From an uncultured Acidobacteriota bacterium (GTDB taxonomy: Bacteria > Acidobacteriota > Thermoanaerobaculia > Gp7-AA8): DNA of 64,000 bases. The position numbers and the translations under genes are program-made. The notes below the pieces were generated by a model that made no database searches, was not told where the DNA came from, and saw only the letters and a program-made list of their open reading frames with translations. Where the stretch lies: assembly GCA_963822445.1 (NCBI GenBank), contig CAWGHO010000001.1, forward strand, positions 1,440,001 to 1,504,000, given 5' to 3'. This document shows positions 1 to 64,000 of this stretch, one piece after another (position 1 is the stretch's first letter; each line of letters begins with the position of its first letter).

Positions 1-60
1 ACCATAGGTTGAGTCAGGCGTTATAACGTTGCGTCGCGAAAGAAGGGAACCCCCTCTGCA

Positions 61-1365
61 ATGACCAAGACTCTGCTCGGCGCTGTTTTGACGGCAATTG
101 TTGCGCTTTCCACATTCGCGCAGACCACGCCTCCTCCCGATCCGCCCCCGGCCCCTCCCCCGAACCAGACGCCCCAGACTCCACCCCCTTCGGGCACGCC
201 CGGCGTGCTCTCCGATGCCGCCAGCGGCGCCTATGAACGCCGCGACACGCTTCCCAGCGTCAACGTCTATCTGCCCGAGGGACAGGCCAGCATCCGGCTG
301 CGCAAGCTCATTCGCAACGTTCTGTTCGAGAGCCAGATCGATTACGAGTTCGTCAACGGCGACATCTCCACCTATCTCCGCTACAAGTACTACGCACGCA
401 ACTACACCTACCGCCTCGGCCTCTTCGACACCATCGAGTTCCCCGACCTCCAGTCGACCAAGGACAAGAATTTCGAGCGCGTGCGCGGCGGCCTGCTTCT
501 CGTGGGCGTGCCGAAGGACTACAACAACCGCTACTTCTTCCTTTTGCAGAACGACCAGCTCACCTTCGGCGACGTCCTGCGCCCCGATGACCAGACCAGC
601 AACATCTACGCGAAAGTCGGCTACCAGTACGGCACGCAGTTCGACGAGCGACTGAACTCGATCGTCGGTGAGCAGCGCGGCCGGATCACCCCCGTCCTGA
701 CCGCGTTCCGCGACATTGGCCCGCAGAAGACCGGCCTCGCCGCGGCGGTCACCCAGGCGGCCAACGTCCTCTCCTCCGACTACACGTACACGAAGCTCGA
801 GGCCGAGGGGCTGCGGCGGTTCGACATCACCGCGACGTCCTTCGTTTTCTCGCGGCTGCACATGGGGACGTTCCTGGCGCGCGAGGAAATCGTTCCGCCG
901 CCTCTCCCCCGCGATCGCGACGGCGACGGCGACATCGATGACGACGATGCCACGCCGGAATGGGAGTTCTACGAGATCCCCCAGAACGAGCTCTTCCGCC
1001 TCGGCGGCCGCGAGGCCCTCAAGTCCGTCGGAGCCGATGAAGACGCGATCGGCACGCAGGAGATCCATCTGACGAACGAGCTGTTCGTGCCGATCTTCCG
1101 CAATCGCGATTACGACATCGGCCCGCTCAACTGGAACACGCTCTACGGCATCGGCTACCTCGGCGCGGGCGTGGTCGGCTTCGACTTCGGCGATCTCACC
1201 GACACCAGCAACGCCGTGGTCGACGTCGGCCTCGGAACCGAGTCCGCGATCACGTATCAGGACTGGGAGATCTACCTGAGCGTCATCGCCGCCCATCCCA
1301 TCGTGCAGCCGGAAGGGCTCGACGGGGGAACGAAGATCCGTTTCGCGGTCCGCACGGTTCGCTGA
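61..1365 (+). CDS. Secreted outer-membrane beta-barrel protein, atypical Omp85/BamA-like (no POTRA), Pro-rich N-terminus
   Basis: Signal peptide, Pro-rich linker, alternating beta-strand pattern, FRLGGREALK resembling the Omp85 (Y/F)xLGG..LRG loop, DRDGDGDIDDDD acidic Ca-binding-like insert. Confidence 0.6.
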   Translation: MTKTLLGAVLTAIVALSTFAQTTPPPDPPPAPPPNQTPQTPPPSGTPGVLSDAASGAYERRDTLPSVNVYLPEGQASIRLRKLIRNVLFESQIDYEFVNGDISTYLRYKYYARNYTYRLGLFDTIEFPDLQSTKDKNFERVRGGLLLVGVPKDYNNRYFFLLQNDQLTFGDVLRPDDQTSNIYAKVGYQYGTQFDERLNSIVGEQRGRITPVLTAFRDIGPQKTGLAAAVTQAANVLSSDYTYTKLEAEGLRRFDITATSFVFSRLHMGTFLAREEIVPPPLPRDRDGDGDIDDDDATPEWEFYEIPQNELFRLGGREALKSVGADEDAIGTQEIHLTNELFVPIFRNRDYDIGPLNWNTLYGIGYLGAGVVGFDFGDLTDTSNAVVDVGLGTESAITYQDWEIYLSVIAAHPIVQPEGLDGGTKIRFAVRTVR

Positions 1366-1373
1366 AAAACGAA

Positions 1374-1399
1374 AAGGCCGGGCGACGCTGCCCGGCCTT
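1374..1399. terminator. Bidirectional intrinsic terminator between convergent genes
   Basis: Perfect stem AAGGCCGGGC-gacgct-GCCCGGCCTT with A-rich 5' and T-rich 3' flanks. Confidence 0.8.
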
Positions 1400-1421
1400 C
1401 CTTCGTTCGTTCGTGTAGGAG

Positions 1422-1901
1422 TTAGAAGCGGTTGAGGTTCATTTCGACCGACTTCACGCCGTCGATGCTGCGAAGCACCTGCGACGCGACGTCTTTCTGC
1501 AGCTCGTGCGTAACCGAGCCGGCCACGCGGATGACGCCTTTTTCGGATGACACGGTGAAACGGCAGCCGTCGAGCGAGCGGTGCAGGCTCAGCTCGCGCT
1601 CGGCAGCGCGGGTCATGGCGGCGTCGTGATTCTCGACCGTCTGGACGAGGTTGGCGACGCGGGCATAGCCCAGGCTGGCGGCGTGACGGCTGAGGAGCTC
1701 AGCCTGTTCCTTGTCGGTCACCCGTCCGCGGATGACCACGATCCCTGAAACTTCGTAAACCTGCAGACGGTCGACGGTCGCTCCGCTGTTCCGGAACTGA
1801 TCGGTGAGGTCGGTGGTCTGCGGTGTAGCGGCCAGAGCGGCCGGGGTAAGCGCGATCAGGAAAACTGCGATGGCAACGGTACGGGCTGTCGTGCTCATCA
1901 T
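1422..1901 (-). CDS. Dual BON-domain periplasmic protein (OsmY/DolP-like)
   Basis: Signal peptide; two BON-like units (GIVVIRGRV...VANLV; GVIRVAGSV...IDGVKSVEMNL); AGGAG SD upstream. Confidence 0.8.
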   Translation of the reverse strand: MMSTTARTVAIAVFLIALTPAALAATPQTTDLTDQFRNSGATVDRLQVYEVSGIVVIRGRVTDKEQAELLSRHAASLGYARVANLVQTVENHDAAMTRAAERELSLHRSLDGCRFTVSSEKGVIRVAGSVTHELQKDVASQVLRSIDGVKSVEMNLNRF

Positions 1902-1930
1902 GTTATTTGTTATCTCCTGACCCAGTATAG

Positions 1931-1946
1931 AGCACCGACCGTGCCA
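1931..1946 (-). promoter_or_regulatory. sigma54 -24/-12 promoter of BON gene
   Basis: Minus strand TGGCACGGTCGGTGCT, GG-N10-GC; predicted +1 near 1920, just before the SD. Confidence 0.7.
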
Positions 1947-1970
1947 TCTTCGCTAATCTCGTGAGGACAA

Positions 1971-2159
1971 TCACTTAGCGGATGAGGTTCGCAAAATTTG
2001 CGCATCGGGCCGCGGCGGCTCCATAGATACGATGGCCGGCCCATTTTCGTCGTCATGCGGCTCGGTGCGGGTGTGGTGGAGGTACACCCGGTAGAGAAGG
2101 GTGAGGGCCAGAGCGAGCACGGCTACGAAACCGGTCATGGCCAGGAGGCGGCGGGTCAT
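1971..2159 (-). CDS. Small single-TM hypothetical protein (62 aa)
   Basis: Hydrophobic N-terminal helix; sigma54 promoter immediately upstream. Confidence 0.55.
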   Translation of the reverse strand: MTRRLLAMTGFVAVLALALTLLYRVYLHHTRTEPHDDENGPAIVSMEPPRPDAQILRTSSAK

Positions 2160-2171
2160 ACCACCGCCGGC

Positions 2172-2187
2172 AGCAATGGAGTTGCCA
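2172..2187 (-). promoter_or_regulatory. sigma54 promoter of 62-aa ORF
   Basis: Minus strand TGGCAACTCCATTGCT, near-consensus; predicted +1 about 2 nt before the ATG. Confidence 0.7.
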
Positions 2188-2200
2188 GTTACAATTCACC

Positions 2201-3991
2201 ATGCCCCGCATTCAGGTCCTCCCCTCCGATCTCGTGAACCAGATCGCCGCGGGGGAGGTGGTCGAGCGCCCCGCCTCCGTGGTCAAAGAGCTGGTCGAAA
2301 ACGCCATCGACGCGGGGGCCACGGCCATCGACATCCTCCTCGAGAACGGCGGCAAGAAGCTCATCGAGGTGCGCGACAACGGCTTCGGGATGGAGGAGGC
2401 CGACGCGATCCTGGCCATCGAGCGCCACGCCACCTCCAAGATCCGCGATTTCGACGACCTCACCCGCGTCCAGACCCTCGGCTTTCGCGGCGAGGCCCTC
2501 CCCTCGATCGCCAGCGTTTCCCGCTTCACCCTGACCACTTCCGCGAATGAAACCGGAGCGGCGACGGAGATCGTCTGCGATCCGCTCACCGGCCGTCGCG
2601 ACGTCCGCCCCGCCGCCCGCGACCGCGGCACGACCATCTCCGTGCGCGAGCTGTTCGAGAACGTCCCCGCACGGCGCAAGTTCCTGCGCAGCGCCGATGC
2701 GGAGTTCCGCTCGATCGTGACCATCGTTTCGTCCTACGCGTTGCCGCTGCCGTCGCGAGCATTCCGGCTCGAGCACAACGGCCGCGTGGTTCTCGATCTC
2801 CCGCCCGCCACCACCGGCCGCGAGCGCGTTCTGCAGATCCTCGGCAGCGACGCGGACGCGCATCTCGAAGACGTCGACGGCACGATCGGGGAGACCCGCG
2901 CGGCCGGATACGTCACCCGCGGACTTCGCTTCGGCAGCCGCCGCAATCAGTTCTTCTTCGTGAACGGCCGCCTGGTGAAAGACAAGGTGCTGACGCATGC
3001 CGCGAATCGCGCCTGCGAGTCGTTCGACTTCGAGGGCTATCCGGCAGTGGTGCTCTTTCTCGATGTCCCGCCGGAGCTGGTCGATGTGAACGTGCATCCG
3101 GCGAAGACCGAGGTGCGGTTCCGCGATTCCTCGCAAGTCCACGTCGCCGTCGAGCATGCCCTCCGCAACGCCCTCGGCGGCGCCGAGGAAGGGAAGGAGC
3201 TTCTCGGACCGGCGTCGCTGGCGCCGCAGCCTTCGAGCGTCTCGCTGATGCCTGGCGGCTCGCCGCTGTTCACGCCGCAGGTGTACGACAGCGCGCCGAA
3301 ATGGTCGTCCTCGTTCACGCCGCTCTTCCAACGCGAAGCGGTGGTCCAGCCGCCGGTGCGTGTGCAAAGTGCGAGCGTCGCGGTCGAAGAGGAAGAGGCG
3401 GCGCCGCAGCTCGGCGATCTGCAGGGACGGGTCATCGGCCAGTACCGCCTCAGCTACATCCTGCTCGACACGCCGGGCGGGCTGCGGCTCGTCGATCAAC
3501 ACGTCGCTCACGAGCGCGTGCTCTACGACCGGTATCTGGCCAGGCTCGAAGCGCGGCAGCCGATGTCCCAGCAACTGCTCACGCCGATCCTCTACGAGAC
3601 CGGCGCCGCGGAGAGCGCGGTGCTCGAGTCGCATCTCGATGAATTGCGCGCCGTGGGCTTCGATCTGGAACGCTTCTCCGGCAACGCCTTCGCCATCGCC
3701 GCTGTGCCGCCGGAGCTGTTGCGTCACGACGTCGACACGTTCCTGCGCAAGCTGATCGACGCCTCGCTCGAGGAGAAGTCGTCGCACGTGATCAAAGTCC
3801 GCGAGCGCATCGCCGCGTCGCTGGCCTGCCAGGCCGCGATCAAGGTTCATCGCCCGCTGGGCGGCGAGGAGATGGCTCGCGTCGTCGCGGAACTGCTCCA
3901 GTCCTCGAATCCCTTCGCCTGCCCACACGGCCGCCCGATCATCGTCGACATCAAGCATCTCGACATCGAGCGGCACTTCCACAGGAAGTAG
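2201..3991 (+). CDS. mutL: DNA mismatch repair endonuclease MutL
   Basis: NQIAAGEVVERPASVVKELVENAIDAGA, GFRGEAL, DQHVAHER and CPHGRP motifs; TACAAT -10 box 5 nt upstream. Confidence 0.98.
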   Translation: MPRIQVLPSDLVNQIAAGEVVERPASVVKELVENAIDAGATAIDILLENGGKKLIEVRDNGFGMEEADAILAIERHATSKIRDFDDLTRVQTLGFRGEALPSIASVSRFTLTTSANETGAATEIVCDPLTGRRDVRPAARDRGTTISVRELFENVPARRKFLRSADAEFRSIVTIVSSYALPLPSRAFRLEHNGRVVLDLPPATTGRERVLQILGSDADAHLEDVDGTIGETRAAGYVTRGLRFGSRRNQFFFVNGRLVKDKVLTHAANRACESFDFEGYPAVVLFLDVPPELVDVNVHPAKTEVRFRDSSQVHVAVEHALRNALGGAEEGKELLGPASLAPQPSSVSLMPGGSPLFTPQVYDSAPKWSSSFTPLFQREAVVQPPVRVQSASVAVEEEEAAPQLGDLQGRVIGQYRLSYILLDTPGGLRLVDQHVAHERVLYDRYLARLEARQPMSQQLLTPILYETGAAESAVLESHLDELRAVGFDLERFSGNAFAIAAVPPELLRHDVDTFLRKLIDASLEEKSSHVIKVRERIAASLACQAAIKVHRPLGGEEMARVVAELLQSSNPFACPHGRPIIVDIKHLDIERHFHRK

Positions 3992-3998
3992 AGTTTCT

Positions 3999-4033
3999 AG
4001 GCTCAAAGGCGCAAAGGCTCATAGGTTCACAGG
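3999..4033. repeat. Tandem octamer array (AGGC(T/G)CAN-like x4), single arm
   Basis: AGGCTCAA AGGCGCAA AGGCTCAT AGGTTCAC AGG; same unit as 8364-8436. Confidence 0.75.
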
Positions 4034-4034
4034 G

Positions 4035-4421
4035 GTGACGCCTGCGCAATTGGGCCGGTTCGGAGAATGGCGAGCGGCGTGGTTTTACCGCGTCCGCGGC
4101 TACTCCATTTTGGAGCGCAACCTGCGGCTTGGCGCGGGGGAAATCGATCTCGTCGTGTCACGCGGTGCGACGATCGTCATCGCCGAGGTGAAGACGAGGC
4201 AGACGCGGTTTGCCGGCGAAGGGCATGAAGCGGTGACGCGCGTGAAGCGCGAGCGGATGATCAAGCTCGGCGATCAATACGCGGCACGGCATCCCGAAGC
4301 GCGGCTGCGCTACGACATCCTCTCCATCTTCTGGACGGGCTGGCGCTTCATGGTGACGCACTACGAAGATGCCTTCCGACCGATGGCCGACGCGAAACGT
4401 CCCTGGCTCTGGCGCGCTTAG
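4035..4421 (+). CDS. yraN: YraN family (UPF0102) putative endonuclease
   Basis: LGRFGE..A, GYSILERN, GEIDLV, EVKTR, RYD motifs. Confidence 0.9.
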   Translation: MTPAQLGRFGEWRAAWFYRVRGYSILERNLRLGAGEIDLVVSRGATIVIAEVKTRQTRFAGEGHEAVTRVKRERMIKLGDQYAARHPEARLRYDILSIFWTGWRFMVTHYEDAFRPMADAKRPWLWRA

Positions 4422-6199
4422 CTGCGCAGGCGGATCTCGACGTCGAGGCGATAACGCCCTTCCGGCCACGACTTCAAGAACGCCCGCCACATCGCAGGCG
4501 TATTCGCCGCCGCGGCCATCTCGTACTCCGCGGCTTCCTGGCGGCACTTCCGCGCTTCATCGATGCGCGGCGCGTCGGGATAGGTCGCCAGATAGTGATC
4601 CCACGCGCTGACCGTCCCGGCCTCCCAGGCCGCGTTGAAGTCGCCTTCGATGATGGCCAGCCGTGCGAGCGCTCTTCGGGCGATGCTCGCGAACTGCCCC
4701 TGCGGCCGCGTTTTCAGATAGCGCTGCAACGCATCGGGATCGCCAAGGGTCAGCACCTCGTCCCAGGCTCGCTGATCTTCCGCGGCATCGAGGCCGGCGA
4801 TCAGCTTCTTCGCTTCGTTCTCCAGCAGCCCGTTTGGCCAGACCCGCGAGAACTCCTGAAGTGCGGCAAGTCCTCCCCGCTTCGCAGCCTCGAACGCCGT
4901 CGCCTCCCGCAGATGCTCCTCGGCATGCGCGCTCAGCTTCCCGTCCGGAAACTCTTCGAGGAAGGCCTGCCAGGCCGCGGAGTTCTTCGAAGAGAGTGCG
5001 ACGCTGTACGCGATGTCCTCGCGCACGCGCGCCGCTTCGAGCCGCTGTTCCGCGGTCGCCGCGTGACGATCGCCGGACCACTTCTCCAGGTAATCGCTCC
5101 AGGCATCTTCGGTATCCATCGCCGCCGCGCTGTCGAACGCCAGCCGCTCGGCGATCGCGCTTTCGGCATCGGCGACGCGATGCTTCGGATACTTCGCGCG
5201 GAAATCGCGATACGCGTTGTACGTATCCGCCTTGACCGCGGCCTCCCACGCCTCGTCGATGCGGCCTCGCTCTTCGACGCTGACTTCCATCGTCCGCACG
5301 CCCTCGCGCGGCGACGCCGGCGCCCACGGCCGAAGCGCCTCGGCCAGCTCGTGAGCATCGCTGAACCGCTTGCGGCGATCCTTGGCCAGGCAACGCAGCA
5401 CGATCATCTCGAGCTCGGGCGGGATCTCCAGATGCGGATCGGCCTCGAAGAAGCGGGGCGGCTGCACGGTCAGGTGCTGCACGATGTAGCCGCTCGCCGT
5501 GCGCGCCTGAAACGGCGGAACGCCGGCCAGCATCTCGTACAGCACGACTCCGAGGGAGTAGAGATCGGCGCGGCCGTCGAGAGAATCCCCTTCATCCAAC
5601 TCGCCGAGCTGCTCGGGCGACATGTACTTCGGGTTGCCCATGAACACGCCGGCCTGGGTCGTCTCCGCTTCCTTCGAGACATCCTTGGCCACGCCGAGAT
5701 CGATGATCTTCACGTGCATGCGCCGGTCGGCTTCGAACGAGAGCATCACGTTGTCCGTGGAGATGTCGCGATGCAGCAGGCCTTTGCCGTGGATGTGCTC
5801 CAGACCCGACAGAATCTGCATGGTCACTTCGATCGCCAGCGGAATGGGGAAGCGGCCGTTGCTCGCCTCCCACTGGCGCAGCGTCACGCCGTCGATGAAC
5901 TCCGTGACCTTGTAGCTCGCGCCGTTCTCGGCGAAGGTGAAGTCGTGCACGACGGCGACATTGGGATGATGGATCTGCGTGGCCAATCGCGCTTCGCTGA
6001 GGAAGCGATGCCGATACACGGGATCGGCGAGCAGCGCCGCCTTCATCACTTTGATGCAGCGGAACGCGCCGAGGTGAACGTGGCGGGCCTTGTAGACCTC
6101 GCCCATTCCGCCCTCGCCGAGGAGCTCGAGGATCTCGTACTTCTCGTCGATGCGTGCGCCAGGGGCGAGTGTCGCCGCGGGTGCAAAGTCGTCCGGCAT
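4418..6199 (-). CDS. Cytoplasmic Hanks-type Ser/Thr kinase with about 7 C-terminal helical repeats
   Basis: LGEGGMGEVY, HRDI, DLG, YMSPEQ, DLYSLG; repeats of A(W/F)xxA...(W/Y)xxFLxx(Y/W)PxG; no TM helix seen. Confidence 0.92.
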   Translation of the reverse strand: MPDDFAPAATLAPGARIDEKYEILELLGEGGMGEVYKARHVHLGAFRCIKVMKAALLADPVYRHRFLSEARLATQIHHPNVAVVHDFTFAENGASYKVTEFIDGVTLRQWEASNGRFPIPLAIEVTMQILSGLEHIHGKGLLHRDISTDNVMLSFEADRRMHVKIIDLGVAKDVSKEAETTQAGVFMGNPKYMSPEQLGELDEGDSLDGRADLYSLGVVLYEMLAGVPPFQARTASGYIVQHLTVQPPRFFEADPHLEIPPELEMIVLRCLAKDRRKRFSDAHELAEALRPWAPASPREGVRTMEVSVEERGRIDEAWEAAVKADTYNAYRDFRAKYPKHRVADAESAIAERLAFDSAAAMDTEDAWSDYLEKWSGDRHAATAEQRLEAARVREDIAYSVALSSKNSAAWQAFLEEFPDGKLSAHAEEHLREATAFEAAKRGGLAALQEFSRVWPNGLLENEAKKLIAGLDAAEDQRAWDEVLTLGDPDALQRYLKTRPQGQFASIARRALARLAIIEGDFNAAWEAGTVSAWDHYLATYPDAPRIDEARKCRQEAAEYEMAAAANTPAMWRAFLKSWPEGRYRLDVEIRLRS

Positions 6200-6214
6200 T
6201 GGAGGTGCGGATGA

Positions 6215-6793
6215 CTATACGCTCGCCGGGACTTGGGCCGGAAGGATGGACTGCCGCCACTCACGCAGTCCCTGGATGCACAGCACCAGGAACACGACGT
6301 ACAACCCGGCGAACAGGTACAGGCCGCGCGAGGCGTACAGCGGAATGGCCACGAGGTCGACCACGATCCAGAGCCACCACGACTGCAGATGCTTGCGCGC
6401 CGTCAGCCACTGGGCGACGAGGCTGGCCACCAGGATGAAGCCGTCGATGTAGGGAGCGTCGGCCTTCAGCTGCACTTTTGCGAACGTGCCCCAGACCGCG
6501 GTAAGTACGATCGTCACGACCATCCAGACGCTCATCGCCCTCGCACTCATCCGGGTCACCGGAACCTCCGCGCGAAGGTTGCCGCCGCGCGTCCAATGAA
6601 CCCAGCCGTAGAGGTTCAGCACAGCGAAGAAGCCCTGCAGGATCGCGTCGGAGAAGAGCCGCTGCTGGTAGAAGACCCAGGCCGAGAGGGTGACCTGGAC
6701 GATGGCGAAGGCGAAGTTCCAGATGTTCTGGCGGACCAGCAGCCAGACGCACAGCACACCAGCCACGGTGGCCACCGCTTCGATCCAGGTCAT
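6215..6793 (-). CDS. pnuC: PnuC-family nicotinamide riboside/vitamin transporter
   Basis: Multi-TM; IWN.., YGW..W, PYIDG, WWLWIVVD motifs. Confidence 0.9.
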   Translation of the reverse strand: MTWIEAVATVAGVLCVWLLVRQNIWNFAFAIVQVTLSAWVFYQQRLFSDAILQGFFAVLNLYGWVHWTRGGNLRAEVPVTRMSARAMSVWMVVTIVLTAVWGTFAKVQLKADAPYIDGFILVASLVAQWLTARKHLQSWWLWIVVDLVAIPLYASRGLYLFAGLYVVFLVLCIQGLREWRQSILPAQVPASV

Positions 6794-6804
6794 GGCAAAA
6801 ACAC

Positions 6805-6832
6805 GAAGGGCCGCGATCTCTCGCGGCCCTTC
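6805..6832 (-). terminator. Intrinsic terminator downstream of tRNA-Gly
   Basis: Stem GAAGGGCCGCGA-loop-TCGCGGCCCTTC followed on the minus strand by GTGTTTTT. Confidence 0.75.
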
Positions 6833-6846
6833 AAATCATTTACGGT

Positions 6847-6922
<76 letters not shown>

Positions 6923-6936
6923 TTAACGAGACGCGA

Positions 6937-6965
6937 ACTGTAGTCAGCGACCTGTTCACTGTCAA
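6937..6965 (-). promoter_or_regulatory. sigma70 promoter of tRNA-Gly
   Basis: TTGACA-N17-TACAGT on the minus strand. Confidence 0.75.
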
Positions 6966-7011
6966 GCGTCGTGCAGGTCCGCTAACGCCCTCCCCGTGAG
7001 GTCTATTTCCG

Positions 7012-8358
<1,347 letters not shown>

Positions 8359-8363
8359 GTCGT

Positions 8364-8436
8364 AGGCTCAGAGGCTCAAAGGCGCAGAGGCTCAAAGCTT
8401 CTCTTTGCGCCTTTGAGGCTTTGAGCCTTTGAGCCT
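8364..8436. repeat. Fold-back element: 4 octamers + 4 inverted octamers (AGGC(T/G)CA(A/G))
   Basis: AGGCTCAG AGGCTCAA AGGCGCAG AGGCTCAA / TTGCGCCT TTGAGGCT TTGAGCCT TTGAGCCT; fills the ntrY-ntrX spacer. Confidence 0.9.
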
Positions 8437-8437
8437 T

Positions 8438-10519
8438 TCATGCCGGCAACTCGATCTCGAACCGCGTCCCCCGCGGATGGTTGTCATGCACGGAAATCTG
8501 TCCGTCGTGATCGCGAACGATGCGGTGAACGATGGCCAGCCCCAGGCCGGTACCGCGCCGCTTCGTCGAAAAGTACGGGAGGAAGAGCTTCTCTTTGTCG
8601 GAGTCGGGAACGCCGCGGCCGGGATCGGCGACTTCGATGACCACGCGATGCGGCGCACGGCGAGCGGTCACGCGGATCACGCCGGACTCCGTGGCCTCGA
8701 CGGCGTTCTTCAGCAGATTGCCGACCGCGCGGCGGATCTGCTCGGGGTCCATCAGCAGCTCGATGTCGTCCGCGACTTCGACACTCACGCTCACGTTCGG
8801 CTTCACGTCGCGGTACAGCGCCGCGGCCTGCTGCAGGATCTCCGCGAGTTGCGCGTGCCGCAGGTGCACGGCGGGCATGCGTGCGAATCGCGAGAACTCG
8901 TCCACCATCCGGCTGAGCTGACTGACCTCGGTGACGATGATCCGGCAACCTTCCTCGATGGCCGGATCCATCGTCCCGAACTTTTTGGCGATGCGCTCGG
9001 CGGAGAGCTGAATCGGCGTGAGGGGATTCTTGATCTCGTGCGCGATGCGCCGTGCGGCTTCGTTCCAGGCCGCGAGCTTCTGCGCCTGCACGAGCTGCGT
9101 GGAGTCTTCGATGGCGAGCACCCAACCGGAGCCGGTGCCGAGCCGCGTCGCGGAGAGCTCGAGGTAGCGAAGCTCGCCGCGGAGGATCAGCGCGACTTCC
9201 CGCGTGCGCGCGCGGCCGCTGGTGAGCTCGCGGAGCGCGGACTCGAGCGGCTCGAGGTCGCCGCTGAGGAGGTCGCCGAGGTTCGTGCGAGGGTCGATGG
9301 CATCGAGCTGGAGCATCTGCTGGGCGGCGCGGTTGATCGAGAGCAGCTCGAATTCATCGGTGAAGGCGATGATGCCCGTGGCCACGCTCTCGAGGACGGT
9401 GACCATGAGCCGGTTCGTCTCGGTCAGCTGTTGTCTCTGCGTGGCGAGCTGCGTCGACATGTCGTTGAACGAGTCGATGAGCCGGCCCACTTCGTCCGTG
9501 GCGGTGACTTCGACGCGATGCCCGACCGCGCCGTCTGCGAGCCGCGCCGTCGCTTCTGCCAGTGCCTTGATGGGGATAGTGATGCGGCGAGAGGCGTAGA
9601 TCGACGTCCAGAGCGTGCCGAAGAGGATGGCCAGCGTGACGGCGAGGAAGAGCATCGTCTGCGAGGCCTTGAGCGCCGACCGCTGCGACTGCAGCTGCTG
9701 GAAGTCGTTGTGGGCGATGATCGAGGCGTCGATGCGGCGGCTCATCGCGTCGGGGATGAACACTCCCGCGACGGCGACGTTGCCGGCGCCGAACGGCACG
9801 GCGGTGCGGATCCACTTCCCGCTGGCAACGAGATCGATTTTCACCGCGCGATTCTTCGCGGTGACTTCCTCGAAAAAGCGGGCGGATGGATCGGCGACTT
9901 CGTGAACGGGTACACGCGGGTTGGAGTGCGCCTTCACCAGAATGCCGCCGCGATACACAGCGGCCGTGTCGACGCGGTGGTACTGGAGCACGTGATTGAG
10001 GATGCGATCGACGCGGGCTTCATCCTGCGAATCGGGACTGCTGGCGATTTCGCGCGCGGCCCCGGCGGCGACTTCCGCCATCTGGTCCTGCGCCATCTGC
10101 GCGATGGCTTCGCTGTTCTCGAGGATTTCTTTCACCGGCGTGGCGAACCAGCGGTCGACGGAGACGCGCAGCAGGTCGGTGGCGATCACGAAAAGGATGA
10201 TCACCGGCAGCAGCGAGGTCGCGACGTAGGTCACGACGAGCTTCGTGCGGAACCGCGAGCCGATGATGCCGCGCTGGCGCTCGAGCACCAGCTTCACGAT
10301 CCCGCGCAGGATCACGAAGAGGATGCCGATGATCAGCAGCAGGTTGATGTTCAGCAGCACGAACAGCAGCAACCGGTTGCTGAGCGCCTCGGGCGTCAGC
10401 TCCTTGGCCTGCTGGATCGCGTAGTAGACGAGGCTCGTCGCCGCGAGGATCACCAGCGGCACGGAGATGATGAACCGCGGGTCCTTGCGATAGCGGAGGA
10501 CGAGCTCGCGGAGACTCAC
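8438..10519 (-). CDS. ntrY: NtrY-like HAMP/PAS sensor histidine kinase
   Basis: TM helices, HAMP, PAS, ARRIAHEIKNPLTPIQLSAER, G-boxes. Confidence 0.9.
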   Translation of the reverse strand: MSLRELVLRYRKDPRFIISVPLVILAATSLVYYAIQQAKELTPEALSNRLLLFVLLNINLLLIIGILFVILRGIVKLVLERQRGIIGSRFRTKLVVTYVATSLLPVIILFVIATDLLRVSVDRWFATPVKEILENSEAIAQMAQDQMAEVAAGAAREIASSPDSQDEARVDRILNHVLQYHRVDTAAVYRGGILVKAHSNPRVPVHEVADPSARFFEEVTAKNRAVKIDLVASGKWIRTAVPFGAGNVAVAGVFIPDAMSRRIDASIIAHNDFQQLQSQRSALKASQTMLFLAVTLAILFGTLWTSIYASRRITIPIKALAEATARLADGAVGHRVEVTATDEVGRLIDSFNDMSTQLATQRQQLTETNRLMVTVLESVATGIIAFTDEFELLSINRAAQQMLQLDAIDPRTNLGDLLSGDLEPLESALRELTSGRARTREVALILRGELRYLELSATRLGTGSGWVLAIEDSTQLVQAQKLAAWNEAARRIAHEIKNPLTPIQLSAERIAKKFGTMDPAIEEGCRIIVTEVSQLSRMVDEFSRFARMPAVHLRHAQLAEILQQAAALYRDVKPNVSVSVEVADDIELLMDPEQIRRAVGNLLKNAVEATESGVIRVTARRAPHRVVIEVADPGRGVPDSDKEKLFLPYFSTKRRGTGLGLAIVHRIVRDHDGQISVHDNHPRGTRFEIELPA

Positions 10520-11067
10520 GGCACGCTCCCGGCCGGCTTCACCCGCGTCTCGCGCCAGCGCGTCGACACTTCCCAGGGAATGACGTACATCAGCCAGCCG
10601 CGCATCAGATCGGCCTTCACCCGCACTTTCAATTTGTGCGGCTTGCGCTTGCCGATCTCGAAGAGGTCCGGCTCTTCGATCGCCGTCATCCGGCGCACGA
10701 GCGCCGCGAGATCGGTGAAGGTCTCGGAGCGGACCAGATGCTTGTCGCGGCGGTAGTTCAGCAGGTACTCGCGGGTGAGCGAGTTGAACGTGCAGATGAC
10801 TTCGACCCGGGAGCTGTCGACGCCCGAGTCGAACCAGTTCGGCCGGTCGCGAAAGATCTCCACGACGTAGGTGAAACTGGTGGGCAGTCCGCTCTGGAGC
10901 GCCTGGACCAGCTCGCCGTTCTTGAACGCGCCTTCGAGGGTGAACCAGACCGAAACCTTCCCGCTCGCTTCAGTCGCTCCGAGATTCCTGATCTCAGGGT
11001 TCGGCGGTTTCTCCGCCATCGCTGGAAACGCCAGCAATAGAGAGAGGATGAGCGGGAGCCGCGACAC
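10516..11067 (-). CDS. DUF4390 family periplasmic protein
   Basis: Signal peptide, R..WFD and FNSLTREY motifs; usual position upstream of ntrYX. Confidence 0.8.
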   Translation of the reverse strand: MSRLPLILSLLLAFPAMAEKPPNPEIRNLGATEASGKVSVWFTLEGAFKNGELVQALQSGLPTSFTYVVEIFRDRPNWFDSGVDSSRVEVICTFNSLTREYLLNYRRDKHLVRSETFTDLAALVRRMTAIEEPDLFEIGKRKPHKLKVRVKADLMRGWLMYVIPWEVSTRWRETRVKPAGSVP

Positions 11068-11108
11068 GGTGTGGCTTTTTTACCACAGTGGCGGGTGAAA
11101 CGGCGATT

Positions 11109-11996
11109 TCAGGCGAAGGAAGTCTCGATGCCCTGCCCGAACGCGATCCCTGCCTCTTCCCGCTGCGTCGCCGTCGCGCGGAGCAGCTTGGCCACGAACG
11201 CCGAGTGCATGGCGTGGCCGGCGCGATGGGCGGTGATCTCGCCGGCGATCGGCGCGCCAACCAGGGCCAGATCGCCGATCAGGTCGAGGATCTTGTGACG
11301 GACGAATTCGTCCTTGAAGCGCAGAGGACCGTTCATCACGCCGCGGTCGTCGAGGACGATCGCGTTCTCGACCGATCCGCCGCGGGCCAGGCCGGCCGCG
11401 CGGAGCTTCTCGACGTCGCGCATGAAGCCGAAGGTGCGGGCCGGGGCGATCTTTTTGAGGAAGTTGTCGTGGCCGAAATCGAACTGCATCGACTGCCGGC
11501 CGATGACCGGATGATCGAAATCGATGCGGTATTTGATGATCAGACGGTTGGAGGGAACGATGCGGATGCTCTTTTCGCCTTCGATAATCTCGACCGGCTC
11601 GCGAAGACGCAGGACGGGGATCTCGGTGCCGAGGTCGCGGACGCCGGCGGCGTCGATGAGGTGCATGAAGGGAAGGGCGCTGCCGTCGATGATCGGGACT
11701 TCCGGGCCATCGATGCGGATGTCGACGTCGGTGATGCCGCAGGCCATGATCGCGGCGAGTAGATGCTCGACCGTGCCGACCTGCACGTCGTCTTTGCCGA
11801 CGGTGGTGGCGTGATCGAGGGCGGTCGTCGACGCCTGCAGCGCCGGGATGCGCAGACCGTCGAGGTCCGCGCGGACGAAGGTGATGCCGGTGCCCGCGGG
11901 AACGGGGTGAAGCTCGACGGTGGTGTAGATGCCTGAATGGAGACCGATGCCGGTGATGCTGACGTCGGTGTTGATGGTTCTGCGTTGAACGAACAT
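11109..11996 (-). CDS. lpxC: UDP-3-O-acyl-GlcNAc deacetylase LpxC
   Basis: GIGLHSG, TVEHLLAA, ARTFGF, RHKILDLIGD, AGHAMH. Confidence 0.97.
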   Translation of the reverse strand: MFVQRRTINTDVSITGIGLHSGIYTTVELHPVPAGTGITFVRADLDGLRIPALQASTTALDHATTVGKDDVQVGTVEHLLAAIMACGITDVDIRIDGPEVPIIDGSALPFMHLIDAAGVRDLGTEIPVLRLREPVEIIEGEKSIRIVPSNRLIIKYRIDFDHPVIGRQSMQFDFGHDNFLKKIAPARTFGFMRDVEKLRAAGLARGGSVENAIVLDDRGVMNGPLRFKDEFVRHKILDLIGDLALVGAPIAGEITAHRAGHAMHSAFVAKLLRATATQREEAGIAFGQGIETSFA

Positions 11997-12010
11997 GCGG
12001 TCAGGCGTAG

Positions 12011-12026
12011 AGCGAGGCCAGTGCCA
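12011..12026 (-). promoter_or_regulatory. sigma54 promoter of lpxC
   Basis: Minus strand TGGCACTGGCCTCGCT, GG-N10-GC; predicted +1 about 4 nt before the ATG. Confidence 0.6.
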
Positions 12027-12133
12027 CGGAGACCTCTTGACCGCGAATCACACCTAAGCCTCGCACTTGCCGCGTTTAAGTGATTCCGAGCGACGCGCTG
12101 GAAGCATCACTTCTGTCGCCTCTCCAGGTCACG

Positions 12134-12155
12134 ACTGTGGTTGGGGAACCACAGT
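12134..12155. promoter_or_regulatory. Palindromic candidate enhancer (UAS) upstream of the lpxC sigma54 promoter
   Basis: Perfect inverted repeat ACTGTGGTT-gggg-AACCACAGT, about 110-130 bp upstream of the -24 box. Confidence 0.45.
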
Positions 12156-12158
12156 GCG

Positions 12159-12251
12159 AGTCGTTAGTGATTAGTCGTTAGTGATTAGTAGACCGAAACC
12201 GGAGCCTGTGCCTCGGTTCTACTAACGACTAATCACTAACGACTAACGACT
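12159..12251. repeat. Fold-back element of heptamers AGT(CG/GA)TT
   Basis: AGTCGTT AGTGATT AGTCGTT AGTGATT AGTAGA ... TCTACT AACGACT AATCACT AACGACT AACGACT; overlaps the smpB stop. Confidence 0.9.
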
Positions 12252-12713
12252 GCCTTTCATCGCCTGCGCGGCCTCGCGATCGGCCTCGCGAGTGCGCTCG
12301 GTCTCGCGCTTGTCGTACTGCTTCTTCCCGCGAACGATGGCGACCTCGGTCTTGACCCGGCTGCCCTTGAAGTAGAGACGCAGGGGAACGACGCTCAGCC
12401 CCTTCTCGACGGTCTGCACGCGCAGCTTCTCGATCTCGTTCTTGTGCAGGAGCAGCTTCCGGAGCCGCTCCGGCTCGTGATTCTGGAGATTGCCGTGCGA
12501 GTAGGGAGAGATGTGCGCCCCGAAGAGGAAGGCCTCGCCGTCCTTGAAGATCACGTAGGCGTCCTTCAGGTTGGCTTTCCCGTCACGCAGGGCCTTGACC
12601 TCGGTCCCGGTGAGCATGAGCCCGGCCTCGAACTTCTGCACGATGAAGTAGTCGTGCAGCGCTTTCTTGTTCGAAGCAATGAGTTTCTCGCCCGAATCGG
12701 GCTTGGCGGCCAT
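12243..12713 (-). CDS. smpB: SsrA-binding protein SmpB
   Basis: NKKALHDY, EAGLMLTGTEVK, RKLLLHK, GKKQYDKRE. Confidence 0.98.
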   Translation of the reverse strand: MAAKPDSGEKLIASNKKALHDYFIVQKFEAGLMLTGTEVKALRDGKANLKDAYVIFKDGEAFLFGAHISPYSHGNLQNHEPERLRKLLLHKNEIEKLRVQTVEKGLSVVPLRLYFKGSRVKTEVAIVRGKKQYDKRETERTREADREAAQAMKGSR

Positions 12714-12725
12714 GGGCGGGCGATT

Positions 12726-13115
12726 CTAGTCGATGTACTCGATGCGGGCGGCGTGGCCGGAGGAGTTGGCGAGGCGGCGGTCGCGGGTGAGGAGGGGGAT
12801 CTGGAGCCGCTCGGCAAGCGCCACGTAGCTTGCGTCGTAGGCAGTGACGTTCTTGCGCAACTCCCAGATGCGATTGAGGAGCAGGACGTGACTGAAACGC
12901 TCAATGTGAAACGACGCGTAGATTGCCACGGCCTCGCGCAGATCCGCTTCGCTTGCTCGCGCTTGCACCGCAGAGTTCCGAAGACTGTGTAATACCTCGA
13001 GGTCGATCAGGTGGGGCGCGACGGCCTCTCCACTCACGAGTACACCGAGGAGTTCACGGGTGCCGAGACCGAGCAACGCGTGGATCACGGCCGACGAATC
13101 AACGACGACCGACAT
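12726..13115 (-). CDS. vapC: VapC PIN-domain toxin
   Basis: VVVDSS, APHLIDLEV, TAYDASYVALAE, LLTRDRRL. Confidence 0.9.
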   Translation of the reverse strand: MSVVVDSSAVIHALLGLGTRELLGVLVSGEAVAPHLIDLEVLHSLRNSAVQARASEADLREAVAIYASFHIERFSHVLLLNRIWELRKNVTAYDASYVALAERLQIPLLTRDRRLANSSGHAARIEYID

Positions 13116-13374
13116 CCTTCAGCCAACTCTCCATCTCCGTTTCGCGCTCCTCGCGGCCTTGTCGAATCAACTCCGCCGCGTCAAGACCGGCAAACAGCGG
13201 CGCACGCCGCGCCATCCGCTCGATCAACTCTTTCTTGGTGAAACGCGGCCTCGTCTTTTCCCACTCCTGGTACAGGTAGTCCGGAAGCGACAACCCTGCC
13301 TCGGCAGCGCGCGCCTTGAGGGTCTCGTATGTTTCCTGCCGCTCGTTCGCGATCGGAGCGATCTTGCTGCTCAT
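13099..13374 (-). CDS. Antitoxin (FitA/VapB-like RHH)
   Basis: YETLKARAAEAGLSLPDYL; C-terminal AELIRQGREER; overlaps the vapC start; TTGACA-N17-CAACGT promoter upstream. Confidence 0.75.
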   Translation of the reverse strand: MSSKIAPIANERQETYETLKARAAEAGLSLPDYLYQEWEKTRPRFTKKELIERMARRAPLFAGLDAAELIRQGREERETEMESWLKDVGRR

Positions 13375-13466
13375 GACGCATACGTTGAACCTCCCGCACC
13401 GCGCTGTCAAATCCCCTTCTGCTATCATCCGCGCCCGATTTTCTTCTGTAGAGGAGCTTCCCCCTC

Positions 13467-14525
13467 ATGACTAAAAAGAACATCGTGCACGTGGTCGGCA
13501 CGGGCACTATCGGTGAGCCTCTGATCGGGCTCTTCACCGACTTCAAGGACAAGTGGGACATCGACGAGGTCACGTTCCACAAGCGCACGCCGGCCGCCAC
13601 GGATCGCGCGATGGTCGAGCATCTGATCAACCGCGGGGGCAAGCTCGTCGCGGATGAAGGGGCGCGCGACGAGTTCGCGCGGCTCGGTCATCGGGTCGCA
13701 TTCACGACCGAAGAGGCGTTGGAGCGGGCCACGGTCGTCGTCGATTGCACGCCGGCCGGCCTCGACAACAAGGCCAAGTACTACGACCACATCAAAGGGC
13801 CGAAGGGCTACCTGGCCCAGGGCTCGGAGTTCGGCTTCGGCAAGCCGTACGCGCGCGGCATCAACGACGAAGTGCAGAACCCCGACGACCGGTTTGTGCA
13901 GATCGTCTCCTGCAACACCCACAACATCTCCGTGCTCCTCAAGACCCTGGCCTCGGTCGACGGCAAGATCAGCCTCGTCGCCGGCCGTTTCGTCTGCATG
14001 CGCCGGGCGAATGACGTCAGCGACACGAAGTCGTACATCGCCGCACCGGAAGCAGGGAAGCACGACGATCCCGAATTCGGCACGCACCACGCCCGCGACG
14101 CCTACCACGTCTTCCAGACCCTCGGCGAAAAGCTCAATCTGTTCTCGTCGGCGATCAAGCTCCCGACGCAGTACATGCACACCCTCTGGTTCGATCTCGA
14201 GCTGAAGCACGACACGACCCTCGAAGAGACCAAAGCCGCGCTGCGCAACAATCCGCGCGTGGCCTGCACGGCCAAGCGGGCCGTGAACCAGATCTTCTCC
14301 TTCGGCCGCGATCACGGCTATTTCGGCCGAATCCTTTCCCAGACCGTCGTGCCGATGTCGACGATCAGCGTGCCGTCGCCGCGCAAGATCGTCGGCTTCT
14401 GCTACACCCCGCAGGACGGCAACTCGCTGCTCTCGTCGATCGCGGCGACGCTGCGTTACCTCGACGCTTCGAAGCTCGACGAGCGCCTCGACGTGCTGCG
14501 TCCCTACATTTTCCGGGAGATCTAG
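13467..14525 (+). CDS. Divergent archaeal-type (class II) GAPDH-like NAD(P)-dependent dehydrogenase
   Basis: VVGTGTIG Rossmann motif, catalytic IVSCNT, RRAND, GTHHARD, PTQYMH matching the class II GAPDH layout. Confidence 0.7.
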   Translation: MTKKNIVHVVGTGTIGEPLIGLFTDFKDKWDIDEVTFHKRTPAATDRAMVEHLINRGGKLVADEGARDEFARLGHRVAFTTEEALERATVVVDCTPAGLDNKAKYYDHIKGPKGYLAQGSEFGFGKPYARGINDEVQNPDDRFVQIVSCNTHNISVLLKTLASVDGKISLVAGRFVCMRRANDVSDTKSYIAAPEAGKHDDPEFGTHHARDAYHVFQTLGEKLNLFSSAIKLPTQYMHTLWFDLELKHDTTLEETKAALRNNPRVACTAKRAVNQIFSFGRDHGYFGRILSQTVVPMSTISVPSPRKIVGFCYTPQDGNSLLSSIAATLRYLDASKLDERLDVLRPYIFREI

Positions 14526-14528
14526 CCG

Positions 14529-14972
14529 TTGCCCGCGGTCAGGGCCGACATCGCGCGCCGCGTCATCGTGTATGTCGCGGCGCTCGTCTTTGCGGCGGCG
14601 TTGATCAAGCGCTTCCACTGGCTGGGCGGTCCGTACTTCGACTTTTTTCCGGAGACGATTCAGGATCACGTCTGGCCGGCGCGCTTTTTCAGCGCCGATG
14701 CGATCGTGCTGAGCCGCCGCGCCGAGCCGCTCCTTCCCCGTGGCGCGACGGTGACGATCCTCGCGCCCTCGGAAGCGCCGGATTACGACCAAACCCACTG
14801 GCTCACCGGCCTGGGCATGCTGCCGCGCAATCACCTCATGCCCCAGAAAATGACAGGACCGCCGGAGTCGCTGCCGCAGTACGTCATCGCCATCCGTGAC
14901 GAGTTCCCGCATCCGCACTACAAGCTCCACACGCGCTTCCCGGAAGGGTTTCTCTACGTGCGCACGCCATGA
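14529..14972 (+). CDS. Hypothetical membrane-anchored protein
   Basis: N-terminal TM; ATGA overlap with the next gene. Confidence 0.6.
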   Translation: MPAVRADIARRVIVYVAALVFAAALIKRFHWLGGPYFDFFPETIQDHVWPARFFSADAIVLSRRAEPLLPRGATVTILAPSEAPDYDQTHWLTGLGMLPRNHLMPQKMTGPPESLPQYVIAIRDEFPHPHYKLHTRFPEGFLYVRTP

Positions 14973-16222
14973 CCGACCTTCTCGGACTCCTGGCCTGGCT
15001 GCTCCTTCCGGCGATCGGAATCGCCATCTGGCGCGTGAGCTTCATCCGCTCGATGCCGCTGGCGGCGCGATTGGCCGTGTCGACAGCCGCGGGAGCATTG
15101 ATCGTCGCGCTGACGATGGCCGCGATGTCGCTCATCGGCATCGAATGGAGCCGGACGACGATCGGCATCGTCATGATTCTCTTCATCGCCGGCGGCAGCT
15201 ACGTTGCCTGCGGCGATCCGGCGCCGTTCGGAAAACACGTAGCCGTCCGCGCGGATCGCGTCGCGCTCGGCGGCGTCGCCGCGAGCGCGTTGCTCACGCT
15301 GTACGGCACCATCACCGCCCGCGAGAGCTGCGGCGATCTGCCGTTCACCTGGGGTCCGAAAGCGATCCGCTGGTTCCGCGCGGGCGGCATCGACCCCGGC
15401 GTCCTGCGCACCTGGCCGCAACTGACCGTCGACTACCCGCCGCTGCACACGCTGCTGCTGGCATTCACGAACACCGTGGCCTCGCATTTCCCCTGGTGGG
15501 CGGTCGTGCTCGCGTCGCCGCTCTTTTTCATCGCCACGATGGCCATCATCCGATCCTTCAGCGGCGACGACCTCGGGACGCTGCTCGTCGCGGCGACGCT
15601 GGCCTGGACCTTCTCCCATGCCTACCCCGCCGGATGCGCCGAACCGCCGCTGCTTCTTTTCGAGGCGATGACCATCGCCGCACTTACGTTCCTCGACGAC
15701 CCCCGCGCGCAGACAATGCTCGCCTCACTCGGCGCGGCCTGCGCGGTCTTCACGAAGCTCGAGGGAACCACATTCGCCATCGCCGTGGTCATCACAGTCC
15801 TCGTCGTGCAACGGAACTGGCGGCGCGCGGCAATCATCGCGGCCCCGGCCGCGGCTTTGTTCGGCGCGTGGATGGGATTCGTCTTCTGGAACGACCTCCT
15901 CTACATGTACGGCGGTGCGCGCCTGCCGATTCACTGGGCGGCGCTACCGGTCGTCCTGAAGACGCTCACGAAGGTCGCCCGCTACGAGCTGCTCTGGTTG
16001 CCGTGGATCGTTCCCGTGGTCCTGATCGCCCTCGGCAACGCCCGCCGCGCGCTCGTTCCCCTCTCCATCTGCTTCCTCACCCTCGGCGCCACGGTCTACT
16101 TCTACATCCACTATCCGGACCCCGTCTGGTGGATCGAAAGCTCCTCGCCGCGCGTCCTTTTGACGCCTCTGCTCGCGCTTCTGATCGCGGCGGTGGCTTC
16201 GTGGCGCAAGCCCGCAATTTGA
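14969..16222 (+). CDS. Multi-TM GT-C-like (ArnT/PMT-like) membrane protein
   Basis: About 11-12 TM; loop motif D...WGPKA...DYPPL; TKLEG motif. Confidence 0.6.
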   Translation: MTDLLGLLAWLLLPAIGIAIWRVSFIRSMPLAARLAVSTAAGALIVALTMAAMSLIGIEWSRTTIGIVMILFIAGGSYVACGDPAPFGKHVAVRADRVALGGVAASALLTLYGTITARESCGDLPFTWGPKAIRWFRAGGIDPGVLRTWPQLTVDYPPLHTLLLAFTNTVASHFPWWAVVLASPLFFIATMAIIRSFSGDDLGTLLVAATLAWTFSHAYPAGCAEPPLLLFEAMTIAALTFLDDPRAQTMLASLGAACAVFTKLEGTTFAIAVVITVLVVQRNWRRAAIIAAPAAALFGAWMGFVFWNDLLYMYGGARLPIHWAALPVVLKTLTKVARYELLWLPWIVPVVLIALGNARRALVPLSICFLTLGATVYFYIHYPDPVWWIESSSPRVLLTPLLALLIAAVASWRKPAI

Positions 16223-16238
16223 GCTAGAGTCGCCCGCC

Positions 16239-17084
16239 ATGGCGTGGTTCCGGAAAGAGAAGAAGCCGAAGGAAGCGGTCGAGAAGCAGACCGCCATCCC
16301 CGAAGGCCTGTGGGTCAAGTGCGATGAGTGCAAGGAGATCGTCTACCGCAAGGAAGTGGAGGCGAACTTCAACACCTGCCCGAAGTGCAGCTATCACTTC
16401 CGGCTCTCGGCGCGCGAGCGCTTCGAGATGCTCTTCGACGACAACAAGTACAAGGAATTCGCGACCGAGATCCGCTCCGGCGACCCCCTCGGATTCCGCG
16501 ACACGAAGCGCTACGCCGACCGCCTGAAGGTCTACCAGCAGCGCGTGGGAGGCGGCGACGCCGTCCTCTGCGCCGAGGGGAAGGTCGAGAACATCCCGGT
16601 CGTGATCTGCGCAATGGAGTACGCGTTCATGGGCGGGTCGATGGGCTCGGTGGTCGGCGAGAAGATCACCATCGCCATCGAGCGCGCCCTCGACAAGAAA
16701 GAGCCGGTGATCATCGTCTCCTGCTCGGGCGGCGCGCGCATGCAGGAAGGCATTCTCTCGCTGATGCAGATGGCGAAGATTTCCGCGGCCCTGGCCCGGC
16801 TCGCCGATGCCGGCCTGCCCTACATCTCCGTTCTCACCGACCCCACGACAGGCGGCGTGACGGCTTCCTACGCCATGCTCGGCGATCTCAACATCGCCGA
16901 GCCGAAGGCGCTGATCGGCTTCGCCGGCCCGCGCGTGATCGAGCAGACCATCCGCCAGACTCTGCCCGAGGGGTTTCAGACCAGCGAGTTCCTCGTCGAG
17001 CATGGGATGGTCGACCTGATCACGCCGCGCGGCGAGATGAAGCCGGCCATCGGGCGGTTCCTCCGCTTTTTCCGCGGACAGTGA
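16239..17084 (+). CDS. accD: Acetyl-CoA carboxylase carboxyltransferase beta subunit
   Basis: LWVKC..C zinc finger, FMGGSMG, SGGARMQEG, PTTGGV, FAGPRVIEQT. Confidence 0.98.
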   Translation: MAWFRKEKKPKEAVEKQTAIPEGLWVKCDECKEIVYRKEVEANFNTCPKCSYHFRLSARERFEMLFDDNKYKEFATEIRSGDPLGFRDTKRYADRLKVYQQRVGGGDAVLCAEGKVENIPVVICAMEYAFMGGSMGSVVGEKITIAIERALDKKEPVIIVSCSGGARMQEGILSLMQMAKISAALARLADAGLPYISVLTDPTTGGVTASYAMLGDLNIAEPKALIGFAGPRVIEQTIRQTLPEGFQTSEFLVEHGMVDLITPRGEMKPAIGRFLRFFRGQ

Positions 17085-18225
17085 GGCCGCTGGACTGGCT
17101 CGACTCACTGCAAGGCAGCGGCATCCGTCCCGGCCTCGGCCGGATGCGCGTGCTCCTGAAATGCCTCGGCAATCCCCACAAAAAGTATCCGTCGGTCATC
17201 GTCGCCGGGACCAACGGCAAGGGATCGGTTTCGGCGATGCTCACCTCGATCTTCAACGAGGCGGGAATCCGGACCGCGCACTACACCTCGCCGCATCTCG
17301 TCGACATCCGCGAACGCTGGACGATCGGCGGCGAGATGATCGATGCGTCGCTGCTCGACGAGTGCATCGAGGAACTGCGCGCCGCGAGCCGGAGATCCTG
17401 CCCACGTACTTTGAAGCGCTGACGCTGCTCGCGTTTCTCGCGTTCGCCGGGAGATGCGAGATGGCCGTACTCGAAGTGGGAATGGGAGGGCGCCTGGACG
17501 CGACGAATGTCGTGCGGCCGCTCGCCTCGGTCATCACCCCCGTCGCTTTCGATCACATGGAGTACCTCGGCGACACGATCCGGAAGATCGCCGCGGAAAA
17601 AGCCGGCGTCATTCATCGCGGGGCGATCGTGCTCACCTCCAGCGACGATCCGGAAGTACTCGCCGTTATCCGCAAACGGGCGGAGAAATTCGGCAATCCC
17701 TTCATTCATGTGACCGAAGAACACTCCACGCCGCTCGAAGGCGCGTTTCAGCGGCGCAATGCGGGGCTCGCGGTGCGCGCCGCGCGGGAGCTGAAGATCG
17801 CCGAGGATGCGATTCAGCGCGGGATCGCGAACACACGCTGGCGCGGACGGCTCGAGCGGACGGATGTGATGGACAAGACCATCTGGATCGACGGCGGCCA
17901 CAACGCGCATGCCGCGCTTGCGATCGCGCCGTTCATCGAATCCAGCGTTCCGAGACCGCGGACGCTCGTCTTCGGGATCATGAGCGACAAGGACGTCGAC
18001 GCGGTGAAGGAGACGCTCTTTCCGCTCTTCGACCGCATCATCACCACCGAGCCCTATCCGCCGCGCTCGATGCCCGCGGAGGAGCTCGGCGGGATTCCCA
18101 TTTCCCAACCGGACCAGGCCTTCCAGGCCGCGCTCGATTCGCCGGAGCCTTCCATCGTCGTCGCCGGATCGCTTTACCTCGCGGGCGCCGCGCTTGCCTT
18201 TTTCGATAAGATCCGCGACCTATGA
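17081..18225 (+). pseudogene. folC: Folylpolyglutamate/dihydrofolate synthase, frameshifted as sequenced (near 17390; probably a sequence error)
   Basis: Frame 1: GTNGKGS, YTSPHL..RER; frame 2: PTYFE, LEVGMGGRLDATNV, DGGHN, GSLYL. Confidence 0.9.
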
Positions 18226-19487
18226 CGCAGGCTGCAACCGGACGAGACTTTCTTCACCGCGAGATGTCCGCCGTCGATCCCGAGATCGCCGACGCCATCG
18301 CGCTCGAAACGACGCGACAGAACGACACCCTCGAGCTGATCGCCTCCGAAAACCACGTGTCCCACGCCGTGCTCACGGCCATGGGCTCGGTCTTCACGAA
18401 CAAGTACGCGGAAGGCTATCCGGGCAAGCGCTACTACGGCGGCTGCGGCCCGACGGACATCGTCGAGAACATCGCCATCGCCCGCGCGAAGGAGCTCTTC
18501 GGCGCGGAGCACGCGAACGTGCAGCCGCACTCCGGATCGCAAGCCAATCAGTCGGTCTACTTCGCCATGCTCAAGCCCGGCGACACGATCATGGGCATGG
18601 ACCTCTCGCACGGCGGCCATCTCACCCACGGCCACCCGCTCTCGTACAGCGGCCGCGATTTCAAAGTCGTCGCGTACGGCGTGCGCAAGGACGATGAGCT
18701 GATCGATTACGACGAAATGGAGCGGATCGCCGAGGAGAACAAGCCGCGGATGATCATCTGCGGGGCTTCGGCGTACTCGCGGGTCATCGACTTCAAGCGC
18801 ATCCGCGAGATCGCGGACAAAGTCGGCGCGCTGATGATGGCCGACATCGCCCACATCGCGGGGCTGGTCGTCACCGGCCACCATCCTTCGCCCGTTCCGT
18901 ACGCGGACTTCGTCACCACGACCACGCACAAGACCTTGCGCGGACCGCGCGCCGGGCTGGTGCTCTGCAAGGAAAAGCACGCCAAGGACCTCGATCGCGC
19001 GCTGTTCCCCGGCATTCAGGGCGGCCCGCTCGTGCACATCGTCGCGGCCAAAGCGATCGCCTTCAAGGAAGCGCTCTCGCCCGAGTTCAAGGAGTACCAG
19101 GGGCAGATCATCAAGAACGCGAAGGTCCTTTCCGACGGCGTCGCGGCGGGCGGATTCCGCATCGTCTCCGGCGGCACCGACAACCATCTGTTCATGACCG
19201 ACGTCTTCGTCAAAGGCATCACCGGCAAAGACGGACAAAACATCCTCGAGGCGGCCAACATCACCGTGAACAAAAACACCATCCCCTTCGATCAGAACAA
19301 ACCAATGGTCGCGTCGGGCCTGCGCATCGGCTCCCCCGCGGTCACCACGCGCGGCATGCGCGAGGCCGAGATGAAAACCATCGCCAACCTCATCGCCCGC
19401 GTCCTCGACGCGAAAGGCGACGCCGTCGTGACCGCGCAGGTGAAGAAGGAAGTGAAAGAGTTGTGTGACCGGTTCCCGATTTACTGA
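18222..19487 (+). CDS. glyA: Serine hydroxymethyltransferase
   Basis: [40 protein letters not shown]. Confidence 0.98.
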
Positions 19488-19490
19488 GCC

Positions 19491-20171
19491 GTGAAACGCT
19501 TCCCCTACTATCCGATCTACATCGACATCGAAGACCGCGACGTCGTGATCATCGGCGGCGGCAACGTCTGCGCGCGCAAGGCCGAGACGATGATGAAGTA
19601 CGGCGCGCGGGTCACGATCGTGTCGCCTGAATTCACCGACGAGATCGAGGGCTGGGCGCGCGACGGTCAGCTCGCTCTCAAACGAAAGACGTACGACGAG
19701 AGCGACCTTGAAGGCGCGGTGCTGGTCATCGCTTCGACCGACCATCAGAGCGTGAACGAGCAGGTCGCCGCCGACTGCCGCCGCCGCAAGATCCCGGTGA
19801 ACGTCGTCGACGTCACGCCGCTCTGCGAGTTCATCGTCCCGGCCATCATCGAAAAGGGCTCCATCCAGATCGCCATCTCCACCGGCGGCAAGTCGCCGGC
19901 GATCGCCCGGACTCTGAAGGAAGACCTGCAGCGCTCGATCGGTCCCGAGTACGCGGAGATCAACGACGTCCTGGCCACGCTCCGCGACGGCGCTAAGGCC
20001 GTTCTGCCGACGGACGTCGATCGCAAACGCTTCTTCGACGGGATCATCGCCCGGGGCGTGCTGGAAATGCTTCGCGAAGGGCGGCGGGAAGAAGCGTACG
20101 AGACGATCGCCGCGGCCTGCCGCGAGGCAGGAGTAGCCCTGAGCGACGCCGTGCGCAAAGCCGTCCCATAG
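19491..20171 (+). CDS. Precorrin-2 dehydrogenase/sirohydrochlorin ferrochelatase (CysG N-terminal/SirC)
   Basis: IIGGGNVCARK, VNVVD..LCEF..P, ISTGGKSP. Confidence 0.92.
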   Translation: MKRFPYYPIYIDIEDRDVVIIGGGNVCARKAETMMKYGARVTIVSPEFTDEIEGWARDGQLALKRKTYDESDLEGAVLVIASTDHQSVNEQVAADCRRRKIPVNVVDVTPLCEFIVPAIIEKGSIQIAISTGGKSPAIARTLKEDLQRSIGPEYAEINDVLATLRDGAKAVLPTDVDRKRFFDGIIARGVLEMLREGRREEAYETIAAACREAGVALSDAVRKAVP

Positions 20172-20180
20172 AATCCGCCG

Positions 20181-22499
20181 ATGAGAACGCGGGCGATCGT
20201 TCGCGAGAAGCCGTTCTGGCTTCTCGCCGGCATCTCATTGGTGCTGTTCTGGCGGCCGCTGACGACGGAGACGCTCTTCTTTCGCGATCTCTACCATCTC
20301 TACATCCCCAAGAAGCTTCACCTCGCGGCGTCCCTGCGGGATGGCGTGTTCCCGCTCTGGGATGTTCTGGCCCATGGCGGTCAGCCGTTCTTCGCGTCTC
20401 CGCAGACCGGGGTGATGTTCCCACTGAACATTTTCCTGTTCCTGCCTGACCCTCTTCACGGCTTCAACGTCATGCTCGTGATGCTGAGCGCCGGCTGCGC
20501 CCTCGCGGCTTACTGGCTCGCGCGCGTGCTCAACCTCGGTCCGCTGCCGGCTTTCGTCGCCGGAGCGATTTACGGCTTCAGCGGCGCTTCTCTGTCGAGC
20601 CTGAACCTGCCGATTCTGCTGATCGGGTTGCCATGGATTCCGCTCACTCTCGGCTTGACGTATCGGGCAGCAGCCGAGCGTCGATCGATCTTTCCAGCGG
20701 TCTTCTGTGCGGCAATGCCGCTCCTCGGCGGATCCGCGGAAGTGGCCGGCATCCTCTTTCTGGTCGTGCTGGTTACCGTTCTGGCGATGGCCCCATCGCG
20801 ACGGACGATCGTGTTGTTGATCGTCCTGGGTGCGGGCGCGGTGGGACTGACCCTCGTCCAGACCGTGCCGATCCTGACCACGATTGCCCAGTCGTCGCGG
20901 AGCGTCCGACGCAGCTACGAGAGTTTCACGTCCTGGTCGGTCCACCCGCGCCGGCTGCCGGAGCTCATCGTGCCGCGCTACCTCGGCGATACGGACTCGA
21001 TGGTCGAAAACCGTTATTGGGGCCGGCCCCTCGAGACGGGCGGCTTCCCGTACATCCTCAGCATCTATTTCGGCCTGCCTGTGCTGATTCTCGCCGTCGC
21101 CGGGGTGGCAGGCGTCGATGCGGGAGATCGCATTCCGCGAAGAACGCTCGCGGCGTTGGCCGGCGTCGCAATGGTCCTCACGTTGGGACGATACCTTCCC
21201 GGTTTCTCGCTCATCCACGAGCACGTGCCGTTGGTGACGACGTTCCGGTACCCGGTCAAAGCGATTTTTGCCGTTCTCCTTCCGGTCTCGCTGCTGGCCG
21301 CACGCGGTGCTCAGGTTCTGGCGATCTCGCGGCGCGGCCGGGTCATCGCCGGGATCGCGGCTCTGAGCGTCGCCTGCGTGTCGGGAGTCGTGGCGATCTT
21401 CGCCTACCGCAGCTCTACCGCCACGCTGGAGCAGTTCTTCGGGTTCGAAGCGCTTCCCGGCAGCGCGAGCTCCTCGATTGCGACCTCATTCCTACACACG
21501 GCGGTGACGGCCGGAGTGTTCGCGCTGATCTGTGCCGTGCCTCGCCTTCCCCTGATGACGATGCTGGCAGCGTTGGTCGCCGTGGACGTCACGGCTGCGG
21601 GCTTTCACCTCAATCCATCGGCACCCCGGTCGATCTTCGACGCTCCGCCGATCGCGGCGACGGTCCATCGGGCGCGCGATGGCGGCCGGTTTTATGCCGC
21701 GCAGCGACAGACGATCGTTCGCGCCCCGAGCGATGACCTCATGTGGCTGGCGCGGTGGCAGGTCGCCACGCTCGATGGCTACGACGCGGCCCTGTTTGGC
21801 ATCCCGGTCATCTTTCACGAAGACTACGACGGTCTGGCGCCGGCGCGGATGGCAAGGATGAGCCGCATCATCGAGGGCATTCCGTGGGACCGGCGGAAAG
21901 TGCTCCTCGACCGTGGAAACGTGCGCGTGTTCACTTCGCCCACGCCGGTGCCCTGGAGCGCCCACGCCCTCCTGTCGAAACTTTCGACCGGGGACCAGAC
22001 GATCTTCCTGTATGCGAATCCCTCCGCCGTGCCGGGGAGGTTCGCCGGGGCCGTGGAAGTCGCGGGCAGCGATACGGAGGCGCTGCAGAAGCTGCTCAAT
22101 GATCCCGATCCGACGAGAGTGATCCTCGAATCGGCGCCGGCGCATACCCCGGGAAAGTGCGGTGCAGCGCCGATTCGCGTGCTCTCACAATCCGCCGGAC
22201 GGGTGATGTACGCCGTGGACGCCCCTTGCGACGGCTATGTGGTTTTCTCCGAGAACCATTACCCGGGATGGAAGGCGCGTATCGACTCCGTTTCGGCCGA
22301 GATCGTTCCGGCCGATTACGGTTTCAGCGCCGTGGCTGTCCGGCGGGGGCGCCATCGAATCGAACGGCGTTACGTTCCGCCGGGCCTGGCCGCGGGGAGC
22401 GCGGCAAGTCTGGCCACGCTGTTCCTGCTCGGGCTTTTCGAGATCGGGGATCGACGTCGCCGGAAGAGCGGTCCCGGAGAGCCTGCACCGTCGCCCTGA
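20181..22499 (+). CDS. YfhO-family GT-C membrane protein
   Basis: FRD...PLW.....GQPF, multi-TM, FRYP.K, C-terminal ENHYPGWKA.ID..GRHRI. Confidence 0.8.
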   Translation: MRTRAIVREKPFWLLAGISLVLFWRPLTTETLFFRDLYHLYIPKKLHLAASLRDGVFPLWDVLAHGGQPFFASPQTGVMFPLNIFLFLPDPLHGFNVMLVMLSAGCALAAYWLARVLNLGPLPAFVAGAIYGFSGASLSSLNLPILLIGLPWIPLTLGLTYRAAAERRSIFPAVFCAAMPLLGGSAEVAGILFLVVLVTVLAMAPSRRTIVLLIVLGAGAVGLTLVQTVPILTTIAQSSRSVRRSYESFTSWSVHPRRLPELIVPRYLGDTDSMVENRYWGRPLETGGFPYILSIYFGLPVLILAVAGVAGVDAGDRIPRRTLAALAGVAMVLTLGRYLPGFSLIHEHVPLVTTFRYPVKAIFAVLLPVSLLAARGAQVLAISRRGRVIAGIAALSVACVSGVVAIFAYRSSTATLEQFFGFEALPGSASSSIATSFLHTAVTAGVFALICAVPRLPLMTMLAALVAVDVTAAGFHLNPSAPRSIFDAPPIAATVHRARDGGRFYAAQRQTIVRAPSDDLMWLARWQVATLDGYDAALFGIPVIFHEDYDGLAPARMARMSRIIEGIPWDRRKVLLDRGNVRVFTSPTPVPWSAHALLSKLSTGDQTIFLYANPSAVPGRFAGAVEVAGSDTEALQKLLNDPDPTRVILESAPAHTPGKCGAAPIRVLSQSAGRVMYAVDAPCDGYVVFSENHYPGWKARIDSVSAEIVPADYGFSAVAVRRGRHRIERRYVPPGLAAGSAASLATLFLLGLFEIGDRRRRKSGPGEPAPSP

Positions 22500-22535
22500 G
22501 CCCGAGATTGGCGCATGTTATCCTCGCGCGCCCGC

Positions 22536-23312
22536 ATGCCCCTGCACGAGAAAAAAGTCATCGCTGTCCTTCCCGCCTACAACGCCGAGCGGACGCTCCA
22601 GGCGACGTACGACGACATTCCGAAGGACTGGGTGGACGAGATCCTGCTGGTCGACGACTGCTCGCGCGACCGCACCGTCGAGCTCTCCCGCCAGCTCGGC
22701 CTGAAAACGGTCGTCCATCAGAAGAACCGCGGCTACGGCGGCAATCAGAAGACCTGCTACAACACGGCGATGTACGAGATGGGCGGCGAGATCATGGTCA
22801 TGGTCCATCCCGACCATCAGTACGACCCGACCATCATCCCGGAGCTGGTCAAGCCGCTCCTTCGCGGTGAGGCCGAGGCCGTGTTCGGCTCACGCATGCT
22901 TGGCGGCCGGCCGATCGAAGGGGGCATGCCGAAGTGGAAGTACTTCGCGAACCTCTTCCTGACCATGGTCGAGAACGCGACGTTCTACGTCTACCTCTCC
23001 GAATACCACTCCGGCTTCCGCGCGTATTCGAAGCGCTACCTGGAGACCGTCAACTTCGACGCGAACTCGGATGACTTCGTGTTCGACACGGAGATCATCG
23101 CCCAGGGCGTGGCCAAGGGGATGCGCATCCGCGAGGTGCCGATCCAGACCCGCTACTTCGACGAGGCCTCGCAGGTCGGCTTCATCAAAGGCTGCCGGTA
23201 CGGGCTGTCCATCCTGAAGACGATGTTCTTCTACAAGCTGCACAAGAAACGGATCTACTCGCATCCGATCTTTCGCGACCGCGTCGCGGCGCCGGCCACG
23301 GCCACCGCATAG
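22536..23312 (+). CDS. GT2 polyprenol-phosphate glycosyltransferase (DPM1-like)
   Basis: VLPAYN, LVDDCSRD, NRGYGGNQKT, HPDHQY, SGFRAY, FVFDTE. Confidence 0.88.
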   Translation: MPLHEKKVIAVLPAYNAERTLQATYDDIPKDWVDEILLVDDCSRDRTVELSRQLGLKTVVHQKNRGYGGNQKTCYNTAMYEMGGEIMVMVHPDHQYDPTIIPELVKPLLRGEAEAVFGSRMLGGRPIEGGMPKWKYFANLFLTMVENATFYVYLSEYHSGFRAYSKRYLETVNFDANSDDFVFDTEIIAQGVAKGMRIREVPIQTRYFDEASQVGFIKGCRYGLSILKTMFFYKLHKKRIYSHPIFRDRVAAPATATA

Positions 23313-23318
23313 GCACCT

Positions 23319-25691
23319 GTGAGCGAAACGCGCCGTCACGACACGATCGCCGTCGCGATCCTCGCGCTTCTGGCCACGGTGCTCTTCATCGACGTTCTGA
23401 TCGGCACGCAGAACTTCTACATGCGCGATCTGACGCGCTACTACTACCCGACCAAACAGATCCTTCGGGAGATCGTGCAGAACGGCGAGTTCCCTTACTG
23501 GAACCGCTACTTCTCGGCCGGCCAGCCCATCGCCGCGAATCCCGAGCATGAAGTCTTCTACCCCTTCACCTGGCTGATCCTCCTCCCCAGCTACGACCTC
23601 GGCTACCGCCTGCACATCCTCGTGCACATCTACATCGGCCTCCTGGGCATGTACGCGATGCTGCGATCGATGGAGCTGCGCGCGAGCGCGGCCTTCTTCG
23701 GCGCCTTCGCGTTCGGTCTGGGCGGGCTTTATCTGTCGTACATCAACCTGCTGCCGATTCTCTTCTGCGCGGCCTGGCTGCCGCTCACCTGTCTCTACGT
23801 GCGCAAGTTCATGCTCACGCCGAGTCTGCGGGCCTTTTCACTGGCTTCGTTGTTTCTGGGGATGCAGTTCCTCGTCGGCGAGCCGACGACGGTGATGCAG
23901 ACCGGCTTTCTGATCGGCATGTACGCGCTGTACCGCGGGTGGTACGCGGCGCGGGATGCGGAAGGGTCCGCGACGTCGGCGGTGCCGGAAATGCTGTCGC
24001 GCGTTGCGATGATCGCTCTCATCTCCATCGCCGCGATCGCGATTGGCGCGGCACAGATGATCTCGGCGGTCGATCACGTCGGCGATTCCGCGCGCTCGCG
24101 CGTTTTCGACTACAGCCTCGTCAAGGCGTGGAGCATGCCCTGGGCAAAGTTCGCGGAGCTCATCTACCCGAACTTCCTCGGCCACATCGCCATCGACAGA
24201 GTGATGTGGTACTGGGCGGGCGGTCTGTATCCGGGAATGGGCTCGCCATTCCTTTTCAACATCTACATCGGCCTGCTCGTCTTCTCCCTGGCCATGGCCG
24301 GCTTCTTCGTCCGTCCACGCGGCGGGCGGTTCGTGCTCATCCTCTGCGTCTTCTCGCTGCTGATGGCGCTCGGCGGCCACACGCCCTTTCTGAAGCTCCT
24401 CTACGAAGCGGGGATCGCCACGTCGATCCGCTATCCGGAGAAGTTCGTCCTCATTGCCATCTTCGCGGTGATCGTCTTCGGCTCGCAGATGCTCGATCGC
24501 ATGCTGCGCGGCGATGAAGAGGTGCGGGATGCGGCGATGGGATTCGTGCTGGCCACGACTGTCGTCGCCGCGGCGATTGCCATCGCCGGATTCACGCCGT
24601 ACTACGGTGAAGCCTTCTCGAAGATCTGGGGAATCAGCGGTGCGCCCGGCAAGACGATGATCAAGATGTCGCACCACGGGTGGCTGATCGCCATGGCGCG
24701 TGGCGCGATTCTCTTCGCTCTGCTCTGGGCCATGCGCAAGATGAAGCCGCAGTGGTGGGTGGCGGCGCTGGCGATTTTCACGGTTGCGGATGTCTTTCCC
24801 GTCGTGCATCAACTCAATCCCCGCATGCCGGCGCATTTCTTCACCACCACACCGACCGCAGCGAAGGTGTTTCCCGCGAATCGCGAGCCCTTTCGCGTCT
24901 TTCATGAAGCCGACTGGTATGGCCAGGAAGAGATGGCCCGCAAGTATTTCTCGACCGGCGAAGCGGTCTACTGGGTCGTGCGCAATGGTCTGTTTCCGAT
25001 GACGCCCGTCAACCACGGTCTGCGCATGGTCATCGAGCGCGATTACGACAAGACCGCGCTGATCCCCAGCATCGAATTCACCGATTCGGTCTGGGACGTG
25101 AAACGCGCCGGCCGCAGCGACTGGTGGGAGCCGTTCGTGGCCATGTCGAACGCCTGGTACCGCGCCGTTTACCGGCCGTTCGCCGAGGAGAAGAAGCGGG
25201 TGAAGGGGAACCTCAAGGCGGCGCAGGCGATGGACTTCGTCGAGCTCGAGCACCATCCGCGTTATTACTTCGCCGATCAGATCGTGACCATCCGCGATCG
25301 CAAGGACTTCGTGAAGAAGCTCGTCGACAACAGCTACAGCAAGCGCGTGGCCTTCGTGCGCAACCCCGCGTTCGTTCCCGCGCGCGGCAAAGTGCTCGGA
25401 TATCGCGAGACCGCGAACACGGCGGTCATCGACGTCGAGAGCTTCGGCAAGGGCTATCTGGTGATGAGCGTGACGCCGCACAAGTACTGGCGGGTCATGA
25501 TCGACGGCAAGCCCGTCACCCCGCTCGTGACGAACATCGCTTACCAGGGCGTTGTCGTTCCGGCCGGCCGACATCGCGTCGAGATGCGCTACCGGAACAC
25601 CCTCGCCGCGGGGGGCGCGAAGGTTTCCATCGCCGCCGCGGTTCTGCTCCTCGCCGGCGCGTTTCTGCCGCGCCGCAGACTGCGACGATGA
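23319..25691 (+). CDS. YfhO-family GT-C membrane protein
   Basis: MRD..YYYP, PYWN...GQP..ANP, RYPEK, C-terminal W...IDG...PAGRHRVE.RY. Confidence 0.82.
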   Translation: MSETRRHDTIAVAILALLATVLFIDVLIGTQNFYMRDLTRYYYPTKQILREIVQNGEFPYWNRYFSAGQPIAANPEHEVFYPFTWLILLPSYDLGYRLHILVHIYIGLLGMYAMLRSMELRASAAFFGAFAFGLGGLYLSYINLLPILFCAAWLPLTCLYVRKFMLTPSLRAFSLASLFLGMQFLVGEPTTVMQTGFLIGMYALYRGWYAARDAEGSATSAVPEMLSRVAMIALISIAAIAIGAAQMISAVDHVGDSARSRVFDYSLVKAWSMPWAKFAELIYPNFLGHIAIDRVMWYWAGGLYPGMGSPFLFNIYIGLLVFSLAMAGFFVRPRGGRFVLILCVFSLLMALGGHTPFLKLLYEAGIATSIRYPEKFVLIAIFAVIVFGSQMLDRMLRGDEEVRDAAMGFVLATTVVAAAIAIAGFTPYYGEAFSKIWGISGAPGKTMIKMSHHGWLIAMARGAILFALLWAMRKMKPQWWVAALAIFTVADVFPVVHQLNPRMPAHFFTTTPTAAKVFPANREPFRVFHEADWYGQEEMARKYFSTGEAVYWVVRNGLFPMTPVNHGLRMVIERDYDKTALIPSIEFTDSVWDVKRAGRSDWWEPFVAMSNAWYRAVYRPFAEEKKRVKGNLKAAQAMDFVELEHHPRYYFADQIVTIRDRKDFVKKLVDNSYSKRVAFVRNPAFVPARGKVLGYRETANTAVIDVESFGKGYLVMSVTPHKYWRVMIDGKPVTPLVTNIAYQGVVVPAGRHRVEMRYRNTLAAGGAKVSIAAAVLLLAGAFLPRRRLRR

Positions 25692-27112
25692 TGGACCCGG
25701 CCGAAGCCGCCCGGAAGAAGCGACGACACAGAAACGAACGGATCGTCGCCGCGCTGATCGTTCTCGCGACCGCCGGTCTCACGGCCGCAGCCGTGTACTG
25801 GCACCGCAGCCAGGAAGACGCGGTTCTGCGCGACGCGAGCTACATCCCCAAGGTCGCGGTCATCACTCCCGAGATCGAATTGCTCCGCGAGTACGTGCGC
25901 ATCGACACGACCACGCCGCAGGGTGTGGGAGAGGGGGCGCGCTGGCTCACCGCGCAGCTCGCGAGATTCGGCGTGCGCGCGGAGCTCATCGAGTCGACCG
26001 ATGGACGGCTCAATGTCTACGCGCGCATCAAGGGGCGCGAAGCCGGCGGCGGACTGCTGCTCTTCAATCACATCGACGTCGTGCCGCCCGGTGACGGCTG
26101 GAGGAAACCGCCCTTCTCCGCCGAGATCGAGCTGAATCAGATGTATGGGCGCGGCACCCTCGACATGAAGGGAGTGGCCCTCACGCAACTCCTCGCGTTC
26201 GGCGCCGTGGCGCGAAGCGGCCGCGTTCCCGAGCAAGACCTCGTGTTTCTCGCGACCGCTGAAGAGGAACAGGGCAGCCGCAACGGACTGCGCTGGCTGC
26301 TCGAGCACCGCCCCGACATCATCGAAGGCATTCAGTACGGCATCACCGAAGGCGGATTGACCGAGGTGATGACCGAGAAGATGACCTACTTCGGCATCGA
26401 GGTCGGCGGCAAGCAACTGGTGGAACTGACCCTTGCCGCCGGCGATGAGGAATCGCTGCGGCAGGCGCGCTTCGTCCTCCAGCGCTACGTCGTGCGCCGC
26501 GAGCCCGATCGCGTGCTTCCCGAAGTCCGCCAGCACTTTCGAGACATCGCGCCGACCCGGGTCAGCGCCGGTCCCTATCTCGCCGACATCGACCGCACCA
26601 TTGCCCAGGGCGATTACTGGCGTCTTCCGTACAGCTACCGCGAGTTCGTCTCGGACTCTCTCTGGCTCAAGGCACCCGCCAAAGGAGACCGCGACTGGAG
26701 GATGTTCGTCCGGATGGTCAACCTGCCGGATGCCGATCCTGATGCGCGCATCGAATGGCTGCGAGGACAGGTCGCGAAGTTCGGTGTGACCATCGCCGAG
26801 GTCCACGAAAAGCAGGGGCCGGTGCCGATGTCCAGCAGCGACACACCGCTCTTCCGGATCCTGGCCGCCGAGGCCCGGCGGCGGTACGGAGTGGACGCGG
26901 GCGTTCAGATCCTCTTCCGGTCGCAGTCTGATTCCAGGTTTCTCAGGCCGCTGGGGATCACCTGCTACGGCGTCTCCCCGTTCGCGGTCGATTACTTTCA
27001 GTCGCTCTCCATCCACGGCCGTGACGAGCGCATCCGTCTGGACTGGTTCGGTCAGGGCGTCGAATACATGAACCGGGTGGTGCAGGCCTGGGCGCTTCCC
27101 GCTCGGCGGTGA
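25688..27112 (+). CDS. Membrane-anchored M20-family metallohydrolase
   Basis: N-terminal TM; HIDVVP, GRGTLDMKG, AEEE, TEGG, IHGRDER. Confidence 0.85.
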   Translation: MMDPAEAARKKRRHRNERIVAALIVLATAGLTAAAVYWHRSQEDAVLRDASYIPKVAVITPEIELLREYVRIDTTTPQGVGEGARWLTAQLARFGVRAELIESTDGRLNVYARIKGREAGGGLLLFNHIDVVPPGDGWRKPPFSAEIELNQMYGRGTLDMKGVALTQLLAFGAVARSGRVPEQDLVFLATAEEEQGSRNGLRWLLEHRPDIIEGIQYGITEGGLTEVMTEKMTYFGIEVGGKQLVELTLAAGDEESLRQARFVLQRYVVRREPDRVLPEVRQHFRDIAPTRVSAGPYLADIDRTIAQGDYWRLPYSYREFVSDSLWLKAPAKGDRDWRMFVRMVNLPDADPDARIEWLRGQVAKFGVTIAEVHEKQGPVPMSSSDTPLFRILAAEARRRYGVDAGVQILFRSQSDSRFLRPLGITCYGVSPFAVDYFQSLSIHGRDERIRLDWFGQGVEYMNRVVQAWALPARR

Positions 27113-27125
27113 CAGTATTTGTCAC
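27109..27125. promoter_or_regulatory. Candidate bEBP (PilR-type) enhancer site upstream of pilin
   Basis: Perfect palindrome GTGACA-gtatt-TGTCAC followed by degenerate copies, about 100 bp upstream of the sigma54 promoter. Confidence 0.55.
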
Positions 27126-27219
27126 GCGCTTCCGACACAAAACGTCAGAAAGATGTTACGACGGCCGGGCCTCGGCCGCTAAGTCAAACGTACCCAATGA
27201 GATGACATTCGCCAGCTCC

Positions 27220-27235
27220 TGGCAGTTCGATTGCG
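27220..27235 (+). promoter_or_regulatory. sigma54 promoter of major pilin
   Basis: TGGCAGTTCGATTGCG, GG-N10-GC; GAAGGAGG SD follows. Confidence 0.75.
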
Positions 27236-27262
27236 ATTAGGGGAAGGCTTGAAGGAGGATCA

Positions 27263-27748
27263 ATGAACAGGAAACAGAAAGGTTTTACCCTGATCGAGCT
27301 GCTGATCGTCGTTGCGATCATCGGCATTCTGGCTGCGATCGCCATTCCGAACCTTCTGACCGCGATGCAGCGCTCGCGTCAGAAGCGGACGATGGCCGAC
27401 ATCCGCAGCGTCGCCACGGCGTGGGAAGCGCGCGCCACCGACATGAACACCTACGCGCTTGCAGGTCTCAGCATCCCGGCGTGGGGCACGCCGACCACCT
27501 CGGCGCTCGCCGGCGCGCTGTCGCCGACGTACATCAAGTCGATGCCGCGCAACGACGCCTGGGGCACCCAGTTCAGCGTCGGAGCTGACGAAGCCGCCTA
27601 CGTCATCGCCTCGTACGGCAAGGACACGACCCCGGACGAAGCCACCGGTACGTCCGTCACCCCGGGTGCGACGCAGAAGTTCGATAACGACATCATCTTC
27701 TCGAACGGCAGCTTCCTCACCTATCCCGAGGGTGTCCAGAACCAGTAA
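27263..27748 (+). CDS. Type IV pilin / GspG-like (probable major pilin)
   Basis: KG|FTLIELLIVVAIIGILAAIAIP prepilin site; DAWG and SYGKD motifs. Confidence 0.9.
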   Translation: MNRKQKGFTLIELLIVVAIIGILAAIAIPNLLTAMQRSRQKRTMADIRSVATAWEARATDMNTYALAGLSIPAWGTPTTSALAGALSPTYIKSMPRNDAWGTQFSVGADEAAYVIASYGKDTTPDEATGTSVTPGATQKFDNDIIFSNGSFLTYPEGVQNQ

Positions 27749-27775
27749 CAGCAGCAACAAACGCCCATTTACTCG

Positions 27776-27811
27776 ACGGGCGGCCTTCATGGAAGGCCGC
27801 CCGTTTCGTTT
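27776..27811 (+). terminator. Intrinsic terminator between the two pilins
   Basis: ACGGGCGGCCTTC-atg-GAAGGCCGCCCGT-TTCGTTT. Confidence 0.75.
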
Positions 27812-27833
27812 ACGCCCGAGAGGGAGCACGTTG

Positions 27834-28310
27834 ATGCAGAGACAACGCGGCTTCACGCTCATCGAACTTCTCATCGTCGTTGCCATCATCGGAATCCTGG
27901 CGGCCATCGCCATTCCGAACCTGATGGCGGCGATGAGCCGAGCGCGTCAGAAGCGAACTATGGCCGACATGCGAGCGATGGCCGTTGCCTGGGAGGCACG
28001 GGGCGTCGATGAGGGGGATTACGGCCTGGCGGGTCTGACGGTCTGCTGCACGACCCCCATCGCGGCGGAAGATCTCCGCGACGCGCTGACGCCGACCTAC
28101 AGCAAACTGTTCGTCGAGACGGACGCGTGGAGCACCCCCATCGCGTACACGACCAATGCTGACGGCAGCTCCTACCTCATCACCTCGTACGGCCGCGACC
28201 GCAAGGTCGATTCGACGTTCGTCGGCGGCGGGACGCAGAGCTTCGACCGCGACATCATGTACAGCAATGGTTCCTTCGTGCAGTATCCCGAAGGAGTGCA
28301 GGCCCCGTAG
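27834..28310 (+). CDS. Second type IV pilin paralog
   Basis: RG|FTLIELLIVVAIIGILAAIAIPNL; collinear with the upstream pilin. Confidence 0.9.
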   Translation: MQRQRGFTLIELLIVVAIIGILAAIAIPNLMAAMSRARQKRTMADMRAMAVAWEARGVDEGDYGLAGLTVCCTTPIAAEDLRDALTPTYSKLFVETDAWSTPIAYTTNADGSSYLITSYGRDRKVDSTFVGGGTQSFDRDIMYSNGSFVQYPEGVQAP

Positions 28311-28314
28311 AGGC

Positions 28315-28402
28315 AGTGATTAGTGGTTAGTCGTTAGTGGTTAGTAGAACCAGCCGTCCTAACGACTAATCACTAACGACTAGTCACTAACCACTAACGA
28401 CT
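28315..28402. repeat. Fold-back element of heptamers AGT(G/C)(A/G)TT
   Basis: AGTGATT AGTGGTT AGTCGTT AGTGGTT AGTAGAACC ... AACGACT AATCACT AACGACT AGTCACT AACCACT AACGACT; between convergent stops. Confidence 0.9.
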
Positions 28403-28405
28403 GCA

Positions 28406-29041
28406 TCAGCCGCCCTGCTTTTCCCGGTTCACCGCGTTCAGGCTCGCGTAGAGCCGTTCGTGCACGGTGAGCGCATCGCGGTAGATCTGCGGAAACTGCG
28501 GCATGTCCTTCGTCGCCACGACCAGGTTCACGCCGTAGAGAAACGCCGCGTTCCCGTCCAGCGTGCGCAGGTTATCCGCCACCAGTACGAAGAATGACTT
28601 CCGCCGGTCGACGGGAGTGAGCGAGATGATCGCCGCCATCGCTTCGAGAGGCGGCGGCGTGATCTGCGGCGGATTGATGAAGACGACGTGCGGATACTCC
28701 TGCATGTAGTACTCGCGAGCCTGGCGCGCCTCGGCGTGATAGACCGGCAGATAGCCGATGAGCTTGGCCGCCTGACGCAACGCCGCGTCGTCTTTTCCGA
28801 CGATCAGCGCTTTCTCGCCGAAGTCATTCGCGTGATCGTCATCGTCCGCCGCTCCAGCAGCGCTCTGCGGCTGCGGCGTTTCGACCGGAACGGCCGGCCC
28901 GCCCGCTCCCTCCAGGTTGCGCCGGTCGACAGTGACCTTGGCCTTGCACACCGGGCAGGGAAAGGAGACCTCGCGCATGGGCAGCTTGGTCTCGTCGAGC
29001 GAGAGCGGCTTCTGGCAACTCGTGCAGTTGATCTTGATCAT
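28406..29041 (-). CDS. Zinc-ribbon (MJ0042-like) domain protein with REC-like C-terminus
   Basis: CTSC...CPVC; RRK.FFVLV...RTLD..AAF motif; downstream of pilT. Confidence 0.75.
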   Translation of the reverse strand: MIKINCTSCQKPLSLDETKLPMREVSFPCPVCKAKVTVDRRNLEGAGGPAVPVETPQPQSAAGAADDDDHANDFGEKALIVGKDDAALRQAAKLIGYLPVYHAEARQAREYYMQEYPHVVFINPPQITPPPLEAMAAIISLTPVDRRKSFFVLVADNLRTLDGNAAFLYGVNLVVATKDMPQFPQIYRDALTVHERLYASLNAVNREKQGG

Positions 29042-29043
29042 CG

Positions 29044-30191
29044 CTACTCCAGCATCGAACATCGATGTCCTGGTCCGGCTCCGGTGCCCCCTCGGGCTCA
29101 TCGGTCATGCGCAGGGCCAGGTTGGTGGGATTCGTCGCGTACGCCATGGCCGTCTCTTTCGAGATCATCTTCGCGTTCCACATCTTCTCGATCTCGTCGT
29201 CGAAGGTCTGCATGCCGTCGACCTGCCCGTCATGCATGGCGTCGGTGAGCGAGCGTCCCTTCCGACTCCCCTTTCATGACGTAGTCGCGCGTGCGCATGG
29301 TCGACTTGAGGATCTCCAGCGCGGCCACGCGGCCGCCGCCGATCTTCGGCAGCAGGCGCTGGGAGATGACGTAGCGGAACGACTGCGAGAACCGCGTGCG
29401 GATCTGCGGCTCCTGATCTTTCGGGAAGACGCCGACGATGCGGTCGATGGTCTTGGCCGCGTCGATGGTGTGCAGCGTGGAGAGCACGAGGTGGCCCGTC
29501 TCCGCCGCTTCCATGGCGATCTCGATCGTCTCCACGTCGCGCATCTCGCCGATGAGGATGACCTTCGGCGCCTGGCGCAGCGCGGCGCGCAGGGCGAGCG
29601 AGAAGGTCTTGGTGTCCGCGCCCACCTCGCGCTGGTTCACCGTCGACTTCGCGTGCTGGTGCATGTACTCGACAGGGTCCTCGATGGTGATGATGTGGTA
29701 GGCCTGCTCGTGGTTGATCTCGTTGATGATCGCGGCGAGGGTCGTGGACTTGCCCGAGCCGGTGGGGCCGGTGACGAGCACGATCCCGTTCTTCAGCTTG
29801 GCGATGTTGTAGATCTCGTGCGGCATCCCCAGCTGCCTCGACGCGTGGGGATGCCCTTCGGGGATGACGCGCAGGACGATCGGCGTACGTGCCGCGCTGC
29901 GAGAAGATGTTCACGCGGAAGCGGGTCTTCTGCGGAATCGAGTAGGAAAGGTCGACCGAGCCGTTGCTCATCAGCGTGCGGGTGAGCTCGCGATCGCCGC
30001 GCAGCATGTGCATGGCGATGATCTCGGTCTGGAACGGCGTGAGCCGCGGCAGGCCGGGAAAGTTCACCGGCACCAGCTGGCCGTCCACTTCGACCTGCGG
30101 CGGCGCGCCCGACCGAGAAGTTGAGGTCGGATACCCGGTCGGAGATCTTCAGCATCGCCTCGAGAATGGCGTCGAGATTGAAATTTTTCAT
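29044..30191 (-). pseudogene. pilT: PilT/PilU retraction ATPase, several frameshifts as sequenced
   Basis: Pieces across frames: VSDLNFSVG, RFRVNIFSQRG, GPTGSGKSTT, TIEDPVE, ALRQAP..ILIGEMRD, AAETGHLVLSTLHT, GMQTFD. Confidence 0.88.
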
Positions 30192-30221
30192 GGCGGGAAG
30201 CCTCGGCGGAGCATTGTAACG

Positions 30222-30309
30222 GGTAGGCGGTTGGCGGTAGGCAGTAGGCGGTGGATAGAATCGCGGCGTTGTCAGACTCCCGCCTACCGCCTGCCGCCTA
30301 CCGCCCACC
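30222..30309. repeat. Fold-back element of heptamers (G/A)GT(A/G/T)GGC; right arm inside the ruvX CDS
   Basis: GGTAGGC GGTTGGC GGTAGGC AGTAGGC GGTGG ... GCCTACC GCCTGCC GCCTACC GCCCACC. Confidence 0.88.
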
Positions 30310-30715
30310 GATCCTCGCCATCGATCTCGGCGCGCGGCGCATCGGCATCGCCATCAGCGATTCCGGAGTCGTGGCCACACCTCATTCCGTCATGCGAAAC
30401 GAAGGCGACGTCGTCGCGAAGCTGGCCAATCTGGGCAATGAGATCGGCGCCCAGACCTACGTCGTCGGAATCCCACGGCAGGGTCACGTTGCGAAGAGCG
30501 AACAGAAGTACCGCGACTTCGCCGAGGCCCTGCGGCAGAAAACCTGCAAACCGGTCGTGCTCTGGGACGAATCCCTCTCCACCGTCGAAGCTTCGGATAG
30601 GCTGCGCGCTTCCGGCCGCAGCCGGCGGGACGCCCAAAAAGACATCGACATGCACGCTGCCGCAGTGATCCTTCAGTCCTATCTCGACGACGCCTCTTCG
30701 CGGAGGCCGTCATAG
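30269..30715 (+). CDS. ruvX: YqgF/RuvX pre-16S rRNA nuclease
   Basis: ILAIDLGARRIGIAISD, VVGIP, WDESLST, DMHAAAVILQSYL; TTG start 7 nt after TAGAAT (start uncertain; GTG 30251 possible). Confidence 0.9.
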   Translation: MSDSRLPPAAYRPPILAIDLGARRIGIAISDSGVVATPHSVMRNEGDVVAKLANLGNEIGAQTYVVGIPRQGHVAKSEQKYRDFAEALRQKTCKPVVLWDESLSTVEASDRLRASGRSRRDAQKDIDMHAAAVILQSYLDDASSRRPS

Positions 30716-30744
30716 CCCGCGCGCGCGGCGGTTGCCGGAAGGTC

Positions 30745-31779
30745 ATGCGGTCGCTGATGACCATCGGCGTCTTCGGCGTGCTCCTGGCCATCGGCGCGGG
30801 CTTCTTCTTCTGGCGCGCGGTCAGCACGCCGTACAAGGGCTACTCCGAACCGGCGAAACGCGTGGAAGTGCGCCGCGGCCAGCGCACGTCGACCATCCTT
30901 CAGAACCTGCAGAAGGAAGGGCTGTTTCGCGACCAGTGGATTCCGCTGGTGTACATGAAACTGCTGCGCAGAAACGACTCGATCAAAGCGGGCGTCTACG
31001 AGTTCGACAAAGCGCTGTCGCCCGTCGACGTGATCGACAAGCTCGTTCGCGGCGACGTGATCCTCAAGTCGATCACCATCCGCGAAGGGCTCGATCGTTT
31101 TGCCATCGCGAAGATCTTCGCAGCCGAAGGTCTCGGCACCGAGGAGCAGTGGAAACAGGTCACCAGCGAGGCCGATCTGATTCGCGACATCGCACCGGAA
31201 GCGCAATCGCTCGAGGGTTACCTTTTCCCCGACACTTACAAATTCGATCCCGGCACGTCCGCGGCGACGATCGCAAAGGCGATGGTCGCGAACTTCCGGA
31301 AGAACTGGGGAAACGAGATCGCCCTCATCGCCACCGGTCTCGATCCGCATCAGACGGTGACTCTCGCTTCGATCGTGGAAACTGAAGCTCGGTTGCCGCA
31401 GGAGCGGCCGATCGTGGCGTCGGTCTACTTCAACCGCATCCAGAAGCGCATGCTCCTCGGTGCCGATCCGACCGTCATCTACGCGCTCAAGCTCGAAGGC
31501 CGCTGGAACGGCAACATCACCAAAGCGGACCTGCAGATCGCGTCGCCCTACAACACGTACCGCACTCCCGGCCTCCCTCCCGGTCCGATCGCGAATCCCG
31601 GCCTCGCGTCACTTCGGGCCGCGGCGGCTCCGTCGGCGACGCCCTACCTCTATTTCGTTGCCCGGAACGATGGATCGCACGTCTTCTCGACCAATAACGC
31701 CGAGCACAATCGGAATGTCGAGAAGTACCAGCGGCAGTACTTCCGGGACAAGAGGCGGGCCCAGCAGCAGGGGAAATAA
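30745..31779 (+). CDS. mltG: Endolytic transglycosylase MltG
   Basis: LEGYLFPDTY, LASIVETE, ADPTVIY, SPYNTY..GLPPGPIANPG, YLYFVA. Confidence 0.96.
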   Translation: MRSLMTIGVFGVLLAIGAGFFFWRAVSTPYKGYSEPAKRVEVRRGQRTSTILQNLQKEGLFRDQWIPLVYMKLLRRNDSIKAGVYEFDKALSPVDVIDKLVRGDVILKSITIREGLDRFAIAKIFAAEGLGTEEQWKQVTSEADLIRDIAPEAQSLEGYLFPDTYKFDPGTSAATIAKAMVANFRKNWGNEIALIATGLDPHQTVTLASIVETEARLPQERPIVASVYFNRIQKRMLLGADPTVIYALKLEGRWNGNITKADLQIASPYNTYRTPGLPPGPIANPGLASLRAAAAPSATPYLYFVARNDGSHVFSTNNAEHNRNVEKYQRQYFRDKRRAQQQGK

Positions 31780-31849
31780 GTTCGCGGACAATTCCGTCAC
31801 AGTTTGGTATCCTCTCCACTCTCCAGCAAATAACTTTGGGGGTCCATCT

Positions 31850-33778
31850 ATGGCGACGCGCAACAAGCCGTACGACTCGTTCGGTCCGTACATTCTTTTC
31901 AAGAAGCTCGAATCGGACTCGCTGGGCGATCTCTGGCGGGCAGCACGGTTCGACAGCGGACAGATCGGACCTCCCCTGGCGGTGCGAAGGCTTTCCGGCG
32001 GCAACCGTGAGGCGATCGCGGCGAGCGCGCATGCGGCAGCGGAAGTCGTCCCGCAGCTCAGCGGCGCGTCCTTCGTTCGCGGGCAGGTAGTCGGCGTCGC
32101 CGACAACGTTCCGTTTCTGGCCTGGGAGTATCAGGGCGGCCGCTCGCTGCGCTACATCGTCGATCGCGCGCGCGGCGGAAACGGCGTGCAGCCGAATCCC
32201 GTCCCGATGGATCAGGCCATCGTCATCGCGGAGAAAGTCGCGCTCTCGCTGGCGACGACCGCGGATCTCCGCGACGGTTCCGGCCAGCGCCTTTCGCATG
32301 GCGCCCTGATTCCGCAGTTCGTCTGGATCAGCGATGACGGCGAGATCCGCGTCGCCGGCCAACTTCTGAACGCCGGCATCACCGCTTCCTTCTCCGATCA
32401 GAAAGTGGCGGGCGAGATCGCGCGCTACTTCGCGCCCGAATCGCGTACCGCGCAACCGAAGGGCGGCGAGGTCTACTCGCTCGGCGCGCTGCTGTTCCTG
32501 CTCGTGACCGGTCAGGAGCCGCCTGATGCCGCGACGGCCAGCGCATTCGGCGCGGCGGTTCGTGCGGCGAAGACCATGAGCGGCGCGCCGATTCCCGACG
32601 ATATCCGCATCATTCTCGACAAGTCCTTCAACATCGATCCGTCGATGCGCTACCAGTCCATCGCGGACATGAAGCAGGCCCTGACCGCGCTCGCGAACGG
32701 CGGCAAGTACTCGGCGACGACGTTCAATCTCGCCTTCTACCTCAGCAATCTGCTGAAGAAGGAGATGGAGGCGGAGGCGATCGATCGGGAGAAAGAGTCG
32801 AAGGTCAACGTCGCTCCGTATCTCGAAGCGCCGAAGGCCGCGCCGGTCGCGCACATGCCGGTGGCCGCGGCCGTTCCCGATTTCGGTGCGGCCGAAGAAA
32901 AGCCGAAGAGCAGGATGCCGCTGGCGATCGCCGCGGGTATCGGCGTGGCGGTCCTCGCCGGCGCCGGCTGGATGATGTACAAGAAAGCACCGGCGGCACC
33001 CGCCGCTCCCGCGCAACAGGCCACGGCGCAGATCGTCCCCGCGAAGGCGCCGGTGATCATCTCCGAGCCGATCGTCGCCAGCGGATCCGAAACACCCGCA
33101 CCGGCGGCCACCGATTCCGCTGCGCAGCAGAAGGCATTCGAAGACGCCGTGAAGGCGAAGATGCAGGCCGAGTTGATGAAGCTGCAGGACCAGTTCCTGA
33201 CAGATTTGAAGAAGACGCAGCCGAAGAGCGCTCCGGTGACGCTCGCGCCGCCGGTTTCCGTCGCGGCGAATCCCGAACCGGCGCCCGAGCGCGACGGCCC
33301 GAGCGCGGCGCAACTCGATCTGCAGCGCCGCGAAGCGCTGGCCCAGCGGCAGGAAGCAGCCGCGCAGCCCGCGCCGGTTACGCCTGCTCCGATTCAGACG
33401 CAGACCACCGCGCCGGCTCCGCAGCCGCAGGTCGCCAACACGCAGACGGCCGCTCCCGCCGTCGTCGTTCCGGCCATCCGCGAAGGGGACGTCGTCGGCG
33501 TCGGCGAGTTGAGCTCCGTGCCGAAGCCGCTCCGCCCCATCTCACCGATGTATCCGCCGATGGCCCGGACCCAGCGGATCGCCGCCACGGTCCTCGTCAG
33601 TGCGCTGATCAACGAGAACGGACAGGTCACGGACGTGAAGGTTCTCCGCGGCGAGCCGCGCTTCGGGATCAACGAGGCCGCCATCCGGGCGATGAAAGCC
33701 AGCCGTTTCAGCTCACCGATGAAGGACGGGAAACGGGTCAAGACCTGGTTCCCGCAGCAGATCGACTTCAAGCCGTAA
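31850..33778 (+). CDS. Pseudokinase-TM-TonB C-terminal domain fusion protein
   Basis: Kinase fold (FGPYILFKKL, WEY.GGRSL, YFAPE, VYSLG) lacking G-loop, HRD and DFG; TM; Pro/Ala linker; TonB_C (P.YP..A...V.V...I.ENG.V..VKV). Confidence 0.8.
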   Translation: MATRNKPYDSFGPYILFKKLESDSLGDLWRAARFDSGQIGPPLAVRRLSGGNREAIAASAHAAAEVVPQLSGASFVRGQVVGVADNVPFLAWEYQGGRSLRYIVDRARGGNGVQPNPVPMDQAIVIAEKVALSLATTADLRDGSGQRLSHGALIPQFVWISDDGEIRVAGQLLNAGITASFSDQKVAGEIARYFAPESRTAQPKGGEVYSLGALLFLLVTGQEPPDAATASAFGAAVRAAKTMSGAPIPDDIRIILDKSFNIDPSMRYQSIADMKQALTALANGGKYSATTFNLAFYLSNLLKKEMEAEAIDREKESKVNVAPYLEAPKAAPVAHMPVAAAVPDFGAAEEKPKSRMPLAIAAGIGVAVLAGAGWMMYKKAPAAPAAPAQQATAQIVPAKAPVIISEPIVASGSETPAPAATDSAAQQKAFEDAVKAKMQAELMKLQDQFLTDLKKTQPKSAPVTLAPPVSVAANPEPAPERDGPSAAQLDLQRREALAQRQEAAAQPAPVTPAPIQTQTTAPAPQPQVANTQTAAPAVVVPAIREGDVVGVGELSSVPKPLRPISPMYPPMARTQRIAATVLVSALINENGQVTDVKVLRGEPRFGINEAAIRAMKASRFSSPMKDGKRVKTWFPQQIDFKP

Positions 33779-33781
33779 CGG

Positions 33782-35083
33782 TCATTTGCTGATCGAGACT
33801 TCGAAGTAACGCGGCCGCGCGATTCCGGCCAACCGCCCGCGCGGCCGCGTGAAGTTCGTCTTCCCCGGCCCTTCCTTCAACCGAACCACCTCGGATCCGA
33901 CGTAGCCGGACAGATACACAGCCGCGTGCGCGCCGAGGGACGGATCGACTTCGATGCGCGACACCTGCGGATCGGCGATGGCTTTGACGAACGTGATCGC
34001 CGCGACCGGCGGCGAATCGGTGGTGCGCACCTCCTGCAGCGCCGGCAGAGTCCAGAGCACCATCGTCGCCACGAGAGTCGCCAGCAGCGGCAGCCGTCCG
34101 CGGAAATCCAGCCCTTCCGCGGCGAGGACTGCAAAGAGCGGCATGTACGCGACGGAGAAACGGCTCGCGCTGTGGAAGTCGAGGAACAGCCAGGCGAAGA
34201 ACAGGAACGGCCCGAAGATCGCCAGCGCATGCCGCGCGGGCGGACGGCGGCGAACCAGGCCGATGGCCGCGGCGAGAACGAGCATCACGTTGATGAGCGG
34301 AGCCCGGAACGGACGAAGGAAAAAGTCGTCCGCGACCTGGATCAGGGACGGGCGGATGTCGCTGAGAAATGAGTCCGTGGCGCGGATGTACTGGCCATGC
34401 TCGGCGATGGCGGTTCGATACGCGGCGAAGTCGCCCGTCGCGATTGCGGCACCGGCGTAGCTCGCAATCACGATCATCGCCACGATCACCGCGCCGATGA
34501 TGGCCACACGACGGCGACACAAAAAGGCGATGACGAACGGTGCGAGACCGATGATCAGGTTCTGCGGCCGAATGCCCGCGGCGATCCCGATGACGATGCA
34601 GCCGGCGATCAGCGCGGCATTGCTGCGACAGCCGCGCAGCAACAATCCACTGGCGACGAGCGACAGGACCATCGACGGCACGTCGCTGAACGCGGTCCCG
34701 CCGTAAAACCAGACGTTCGGCAGAAACGCCAGGATCAGGCCCGAACCAAAGCAAACGAAGGTGCTCCCGCGAAGCTCGCGCGCGAGGAAGAACGCGGCGG
34801 GAAAGACGAACAGCGACGAGATCACGACCAGCGTCTGCAGCGCCCGGAACGGCTCCAGCGGCAGGAGCTTCGCCGCGGCGATGAACAGAGGAAAGCCGGG
34901 CGGATGCGGATGAAAGGCGGCGACGTCGTAGTCGCGAAGCGCGAGCACGAAGAGGGCCTCATCCCAGTCCCAAAGCGACTTCGACACGGCGAGCAGCCGC
35001 GTCACCGCGACAAAAATGGCCGCGATCGCGAACGCCATCCATTCGCGCGGCGTCAGCGGCGGAATCACTTCGCGGAAGTCCAT
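33782..35083 (-). CDS. GT-C (PMT/ArnT-like) membrane glycosyltransferase, paralog 4 (short)
   Basis: WDWDE..F...RDYDV...PHPPGFP, LPNVWFYGG..FSD; lacks the C-terminal soluble domain. Confidence 0.75.
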   Translation of the reverse strand: MDFREVIPPLTPREWMAFAIAAIFVAVTRLLAVSKSLWDWDEALFVLALRDYDVAAFHPHPPGFPLFIAAAKLLPLEPFRALQTLVVISSLFVFPAAFFLARELRGSTFVCFGSGLILAFLPNVWFYGGTAFSDVPSMVLSLVASGLLLRGCRSNAALIAGCIVIGIAAGIRPQNLIIGLAPFVIAFLCRRRVAIIGAVIVAMIVIASYAGAAIATGDFAAYRTAIAEHGQYIRATDSFLSDIRPSLIQVADDFFLRPFRAPLINVMLVLAAAIGLVRRRPPARHALAIFGPFLFFAWLFLDFHSASRFSVAYMPLFAVLAAEGLDFRGRLPLLATLVATMVLWTLPALQEVRTTDSPPVAAITFVKAIADPQVSRIEVDPSLGAHAAVYLSGYVGSEVVRLKEGPGKTNFTRPRGRLAGIARPRYFEVSISK

Positions 35084-36819
35084 GACAACGCCTCCACGCG
35101 CAGGCCGAGGTCGCGCGTGTCGCTGGAGTGGCCCATCTTTGCGGGATTGACGACCGCGCTGGTGGTGATCCGCAGATCATTCGGCCGCCCGGCTCGCGAC
35201 GCGACGATCCACGACTTCTCGAATCCGGTATCGGTGGCGGTGAAGCGCTCGATCACGTTCCCGTTCAACGCCACTTCGATGACCGGCGGCGACGGCAGCG
35301 TGTCGACCGGAACGTACAGGCGCACGTAAAGCCTCGCCTTGCCTTCAAGCGGCGGAAGCGTCGCCGTCGCCGTCCTGGGTATCCAGCGCGTCGCCGACAA
35401 CCCGCTCCGCTCTTCGCTGTACCACTCCGGCCCCAGTTTGATCGCCGAAGGAACGCGCGCGAGCGATGCCTCGAAATTGCGGCGGCGGATGATCTTCCAC
35501 AGCGGATTGGTGCGGGGCCAGACGAAGTTCCGGCCGCCCTTCACCGGCTTCAGATCGACCACCCAGGCCTCGCCGCCGAGCGGGGAGATCTGTTCCGGTC
35601 GCTCCCAGATGCTCAGATTTCCACCGTGAAACACGTAGTCGGCCTGCGGCGCGATTCCGAAATGGACGAACAGAGTTTCCTGCGACACATGCTCCTTCGC
35701 CCATCGCAACGCGGCAACGGGCGGCGAGTCGCTGCGCTGCAGAGTCAACGCGGGCCAGGTCCACACCGCGAAGACGATGATGACCATCGTCACGAGGACG
35801 GCCTGCACGCGCACGCGATGCCGGGCCAGGATTTCCAGACCATCAGCGGCGAGCAGCGCGTACACGCTCAGATACGGAATGCTGTACCGGCCGCCGGCCT
35901 CCACGTCGAGCGTGAGCAACGCCAGCAACGCGAAAGGCACGAAGATCGCGGTCATGAAAAGCGGCGGCCCGCGCCGTTTCACGATCGAAGTGATGAACGA
36001 GATCAGGCCCAGCGCGATGAACGAATACATCTGCACCTGCTGCCGCATCGGCCGCAGAAAGAAATCCTCGGCAACCTCATGAAGGGGCTCGCGCTCCGGA
36101 TTGCGCCAGGAGTCGGTATCGCGCACGTAATCGCTCTGCGCGCGGACTGCTTTCCTGTAGCCGCTCAGCGAGCCGGTCGCGTAGGCCGCGCCGATGTAAC
36201 TCGCCGAGACGATCGCTGCGCCGAGGATTGCACCGGCGATCACCGCGCGAAAATCCCGCGCCCGCAGACGCGCGTAGGTCGCGAGGATCGCTGGAATCAC
36301 GCCAATGACGAGACTCGTGGGACGAAAGCCTGCGGCGATGCCGAGCAGGATTGCGCCGAATAGGTAGGCCCTCGACTCCCGTCGTCCTCGCAGCAGCAGC
36401 CAGCAGGCGAACAGCACGAGGGTCATCGACGGAATGTCGCTGAAGGCCGTGCCGCCATGAATCCAGACGTTCGGGAGGAAACAGAACAGCGCCGCACCAC
36501 TCGCTGCGGTTCCGAAACCGAAGCCGACTTCGCGCGCAAAGAGGAACAGCGCCGGGAAGAGCAGCATCGACCCCAGCACCACGATGGTCTGCAGCGAGCG
36601 GAACTCCTCCACGCCGATCGCGTGGACGAGCTTCGCGGCGGCGATGAACAACGGATAGCCGGGCGGGTGGGGATGGTGATTGACGACGTCGTACTCGCGC
36701 ACGGCGAGCGCGAAGAGCGCCTCGTCCCAGTCGAACAGCGATCGCGAAAGGGACAGCAGCCGGGTGATGGCAACGATCACTGCCAGCGCGACGAAGACTT
36801 TCTTTTGCAGCGAAGTCAT
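35065..36819 (-). CDS. GT-C membrane glycosyltransferase, paralog 3
   Basis: FDWDE, HHPHPPGYP, LPNVW..GGTAFSD; C-terminal RDLGL domain. Confidence 0.78.
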   Translation of the reverse strand: MTSLQKKVFVALAVIVAITRLLSLSRSLFDWDEALFALAVREYDVVNHHPHPPGYPLFIAAAKLVHAIGVEEFRSLQTIVVLGSMLLFPALFLFAREVGFGFGTAASGAALFCFLPNVWIHGGTAFSDIPSMTLVLFACWLLLRGRRESRAYLFGAILLGIAAGFRPTSLVIGVIPAILATYARLRARDFRAVIAGAILGAAIVSASYIGAAYATGSLSGYRKAVRAQSDYVRDTDSWRNPEREPLHEVAEDFFLRPMRQQVQMYSFIALGLISFITSIVKRRGPPLFMTAIFVPFALLALLTLDVEAGGRYSIPYLSVYALLAADGLEILARHRVRVQAVLVTMVIIVFAVWTWPALTLQRSDSPPVAALRWAKEHVSQETLFVHFGIAPQADYVFHGGNLSIWERPEQISPLGGEAWVVDLKPVKGGRNFVWPRTNPLWKIIRRRNFEASLARVPSAIKLGPEWYSEERSGLSATRWIPRTATATLPPLEGKARLYVRLYVPVDTLPSPPVIEVALNGNVIERFTATDTGFEKSWIVASRAGRPNDLRITTSAVVNPAKMGHSSDTRDLGLRVEALSWTSAK

Positions 36820-38579
36820 CGCACCGGCTGCCATCGGTAGTCGAAGAGCTGCAGGCCGAGGTCTCGCGGGTCATGCCCGATCCCTCGCTTCAATGGATTG
36901 ATGGTCGCGCTCGTGGAGATCTCCAGACGGCTCACCGCATCGGGCAGGCCTTCGACTTGCCACTCCTTCGTGATCGCGGCTGGCGGCATGCGGAAGCGCT
37001 CGAGCAGCCTGCCGTTCAAGCGCACTTCGACGTCCGGCTCGAGAGGGGTCGGCTTCCCCAGTCTGAGCATCAACCGCCCCTTCCCCGGCGGCGCCGGAAT
37101 GAACACGACGCCGCGCGCGGCCATCCAGCGCCAGTTCAGATCGAGATGGCCTTCCGGGTCTCCCCAGCCTTCCGCGAACCGCCAGATGACCGAGACCGGT
37201 GCAACGGACGCCTCGAAGTGTCTCTGCGGATGGATCTCCGCGACCCGCGCCCGCGGCCGCCGGAACACGATCGCTCCCCGCTCCCGCATGACCCCTTCGG
37301 TCAAAAAGTACTCGCCGGCCAGACCGGTGATCTCGGCGGGCGAGCCGACTCTCACGGCATCGCGGTCGGCGAGGTAGTACGCCGACCATGGCGGCATCGA
37401 GTCATCGATCCAGACGCGCTTTCCCTTCGGCACGAGCTTTTGTACGTACGTCGAGGCAGCGTGCGTTGGAGCGATGGTCGAGCGGACCTCGATGAGCGCG
37501 GGCAACGTCCACCAGGCATACCGTCCGACGAACAAGGCGACGGCCAGTATGTGCGCGACCGCCGCGAATCGCTTGAGCGGCGCGGTCGCGCGCTCCAGGG
37601 CAAATGCGGCGAGCAGCGCGTAGACGGCGACGTACGCGACCGAGTAACGGCGAATGCCGACGATGTCGTGCATCATCCAGGCGAAGAGCATGTACGGCGC
37701 AAAGGTGACCAGCGCGATCCAGATCCCCCACTGCCGGCGCACGATCGCGGCGATCAGCGCCACCACGCACAGGGCCGCGAGGAGCATCGAAAGCCGGCCG
37801 GCTCCCATCGGACGGACGAAGAAGTCGTCGGCGAGCGTGCGCAACGGCGGCCGGCTCGGGTTGGCGATGGTGTCGATGTCGTGAACCCACTTCTGAAAGT
37901 GTCGGACCGCGTCGACGTAACTCCGCGGCGATCCGGTCGCGTACGCGGCGCCGGTGTAAGCGGCCGTGGCGATGACGGCGGTGATGACGGCGCCGAGAAC
38001 GATGCGCGTGAAGGCACGGCGCTGGTACCAGGTCGCGATCAGCAGCGGCGGGAGAAGAATGAACCCGCCGTGCGGCCGCACCGCCAGCGCGCAACCGACG
38101 AACGCGCAGCCGATCAGAAACGCGCGGCCGTCGCGTCGTCCGCGCAACAGATACAGAATCGCGGCGAGGTTGAGCGCGGTGCCGGTGATGTCGCTGAAGA
38201 TCGTTCCGCCGAAATACCAGACGTTCGGCAGGAACACGAACAGCAGCGCGGCGAGATACGCGGTGCGCACTTCGAGGCGGAGCTCACGCGCGATGAAAAA
38301 GAGCAGCGGGAAGAGCGAGCAGGCCGCCAGGAACGTCACCACCTGCAGCGAGCGGAAGTCGGAGAGCCCGAAGAGCTGCACGAGGTTCGCGAGAAAGATG
38401 TAGATCGGAAAGCCGGCGGGATGCGGCTGGTGACGCGTGACGTCGAAGTCGCGCACGCCGGCCATGAACTGCACTTCATCCCAGTCCCACGGCGAGCTGG
38501 CCATCGCGAACAGACGCGTCGCGGCGACGACGATGGCCGTGACCCACAGGAGCTTCCGTTGAGGCGCGGTCAGCATCAT
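36816..38579 (-). CDS. GT-C membrane glycosyltransferase, paralog 2
   Basis: WDWDE, HQPHPAGFP, LPNVWYFGG..FSD; ATGA overlaps on both sides. Confidence 0.78.
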   Translation of the reverse strand: MMLTAPQRKLLWVTAIVVAATRLFAMASSPWDWDEVQFMAGVRDFDVTRHQPHPAGFPIYIFLANLVQLFGLSDFRSLQVVTFLAACSLFPLLFFIARELRLEVRTAYLAALLFVFLPNVWYFGGTIFSDITGTALNLAAILYLLRGRRDGRAFLIGCAFVGCALAVRPHGGFILLPPLLIATWYQRRAFTRIVLGAVITAVIATAAYTGAAYATGSPRSYVDAVRHFQKWVHDIDTIANPSRPPLRTLADDFFVRPMGAGRLSMLLAALCVVALIAAIVRRQWGIWIALVTFAPYMLFAWMMHDIVGIRRYSVAYVAVYALLAAFALERATAPLKRFAAVAHILAVALFVGRYAWWTLPALIEVRSTIAPTHAASTYVQKLVPKGKRVWIDDSMPPWSAYYLADRDAVRVGSPAEITGLAGEYFLTEGVMRERGAIVFRRPRARVAEIHPQRHFEASVAPVSVIWRFAEGWGDPEGHLDLNWRWMAARGVVFIPAPPGKGRLMLRLGKPTPLEPDVEVRLNGRLLERFRMPPAAITKEWQVEGLPDAVSRLEISTSATINPLKRGIGHDPRDLGLQLFDYRWQPVR

Positions 38580-40369
38580 CGCAGCGGCTGCCAACCGTAG
38601 CCCGAGAGCCGCAGACTGAGATCGCGGGTGTCGTCGGAAAGGCCGAGCGCTTTCGGATTCATCGTCGCGCTGCTGCGAAGCACGAGGCGGTTCGGGGCGT
38701 CGGCGCGCGAGTCCACGACCCATTCCTTCGTCGTCTCTCGCGGCGCCAGCCGGAAGCGGTCGATCACGACGCCGTTCAGCTCGACCTCGACGTCAGGCGC
38801 GACGCGATCCTGCGCCGCCAGGGTCAGGCGAAGTCGCGCCTTTCCGGCACCGGGCGGAATGAGGATCTCGCCGCGCGCGGTCATCCAGCGCCACGATTCT
38901 TTTTCGAAGTGCTCCTCGTCGTGCCATCCCGAAACGAACTGCCAGATGTTCGAGATCGGCACGACCGTGACGGCGAAATAGCGGCGGCGGGCCACATCCC
39001 AGATCCTTCCGCGCGGCCGGAAGAAGGTTTGATTGCCCTGTCCGAACAGGCCCCCTTCGAACGCGTAGAACTCGTGCGCGCGGCCTTCGCGGCGGACTTC
39101 GTTTTCATCGACGGTGAGTCGCACATCGCGGTCGCTCAGAAAGTACTCGGCGAACGGCTCGAGCGAGCCGTGAATCCAGACGCGTTCCCCTTTCTTCACG
39201 TGTTCGCGCAGGAACGTCATGGCCGCCTGGGTAGGCGCGGGCTCGTTGCGGACTTCGGTGAGCATCACGCCGGTCCACTGCGCGTACCGGCCGGCCATCA
39301 GAAGAATGACAGCGACCTGTGCCGCCGCCGGCCATCGTCCGATCGGCGCGAGCGCATGCGCGGCGAGGAGCGTCCAGAGAAAAAGGTACGCCGTCGAGTA
39401 ACGCTGGATGGAGTTGTAGTCGAGCGACAGATATGCGAAGACGACGAATGGGAGGAAGGTCAGCATCGCCAGACCGACCCGTGGTCCCTCGGCCCGCAGA
39501 CCGCGCAACGCGCCAAGCAGCGCCAGCGCCGAGACGACGATGCCCAGCCGGCCCGCGCCCATCGGCCGGACGAAGTACTCGTCGAAGAGCGTGCCCAGCG
39601 CCGGCCGGTCCGGATTGGTGATGGCGTCGTGCTCGCGGACCCAGTCCTTCACTCCGCGCAGGGCGCCGAGGTAAGCCTCGATCGATCCCGAGGCCAGGGC
39701 CGTGCCGACGTAGCAGACTACGACGATTGCGGCGACGATCGCGCAGGCGGCGACGACCCGACGCCACGAGCTCTTGAACTGAAACCAGGCCGCGACCGCG
39801 AACGGAGCCGCGCCCAGCATCACCGCCTGCGGTCGCATCCCCGCGGCGAGACCGAGCAGCACTGCGCCGATGAGGTAGTCGCGCGAGTTGCGGCAGCCGC
39901 GTAACAGCATCGCCGCGGCGGCTAGCGTGAAAGCGACGCCGGGGACGTCGCTGAAGCCGGTCCCGCCGTAGAACCAGACGTTCGGCAGGAAGACGAACAG
40001 CACCGCACCGGCGAGCGCGGTCGCGAACGGAAAGCGCAGCTCCCGGGCCAGGAGAAATCCGAGGGGGAACAGCATGCAGGCGCTGAGGAGGTTGATCGTT
40101 TGCAGCGCCGCGAAGTCCGTGGCCGCGACGAGGCGGATCACTTTCGCCAGGGCCATGTAGACCGGAAAACCGGGCGGATGGGGGTGGTGGTAGGGATGGC
40201 CGACGTTGAACTCGCGGACACCTGCCGAGAACTGCACTTCGTCCCAATCCCACATCGACTCCGAGAGGGCGAAGACGCGCGAGGCGGCAATCACGATCGC
40301 CGTGAGCCAGAAGAGCTTGCGCTGGAGCGGTGTCAGCGGGACAGGGTCGGAAAGAAGGGGCTGCGGCAA
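38576..40369 (-). CDS. GT-C membrane glycosyltransferase, paralog 1
   Basis: WDWDE, HHPHPPGFP, LPNVWFYGG..FSD; TTG start inferred from alignment with the paralogs. Confidence 0.75.
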   Translation of the reverse strand: MPQPLLSDPVPLTPLQRKLFWLTAIVIAASRVFALSESMWDWDEVQFSAGVREFNVGHPYHHPHPPGFPVYMALAKVIRLVAATDFAALQTINLLSACMLFPLGFLLARELRFPFATALAGAVLFVFLPNVWFYGGTGFSDVPGVAFTLAAAAMLLRGCRNSRDYLIGAVLLGLAAGMRPQAVMLGAAPFAVAAWFQFKSSWRRVVAACAIVAAIVVVCYVGTALASGSIEAYLGALRGVKDWVREHDAITNPDRPALGTLFDEYFVRPMGAGRLGIVVSALALLGALRGLRAEGPRVGLAMLTFLPFVVFAYLSLDYNSIQRYSTAYLFLWTLLAAHALAPIGRWPAAAQVAVILLMAGRYAQWTGVMLTEVRNEPAPTQAAMTFLREHVKKGERVWIHGSLEPFAEYFLSDRDVRLTVDENEVRREGRAHEFYAFEGGLFGQGNQTFFRPRGRIWDVARRRYFAVTVVPISNIWQFVSGWHDEEHFEKESWRWMTARGEILIPPGAGKARLRLTLAAQDRVAPDVEVELNGVVIDRFRLAPRETTKEWVVDSRADAPNRLVLRSSATMNPKALGLSDDTRDLSLRLSGYGWQPLR

Positions 40370-40371
40370 AG

Positions 40372-40387
40372 GGGCACCATTCTCGCA
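40372..40387 (+). promoter_or_regulatory. sigma54 promoter of topoisomerase IB
   Basis: GGGCACCATTCTCGCA, GG-N10-GC; predicted +1 about 6 nt before the ATG. Confidence 0.5.
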
Positions 40388-40403
40388 GTTTTGCGCCGCG
40401 ACC

Positions 40404-41480
40404 ATGCCCGGAACGATGGCGGACCAATCCATTCGCAAGGCGGGCGTCCGCCGCCGCTGGTACCTCGATCTCCACGGCATCCGGCGCGAAGGGTCGAAGG
40501 AAACCGGCTTCTCCTTCCGCCTGCCCACGGGCAAGGTCATCGAGGACGAGAAGATCCTGGCCCGCATCCAGAAGCTGCGCATCCCACCCGCCTGGAAGGA
40601 AGTACGCATCGCGCGGGGCGACTCCGCGCCGCTTCAGGCGGTCGGCGTCGACAAGAAAGGGCGCACGCAGTACCTCTACCATCCCCGCTTCCGCGCGCAG
40701 CGCGAGGAGGCGAAGTTCAGGCGGGTCGTCGAGTTCGGCGAGGCGCTGCCCGTCCTCCGCCGCCGCGTCCGCGCCGATCTTTCCGGCGCCGCGCTCGAAC
40801 GGCAACGCGTCCTCGCGGCCATGGTCCGCCTCATCGATCAGGGCTTCTTCCGCATCGGCAATGACAAGAGCGCCGAGGCGGAGTCGACGTTCGGGTTGTC
40901 CACGATTCGCGGATCACACGTGAAAGTGGAGGGAAACGCGGTCCTATTCGATTACGTCGGCAAGTGGAAGAAGAAGCAGAAGCGCGCCATCAGCGACGAA
41001 GACGTGGCGAAAGTCGTATCCGAGCTGAAGAAGCTCAAAGGCGCGGAGCTGTTCCAGTTCGTGCAGAACAACAAGACCATCGACGTGAAAGACCGGCACG
41101 TCAACGACTACATCCAGGCCGTGATCGGCCGGGACTTCACGGCCAAGGACTTCCGCACCTGGGCGGGCACGCTGCTCTGCTCGATCGCCCTGGCCATGCA
41201 GGGTCAGGCCGAGACCAAGACCGAGCGCAAGCGCCGCGTGCGCAAAGCCATCGTCGCGACCGCGGAGCAGCTCGGCAACACCCCCGCGGTCTGCCGCTCT
41301 TCGTACATCTGCCCCCGCCTTCTCGACGAGTACATGGAAGGCGCGCCCTTCGAGCAGCTGCGCAAAACGCGCAAAGGCAGCCCGGTGGTGCGCATCGGAC
41401 TGTCGATGGAGGAGAAGGCGCTGCTCAAGTTTCTGAGAGAGACGATTGCGGACCGGCGGATCAAACCGCGTGCGGCCTAG
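40404..41480 (+). CDS. Bacterial (poxvirus-like) DNA topoisomerase IB
   Basis: IPPAW, GVD.KGRTQY.YH, RIGN, KDFRTW.GT, LGNTPAVCRSSYI (catalytic Tyr). Confidence 0.93.
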   Translation: MPGTMADQSIRKAGVRRRWYLDLHGIRREGSKETGFSFRLPTGKVIEDEKILARIQKLRIPPAWKEVRIARGDSAPLQAVGVDKKGRTQYLYHPRFRAQREEAKFRRVVEFGEALPVLRRRVRADLSGAALERQRVLAAMVRLIDQGFFRIGNDKSAEAESTFGLSTIRGSHVKVEGNAVLFDYVGKWKKKQKRAISDEDVAKVVSELKKLKGAELFQFVQNNKTIDVKDRHVNDYIQAVIGRDFTAKDFRTWAGTLLCSIALAMQGQAETKTERKRRVRKAIVATAEQLGNTPAVCRSSYICPRLLDEYMEGAPFEQLRKTRKGSPVVRIGLSMEEKALLKFLRETIADRRIKPRAA

Positions 41481-44434
41481 AACGTCTCCCCGATCCAGAA
41501 GCTCGTCCTGAACCCGCCCTCGTCATCCAGCTCCTTCAGGTCGAACCGCTTGGCAAAGTCCCAGTTGAGGGGCATGCCCCAGAAGCGGAACGAGAAGCCC
41601 CAGCCGATCGAGGCCTTGCCGTCTTTGAGCCGGCCGTCGTCGTCGATGAAGTCGAAGTCCTGATCCTTGAACGTGGCCGCGCCGATGTCGAAGAAGAACA
41701 CGCCGCGCACCTGCTGCAGCACGACGATCGGCGTTGCCAGGACGTCGATGAGCGGGAAGCGGAACTCGACGTTCGCGAACGCCGCGTGCTGCCCGAGCAG
41801 CGAGCGGAACTCGTAGCCGCGAAGCGTGTTCAACCCACCGAAGTAATAGAAATTCGAAGCATTCCCCTCGGAGAAAGCCGCGTAGAGCCGCGTCGCCAGC
41901 AGCGTCCGCGAGCTGAGCTGGAAGTACTCGCGCCAGTCGACGTTCACGTCAGCGGTGAGCGTTCCACCTTCGTCCAGATCGGGTGCGTATGACGCGCTGA
42001 GCTGGTACCGCCGTCCGGAAACCGGGCCGAAGAACTTCCAGACCGCGCTGTCGCCGGAGAACGTCGAGCTGACGATCGGATACACATCCTGGCGATGCTG
42101 GTACGCGACGAAGTCCGGTTTCTGCGGTGTGGCCGGGTCGTCGCTGAAAACGGGATGGAAGAAATCGCGGCTGACCGCACCGGCGCCGGTATCCAGGCGG
42201 TGATAGCGCGAGAAGGGATAGCTGAGGAAACCGATCGCGCCGGTCTCGCGGTAGAACTGCTGCCGGTCGATCCCGTTCTGCTCCTCGTTCAGCGTGTAAT
42301 AGAACGAGCGGTCGTCGAACAGGCGCGCGCCCCAGTTCAGGCGGCGGTGCATGTCGAGGTAGATGAAGTCGAAGTTGGAGAAGCTCGACACCGAATCGAG
42401 TGAGGCGATGAAACGGCGGTTGCCGAGCATGTCGCTCATGAAGATCGTCGACCGCGAGACGAAGAGCTGATCCGAGGTCACGCCGGCGCCGACCTGGACG
42501 TCGTCGACGAAGAGCTTGAACCCGCGAGTCGACTCGATCTTGTCCTCATCGATGAAGAACTCCGAGGTCGACCGGAAGACCGATCGCGATTCGGCAGCGA
42601 TCGGCGCGGACGGCAGCGTGGTCTTCTCGGCCGGGTGCAGCGGCTTGTCGGTCGTCGTCGAGTAGAGCTGCCAGGTGCCCTTGTAGTACGCCGCGAACAC
42701 CATCCGCTCTTTGTTGTTCACGCCGGTGAACACGACCGGCGTGAAGGCGCCGCCGACGACATCCGTGTACTGGAGCATGTCGCCGGTGGCGAGATCGAGC
42801 GAGTAGATGTTGAACGCGGCGAAATTCGTTTTGTCCGCGGGCGGCGTGTCACCGGTCGTGCGCGCGGCGTTCTCGGCGGATTCGAGGAGATTCGCGGCCT
42901 GCTCCACATTGCGGCCGGTCTGCTTGTCCGAGGAGAAGAAGAGCCGCTTGCCGTCCGGCGTGAACCAGGCGTCGATGTCGTTCCACTGGCCGCTGGTGAG
43001 CTGGAAGCGCTCCTTCGGATTGTCGAGGTTCAGGCGATAGAGCTTCGCGTGTTCCTCGCCGACGGACGAATACACCAGCCACTTCCCATCCGGCGAGAAG
43101 ACCGGCGCGCCGTCGAAGAACGAATCGCTGGTGACGTTGGTCGTGTTTCCCGAGTCGAGGTCGTAGATGAAGATGTCCGATTGATTGCCCATGAACCCGG
43201 CGAAGGCGATGCGCTTGCCGTCGGGTGAATAGGCCGGGCTGAGCTGCTGCTCAATGGCCATCGGGATCGAGCGCACCAGCGCGCCGGTCAGGGGATTGAT
43301 CAGCAGCAGGTTGCGGCCGCGCTCCTTCTTCACGAACAGCGCGATCTGATCGCCGTTCGGCGCGAACGCGGCGTCGCGTCCCATCACCGGGCCGGTCGTG
43401 AAGGACTGCACGATCGCGTACTCGTACTCGCTCGTGTATCCCGAGGTGAGGTTCTTGAGCATCCGCCGCTCGGGGATGTTGAAGAGAACCAGATCGATGT
43501 CCTGCTTGTACGTCGTGAAGCCTGCCAGCAGATCGCCCGACGGCGAAGGCACGGGCGCGATCTCGCTGCTCTGCTCTTCAGGGCGGATACGGAACACCTC
43601 GCCGTACTCCTGCGGCTCCCCTTTCGCCACGAGCGCGGGCAGGTACTGCTTTCTCAGCCACGTGCGGAAGCGCGTGTCGAATTCTTCAGACGTCAGATTC
43701 AGGGCGCGCTTGAGCGCGCGGTCGACGTTGTTGCCGAGCGTGTTGCGGTATTCGTAAATGAAATCGCGCAGACCATCCCAGCCCCAGCCTTCCTGAATGA
43801 ACTTGAAGACGGCGTGGCCGAAGCGATAGGCGAAGTAACCCTGCGGATTGAGGCTGATGCGCGGAATGCGATCGTTGACCACGGCGTCGCGCAGGACCAT
43901 GCGGTCGCGCGAGTCTTCGTCCTGGGCCATGAACGACGCCAGGCCTTCCATCATCCACTGCGGCGGATTGGCGGTGAGGTTCTTGCCGAATTTGCCCTGG
44001 AAGAGGATCTCGTACTCGAAGATGTGCGTGAGCTCGTGCGTGACCAGCTCCAGCAGCTGGTCGTCGGGCATGTCGATCGGCAGGACCATCCGGTTCCGCA
44101 CCGGCTCCGCGAATGCACCCACGCCTTCGGGGATGAACGTGAGCGTGACGTTGGTCTGCTCGAACGCCGAATGCGTGTGGTAGTAGATCAGCGGGATCTT
44201 TTTGGAGATCTGGAAATTGAATTTCTGGGAGAGGTCGAGATACGCGGTCTCGGCCATGTCCACCACGCGCTGCAAAGAGGCGCGCTCTTCTTCGTAGAAG
44301 TAAATGTCGAAGTGGGTGGAGTGATAGACCTGCCACTTGAAGGTGTCGTAGACGATCTTGTTCTGCCCGAAAGGGTAGGCCGGAACGGCCAGGAGCAACA
44401 CGAATACGAGGAGTGCGACGACTCGCTTCACCAC
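41477..44434 (-). CDS. Peptidase MA-like + PD40 beta-propeller + Omp85 barrel outer-membrane protein
   Basis: FGQNK N-terminus, HELTH...WMMEGLA, SPDGK repeats, FGGLNTLRGY, terminal Phe. Confidence 0.85.
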   Translation of the reverse strand: MVKRVVALLVFVLLLAVPAYPFGQNKIVYDTFKWQVYHSTHFDIYFYEEERASLQRVVDMAETAYLDLSQKFNFQISKKIPLIYYHTHSAFEQTNVTLTFIPEGVGAFAEPVRNRMVLPIDMPDDQLLELVTHELTHIFEYEILFQGKFGKNLTANPPQWMMEGLASFMAQDEDSRDRMVLRDAVVNDRIPRISLNPQGYFAYRFGHAVFKFIQEGWGWDGLRDFIYEYRNTLGNNVDRALKRALNLTSEEFDTRFRTWLRKQYLPALVAKGEPQEYGEVFRIRPEEQSSEIAPVPSPSGDLLAGFTTYKQDIDLVLFNIPERRMLKNLTSGYTSEYEYAIVQSFTTGPVMGRDAAFAPNGDQIALFVKKERGRNLLLINPLTGALVRSIPMAIEQQLSPAYSPDGKRIAFAGFMGNQSDIFIYDLDSGNTTNVTSDSFFDGAPVFSPDGKWLVYSSVGEEHAKLYRLNLDNPKERFQLTSGQWNDIDAWFTPDGKRLFFSSDKQTGRNVEQAANLLESAENAARTTGDTPPADKTNFAAFNIYSLDLATGDMLQYTDVVGGAFTPVVFTGVNNKERMVFAAYYKGTWQLYSTTTDKPLHPAEKTTLPSAPIAAESRSVFRSTSEFFIDEDKIESTRGFKLFVDDVQVGAGVTSDQLFVSRSTIFMSDMLGNRRFIASLDSVSSFSNFDFIYLDMHRRLNWGARLFDDRSFYYTLNEEQNGIDRQQFYRETGAIGFLSYPFSRYHRLDTGAGAVSRDFFHPVFSDDPATPQKPDFVAYQHRQDVYPIVSSTFSGDSAVWKFFGPVSGRRYQLSASYAPDLDEGGTLTADVNVDWREYFQLSSRTLLATRLYAAFSEGNASNFYYFGGLNTLRGYEFRSLLGQHAAFANVEFRFPLIDVLATPIVVLQQVRGVFFFDIGAATFKDQDFDFIDDDGRLKDGKASIGWGFSFRFWGMPLNWDFAKRFDLKELDDEGGFRTSFWIGETF

Positions 44435-44461
44435 AAATGGCCTCCTAAGTGACGGGGACGA

Positions 44462-45145
44462 TTACTCAGTGAACACGTAGCGCGTGGCCGAGGTCTCCTG
44501 CGCCACGAAAATGCCTACCAGTTGCGTTTCCAGCGAGCGGAGATTCTCGAAGAGGCCGAGGATCTCGTCGTAGTTGCGCTGGTCGAATTCCTTGAAGTCG
44601 CGGAAGTTCTCTTCCAGCACCATCTCGCCGGTGTCGGCGTTGATCACGGCCAGGTCGATGTCGAAGACGAATCCGGTCGATTCGACGAGCACCTGCCGGT
44701 AGAACGTCCGCCCATCAGCCGGCGACGTGTACTCCTCGGTCTTGTAGCCGGACTTGTCGTTGATGTCGAAGTCGACGATGCCGGTGACGATGAAGTCCGC
44801 ACCCGTGCGCGCGCCGAGCTCCTTCCAGTAATCGACAGACGATTGCAGGGTCTTGATGTCGGTTCCCGGGAGCCGCGTCGGCGGGACGTCGACCAGACGA
44901 AGCTTGGTCGATTTCGCGAGCTGCTTGCGGAGGTAGCGGTTGAACTCCTGCTGCACGTCGACCTTCGCCGCGCGGTCGTTGCGCTTCTCCCCTTTCGAGG
45001 CGATGACGAAAGGAGCGACGGCCACGCGCTCGTCACCGGTGATGGCCAGCTTCGGCTTCACCGGCAGCTTGAGCTTCACTTCGATGACGTCGGCGCCGAG
45101 TGGCAGCGCGAGAGCGAGCAAAACTGCGGATGCTGTCCTGATCAC
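44462..45145 (-). CDS. Secreted hypothetical protein (CsgG/TolB-N-like fold suspected)
   Basis: Signal peptide from GTG 45145 (GTGA overlap with upstream stop); VAVAPF, LGARTGADFIVTG motifs. Confidence 0.65.
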   Translation of the reverse strand: MIRTASAVLLALALPLGADVIEVKLKLPVKPKLAITGDERVAVAPFVIASKGEKRNDRAAKVDVQQEFNRYLRKQLAKSTKLRLVDVPPTRLPGTDIKTLQSSVDYWKELGARTGADFIVTGIVDFDINDKSGYKTEEYTSPADGRTFYRQVLVESTGFVFDIDLAVINADTGEMVLEENFRDFKEFDQRNYDEILGLFENLRSLETQLVGIFVAQETSATRYVFTE

Positions 45146-45600
45146 TGCACATCTCCGGGAGGGGTGGTGGTCGTGGTGGCGGTGGCTGGGGGAGCGGCGG
45201 CGGGCGCGGCCGTGGTCGTGGTCGTCGTTGCCGGCGTACCCTGGCGCTTCTTGCTCTTCGTGTTGAACTCGACGAAGCGGCTGTAGTTCTTCTGGATGTA
45301 CTGATTGGAGCGGTCGAGACGCATGGCCTCGCGGTACTCCTTCATGGCGTTGTCGAAGTCGCCGTTGGCCTCGTAGGCGACGGCGAGATTGTTGTGCGCC
45401 ATCGCGTCGTCCGGCTGGATCTCCACGGCCCGGCGGAAACGGAACATCGCTTCGCGCCAAAGGTTCATCTTGGCCATGCGCACGCCGAACTGGCGCTGGG
45501 TCTCGCTCCGATTCGTGTCGGTTCCGGCGCTACGGCAGCCGCCGGTGATGAGCACCAGGGCCAGGATCGCAATGGTTGATGCCGTGAAGGCCCGCTTCAT
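45142..45600 (-). CDS. TPR lipoprotein
   Basis: Lipobox ITGG|C; TPR AHNNLAVAYE..G..DNA..EY; GGAGG SD. Confidence 0.8.
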   Translation of the reverse strand: MKRAFTASTIAILALVLITGGCRSAGTDTNRSETQRQFGVRMAKMNLWREAMFRFRRAVEIQPDDAMAHNNLAVAYEANGDFDNAMKEYREAMRLDRSNQYIQKNYSRFVEFNTKSKKRQGTPATTTTTTAAPAAAPPATATTTTTPPGDVQ

Positions 45601-45703
45601 CTTCCCTCCTCGATCGATCCGCGCAGCCGAGTATACTGCGCGGGTTCCCACCTGCCGCCGGACCGCCGTCCGCGTCGTTTTTCCACCCGCACCAAACGAA
45701 GCA

Positions 45704-46780
45704 ATGAACCATTCCGACGTGCGCGACACGCTGATCGCGCTGTCTTTACTGCCATTTCTCACACCGAACAGGACCCGTCTTCTCCGCGAATACTTCGGCC
45801 ACATCGAGCTGGCCTGCGATGCCTCGTGCGATCTTCTGCAAGGGCTTTTGAGCCTAACCCGCGAGCAGGCGCAGCAGGTAAAGGTTCCGTTAACACGCGA
45901 GGCTCGTGAAGTGGTCGCGTCCGTGCGCGCGCACGTGATCACGCTCGCCGACGACACCTATCCGCCGCTTTTGCGGGAGATCATCGATCCGCCGCTCGTG
46001 CTGCACGTTCGCGGAAATGCGGCGCTGCTCGCGAACCTCTCTGTCGCCGTCGTCGGCTCGCGCCGCGCGACGCCGTACGGCCTCAACGCCGCGCATCATC
46101 TGTCGCGCGATCTCGCGTCCGCCGGCGTCACGATCGTCTCCGGTCTCGCGCGCGGAATCGACGCCGCCGCCCACCAGGCCGCACTCGACGCCGGCGCACC
46201 GACCATCGGCGTCCTCGGCACAGGAATCGACGTCGTGTATCCGCGATCGCACCGAGCTCTGTTCAAGCGCGTTGCGGAGAGCGGCGCGATCGTGAGCGAG
46301 CTCGCGCCGGGGACGCCGCCGAAGCGGGAGAACTTCCCGATCCGCAATCGGATCATCTCCGGCCTGTCGAAAGGAACGGTGATCGTGGAGGCGACCACCC
46401 GAAGCGGATCGCTGATCACGGCACGCATGGCCGCGGAACAGGGTCGTGATGTCTTCTGCGTCCCGGGCTCGATCTTCTCGGACAAGTCCGAGGGAACGCA
46501 TCGGCTGATTCAGTACGGAGCGAAGCTCGTTCACGACGTTGACGACGTGCTCGAGGAGCTCGGTCCAGACTTGCGAGCGCTGAAATCACGCGTCGAGGAA
46601 CCGGAAGGTCCGTTGGCCGAGGTGCTGGCGGTGCTGACGCGCGAGGAAGGTGCGCACGTCGATGCGTTGGCGGCGCGGCTCAGGCAGAGCTCGACCGAAG
46701 TCGCGGAGTCGCTGCTGCAGCTCGAGCTGGGCGGATGGATTCGCGCGTTGCCGGGAGCGAGGTATGTGCGCGTGAAATAG
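45704..46780 (+). CDS. dprA: DNA-processing protein DprA
   Basis: YPPLLREI.DPP, VVGSR, VSGLARGID, FP.RNRIISGL, SGSLITA. Confidence 0.95.
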   Translation: MNHSDVRDTLIALSLLPFLTPNRTRLLREYFGHIELACDASCDLLQGLLSLTREQAQQVKVPLTREAREVVASVRAHVITLADDTYPPLLREIIDPPLVLHVRGNAALLANLSVAVVGSRRATPYGLNAAHHLSRDLASAGVTIVSGLARGIDAAAHQAALDAGAPTIGVLGTGIDVVYPRSHRALFKRVAESGAIVSELAPGTPPKRENFPIRNRIISGLSKGTVIVEATTRSGSLITARMAAEQGRDVFCVPGSIFSDKSEGTHRLIQYGAKLVHDVDDVLEELGPDLRALKSRVEEPEGPLAEVLAVLTREEGAHVDALAARLRQSSTEVAESLLQLELGGWIRALPGARYVRVK

Positions 46781-46783
46781 GAG

Positions 46784-47086
46784 CTAAGCCAACCCGATGA
46801 GCTCTTTGTCCGCCTCGCGCGCGTTCTTCACCGTCACGGCGAGGATGGCGATCGGCACGCCCCAGGTCACCAGCTTGCGGAAGACTTTCGGCAGGCCGAA
46901 GCCGACCACGAGGCCGAGGACCGCGCCGCCGGCGATGAGGTGCGGGGCGTAGGTGCGGGCGATGGTCTTCGGATCGAGGTTCGTCCGAAGGTGGCGATCG
47001 AGCTCGTCAATGCGGTCGCCGACGCCGTCCCGCGCACGCACGATCTGCGTCTCGATCGATTTCTTCTGGTCGTCCATGTCTGCCAT
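46784..47086 (-). CDS. DUF3618-like protein (coiled N-terminus plus C-terminal TM)
   Basis: IETQIVRAR..VG..IDEL; follows the holin-X-like gene as commonly seen. Confidence 0.7.
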   Translation of the reverse strand: MADMDDQKKSIETQIVRARDGVGDRIDELDRHLRTNLDPKTIARTYAPHLIAGGAVLGLVVGFGLPKVFRKLVTWGVPIAILAVTVKNAREADKELIGLA

Positions 47087-47500
47087 TTACCTGCTCCTCA
47101 CGCGCGCGACGTCCGCTTTGAGCGAGTCGACGTCGCGTTTGATGTGGGCGATCGAGTCGTTGGGGACGAAGTTCACGTCCTGCAGCTTCTTCTTGCCCAT
47201 GATGCCCAGCACGGCCGCGGCCGCGAAGAGGACGAGGGTCACGATCAGCGCGGAAAGCCACGCCGGAACGCCGAGCGCGACGAGGCCGAGGGTGATCGTC
47301 ACGAAGAGAAAGGCCAGGCCGATCAGGGCCAGGAATCCCGCCCCGGCCAGCAGTCCGCCGCCGGTTCCGAGCTTGGCCACGGCCTCCTTGAGCTCGAGCT
47401 TCAGCAGCGCGATCTCGCTGCGGACGAGCATGGAAATGTCGGAGGTCAGGTCCTTGATGATGCTGCCGAGAGAACGCTCGGCTTCGGTGTAGTTGCTCAT
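47087..47500 (-). CDS. YqjE/holin-X-like membrane protein
   Basis: RSLG.IIKD...D.S.LVR.EI.LLK.E, two TMs, P..SI..IK.D. Confidence 0.85.
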   Translation of the reverse strand: MSNYTEAERSLGSIIKDLTSDISMLVRSEIALLKLELKEAVAKLGTGGGLLAGAGFLALIGLAFLFVTITLGLVALGVPAWLSALIVTLVLFAAAAVLGIMGKKKLQDVNFVPNDSIAHIKRDVDSLKADVARVRSR

Positions 47501-47513
47501 GACGTACTCCTTG

Positions 47514-47529
47514 AGCAAGAGGCTTTCCA
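47514..47529 (-). promoter_or_regulatory. sigma54 promoter of the holin-X/DUF3618 pair
   Basis: Minus strand TGGAAAGCCTCTTGCT, GG-N10-GC. Confidence 0.55.
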
Positions 47530-47545
47530 GCTATGCTCTTGCCCA

Positions 47546-47911
47546 ATGTCGGATGTGATCGAGCTGGTGAAGGACTTTCGATTCGAGGCGGCGCACTTTC
47601 TACCCCAGGTGCCCGAAGGCCACAAGTGCCGGCGGATTCACGGCCATTCGTTTCGGGGCGAAGTGGCGGTGCGGGGACCGATCGATCCGAAGATCGGCTG
47701 GGTGATGGATTTCGCCGACCTCAAGCGGGCCATCGACCCTGTTGTCGCCGAGGTCGACCATTACCTGCTCAACGACGTCGCCGGCCTCGACAACCCCACC
47801 TCGGAACTGCTGGCGATCTGGATCTGGAAACGCCTCGCGCCGGTCGTGCCGAATCTCTTCCGGATCACGATCGAGGAGACGTGCACGTCGCGGTGTCATT
47901 ACTACGGCTGA
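47546..47911 (+). CDS. queD: 6-carboxytetrahydropterin synthase QueD
   Basis: FEAAHFLP, HKC.RIHGHS, MDFAD, DHYLLN, NPTSE, EET. Confidence 0.95.
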   Translation: MSDVIELVKDFRFEAAHFLPQVPEGHKCRRIHGHSFRGEVAVRGPIDPKIGWVMDFADLKRAIDPVVAEVDHYLLNDVAGLDNPTSELLAIWIWKRLAPVVPNLFRITIEETCTSRCHYYG

Positions 47912-48531
47912 GATCTCAGCGGAACGAATCTGACCGCCTCGAGACGCCGCCGCGTGACGTGGCCGCCCTGTTTCTCGATCAGCCAGAGGTGTTGGTAGTC
48001 GGCGGGTCCGACCGGGATGATGCACCGCCCGCCCTCGGCAAGCTGCTCGATGAGCTCTTCGGGCAATAGCTCCGGCGCGGCCGCGGACAGGATGGCGTCG
48101 AACGGGCCTTCGTGGCGGAAGATCTCGACGCCGTTGCCGACGCCGAGGACGACGTTCGTGATTCCGAGTTGCTCGAGACGTTCCGCGGCGCTCGCGGCGA
48201 GCTCCGGCTCGACCTCGGCGCTGTAAACGATGCGGGCGAGCTTCGCCAGGATCGCGGTCTGGTAGCCGGAGCCGGTGCCAATCTCCAGCACCCTCTCGTC
48301 GCCGCGAAGGCGGAGCATTTCCGTCATGCAGGCGACGATGTACGGCTGGGAAATGGTCTGCCCGCGGGTGAGCGGCAGAGGCGTGTCGTCGTATGCCGAG
48401 GCGCGAAGGTTCTGGGGAACGAACACTTCCCGCGGAATCGAGGCGAGGACGTCCAGAACGCGCGGATCACTGACTCCGCGGCTGCGGATCTGTTCGCGGA
48501 TCATCCGCGCGTTGGCGTCATCGCTTTGCAT
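47902..48531 (-). CDS. pcm: Protein-L-isoaspartate O-methyltransferase
   Basis: GQTISQPY, VLEIGTGSGYQ, PFDAI, VRFVPL. Confidence 0.95.
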   Translation of the reverse strand: MQSDDANARMIREQIRSRGVSDPRVLDVLASIPREVFVPQNLRASAYDDTPLPLTRGQTISQPYIVACMTEMLRLRGDERVLEIGTGSGYQTAILAKLARIVYSAEVEPELAASAAERLEQLGITNVVLGVGNGVEIFRHEGPFDAILSAAAPELLPEELIEQLAEGGRCIIPVGPADYQHLWLIEKQGGHVTRRRLEAVRFVPLRSQP

Positions 48532-49612
48532 GTTGCTGCTGCGCACCCGGACGCGGACGGCGGCCGGTTATCCGAAGCTTCATGACCCGGTCCTCGTTCC
48601 GCCGAAGCCGCGGGAGACTCACCAGCACCGTACCATCCTCGGGGATCCCCGTCAGCGACGCATCCCGATGCATGACGAAACTGCCGCTGAAGGCGACCTT
48701 CGTGACGCCGGGCGGCACCCACAACTTCACGGTTGGATTGGCGATCGGTATCCCGCCGCGATTGACCATGCGGATGCTGAAGAAGTCGTCCTTGCGCATC
48801 CGGTCCACGCTGAAGCCGAAGCCGTCGCTCCTGGCCTTCCGGCGCGAGGTCGGCGTGAAGGTCTTCGCGTTCTGCGGATCGCCCACCGCTCCGTCGGACA
48901 CCGGCTGCCCTGAGACCCATCGAAAGGCGGTTCGGAGCATGAGGTGCAAGGTGCCGTCGGGTTTGGGCGGCAGCTGGCGCGGATCGAAGCCAAACCAGAG
49001 ATAGCGCGCACCATCGCGCTCGATGTGCATCACCGCCGCGCGCTCGCTGTCCTTCCATCGCGCGTCGACGACCATGCGCGGCGTCTCTTTCAACAACGCC
49101 ACGGTTCCCGGCCGCGTGGGAATCACGTAGCCGGGTCGCAGCCGCGCGAGCACCGGCGATACATGCTCGGAGAGGCGCACGTTGCCCGTGACCTGGCCGA
49201 CTTCATAGAAAAGCCGGAAGCGGCCGATGGGCGTGCGCGGCGGAACGCCGACGAACGAGATCGCGCCGCCGCGGCGAACGAATTCTTCGAGGAGACTGGC
49301 CAGACGCGGAGTGATCTCATCGACGTCGCAGAAGACGACCACGCCTTCGATGGGATCGAATGTCTCCAGCGGGACCAGCGTCGCCTGCAATTCGGCGGCA
49401 TTGAGCAGCCGCACCCAGGCCGCGCCCAGCTGCGATCCGGAGCGCGCCGTGACGACGGTGACCTTCGGCAGCGGCTCCGGCTTGATGACGATCGATTGCT
49501 GTTCAATGAACGACCAGATGGCCACGGCACCCACCGCCACCACCAGAACGAGCATCGCTCCGTAAATGACGAGATGCTTGCTGGCGACGGTAGCTTCGTG
49601 ACGGCGAGCCAT
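48518..49612 (-). CDS. Membrane-anchored periplasmic protein with GATase-like (trimerisation) fold and C-terminal beta-domain
   Basis: N-terminal TM; L..FVRRGG.I.FVG and G..LWFGF motifs; last gene but one of the GT2 operon. Confidence 0.55.
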   Translation of the reverse strand: MARRHEATVASKHLVIYGAMLVLVVAVGAVAIWSFIEQQSIVIKPEPLPKVTVVTARSGSQLGAAWVRLLNAAELQATLVPLETFDPIEGVVVFCDVDEITPRLASLLEEFVRRGGAISFVGVPPRTPIGRFRLFYEVGQVTGNVRLSEHVSPVLARLRPGYVIPTRPGTVALLKETPRMVVDARWKDSERAAVMHIERDGARYLWFGFDPRQLPPKPDGTLHLMLRTAFRWVSGQPVSDGAVGDPQNAKTFTPTSRRKARSDGFGFSVDRMRKDDFFSIRMVNRGGIPIANPTVKLWVPPGVTKVAFSGSFVMHRDASLTGIPEDGTVLVSLPRLRRNEDRVMKLRITGRRPRPGAQQQHAKR

Positions 49613-49618
49613 GTTCTT

Positions 49619-49724
49619 AGTAGGCAGTGGGCAGTGGGCAGTAGGCAGTGGACCCGGGGACGGGCGGGGGCCCCCTGCCTACCGCCTACTGCGAACGCGC
49701 CGTACGGCGCGCGTACTGCCTACT
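49619..49724. repeat. Fold-back element of heptamers AGT(A/G)GGC with a nested palindrome
   Basis: AGTAGGC AGTGGGC AGTGGGC AGTAGGC AGTGG ... GCCTACC GCCTACT [CGCGCCGTACGGCGCG] GCGTACT GCCTACT. Confidence 0.88.
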
Positions 49725-49911
49725 ATTTCTTCGGCTCGTACTGATTGAAGAACGCCTTCATCTGCCCTTCCTGGCGCAGTTCGCCTGCGGTCTTCGGGCG
49801 GCGAGCTTCACGTACCTTGTAAGCAAAGTAAGAAGCTACGGCGAGAATCAGTGTGACGACGATGGAGACGAAGATGACCGTCGCCAGAATGTTTACCCAG
49901 TCCAGTCTCAT
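49723..49911 (-). CDS. Small single-TM protein (62 aa) in the GT2 operon
   Basis: One TM plus basic tail; AAGGA SD upstream; directly after the GT2 gene. Confidence 0.7.
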   Translation of the reverse strand: MRLDWVNILATVIFVSIVVTLILAVASYFAYKVREARRPKTAGELRQEGQMKAFFNQYEPKK

Positions 49912-49935
49912 GTGCAGGTCCTTCCGGTTCGAGAG

Positions 49936-51267
49936 TTAAATGCGGCCCTTGCGGGCGAGTTTTCCCCACGACATGTCGAGGCCGACCAGCTCCTCGAGCG
50001 TCGCGAATACTTTCGTCACGTCAATGATGAGGATGTAGAAGAAACGGTAGAACACCGCGTAAGCAGCCAGCCTGAGATCCTCTTTCTCCATGAGGATCGC
50101 GTGCACGGCGATGAGCACGTCCAGCAGCGTCAACAATAGCCACCACATCACCAGCAGCTTCTGCATGCCGAACATCAGGGCGATGTAGACGAAGAAGAGG
50201 CTGGAGAAAATGTTCATCGCCGGCCAGACCAGGCCTTCGAAAATCATGTACCAGAGGGACAGCGGCGTGGTGACGACGCCGGACGTCCGCGTGAGCAGAT
50301 GCTTCTGCTTGCGCAGGGCCTGCAGAATCCCGCGGCTCCACCGATACCGCTGCTTGATGATGTCCAGCAGTTCCTCGGGCGCTTCGGTATAAGCGACGGC
50401 CTTCGGCTCATAATTGATCTTCCAGCCGTTCGCGAGGATCTTGACGGTCATGTCGAAATCTTCGGCGTAGGTGTCGCTGTCGTAGCCGCCCGTGCCTTCA
50501 ATGGCGGTGCGGCGGAAGATGCCCATTGGACCGGGAATCACGTTCACCGAGCGGAAGAACGCCTGGGCCTTGCGAACGATGTTGAGCCCCTCGATGTATT
50601 CGAGGGCCTGCAGCTTCGTCCAGATGTTGTGGCGGTTGATGACCTTCACATTGCCGGCAACGGCGCCGACGTTCGGATCGGTGAACTGCCGGATCGCATA
50701 ACGCAGCGCGTCCGGAGTCAGACGCGAGTCCGAGTCCATGCAGATCACGATCGGCGCACGCGAGCGGCGGATGCCGTAATTCAGCGTGTCGGCCTTGCCC
50801 GAATTTTCCTTGCGGAAAACCTGGACTTTCACGCCGTAATGGTTCCCCTCGAACTCACGCATCTTCTCGTACGTGCCGTCCGTGGAACCATCGTCGACGG
50901 CGATGATCTCGTAATACGGATAACGCAGCTCGAGGAGGGACGCGAGCGACGCGTGAATGACCTCGGCCTCATTGAACGCCGGCACGATGATGCTGACGAA
51001 CGGGTAATGCTCGGGCGGCTCGTCATGCGAGAGCTCGCGCTGATGCAGGAAGCTGAACCAGATCAGCACGAAGTGACGGAGGATCAGCAACAGAAGGAAG
51101 CTGGCCAGCGTCACGACGAGGGCCGAGACCGCGATCGGGCCGAGGCGTTCCGGATAGCGGAACATGAAGATCGTCAGGACGACGACTGCGAGAATGATGA
51201 GAATCGAGATGATGGCCTGCTTGCGCGGGCTCATCGGTGTGCGCACGACAGGTTTCCTGGTTTCCAT
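49936..51267 (-). CDS. Processive GT2 polysaccharide synthase (PgaC/IcaA-like)
   Basis: VPAFNE, DDGSTD, GKA..LN.G, DSD, AED, QRYRW; N- and C-terminal TMs. Confidence 0.9.
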   Translation of the reverse strand: METRKPVVRTPMSPRKQAIISILIILAVVVLTIFMFRYPERLGPIAVSALVVTLASFLLLLILRHFVLIWFSFLHQRELSHDEPPEHYPFVSIIVPAFNEAEVIHASLASLLELRYPYYEIIAVDDGSTDGTYEKMREFEGNHYGVKVQVFRKENSGKADTLNYGIRRSRAPIVICMDSDSRLTPDALRYAIRQFTDPNVGAVAGNVKVINRHNIWTKLQALEYIEGLNIVRKAQAFFRSVNVIPGPMGIFRRTAIEGTGGYDSDTYAEDFDMTVKILANGWKINYEPKAVAYTEAPEELLDIIKQRYRWSRGILQALRKQKHLLTRTSGVVTTPLSLWYMIFEGLVWPAMNIFSSLFFVYIALMFGMQKLLVMWWLLLTLLDVLIAVHAILMEKEDLRLAAYAVFYRFFYILIIDVTKVFATLEELVGLDMSWGKLARKGRI

Positions 51268-51270
51268 GGC

Positions 51271-53811
51271 TTATCGCACCTCCGGCGGCACCGCGTCGGA
51301 GCTCGCCAGCACTCGATTGTCGAAGTAATAGCGGTCGGCGCTGTCGATGTCATGCGTGGCGCGCATCCGCTTCACGCGCACGCCGACGTAGAAGCTCCGC
51401 TGCCAGTAAGTCGCGAACTCCGGATCACCGATGAACGACTCGAAACGTCCGCTGCGTCCGTAGTTGTACGAGCCGATGATGTCGAAGGCATCGCTGATCG
51501 GGACCGTGACTCGCGCGGCCCACGCCCGGAGGTCGGAACTGCGGTCCCCATCCCACGACTTGCCGATCTTCAGCTCGGCGGTCCAGAAGATCCGATCGTT
51601 GATGTCCTGTCCAACCTGCAGCACGCCGGCGAGTGAGCGGTAATCATCCGGCGACCAGTAGCGGTTCGTGCGCTGCTCATACGACAGCACCCGCCCGTCG
51701 GCTTTGATCGCGACGAATGGCTCTTTGAAGAGGCGGAAGCTGAGAAGTCCGTGCGCGGACTGCCGGGAGTTATCGTCGGAAATGCGGCCATACGAGCCGT
51801 CGACCAGGAAGGACCAGAAACCGCCCGAATCCCAGTCGTAATGCGCGCGGAAGTCGTCGACCGACAGCGGATCGTTCAGCCGCACCTCATTGCGAGGCGA
51901 GAGCGTGAACATGTTCGAGACGTCGTAAATCAGGTCGTAATGGTTGTAGTCGAGCGCGGCCCGGCTCTGGATGTTCGGCAGATAAACGGCGCCAAGTCCG
52001 AAGTAAGGGCGGGTGCCGAGGCTGCCGGTTTCCCAGAACGTCGCACCGACGCGGCCGCGGAGGGTCAGGCGGTCGTTCGTACGATACGCGGCGCCGATGT
52101 GGGCGACGTTCGCGTCGGCGGCAAGATCGCGCTGTTCGAAGTGGTGGCGTCCCACACCGCCATTGACGGCGATCCGTGGATTCAGCCAGTGCTCCGCGGT
52201 GAGATCGCCGCGGCGGGTGTGGAAGTCGTTCGAATTGACTTCGTCCGTGTAGCGCGCCTCGATCTGCGATCCCGGCAGTCCGTAACGCGCGCGCTGTAAT
52301 TCGCGATGCGCATCAGTGAGTCCGGAATCGAGCGAAAGCGCGTAATTCTGTTCCTCGGCCGCGGTGTCCCGCCAGCCGAACCAGCGGTAGATCTGTCCGA
52401 GGCGGAAGTGAGCTTGCGGCGGGACGTCCTCGTATAAGTACGCGCGCGGCGAATCGGAGAGATCCGTCAACGTGCGCAGAGTGCGGATGGCCGGAACGTA
52501 TTCGCGGTCATAAGTCAGCGCCTGCGCGTATTCGAGCTTGATGTCGGGACGATTCGGATCCGCCTTGAGAACAATCTCGTACTGGCGCTGCGCTTCGTCA
52601 TAGCGACGGTCCCAGCTCAGCACGCGGGCGTAATTGCGGCGGGCCACGTTGTCATCCGGCGCGGACTTCAAATAGACCTCGTAGAGCTCGATCGCCGGAT
52701 CGTATGCGCCGAGGCCGGTGTAGGCCTTGGCCAGCTCGAGGACCTGTTCGCCGACCGCGCCGGCCGAGCTGTACATGGCCGGATCGCCGAACAACGAGCG
52801 GCGGCGTTCGTCGACGGCCACCAGCTCTTCCTTGCGGCGATCGAGAGCCTGCTGCTCCAGCTCGTCCAGCCCGGCCACCTCGGTCATGGTGTGCTCGCGA
52901 ATGAACTTGATGGCGCGGAGCGTCTCGCCGTAGCGGCCGGCGTCATAAAGCAACCGTGCACGCTGTACGCGAAGGGCGAGGTTGTACGGATCGATGCCGA
53001 TCATCTTGTCGAGGCGCTCGATCCGAAGATCGGGGGAAGTGCGAAGCTCGGCGAGCGTCTTTTCCGCGTCGCGCGATCCACTGTTCGCCGCGGTGAAATC
53101 CTCGAGCAGCCGGATGGCCCCTTCGCGATCGCCGCTCCAGGCCCGTGCGTTCGCCAGTGCGACCGCTGAATCTTCATTGTTGAGCGTGTCATGCGCCCGC
53201 TCGAGGCGCTGAACGGAAAGCTTCTCGGCGCCCATCCAGGAAAGCGTGCGGCCATATTCGAGCTCGAGCTCCGGACTCGGGCTGTCCTTCAGAAGCGCGG
53301 CATAACGCTCTTCCGCGGCGGAGTGCTGACCGGACCAGGTGAGCGCGCGTGCGTGATGCGTGCGCGACTCGACGGTCATCACGCCGTCCGGCAGCTTCGC
53401 GAACAAGTCCGCCGCTTCGCGATAGCGGCCGGCGGAGAAATAGGCGTTCGCGAGCTCGAGCCGATCGGCATCGGTCGCCCCATCCCGTTTCGCAGCGGCC
53501 TCGGCATCCTCGAGACGCTGCACGGCGATGAGGCGCATCTGCTCGGTCGCACGATCGCGTACGCCCGCCGCTTCGGTGTCGTTCGCATCGGCGTCGGCGA
53601 TCGCCCCGGCGAGCTTCTTGGCCTCGTAGTAACGGCCGACTTCAATGTAGGCGCGGGCAAGATCGAGTTGCTCGGCGCGCGTGGCCGTGCCGGCTTCTTG
53701 CGCTTTCTCCAGCCGCGAGATCGTCTTGCGCACATCCTCATCGGCCGCGGCGGCGGTGAAGGCGCACAACACCACTACGCAACAGATGAACAGCAACTTG
53801 CTGGGCTTCAT
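51271..53811 (-). CDS. TPR + C-terminal beta-barrel polysaccharide export protein (PgaA/BcsC/PelB-like architecture)
   Basis: Signal peptide; repeated A..L.W.G TPRs; aromatic-rich beta-strand C-terminal region with YWSP..Y. Confidence 0.7.
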   Translation of the reverse strand: MKPSKLLFICCVVVLCAFTAAAADEDVRKTISRLEKAQEAGTATRAEQLDLARAYIEVGRYYEAKKLAGAIADADANDTEAAGVRDRATEQMRLIAVQRLEDAEAAAKRDGATDADRLELANAYFSAGRYREAADLFAKLPDGVMTVESRTHHARALTWSGQHSAAEERYAALLKDSPSPELELEYGRTLSWMGAEKLSVQRLERAHDTLNNEDSAVALANARAWSGDREGAIRLLEDFTAANSGSRDAEKTLAELRTSPDLRIERLDKMIGIDPYNLALRVQRARLLYDAGRYGETLRAIKFIREHTMTEVAGLDELEQQALDRRKEELVAVDERRRSLFGDPAMYSSAGAVGEQVLELAKAYTGLGAYDPAIELYEVYLKSAPDDNVARRNYARVLSWDRRYDEAQRQYEIVLKADPNRPDIKLEYAQALTYDREYVPAIRTLRTLTDLSDSPRAYLYEDVPPQAHFRLGQIYRWFGWRDTAAEEQNYALSLDSGLTDAHRELQRARYGLPGSQIEARYTDEVNSNDFHTRRGDLTAEHWLNPRIAVNGGVGRHHFEQRDLAADANVAHIGAAYRTNDRLTLRGRVGATFWETGSLGTRPYFGLGAVYLPNIQSRAALDYNHYDLIYDVSNMFTLSPRNEVRLNDPLSVDDFRAHYDWDSGGFWSFLVDGSYGRISDDNSRQSAHGLLSFRLFKEPFVAIKADGRVLSYEQRTNRYWSPDDYRSLAGVLQVGQDINDRIFWTAELKIGKSWDGDRSSDLRAWAARVTVPISDAFDIIGSYNYGRSGRFESFIGDPEFATYWQRSFYVGVRVKRMRATHDIDSADRYYFDNRVLASSDAVPPEVR

Positions 53812-53874
53812 GGGACTCTCCGCTGTTTCTTTGGAACCGGGCCGCTACCTCAACCGGTCCGAGATGGCGACTTG

Positions 53875-53890
53875 TGCAATGGCGATTCCA
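53875..53890 (-). promoter_or_regulatory. sigma54 promoter of the TPR-GT2 operon
   Basis: Minus strand TGGAATCGCCATTGCA, GG-N10-GC. Confidence 0.7.
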
Positions 53891-53932
53891 ATGTTGGGAA
53901 TAACCGATTGAGAGCTATCAGTTGAGCGGCGC

Positions 53933-54781
53933 TCATTTCTTCGTCGTGGTCGTGGCAGTGGTGTCCGTCGCGGTCGGAGGCGGGGTCGCTTCGACATCAC
54001 AACCGGTGTAATCGGTGGCAAGAACTACCGCCAGATGATCGGCAACGCGGCGCTCCGATTTGTCGCTGGGCTGATTGACGATTGCGTCGCTCACCCACAT
54101 CGCGCTCGATCCGCCGCCATCGAGATTGATGGCCGAGCAGGTACCGAGCTCTTCGGCCATGAATCGCGCCAGCTTGGCCAGCGTCATCCCGGGAATGCCT
54201 TCGCGCCGCCCATCCGCGACGACCATATAAAGCGTCGTTCCATCCTCGGAAACACCGACCGCAGTTCGGGGATGCGGCGAGCGGGTGAAGCCGTCGCTGC
54301 CTGGTAATTCCGTAGCGGACAGGGCCGTGCAATTCTTCACGAGCATCGGCCAACCGGAGACCGCCACGTCCATCCATTCCTCCGGTTCGGCAAGAACTTC
54401 CTTGGGCGGGTAGATCGCGACGCGGCCTTCGCCAATGGCAACGACGCCTTCGCGCTCTGTGTCTTTCGTTCCTTCCCACACACCGCACGGCCCGATCGTC
54501 AGGCCAACCGGCTTCATCTGTTTATCGAAATAGTCGGCATTGATCGCGACCACTGCTTTGGTTTTCTTCGCGTAATCGCTGACCTTGAGTCCGCGCTCCG
54601 ATTCACGTGTCGCCGTGACGATTACATCGGGATTCGTGAGATCGACGCGCGTTACATGCACGTCCATCGCATCGCGATTGAAGCGCTGATATTCGACGCC
54701 GGACGCCACGACGTTCCAATCAGCAAGCGCGGCTGTAGCGACGAGCCACACCAGTGCGGACAGCATTACGGCACGTTTCAT
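53933..54781 (-). CDS. Phosphodiester glycosidase (NAGPA/DUF2233 family)
   Basis: Signal peptide; AINADYF, HPRTAVG, VADGR, AINLDGGGSS, PSD..ER.V. Confidence 0.9.
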   Translation of the reverse strand: MKRAVMLSALVWLVATAALADWNVVASGVEYQRFNRDAMDVHVTRVDLTNPDVIVTATRESERGLKVSDYAKKTKAVVAINADYFDKQMKPVGLTIGPCGVWEGTKDTEREGVVAIGEGRVAIYPPKEVLAEPEEWMDVAVSGWPMLVKNCTALSATELPGSDGFTRSPHPRTAVGVSEDGTTLYMVVADGRREGIPGMTLAKLARFMAEELGTCSAINLDGGGSSAMWVSDAIVNQPSDKSERRVADHLAVVLATDYTGCDVEATPPPTATDTTATTTTKK

Positions 54782-54854
54782 AGATACCTCTCTGGAAGGG
54801 ATGAACTACCCGGGCGAGGGCCCTTTTCAAACGCCGTACCCAACTACTAATAAT

Positions 54855-54870
54855 TGGCATTCCGAATGCA
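54855..54870 (+). promoter_or_regulatory. sigma54 promoter of the LCP genes
   Basis: TGGCATTCCGAATGCA, GG-N10-GC. Confidence 0.65.
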
Positions 54871-54956
54871 GTTGGCGGCATCACGTAGCAGTAAGCAATT
54901 TCGCAAGAAGGCCGGTGAAGCAGAACACCGGCTGAACGCTCACCAGGGGTCTACCA

Positions 54957-56000
54957 ATGAGTTTTGACGCTGATTCGTCGTACAGCCGCCTCCCGGCTGG
55001 AGTGGCCGCACGGATGCCGAAGGCCTCCTCCCGCACCAAAGCCACGGCGACCAGAGGACAGAAGGCGATCGAGCTCACGCTCTTCGCCGTTTTCGGATTC
55101 ACGATCGCCCTGGCCGGCTTCGCGCTCTACGCGACGAACCGTCCCGAGCATCAGCTCGTGCCGAATCGCGTGGCCGCCGGACTGAAAGCCGATCGGGTGA
55201 ACGTCCTCCTCATCAGCGCCTCGCTCCGGCCGAACGGGTCGGAGACCAGCGACGTCCGCACCGAGTCGCTGATGCTGCTATCCGTGCAGCCGTCGACGGG
55301 TCGAACGGCCCTGACTTCGATCCCGGTCGATCTCTGGGTGAAAGTCGGCCGCTACGGACAGCGCCCGCTGCACTCGGCTTACACCGTCGGCAACGCCAGC
55401 GGCTATCCGGGAGCGGGAACGGGCCTGACGGTCGACACGATCGAGACGATCATCGATGAGCCGATCCATGGCTACGCCCGCCTGAGCATCGGCGACGTCT
55501 CCCGCATCGTCGATCGCGTCGGCGGCGTCGAGGTCGACGTGAAGCGCGGGGTGTACGAGATTCGCGGCGACCGGCATCGCTTCCGCCGCGGCGTGCAGCG
55601 TTTCAAAGGGACCGACGCGATGCACTACGCGTACGCCGGCCGCGTCGCCGGTTTCGCCGCCGACCGCTTCGAGCGCGAGCAGCGCCAGCGCGAAGTGGCC
55701 ATCGCCACCATCACCAGGATCCTCGGCTCGAAGATGGAGAACCTGAACCGGTTCGAGTCCGCCTTCGGCAGCGTCGCGGCCACGAACCTCACCGGCGACC
55801 AGATCCGCACGCTCGCCCTCGCCGCCCGCCGGGGCGGCGACATCCGCGTCGTCAGCTGGAAGCCCTATCTCGATGTCGTCGACGTCAGCAGCGTTGCGTA
55901 TCGCGGCGAGGCCGTGAAGCCGCGCAGCGGCGACTTCGCCGCCGTCCGCCAGCTCACCGACGCGGCCTTCGAGGCCGGCGTCGTCGCCAAGATTCACTGA
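54957..56000 (+). CDS. LCP (LytR-CpsA-Psr) family protein, degenerate motifs
   Basis: TM, VNVLLI, RTES, SIPVDL, IVD.VGGVEV, R..RQ. Confidence 0.8.
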   Translation: MSFDADSSYSRLPAGVAARMPKASSRTKATATRGQKAIELTLFAVFGFTIALAGFALYATNRPEHQLVPNRVAAGLKADRVNVLLISASLRPNGSETSDVRTESLMLLSVQPSTGRTALTSIPVDLWVKVGRYGQRPLHSAYTVGNASGYPGAGTGLTVDTIETIIDEPIHGYARLSIGDVSRIVDRVGGVEVDVKRGVYEIRGDRHRFRRGVQRFKGTDAMHYAYAGRVAGFAADRFEREQRQREVAIATITRILGSKMENLNRFESAFGSVAATNLTGDQIRTLALAARRGGDIRVVSWKPYLDVVDVSSVAYRGEAVKPRSGDFAAVRQLTDAAFEAGVVAKIH

Positions 56001-56014
56001 TTGAGGAGCCTCGC

Positions 56015-57136
56015 ATGTCTTACACGCGCAACAATCCGCCCCTTGCTCCGCGGTACGACAAGCCCAAAGACAAGAAGAAAAAAGGCCTGGCCGAATATCT
56101 GATGTACGGCTTCGTGATCGTGCTCGTGGCCATCGTGACGATCGCCTCGTACGCCCATTTCGCCCCAGGCATGAAAGAAGTGCCGAACCGGGTCGCCGAG
56201 GGGTTCGATCAGGACCGGATCAATCTCCTCCTGATCGGCATCGGCGGCGACGCCCATCCCGGTGAAGGAAAGGACCTGGCCGACTCGATCATCCTGGTCA
56301 GCCTCAAACCCTCCACCCGCCAGGCCGCGCTCGTTTCCCTTCCCCGCGACCTCTACGTCCCGATGGACAGCGGCATCGGCATGCAGCGGCTGAACGCCGC
56401 CCACGCGCTGGGTGACCGCATGGGCTTCAAAGGAAAGGGCCCCGGCTTCCTCGTCCACACCGTCCAGAACCTCCTCGGCGAACCGGTCCACGCCTACGCC
56501 CGCATCGACTTCAAGGCCTTCGAGAAAGTGATCGACGCCATGGGCGGCATCGACGTCTACGTCTACCGCCCCTTCTACGACTACCTGTTCAAGGATGGAT
56601 TCGAGAAGGGATGGCACCACCTCGACGGCAAGCGCGCTCTGCGTTACGCGCGCTACCGGCACATCCGCGCGTCGTACGAGGGCAACAACTTCGGCCGGGA
56701 ACTGCGCCAGCAGCAGGTCGTGGACGCCATCCGCGACAAGATGAAAACCCTCGACGCGTCGCAGATCCTGCGCCTGTCCAAGCTGGCCATGAATTCGTCG
56801 GACTTCACCTCGACGAACCTCACCACGCCGCAGATGGTCGAGCTGTACACGACCTTCCGCAACACGAAGCGCGCGGACGTCCGCCACGTCTCGCTCAAGA
56901 AATTCACGAAGATCATCAAGCTCACCGAGCCTCACCTCTACGGGGAGGCCGTGGCCCCGCCGAAAAACGACTACACGAAGATTCGCGAGGTCGTGCGCAC
57001 GGTCTTCAACGGACGGGAGCCGATCGTGGCCCCGAGCGAGATCCAGCTGACCGAGGTTGGCGAGCCGCCGGCGGCCGCGAAGGACGAAAAAGTCGAAGCG
57101 AATCGTCAAGCCGTTGCGGCCGCGGTAGGACGTTGA
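56015..57136 (+). CDS. LCP (LytR-CpsA-Psr) family protein
   Basis: TM, INLLLIG, DSIILV, SLPRDL, RLNAA, IDAMGGIDV, ALRYARYR, FGRELRQQ. Confidence 0.9.
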   Translation: MSYTRNNPPLAPRYDKPKDKKKKGLAEYLMYGFVIVLVAIVTIASYAHFAPGMKEVPNRVAEGFDQDRINLLLIGIGGDAHPGEGKDLADSIILVSLKPSTRQAALVSLPRDLYVPMDSGIGMQRLNAAHALGDRMGFKGKGPGFLVHTVQNLLGEPVHAYARIDFKAFEKVIDAMGGIDVYVYRPFYDYLFKDGFEKGWHHLDGKRALRYARYRHIRASYEGNNFGRELRQQQVVDAIRDKMKTLDASQILRLSKLAMNSSDFTSTNLTTPQMVELYTTFRNTKRADVRHVSLKKFTKIIKLTEPHLYGEAVAPPKNDYTKIREVVRTVFNGREPIVAPSEIQLTEVGEPPAAAKDEKVEANRQAVAAAVGR

Positions 57137-57159
57137 AACGGTGATCGGCTGCGCCCGGC

Positions 57160-57175
57160 TGGCCCGGCTGTTGCT
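57160..57175 (+). promoter_or_regulatory. sigma54 promoter of the KaiC-REC-GGDEF* gene
   Basis: TGGCCCGGCTGTTGCT, GG-N10-GC. Confidence 0.7.
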
Positions 57176-57241
57176 TTTTACTTCCGCTCGGCACGCCAGC
57201 AACGAGCCGCAGTTGCAGCCAGAAACCTTCCGGAGAAAACC

Positions 57242-58930
57242 ATGAATGGATCAACGGACGTGCGGTCGATGAGCTCCTCGGGCTCCACCCCTCGCAGCGC
57301 CACGGGCGCGAAAACGGATAAACAGATTCCCATCACCTCCCCTGTCCCCGATTCGGCGGGAAAGCCGCGCTCCTCGCGAGGCGGCGCGGGCGACCGGATC
57401 ATCAGCGGAATCGATCTGATCGACTTCGGCGCCGGCGGACTGATGCCGAACCACGTCTACCTGGTCAAAGGCGCCGGTGGACTCGGCAAGTCGATTCTCG
57501 GGCTGCAGTTCCTTACCCGCGGCCTCGAGCATCAGGAGCCGGGGATCCTGATCACCGACCAGAAGCCTGAAAAGGTCATCACCCAGGCCACGGCCATCGG
57601 CTTCACGATCGAGGACGCCGTCCGGCGGAACCAGCTCTCGATCCTCAACCCCAGCGGCCGTTACTTCGACCTCGTCGAGAGCCCGGCCGACGTCATGGCC
57701 ATCGTCGAAGAGCTCGGCGACTACATCAAGAAAATCGGCGCGAAGCGCGTGGTCATCGATCCGATCTACACGCTCATCAACACCCAGTACTCGAGTCACT
57801 TCGCCCTGACCCTCACCCAGTCGATGATGAACGCGCTGGAAGACCTTCCGGCGACCGTGATTCTCATCGCCGGCGATGAGGACAGCGCCGAGCTGAATCC
57901 GATCATCCGGATGCTCGAGGGGAACGCGTTCGGCGTCGTGCAGCTGAAGCAGGACACTGCCACCGGCGGCCGCGTGATGAGCATCCCCAAACTGCGCTAC
58001 GCGTCGAGCGAGGATCTTTCCTCGCACTACCGCATCCTCAACGGCCGCGGCCTGATCAACTATCGCGGCGAAGGCGAGAAGGTCACCGACGTCACCAAGC
58101 CTTGGGAAGAGGCGACCGAGGCGAATCGGAATGTGCTCGTGATCGGCGCGCAGTCCGACACCATCCGCAAAGTCAAAGAAGCCCTCGGCGACAAGTACAA
58201 AGTCGACGCGGAATCCGATCTCAAGACCGCCGTCGATCGCGTCAAGCGCGAGAAGCCCGGCCTGGTCATGGTCACGCCGCAGCGCAGCGCGGGTGCGATC
58301 AGCGCCATCCTGGACATCACCCAGCATTCCTCATCGTCGGTGGCGTTCCTCTCCCCGGCCGGAAATCGCCAGGCCGATCGCGTGCTGTACCTGCGCGCCG
58401 GTGCGGACGATTACTTCAGCGAGCCGTTCACGCCGGCCGAGCTTCGCGCTCGCGTCGACGCGCTCATCCGCCGCAGCGGCCGCCGCCTCAACATCCGCGA
58501 CTCCGGCGCCAACTCCATCACCGCGGACGAGATGAGCGCGCTGATGAACGCCGGCGAGACCACCTCGCAGAGCCGCAGCGGACCGGTGCTCACCGCCAGC
58601 GAAAACGACAACGTGCAGTACGACCCCGAGTTCAACGATCGCCTGCAGCGCAACATCGACACCGTGTCGAAGCTCGACACTCCGTTCGCCGTGTACTGGA
58701 TCAAGGGCGACGGCGACGATCGCGAGCTGAACACCTCCCTGGCGAAACTCTGCCGGCAGGAAGACATCCTCTGCCACAACCGCAACGGCGAGTTCGTGGC
58801 CATCCTCACCGGCACGGATGCAAACGGCATCAAAGGCTTCGAGAACCGCCTCGAGGAGAAGCTCGGCGACCGCATCGCCCGTAGCAAGCGCGGACACCAG
58901 CTTTATCAGCCCGGTGAGACCAGCGCCTAA
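57242..58930 (+). CDS. KaiC/RecA-like ATPase + pseudo-receiver + degenerate GGDEF protein (BcsE-like c-di-GMP receptor)
   Basis: SGIDLID, Walker A GAGGLGKS, Walker B VVID; REC lacking the phospho-Asp with RQAD..GADDY..PF...EL.AR; RQED + NRNGEF. Confidence 0.75.
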   Translation: MNGSTDVRSMSSSGSTPRSATGAKTDKQIPITSPVPDSAGKPRSSRGGAGDRIISGIDLIDFGAGGLMPNHVYLVKGAGGLGKSILGLQFLTRGLEHQEPGILITDQKPEKVITQATAIGFTIEDAVRRNQLSILNPSGRYFDLVESPADVMAIVEELGDYIKKIGAKRVVIDPIYTLINTQYSSHFALTLTQSMMNALEDLPATVILIAGDEDSAELNPIIRMLEGNAFGVVQLKQDTATGGRVMSIPKLRYASSEDLSSHYRILNGRGLINYRGEGEKVTDVTKPWEEATEANRNVLVIGAQSDTIRKVKEALGDKYKVDAESDLKTAVDRVKREKPGLVMVTPQRSAGAISAILDITQHSSSSVAFLSPAGNRQADRVLYLRAGADDYFSEPFTPAELRARVDALIRRSGRRLNIRDSGANSITADEMSALMNAGETTSQSRSGPVLTASENDNVQYDPEFNDRLQRNIDTVSKLDTPFAVYWIKGDGDDRELNTSLAKLCRQEDILCHNRNGEFVAILTGTDANGIKGFENRLEEKLGDRIARSKRGHQLYQPGETSA

Positions 58931-58951
58931 ACCATCCTCCTCTCTCCTGAG

Positions 58952-58985
58952 AAACGCCGGCCTGGGGCCGGCGTTTTCGTTTTCT
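58952..58985 (+). terminator. Intrinsic terminator
   Basis: AAACGCCGGCC-tgg-GGCCGGCGTTT followed by a T-rich tail. Confidence 0.8.
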
Positions 58986-59003
58986 CTATAATCCGCCGCC
59001 TGC

Positions 59004-60446
59004 ATGAAGCCGGAGCGCGCGCAGCTCGAATCCGTTCTCGCCTCGCTTCGCTCCCCCTCCCTTCGTTACGCCGACGTCCGTTTCACCGAGACCCATCAGC
59101 AGCACGTCAAAGTCCGCAATGGTGAGGTCGATCATCTTTCCTCGACCGTCGATCGCGCCGTCGGCGTCCGCGTGCTGGTCGGCAACGGCTGGGGATTCGC
59201 GGCGTCGAGCGACGTGAGCGACGCGTCGATCAAGCGAACCGCATTGCGCGCGCTCGAAGTCGCCGCAGCCAGCAATCTCGCCTCGACCCAGCAAGTGCGG
59301 CTCAGCGACGTCGATGCATACGTCGCGAGGGTCGAGACGCCGTTCCAGATCGATCCCTGGTCGGTGCCGATCGCGAAGAAAATCGAGCATCTAATGCAGG
59401 CCACCGAGCCGATGCGCGGCGATCCGCGCATCCATCAGGTCTCCGGCGAGATCTCCTGCTACCGCCAGGCGAAGATCTTCGCCTCAACGGAAGGCAGTTC
59501 CATCGAGCAGACCTCGACCCAGATGGGCGGCGGCATCGAGGCCGTGGCCATCGATGCCGGCGAGTTTCAGCGCCGCACGTATCCCAATCCGTTCGGCGGC
59601 GATTTTCAGGCCGAGGGATGGGAATTCATCGAGCGTCTGGACATGCCCGGCAAGGCCCTGCAGATCCGCGACGAGGCGCTGGCGCTCCTCGCCGCACCGA
59701 AGGCACCGGCCGGCCGCTTCGATCTGATCGTCGGATCGGCGCAGCTCGCCCTGCAGGTCCACGAATCCTGCGGTCATCCAACGGAGCTCGACCGCGCCCT
59801 CGGCCTGGAGATCTCCCTCGCCGGCGGTTCGTTCCTGCAGTTGCCGATGCTCGACAACTTCCGCTACGGCTCGGACCTGGTGAACATCGTCGCCGACGCG
59901 ACGATCCCCGGCTCGATCGGCAGCTTTGCCTTCGACGACGACGGCGTTCCCGGGCAACGCTTCCATCTCGTCGAGAACGGCATGTTCGTTGGCTATCTCA
60001 CCGGCCGCGACACCGCGCCGGACATCGGCCGCGCGTCGAACGGCACCGTCCGCGCGGAGAGCGCGTCGCGAATCCCCATCATCCGCATGACCAACATCAA
60101 CCTCGAGCCGGGCGACGTACCGCTCGACCAGATCATCGCCGACACAAAGCGCGGGATTTTCGTGGAGACGAACAAGTCCTGGTCGATCGACGACCTCCGC
60201 CTGAACTTCCAGTTCGGCTGCGAGGTCGCTTGGGAGATCGAGAACGGCCGCCTCGGCCGCATGCTCCGCAACCCGCTCTACACCGGCAACACGCCCGGCT
60301 TCTGGCGATCGTGCGACGCCATTGCCGACCGCTCCTCCTGGCAGATCTGGGGACTGCCGAATTGCGGCAAAGGCGATCCGATGCAGACCATGCGGGTTGC
60401 CCACGGTGCGCCGGCGGCGAGGTTCAGGAACGTGGAGATGGGATGA
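59004..60446 (+). CDS. tldD: TldD metalloprotease
   Basis: GVRVL.G.GWGFA, HESCGHPTELDR, FDDDG, RMTNINL, CGKG.P. Confidence 0.92.
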   Translation: MKPERAQLESVLASLRSPSLRYADVRFTETHQQHVKVRNGEVDHLSSTVDRAVGVRVLVGNGWGFAASSDVSDASIKRTALRALEVAAASNLASTQQVRLSDVDAYVARVETPFQIDPWSVPIAKKIEHLMQATEPMRGDPRIHQVSGEISCYRQAKIFASTEGSSIEQTSTQMGGGIEAVAIDAGEFQRRTYPNPFGGDFQAEGWEFIERLDMPGKALQIRDEALALLAAPKAPAGRFDLIVGSAQLALQVHESCGHPTELDRALGLEISLAGGSFLQLPMLDNFRYGSDLVNIVADATIPGSIGSFAFDDDGVPGQRFHLVENGMFVGYLTGRDTAPDIGRASNGTVRAESASRIPIIRMTNINLEPGDVPLDQIIADTKRGIFVETNKSWSIDDLRLNFQFGCEVAWEIENGRLGRMLRNPLYTGNTPGFWRSCDAIADRSSWQIWGLPNCGKGDPMQTMRVAHGAPAARFRNVEMG

Positions 60447-61798
60447 AGAGCGAAAGCGATTCGTTCGCCATCCTCGACGCGATTCTCAACGCCGCAAACG
60501 CGGATGAAGCCGACGCGGCGTTCATCTCCGTCGATCAGAACATCTCCCGCTTCGCCAATTCGCAACTGCACCAGAACATGTCCGAAGAGAGCGCGTGGCT
60601 CACCCTGCGCGTGATCGTGGATGGGGCGATGGGCGTGGCCACGACGACGAGCTTCGAGGCCGAGGACATCGCCGAGACCGCGGAGATCGCGCGTGAAGCG
60701 GCGCGGCACTCAAATCCCGTGCAGGGTTTCAAAGGTTTGTATCGCGACAACGAGCCCGTTCCCGACCTGGACACTTTCGACGAAGCCACCGCCAACATCA
60801 GCCCGGCGACGAAGGCACGCGCGTTGCGGACGATGTTCGACGCGCACGGCTCGCTGCAGTTCGCCGGCGCGTACGCAACCGGCGCCGTCTCGGTCGCCTG
60901 CGGCAACACGCACGCCATCCGCCGCTTCGCCCGCACGACCTACTCCGACGCCACCGTGATCGCCCTCGGCCAGGACGTTTCCGGCTACGCCACCCAGCGC
61001 GAACAGCGTGCGAACCGCCTGGATCTCGCCGCGCTCGGCAACGAGGCGGCGCTCAAGGCATCGCTCGCCGCGGGCAAAGTCGAAGATCTGCACCCCGGCG
61101 CGTACGACGTGATCCTCGAGCCGCCCGCGCTCGCCGAGGTCTTCGACTGGATGAACATGATCGCGTTCACCGGCCAGTCCTTCGAGGACGGCTCCTCCTT
61201 CTTCGTCGGCAACCTCGGCAAGCGCATCCTCGGCGAGCAATGCACGCTGATCGACGACGCGACCGATCCTGACTTCCTGCCGTTTCCGTTCGATCTCGAA
61301 GGCATGCCCAAGCGGCCCGTGGCGATGATCGACGCAGGAACGATCCGCACGCCCGTGCTCGACAAAGCATGGGCCGATCGCCTCGGTCTGCCCGCGACGG
61401 CGAACGCCTGGTCGCTTGGGTCCTCCGAGCACGGAGCGGCCTTTCACGTATCGATGGCCGGCGGCAATACCACTCGCGAAGAGATGATCGCCTCCACGAA
61501 GCTCGGCATCTGGGTCACGCGCTTCAACTACGTCAACGGCCTGCTCGAGCCGAAAACCGCGCTGATGACCGGGACCACCCGCGACGGGACGTTCCTCATC
61601 CGCGACGGCGAAGTAGTGGCCCGCCTGCCGAACCTCCGCTGGACGCAATCGATGGTCGAAGCCTTCAGCAACATCGAGTCGCTTTCGCGGGAGCGGCGCA
61701 ACGTCGGCACCTGGTACAACACCTTCGGCGGGACGCGGGCTCCGGTGGTGAAGATCAGAGGTTGGCAGATTACGGGCAAACAGGAGAGCGCTGGATAG
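60443..61798 (+). CDS. pmbA: TldE/PmbA partner subunit
   Basis: RFANSQLHQN, PG.YDVILEP, PFDLEG, TGTTRDG; ATGA overlap with tldD. Confidence 0.88.
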   Translation: MKSESDSFAILDAILNAANADEADAAFISVDQNISRFANSQLHQNMSEESAWLTLRVIVDGAMGVATTTSFEAEDIAETAEIAREAARHSNPVQGFKGLYRDNEPVPDLDTFDEATANISPATKARALRTMFDAHGSLQFAGAYATGAVSVACGNTHAIRRFARTTYSDATVIALGQDVSGYATQREQRANRLDLAALGNEAALKASLAAGKVEDLHPGAYDVILEPPALAEVFDWMNMIAFTGQSFEDGSSFFVGNLGKRILGEQCTLIDDATDPDFLPFPFDLEGMPKRPVAMIDAGTIRTPVLDKAWADRLGLPATANAWSLGSSEHGAAFHVSMAGGNTTREEMIASTKLGIWVTRFNYVNGLLEPKTALMTGTTRDGTFLIRDGEVVARLPNLRWTQSMVEAFSNIESLSRERRNVGTWYNTFGGTRAPVVKIRGWQITGKQESAG

Positions 61799-61827
61799 CA
61801 GTTTGCAGTCCGAACCGCACTGAACCG

Positions 61828-62751
61828 ATGACGCAGTACATCATCCGGAGATTCCTGCAGATGATCCCGATAACTCTGGGGATCATCACGCTCATCTTCT
61901 CGCTGATCCACCTGATTCCGGGCGACCCGGCGGTGCAGATCGCGGGCGAGGGCGCTCGGCCGGAAGACGTCGCCCAGGTCCGGAAGGATCTTGGGCTCGA
62001 CCTGCCGCTCTGGCAGCAGTACGTGACCTATCTCGGCAATCTGGCGAAGGGCGACCTCGGGATCTCGTTCCGGACGCGGGAAAGCGTGGCCAAGGAGATC
62101 GCCGTCCGCTATCCGGCCACGATGCAGCTCGCGGCCGGGGCGATGTTCGTGGCCCTGCTCGTGGCCTTTCCGCTGGGGATCATTTCCGCGATCTACAGAA
62201 ACTCCTGGATCGACAACGTGGCGCGGTTCTTCGCTCTGATCGGCGTGTCCATGCCCAGCTTCTGGTTCGGTCCGCTGCTGATCATCGCCTTCGCCATCAA
62301 TCACCCCTGGTTCCCCGTCTCCGGCCGGGAGGAAGGCTGGAAGTCGCTGGTGCTCCCCTCGCTGACGATGGGCCTCGCGCTCGCGGCAATCCTCACCCGC
62401 ATGATCCGCGTCAGCCTCGCGGAAGAGCTCAACCAGCTTTACGTAACCACGGCCATCGCCAAGGGCGTGACGCGGCAGAAAGCGATCTTCCGCCACGCGC
62501 TGAAGAACGCGCTCATTCCGGTCATCACCATCCTCGCGCTGCAATTCGGCTCGCTGCTGACCGGCGCGATCATCACCGAGCAGATCTTCTCGTGGCCCGG
62601 CCTGGGACGCCTGCTCATTCAATCGATCAACACCCGCGACTACCCGCAGGTTCAGGCTTCGATTCTGATCATTGCGCTGACGTACATCATGGTGAATTTC
62701 ATTTCGGACCTCCTCTATGGAGTGGTCGATCCGCGGATCAAGCTCGAATGA
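61828..62751 (+). CDS. dppB: Peptide/nickel ABC transporter permease (DppB-like)
   Basis: IPGDP, GDLG.S, AKG......RHALKNA, DPRI. Confidence 0.9.
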   Translation: MTQYIIRRFLQMIPITLGIITLIFSLIHLIPGDPAVQIAGEGARPEDVAQVRKDLGLDLPLWQQYVTYLGNLAKGDLGISFRTRESVAKEIAVRYPATMQLAAGAMFVALLVAFPLGIISAIYRNSWIDNVARFFALIGVSMPSFWFGPLLIIAFAINHPWFPVSGREEGWKSLVLPSLTMGLALAAILTRMIRVSLAEELNQLYVTTAIAKGVTRQKAIFRHALKNALIPVITILALQFGSLLTGAIITEQIFSWPGLGRLLIQSINTRDYPQVQASILIIALTYIMVNFISDLLYGVVDPRIKLE

Positions 62752-62825
62752 GTCGCAGAGTCTCAAAGTCGCAGAGTCTCAGAGAGAAATTCTTTGAGAC
62801 TTTGCGACTCTGAGACTTTGAGACT
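62751..62825. repeat. Fold-back element of octamers AGTC(G/T)CA(G/A)
   Basis: AGTCGCAG AGTCTCAA AGTCGCAG AGTCTCAG / TTGAGACT TTGCGACT CTGAGACT TTGAGACT; fills the dppB-dppC spacer. Confidence 0.9.
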
Positions 62826-62831
62826 GCGAAC

Positions 62832-63668
62832 ATGAAGACCCTCAAACGCCTGCTGAAGAATTTCGCGTTCACGTCAGGTCTGATCCTGACGCTGCTGCTC
62901 GTCCTCGCGGCGCTGGCGGCACCGCTGCTCGCGACACACGATCCGAATCTGCAGGACACGTCGCGGCGTCTCGAGGCACCGTCGAACGATCATCTTCTCG
63001 GCCTCGACGATCTCGGCCGCGACGTTTACTCGAGAATCATCTACGGCGCGCGGGTCTCGCTCCGCGTCGGCTTCAGCGTGGTCATCGCCGCGTCGCTCAT
63101 CGGCGTCACGCTCGGCGCGATCTCCGGTTACTTCGGCGGCATTGCCGACGTGATCGTGATGCGCCTCTGCGACATCCTCCTCGCCTTCCCGGGAATCCTT
63201 CTCGCCATCGCCCTGGTGGCCGTCCTCGGCCCGAACCTCATCAACGTCATCCTCGCGCTGTCGATCATCGGCTGGGTCGGTTACGCGCGGCTCGTGCGCG
63301 GGCAGGTTCTGAAGGTACGGGAGATGGAGTACGTCGTGGCCGCGAAAGCGCTCGGCGCGAAGTCGCCGCGCGTGATCGTGAAACACGTCCTGCCGAATGT
63401 CATCAATCCGGTGATCGTCATGGCCACCCTCGGCCTGGCCGGCGCGATCCTCGCCGAGGCGGCGCTTTCGTTTCTTGGGCTGGGGGTGCAGCCGCCGACG
63501 CCGTCGTGGGGCGCGATGCTGACGTCCGGCCGCCGCTACCTCGGCCTCGCCAACCATCTGGCGATCTTCCCCGGCGCCGCGATCATGCTCGCCGTGATGG
63601 GCTTGAACTTCCTCGGCGACGGCCTGATCGACGCGCTCGATCCGAAGTACCGCAAAGAAATCCGCTAG
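62832..63668 (+). CDS. dppC: Peptide/nickel ABC transporter permease (DppC-like)
   Basis: HLLG.D.LGRD..SR, EYV.AAKALG, LSFLGLG, SWG.ML, NFLGDGL. Confidence 0.92.
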   Translation: MKTLKRLLKNFAFTSGLILTLLLVLAALAAPLLATHDPNLQDTSRRLEAPSNDHLLGLDDLGRDVYSRIIYGARVSLRVGFSVVIAASLIGVTLGAISGYFGGIADVIVMRLCDILLAFPGILLAIALVAVLGPNLINVILALSIIGWVGYARLVRGQVLKVREMEYVVAAKALGAKSPRVIVKHVLPNVINPVIVMATLGLAGAILAEAALSFLGLGVQPPTPSWGAMLTSGRRYLGLANHLAIFPGAAIMLAVMGLNFLGDGLIDALDPKYRKEIR

Positions 63669-63743
63669 GCCGGGCCGGCACGGCCGGCAGCGCTGGTTGC
63701 TGCGCTCGTGCACGTGCGGCTGCCCTGAGGCACACTCTCCGCG

Positions 63744-64000
63744 ATGGCCAATCCCGTCCGCGTTGTCTCCCTGGTTCCCTCACTGACTGAAACCCTCTTC
63801 GACCTCGGCGCCGGCGACGCGGTCGTCGGGATCACCGACTTCTGCATCTTTCCGCCGGATCTCGATCTGCCGCGCGTCGGCGGAACGAAGAATCCGCGCA
63901 TCGACGAGATTCGCGCGCTCGCGCCGGACCTCGTGCACATGAACTTCGAGGAGAACCTCCGGCGTCACGCCGAGGCGATCAGGGAGTTCGCTACGGTCCA
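63744..64000 (+). CDS. Helical-backbone metal/cobalamin-binding protein (BtuF-like), truncated by the window end
   Basis: MANPVRVVSLVPSLTETLFDLG...VVGITDFC..P...VGGTKNP. Confidence 0.85.
   Translation, partial: MANPVRVVSLVPSLTETLFDLGAGDAVVGITDFCIFPPDLDLPRVGGTKNPRIDEIRALAPDLVHMNFEENLRRHAEAIREFATV

Follow-up and report, generated by a model that had tools for sequence, protein, structure and literature searches.

A conserved sigma-54-associated gene cluster encoding a candidate exopolysaccharide machine in Thermoanaerobaculia

Genes at the locus

The stretch of DNA analyzed here (the window; 64,000 nt) contains, at positions 47902..58930, a gene cluster that is conserved in uncultured soil Acidobacteria of the class Thermoanaerobaculia. 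Analysis of open reading frames together with Pfam and NCBIfam shows all nine genes in place, with the coordinates, domains, and operon layout proposed in an earlier sequence-only reading of this DNA. Five genes form an operon on the minus strand, encoding an 846-aa TPR protein (51271..53811), a GT2 processive membrane glycosyltransferase (49936..51267), a 62-aa single-TM protein named tm62 (49723..49911), a 364-aa protein named unk364 (48518..49612), and pcm (47902..48546). The NAGPA gene lies on the same strand (53933..54781), and two LCP genes and KRG (a KaiC-REC*-GGDEF* gene) are on the plus strand.

In unk364, there is a single N-terminal hydrophobic anchor (a 19-mer at aa 14-32), and no match was found in Pfam, NCBIfam, or the PDB, profile search included. 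Among 120 listed of its 305 relatives, all are named "hypothetical," and the names that bear a taxon are all from Thermoanaerobaculia or Acidobacteria. It is probably an N-terminally anchored, periplasmic protein of an orphan family. The pcm gene, which overlaps unk364 by 29 nt, encodes a protein-L-isoaspartate O-methyltransferase (PCMT PF01135, E = 4e-57; NF001453, 225 bits, above the cut-off). Although it is indeed the final gene of the minus-strand operon here, pcm is a variable passenger across loci, found beside the cluster in some of them only (six full-length matches).

NAGPA has a signal-like N terminus and belongs to the NAGPA/DUF2233-type secreted glycosidases (PF09992, E = 2e-36), with PDB matches to 3ohg (DUF2233; E = 1e-13) and to NAGPA entries (E of ∼1e-6). 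It is a candidate periplasmic polymer-processing enzyme. The two LCP genes had been taken as a pair, which holds for the window, but they consist of one canonical gene and one paralogue in which conserved Arg residues are missing, and the pair is limited to a sub-lineage (L001, L006, L007, L008, L009, L033, and the window). LCP1 (54957..56000; PF03816, E = 7e-21; anchor at aa 40-58) displays PVD for PRD and YAYAG for YARYR in the alignment, and is a membrane-anchored paralogue, probably degenerate in catalysis. LCP2 (56015..57136; PF03816, E = 3e-35; TIGR00350, 113.6 bits, above the cut-off) retains the PRD, YARYR, and RELRQQQ positions and matches the TagV, TagU, and Cps2A structures (E = 3e-24 to 3e-18), which identifies it by sequence as a canonical member of the LytR-CpsA-Psr glycopolymer phosphotransferases, whose catalytic domain is periplasmic.

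Sigma-54 promoters and conservation of the cluster

Three sigma-54-type −24/−12 promoters had been proposed, and their placement, strand, and conservation in orthologous loci confirm them. For the motif TGG-N8-WTGCW, 3.9 occurrences are expected in the window and six are observed. Three of these, at 53875(-), 54855(+), and 57160(+), are intergenic, on the correct strand, and 79-102 nt 5' of start codons. The first (TGGAATCGCCATTGCA, 53875..53890) is 79 nt from the start codon of the TPR-GT2-tm62-unk364(-pcm) operon, the second (TGGCATTCCGAATGCA, 54855..54870) is 102 nt from the LCP1 ATG, and the third (TGGCCCGGCTGTTGCT, 57160..57175) is 82 nt from the KRG ATG. The exact consensus TGGCAC-N5-TTGC was searched for and not found; the sites read TGGAAT-N5-TTGCA, TGGCAT-N5-ATGCA, and TGGCCC-N5-TTGCT. 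The strict motif, which has a background rate of 0.019 per 215-nt window, is present 5' of the TPR operon in 20/20 loci (consensus TGGAATcnCcaTTGCA), 5' of the LCP unit in 18/21 (consensus TGGCACctcgaATGCA), and 5' of KRG in 29/30, including four with a relocated KRG. Before control genes, it was found for GT2 in 0/19, unk364 0/13, pcm 0/7, TldD 0/15, PmbA 0/13, QueD 0/5, and tm62 2/17 cases, and NAGPA, with the motif in 2/21 loci, lacks a dedicated sigma-54 site. The three sites are real and exceed chance. Within the cluster, an enhancer-binding protein, a diguanylate cyclase, and a riboswitch were all looked for and none was found, and neither was a common activator motif upstream of the promoters.

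Co-occurrence of these genes in related genomes was an expectation of the sequence-only reading, and it is borne out within Thermoanaerobaculia. In the loci assessable beside KRG, all of which come from this one class, an LCP gene is immediately 5' of KRG in 25/29, NAGPA is present in 20/24 (between the TPR and LCP genes), the TPR protein in 20/22, GT2 in 18/20, tm62 in 15/17, and unk364 in 12/16. Except for two absences of unk364, all the misses fall in one clade (support 100/100), because of a single rearrangement. KRG is detached from the cluster in 4/29 loci, all in one clade, where it adjoins a DUF4388-FHA gene. In locus L035 the cluster and KRG have decayed together, with the stretch from unk364 through KRG aa 463 gone. 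Wherever an LCP gene adjoins KRG, NAGPA (20/20), the TPR gene (20/20), and GT2 (18/18) are retained in order, and the NAGPA/LCP/KRG block with the synthase operon persists across 45-85% protein divergence. A single genome scan for the cluster returned matches only from Thermoanaerobaculia/Acidobacteriota. In 5/5 loci of one clade, a GH18 gene is immediately 3' of KRG.

Whether these genes act as one system can be questioned. It is possible, if rather unlikely, that they are separate adjacent modules sharing only a sigma-54 regulon and a neighborhood, i.e. that TPR-GT2-tm62-unk364 is a self-contained exopolysaccharide (EPS) exporter, NAGPA and the LCPs attach and trim a peptidoglycan-linked wall polymer, and KRG is a general regulator responding to c-di-GMP/ATP and directed at other targets. 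There are indeed three promoters, and KRG has its own intrinsic-terminator-like hairpin (58951..58977, plus strand; a 12-bp stem with eight GC pairs, then a T-run) and retains its sigma-54 promoter after relocation. Likewise, besides lacking such a site, NAGPA is inverted in locus L016, where it is grouped with the LCP gene instead of the synthase operon. LCP enzymes are described for Gram-positive wall polymers, in passages that draw no link to synthase-dependent export, and a general role in controlling the exterior of the cell has been proposed for sigma-54 (PMC3162934). Against separate modules stand the order of NAGPA, LCP, and KRG kept beside the synthase operon, the constancy of the block while flanking pcm and TldD/PmbA vary between loci, and locus L034, which carries independent lesions in the synthase block and in KRG (two separate deletions, one from GT2 to LCP and one of KRG aa 73-434).

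KRG, a candidate c-di-GMP sensor

KRG (57242..58930) has KaiC and archaeal GvpD as top matches (KaiC PF06745, E = 4e-30; KaiC structures, E = 2e-20), followed by a receiver domain that scores under the Pfam cut-off (REC, E = 7e-5). No hydrophobic segment was found in its sequence, and no PilZ domain by Pfam. The window protein also has no Pfam GGDEF match, and the assignment of a degenerate GGDEF domain rests on alignment, in which RQED, five residues, and RNGEF align with the canonical RPSD, five residues, and GGDEF. When 14 relatives were scanned, PF00990 matched six at E ≤ 0.01, of which a single one exceeded the cut-off. Across 27 aligned relatives, Walker A is conserved in 20/27 (canonical in the clade of the window), the receiver Asp in 5/27, and GG[DE]EF in 0/27. 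Even in relatives of only 20% identity R505 and D508 do not vary, R536 is conserved in 26/27, and the residues of the C-terminal domain that are invariant over this range are all at I-site positions. The RxxD I-site is five residues ahead of the dead GGDEF motif, a spacing equal to that described for YdaK. These features make KRG a candidate cytosolic c-di-GMP sensor, with a degenerate receiver and a degenerate GGDEF domain that has kept its I-site.

It is improbable, but conceivable, that KRG is rather a KaiC/GvpD-type ATPase signaling protein, regulated via ATP and protein contacts, the C-terminal domain being a structural remnant in which the conserved R/D/R are needed for folding or for binding a partner. 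Its Walker A and top matches agree with this, as does a GGDEF remnant that escapes Pfam, is ∼17 residues short in its N-terminal half, and is truncated at its C terminus. What argues for a sensor is that the invariant C-terminal residues coincide with I-site positions at exactly canonical spacing, and that YdaK and BcsE, in the accounts given of them, were identified as receptors by the same residue logic.

Synthase, putative exporter, and comparison with known systems

The motifs D125/D126, D178xD180, E269-D270, and Q306RYRW310 of GT2, which matches Pfam GT2 families, are invariant in 14 orthologues, and the protein has two N-terminal and at least three C-terminal hydrophobic segments. Its top NCBIfam match is PgaC_IcaA (219 bits, under the 422-bit cut-off; NodC, 115 bits), and it shares 32% identity with Escherichia coli PgaC (E = 2e-44). 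The nearest annotated relatives, and the top plasmid ones, are GH18-CE4-GT2 fusions, which match aa 70-443 at 35-37% identity (200-230 bits), followed by PgaC/HmsR/IcaA (136-160 bits) and NodC (107-115 bits). UDP-GlcNAc is the substrate of all these nearest annotated relatives. GT2 is thereby assigned to the processive synthases of the UDP-GlcNAc-using PgaC/IcaA/NodC group, and the polymer is probably of poly-N-acetylglucosamine type. Starting 24 nt past the end of GT2, tm62 (TM at aa 8-26) is 79-97% identical among 16 loci, in which the stretch ASYFAYKVRExRRPK does not vary, and has a conserved basic tail. It has no similarity to BcsF (E = 0.041) or PgaD, and is a candidate small subunit of the synthase.

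The TPR protein, whose gene ends 3 nt 5' of the GT2 start, has a signal-like N terminus and TPR families at aa ∼100-510. Its C-terminal 340 aa have no strong Pfam match. When the C-terminal 357 aa of 19 family members were considered, the weak Pfam matches were to outer-membrane barrel families only (OMP_b-brl in 8/19, PgaA_barrel in 2/19 with a best E of 5e-4, Porin_4 in 2/19, and BCSC_C in 1/19). This region has at least 11 amphipathic β segments. In an orthologue (P0378, aa 505-858), Atlas features point to PgaA_barrel (0.94; 199/256 features) and BcsC (0.93), and the ten best family-bearing matches all belong to the family or clan of the top one. In contrast, hhalign comparisons of the C-terminal profile were not significant (probabilities: E. 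coli PgaA barrel, 2.4%; BcsC, 2.2%; a four-sequence PgaA barrel profile, 0.9%), and a PDB profile search gave no match. The proposed TPR-plus-barrel exporter is thus upheld by weak Pfam matches and Atlas features and not by hhalign, and the C terminus is probably a PgaA/BcsC-type outer-membrane β-barrel. That the TPR protein is instead a Slam-like or other outer-membrane translocon of lipoprotein or protein cargo, the GT2 glycan staying in the envelope (lipid-linked or periplasmic), is very unlikely. In its favor, TPR_Slam (PF24575) reaches 26.8 bits on the window protein (cut-off 35.2) and is a precomputed domain on most homologues, and Atlas features touch the SlipAM and YaiO barrels (0.91 each). 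Against it, the PgaA_barrel and BcsC clusters come first (0.94, 0.93, 0.93) and have the largest number of features in common, PgaA_barrel is the top-scoring Pfam barrel family, the 3-nt spacer couples the gene translationally to a processive GT2, no lipoprotein cargo gene was found in the operon by Pfam and hydrophobicity scan, and TPR/porin genes accompany synthases in a parts list of synthase-dependent operons (PMC9384988).

GT2 with all its catalytic motifs, tm62, the TPR protein, NAGPA, the LCPs, KRG, and three promoters are seen directly. The explanation that we favor, at slightly better than even, is a synthase-dependent, poly-GlcNAc-type EPS machine that is controlled by sigma-54 as a set and gated by c-di-GMP. 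An enhancer-binding protein would activate the three promoters together. GT2, with tm62 as small subunit, would polymerize UDP-GlcNAc and drive the chain into the periplasm, where the TPR domain would pass it to its own C-terminal barrel for export. NAGPA, and perhaps unk364, would replace the periplasmic hydrolase or modifier present in every such system. KRG would bind c-di-GMP at its RxxD I-site (R505, D508, and R536) and, as an ATP-binding KaiC-like oligomer, gate or assemble the synthase at the membrane. LCP2 may use a sugar-1-phosphate bond to attach to peptidoglycan this polymer or else a wall polymer that is co-regulated with it. It counts against the proposed machine that LCP enzymes act on polyprenyl-pyrophosphate-linked polymers, which synthase-dependent systems are not known to produce.

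Precedent for such sets of parts exists in synthase-dependent operons (PMC9384988), and the relatives of GT2 and the barrel-family matches of the TPR protein fit the PNAG-like machinery proposed earlier. Compared with the pga system, GT2 remains under the PgaC_IcaA cut-off, and neither a PgaB-type deacetylase nor a PgaD homologue was found at the cluster by Pfam and sequence comparison. The action envisaged for KRG is analogous to that of BcsE/BcsF, PelD, YdaK, and PssE in other systems. As for its description as BcsE-like, the likeness is in layout, three domains with an RxxD I-site as in BcsE (PMC7439463). By sequence, no relation to BcsE was found (hhalign probability of 0.3% against E. coli BcsE, and no BcsE Pfam match), and KRG keeps a canonical Walker A, which BcsE as described in that source does not have. 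The putative machine, found so far only in Thermoanaerobaculia, mixes familiar parts with several unfamiliar ones.

Gene content and conservation of the locus

The gene map that the sequence-only reading had drawn for this region is borne out by the listing of open reading frames (ORFs), third-position GC, and domain scans. On the minus strand, the genes encode, in transcription order, a PF09992 glycosidase referred to as NAGPA (53933-54781), an 846-aa TPR protein that is the candidate exporter (51271-53811), the candidate synthase GT2 (49936-51267), a 62-aa protein with a single transmembrane (TM) segment, tm62 (49723-49911), a 364-aa anchored orphan, unk364 (48518-49612), and finally Pcm (47902-48546). 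On the plus strand, a pair of LytR-CpsA-Psr proteins, LCP1 (54957-56000), whose gene diverges from that of NAGPA, and LCP2 (56015-57136), precedes KRG (57242-58930), a 562-aa protein with a KaiC domain, a degenerate receiver (REC*), and a degenerate GGDEF domain (GGDEF*), listed as KaiC-REC-X. Only 3 nt separate the stop codon of the TPR protein gene from the start of GT2, and 24 nt lie between the end of GT2 and the start of tm62. Hydropathy places GT2 in the membrane, with two N-terminal and at least three C-terminal segments, and gives one hydrophobic anchor each to tm62, unk364, LCP1, and LCP2, signal-like N termini to the TPR protein and NAGPA, and no hydrophobic segment to KRG.

The cluster is bounded by a QueD gene convergent with pcm and by a strong hairpin terminator 3' of KRG, after which TldD/PmbA follow as separate genes. 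We rejected pcm as a part of the system because it is found in a minority of loci only, and TldD/PmbA because of the terminator between them and KRG and because they are missing downstream in many loci. Elsewhere, the window consists of ordinary chromosomal DNA, with mutL, lpxC, smpB, glyA, accD, dprA, and a gene for a type IB topoisomerase; the GC content is even, and PADLOC gave no match. Taxon names among the relatives of the cluster proteins assign the organism to Thermoanaerobaculia (Acidobacteriota). Three other stretches contain large or glycan-related ORFs. At 33782-40609 on the minus strand, where the AT skew is strongly positive, there are four tandem large ORFs (433-677 aa) without a Pfam family, two of which have weak LA_3751/LA_3752 putative glycosyltransferase matches (E 1.5e-4 and 8e-4). 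A second glycan-related block at 20181-25691 on the plus strand, which may be a lipid-linked glycosylation module, encodes a 772-aa protein without a family, a 265-aa GT2 protein (E 3e-18), and a 790-aa protein whose C terminus weakly matches YfhO. Finally, a 985-aa protein with PD40 β-propeller repeats and an Omp85-type C terminus is encoded at 41477-44434 on the minus strand; it is conserved with 64-67% identity in L034 and L035, the two loci in which the flank is long enough.

A genome scan queried with an alignment of KRG orthologues (A2) returned 36 loci, all from Thermoanaerobaculia or Acidobacteriota metagenome-assembled genomes. After two deletion remnants were set aside, and with each gene counted only where the flank suffices, the assessable loci contained upstream of KRG an LCP gene in 25 of 29, NAGPA in 20 of 24, the TPR protein in 20 of 22, GT2 in 18 of 20, tm62 in 15 of 17, and unk364 in 12 of 16. 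The co-occurrence in related genomes on which the proposal of a single system depended is thus observed within these 36 loci. The misses are accounted for by four loci (L003, L012, L014, and L025) and by the absence of unk364 from L006 and L007. In these four loci, KRG keeps its σ54 promoter and lies after an MFS gene and a DUF4388 (PATAN)-FHA gene (about 1.5 kb upstream) and before a gene for a TPR protein. A KRG tree of 32 rows, from which rows with <90% coverage were left out, groups these loci in a single clade (100/100 support), and we therefore interpret the relocation of KRG as a single rearrangement. A GGDEF-EAL gene is found in L025, about 6 kb upstream of KRG.

Two loci have lost much of the cluster, with only the GGDEF* end of KRG left and no Ns at the junctions. 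A single deletion in L035 (9150-10350) runs from inside unk364 to KRG residue 463. In L034 (8800-10700), there are two separate deletions, one from GT2 to the LCP gene and the other an in-frame loss of KRG residues 73-434; in this one instance, the synthase block and KRG have decayed independently of each other. Two further features are restricted in distribution. Paired LCP genes are found only in the window and six loci (L001, L006, L007, L008, L009, and L033), and a gene for a GH18 (chitinase-like) protein is absent from the window but lies directly 3' of KRG in every one of the five members of one clade (L015, at 11933-13267, and L017, L018, L019, and L036, at the corresponding position).

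σ54-type promoters

The sequence-only reading had placed σ54 promoters at 53875(−) before the TPR protein operon, 54855(+) before the LCP unit, and 57160(+) before KRG. We took as a promoter an element with GG at −24 and GC at −12 at fixed spacing, located upstream of a gene and conserved. The exact consensus TGGCAC-N5-TTGC has no match in the window, and the relaxed pattern TGG-N8-WTGCW has six (3.9 expected), three of which are located on the coding strand within the three short spacers of the cluster, at distances of 79, 102, and 82 nt from the start codons of the TPR protein, LCP1, and KRG genes, respectively. In orthologous loci, the element is present within 200 nt upstream of the TPR protein gene in 20/20, the first LCP gene in 18/21, and KRG in 29/30, at a background rate of 0.019 per stretch of that size. 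By contrast, eight control genes have it in zero to two loci each (GT2 0/19, unk364 0/13, pcm 0/7, TldD 0/15, PmbA 0/13, QueD 0/5, NAGPA 2/21, and tm62 2/17). Moreover, each promoter has its own conserved flavor, namely TGGAAT..TTGCA (TPR protein), TGGCAC..ATGCA (LCP), and TGGcgC..TTGCT (KRG). Together, the sites in the window and their conservation, which uphold the three promoters, are good evidence for three σ54-dependent units predicted in the cluster. NAGPA, as judged from the region upstream of it, is not among these units.

The regions upstream of the three promoters have no 8-mer in common and no shared motif, and Rfam detected no riboswitch at the cluster, either at the gathering threshold or at E≤1. 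No gene for an enhancer-binding protein was found in or beside the cluster, in the window or downstream of KRG in 19 loci (41 of the 58 called ORFs scanned), and rpoN is not within the window. At 7012-10519 on the minus strand, a gene for an NtrC-type σ54 enhancer-binding response regulator (7012-8358; Sigma54_activat, E 9e-74) adjoins one for an NtrY-like HAMP histidine kinase; this regulator is the sole σ54 activator in the window and is encoded 40 kb from the cluster. The three conserved promoters offer a clean regulon marker for finding the activator and its signal.

Other relaxed matches are found elsewhere in the window. At 46784-47529 on the minus strand, a fourth σ54-type site, TGGAAAGCCTCTTGCT (47514-47529), lies before a holin-X-like gene (47087-47518; PF07332, E 4e-33) and a 100-aa ORF, and a motif of the TGGAAAGCCTCTTGCT type is found upstream of the holin-X-like gene in three of five loci. 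Because its listed TTG start overlaps the motif, the true start of this gene is probably further downstream. The remaining matches are at a PmbA/ABC-permease junction (61792-61807, plus strand) and near a BON-domain gene (2172-2187, minus strand).

Predicted functions of the encoded proteins

The DD, DxD, ED, and QRYRW motifs of GT2 are invariant in 14 orthologues, and the protein matches the structures of BcsA and hyaluronan synthase at E ∼1e-17. GT2 is therefore, by sequence, a predicted inner-membrane processive glycosyltransferase, i.e. the component that carries out polymerization and translocation in synthase-dependent exopolysaccharide (EPS) systems. Its best curated family in NCBIfam is PgaC_IcaA (TIGR03937), at 219 bits (E 1e-64), below the equivalog cut-off of 422.3 bits, followed by NodC at 115 bits. 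GT2 and E. coli PgaC share 32% identity (E 2e-44), and a comparison with NfrB (E 0.002 over 82 aa) found no relationship beyond the GT2 core. A plasmid search returned 437 records with a match. The best correspond to the C-terminal module of 1117-1149-aa proteins (35-37% identity to aa 70-443 of GT2, 200-230 bits), and in two of three such fusion proteins that were fetched Pfam identified GH18, CE4 deacetylase, and GT2 domains. Next come PgaC/HmsR/IcaA (136-160 bits) and NodC (107-115 bits). All these enzymes use UDP-GlcNAc, and the synthase groups by similarity with GlcNAc-polymerizing enzymes. Since the relatives of GT2 use UDP-GlcNAc and a GH18 gene follows KRG in one clade, our best guess is that the polymer is GlcNAc-based. 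In a Deinococcus plasmid (L041:4721-9888), a GAF-GGDEF diguanylate cyclase gene lies directly after a GH18-CE4-GT2 fusion gene, an arrangement that hints at c-di-GMP control of this GT2 subfamily in other phyla too.

The locus is not a pga operon because PgaB and PgaD are absent: no cluster protein has a PgaB-type Polysacc_deac_1 domain, and comparison of tm62 with PgaD gave a probability of 0.2%. Within the block, conservation is highest for tm62, whose orthologues are 79-97% identical and share an invariant basic tail. Nothing significant was found when tm62 was compared with BcsF (E 0.041), PgaD, or a 63-aa ORF after the Bacillus mycoides fusion gene.

In the TPR protein, repeats (TPR_19, E 4e-19; TPR_14, E 2e-14) fill residues ∼100-510 and, given the signal-like N terminus, would provide the periplasmic TPR domain of a synthase-dependent EPS system. 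The C-terminal ∼340 residues are conserved and contain many alternating strands, at least 11 by a crude script and about 16 by eye. When the C-terminal parts of 19 orthologues were scanned singly, the weak Pfam matches were all to outer-membrane barrel families, i.e. OMP_b-brl (8/19), PgaA_barrel (PF21197, 2/19, best E 5e-4, below cut-off), Porin_4 (2/19), and BCSC_C (1/19). Similarly, in Atlas, a protein language-model feature resource, the corresponding region (residues 505-858) of an orthologue, which has 50% identity there, matched two PgaA_barrel clusters (0.94 with 199 and 0.93 with 198 of the 256 features) together with a BcsC cluster (0.93), ahead of Slam and YaiO barrels. Profile comparisons gave no significant relationship: hhalign of the C-terminal profile against PgaA yielded probabilities of 2.4 and 0.9%, the BcsC C terminus was likewise not significant, the protein or its profile found nothing in PgaA, NfrA (0.9%), or BcsC, and a PDB profile search with the C terminus came back empty. 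A short motif common to the TPR protein and BcsC (RYWSPDDYRSLAG versus GGYYSPQEYLSFA) is suggestive only. We regard the C terminus as a probable outer-membrane β-barrel and its membership of the PgaA family as a lead.

Potential periplasmic components are the secreted NAGPA-type glycosidase and the anchored unk364; Pfam detected no CE4, GH8, GH153, or lyase domain in the cluster proteins. NAGPA scores 126 bits against PF09992 (cut-off 25) and matches the DUF2233 structure 3ohg (E 1e-13) as well as NAGPA entries, which assigns it by sequence to the DUF2233/uncovering-enzyme family. We found no physiological role for bacterial PF09992 proteins in the papers searched. Because synthase-dependent systems carry at least one periplasmic enzyme that modifies or cleaves the polymer, according to the sections consulted of PMC9384988, NAGPA can be read by analogy as the candidate periplasmic glycosidase of this system. 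The profile of unk364 matched nothing in Pfam or the PDB, and its relatives in a large protein set, among the matches listed, are only "hypothetical" proteins of the same lineage; by these searches, it is an orphan.

LCP2 is by sequence a regular LCP enzyme. It scores above cut-off against PF03816 (122 bits) and TIGR00350 (113.6 bits), matches the structures of TagV, TagU, and Cps2A (E 3e-24 to 3e-18), and keeps the PRD, YARYR, and RELRQQQ motifs. LCP1 also passes the domain cut-offs, with PVD for PRD and YAYAG for YARYR, so that PRD lacks its Arg and YARYR its first one; we take the PRD and YARYR positions to be catalytic residues. The upstream copy is a lineage-specific duplicate, in which PVD, PAD, or PAS replaces PRD (54957-56000 in the window, and all six other loci with two copies), and it still carries the σ54 promoter of the unit in the window and in L001. 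LCP proteins require lipid-pyrophosphate-linked substrates, and for this reason we do not assign them a role in the synthase pathway. The accounts consulted describe these enzymes for Gram-positive wall polymers.

KRG has an N-terminal KaiC domain (aa 55-270; Pfam E 4e-30, structures E 2e-20) with a canonical Walker A motif, GAGGLGKS. In an alignment to KaiC, Asp-Gln occupies the position of the two catalytic glutamates of KaiC, and it is therefore possible that KRG binds ATP and hydrolyzes it slowly or not at all. In the receiver (aa 298-405), the acceptor position is occupied by Thr or Ser across the whole clade (Thr in the window protein). The C-terminal domain aligns with canonical GGDEF domains, although PF00990 found no match on the window protein; it has RNGEF at the GGDEF position, RQED five residues upstream, and lacks about 17 residues of the N-terminal half. 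Without a GG[DE]EF active site or a full domain, KRG is not predicted to be a diguanylate cyclase. Library-wide, KRG has 5585 relatives at E≤0.001, 15 of them at E≤1e-30. The 150 that were listed include full-length three-domain proteins with 23-31% identity; PF00990 was found at E≤0.01 in 6 of 14 scanned, once above cut-off, and two of the 10 relatives looked up had taxon names, Acidobacteria and Eisenbacteria. In an alignment of 27 sequences with identity down to 20%, R505 and D508 are invariant, R536 is present in 26, Walker A in 20, and GG[DE]EF in none. The R-D-R spacing is that of the inhibitory site of PleD.

The sections consulted on YdaK report an RxxD five residues upstream of a dead GGDEF motif, a spacing rule that KRG fits. 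BcsE, as described in the parts consulted of PMC7439463, has a RecA-like N-terminal domain, REC*, and GGDEF* with an RxxD I-site, and its membrane recruitment needs the short peptide BcsF. The label "BcsE-like" given to KRG in the sequence-only reading thus holds for the three-domain layout with RxxD and does not hold for sequence homology: hhalign of the 27-sequence profile against E. coli BcsE gave a probability of 0.3%, and there is no BcsE family among the Pfam and NCBIfam matches. With the same layout and no sequence relationship, KRG plausibly works like BcsE, YdaK, and PelD, outside those families, and we infer that it binds both c-di-GMP and the synthase. A KaiC-REC*-GGDEF* protein of this kind suggests that the BcsE-type layout extends beyond enterobacterial cellulose systems and can be combined with an intact nucleotide-binding loop, so that how these receptors arose and how they work become testable questions.

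Interpretation and comparison with known systems

The picture of a hybrid EPS machine is partly supported. What stands, as far as sequence allows, is a conserved, σ54-controlled, synthase-dependent EPS locus with a synthase similar to GlcNAc-polymerizing enzymes; what falls is the BcsE sequence homology. The nine genes may form one physical unit, and the polymer and c-di-GMP control are likewise putative. A published description of this gene set was not found in the literature searched; in the portions consulted, a survey of synthase-dependent operons mentions neither Acidobacteria nor LCP, and a review likewise has neither in this context.

A more specific scheme, which we regard as improbable, is a diderm "attach-and-release" pathway gated by c-di-GMP and ATP, with a wall-bound intermediate. 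GT2 would elongate a GlcNAc polymer from a polyprenyl-pyrophosphate primer, which LCP2 would move onto peptidoglycan via a GlcNAc-1-phosphate bridge, and the NAGPA-type phosphodiester glycosidase would cut this bridge, freeing the chain for export by the TPR/barrel protein. The ATP-binding KaiC-type ATPase would integrate c-di-GMP (through the I-site) and energy state, gating the synthase via tm62. If true, a covalent wall-bound intermediate would be a first among synthase-dependent systems, and KRG would represent an ATP-binding forerunner of BcsE-type regulators.

Returning to the synthase-dependent EPS locus as such, it is possibly a fifth synthase-dependent system. The systems for cellulose, alginate, Pel, and PNAG are the best-understood biofilm machines and, to our knowledge, have been described from hardly any bacteria other than Proteobacteria and a few Firmicutes. 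Here, in a soil lineage that is abundant and for the most part uncultured, the GT2 and TPR/porin core would be rebuilt with different accessories, i.e. an orphan periplasmic protein, a 62-aa candidate subunit, and a NAGPA-type glycosidase replacing the usual hydrolase. Its neighbors are LCP transferases, otherwise a hallmark of Gram-positive wall anchoring.

The composition of the locus matched none of the named systems compared, in line with the sequence-only reading, which knew of none. PgaABCD/HmsHFRS/IcaADBC are similar in the synthase (GT2 has 443 aa and PgaC 441 aa, with the same motifs), in a TPR and probable porin protein encoded in the synthase operon, with weak PgaA_barrel signals, and in a small membrane protein gene after the synthase gene. 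However, the locus has no PgaB deacetylase/hydrolase, GT2 reaches 219 of the 422 bits, tm62 has a single TM segment and does not resemble PgaD, comparisons of the TPR protein with PgaA are not significant, and NAGPA, LCP, unk364, KRG, and the σ54 promoters are additions. The closest annotated relatives of GT2 are the GH18-CE4-GT2 fusions (∼1117-1149 aa) on plasmids of Deinococcus, B. mycoides, and Sulfitobacter, with a similarity (E 1e-51 to 1e-64) that includes the membrane part at the C terminus. In contrast to these, GT2 stands alone without a chitinase-like or deacetylase domain, a separate GH18 gene exists in one clade of loci only, and the annotated stretches of the plasmid loci have no TPR/barrel, LCP, or KRG genes.

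BcsE, in the parts consulted of PMC7439463, shares with KRG the three-domain layout (a RecA/KaiC-like domain at the N terminus, REC*, and GGDEF* with RxxD), whereas the canonical Walker A motif sets KRG apart. BcsF (63 aa) resembles tm62 as a short single-pass membrane protein unrelated in sequence, but the tm62 gene is beside that of the synthase rather than KRG, and there are no BcsQ/BcsR-like genes. Unlike in the E. coli-type cellulose system, the synthase is PgaC-like without a PilZ domain. YdaK, in the sections consulted, has a dead GGDEF, an intact RxxD five residues upstream, and a gene beside that of a processive EPS synthase, as does KRG. We take Listeria PssE and Pseudomonas PelD to be receptors of this same dead-GGDEF/RxxD type. 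YdaK and PelD are membrane-anchored (four TM segments, or TM plus GAF) whereas KRG is soluble, and KRG adds to the YdaK/PssE/PelD arrangement a KaiC-type ATPase and a receiver remnant. NfrB-NfrA-YbcH of E. coli follows, by annotation, the same general plan, in which a GT2 under c-di-GMP control is combined with an outer-membrane protein containing TPRs and with an auxiliary protein in the periplasm, but unk364 does not match YbcH, the TPR profile gave a probability of 0.9% against NfrA, and GT2 reached only E 0.002 over 82 aa against NfrB; NfrB carries its own c-di-GMP domain. Finally, in contrast to TagT/U/V and Cps2A on the one hand and NAGPA/DUF2233 proteins on the other, both families are here found in a diderm, beside a synthase-dependent operon.
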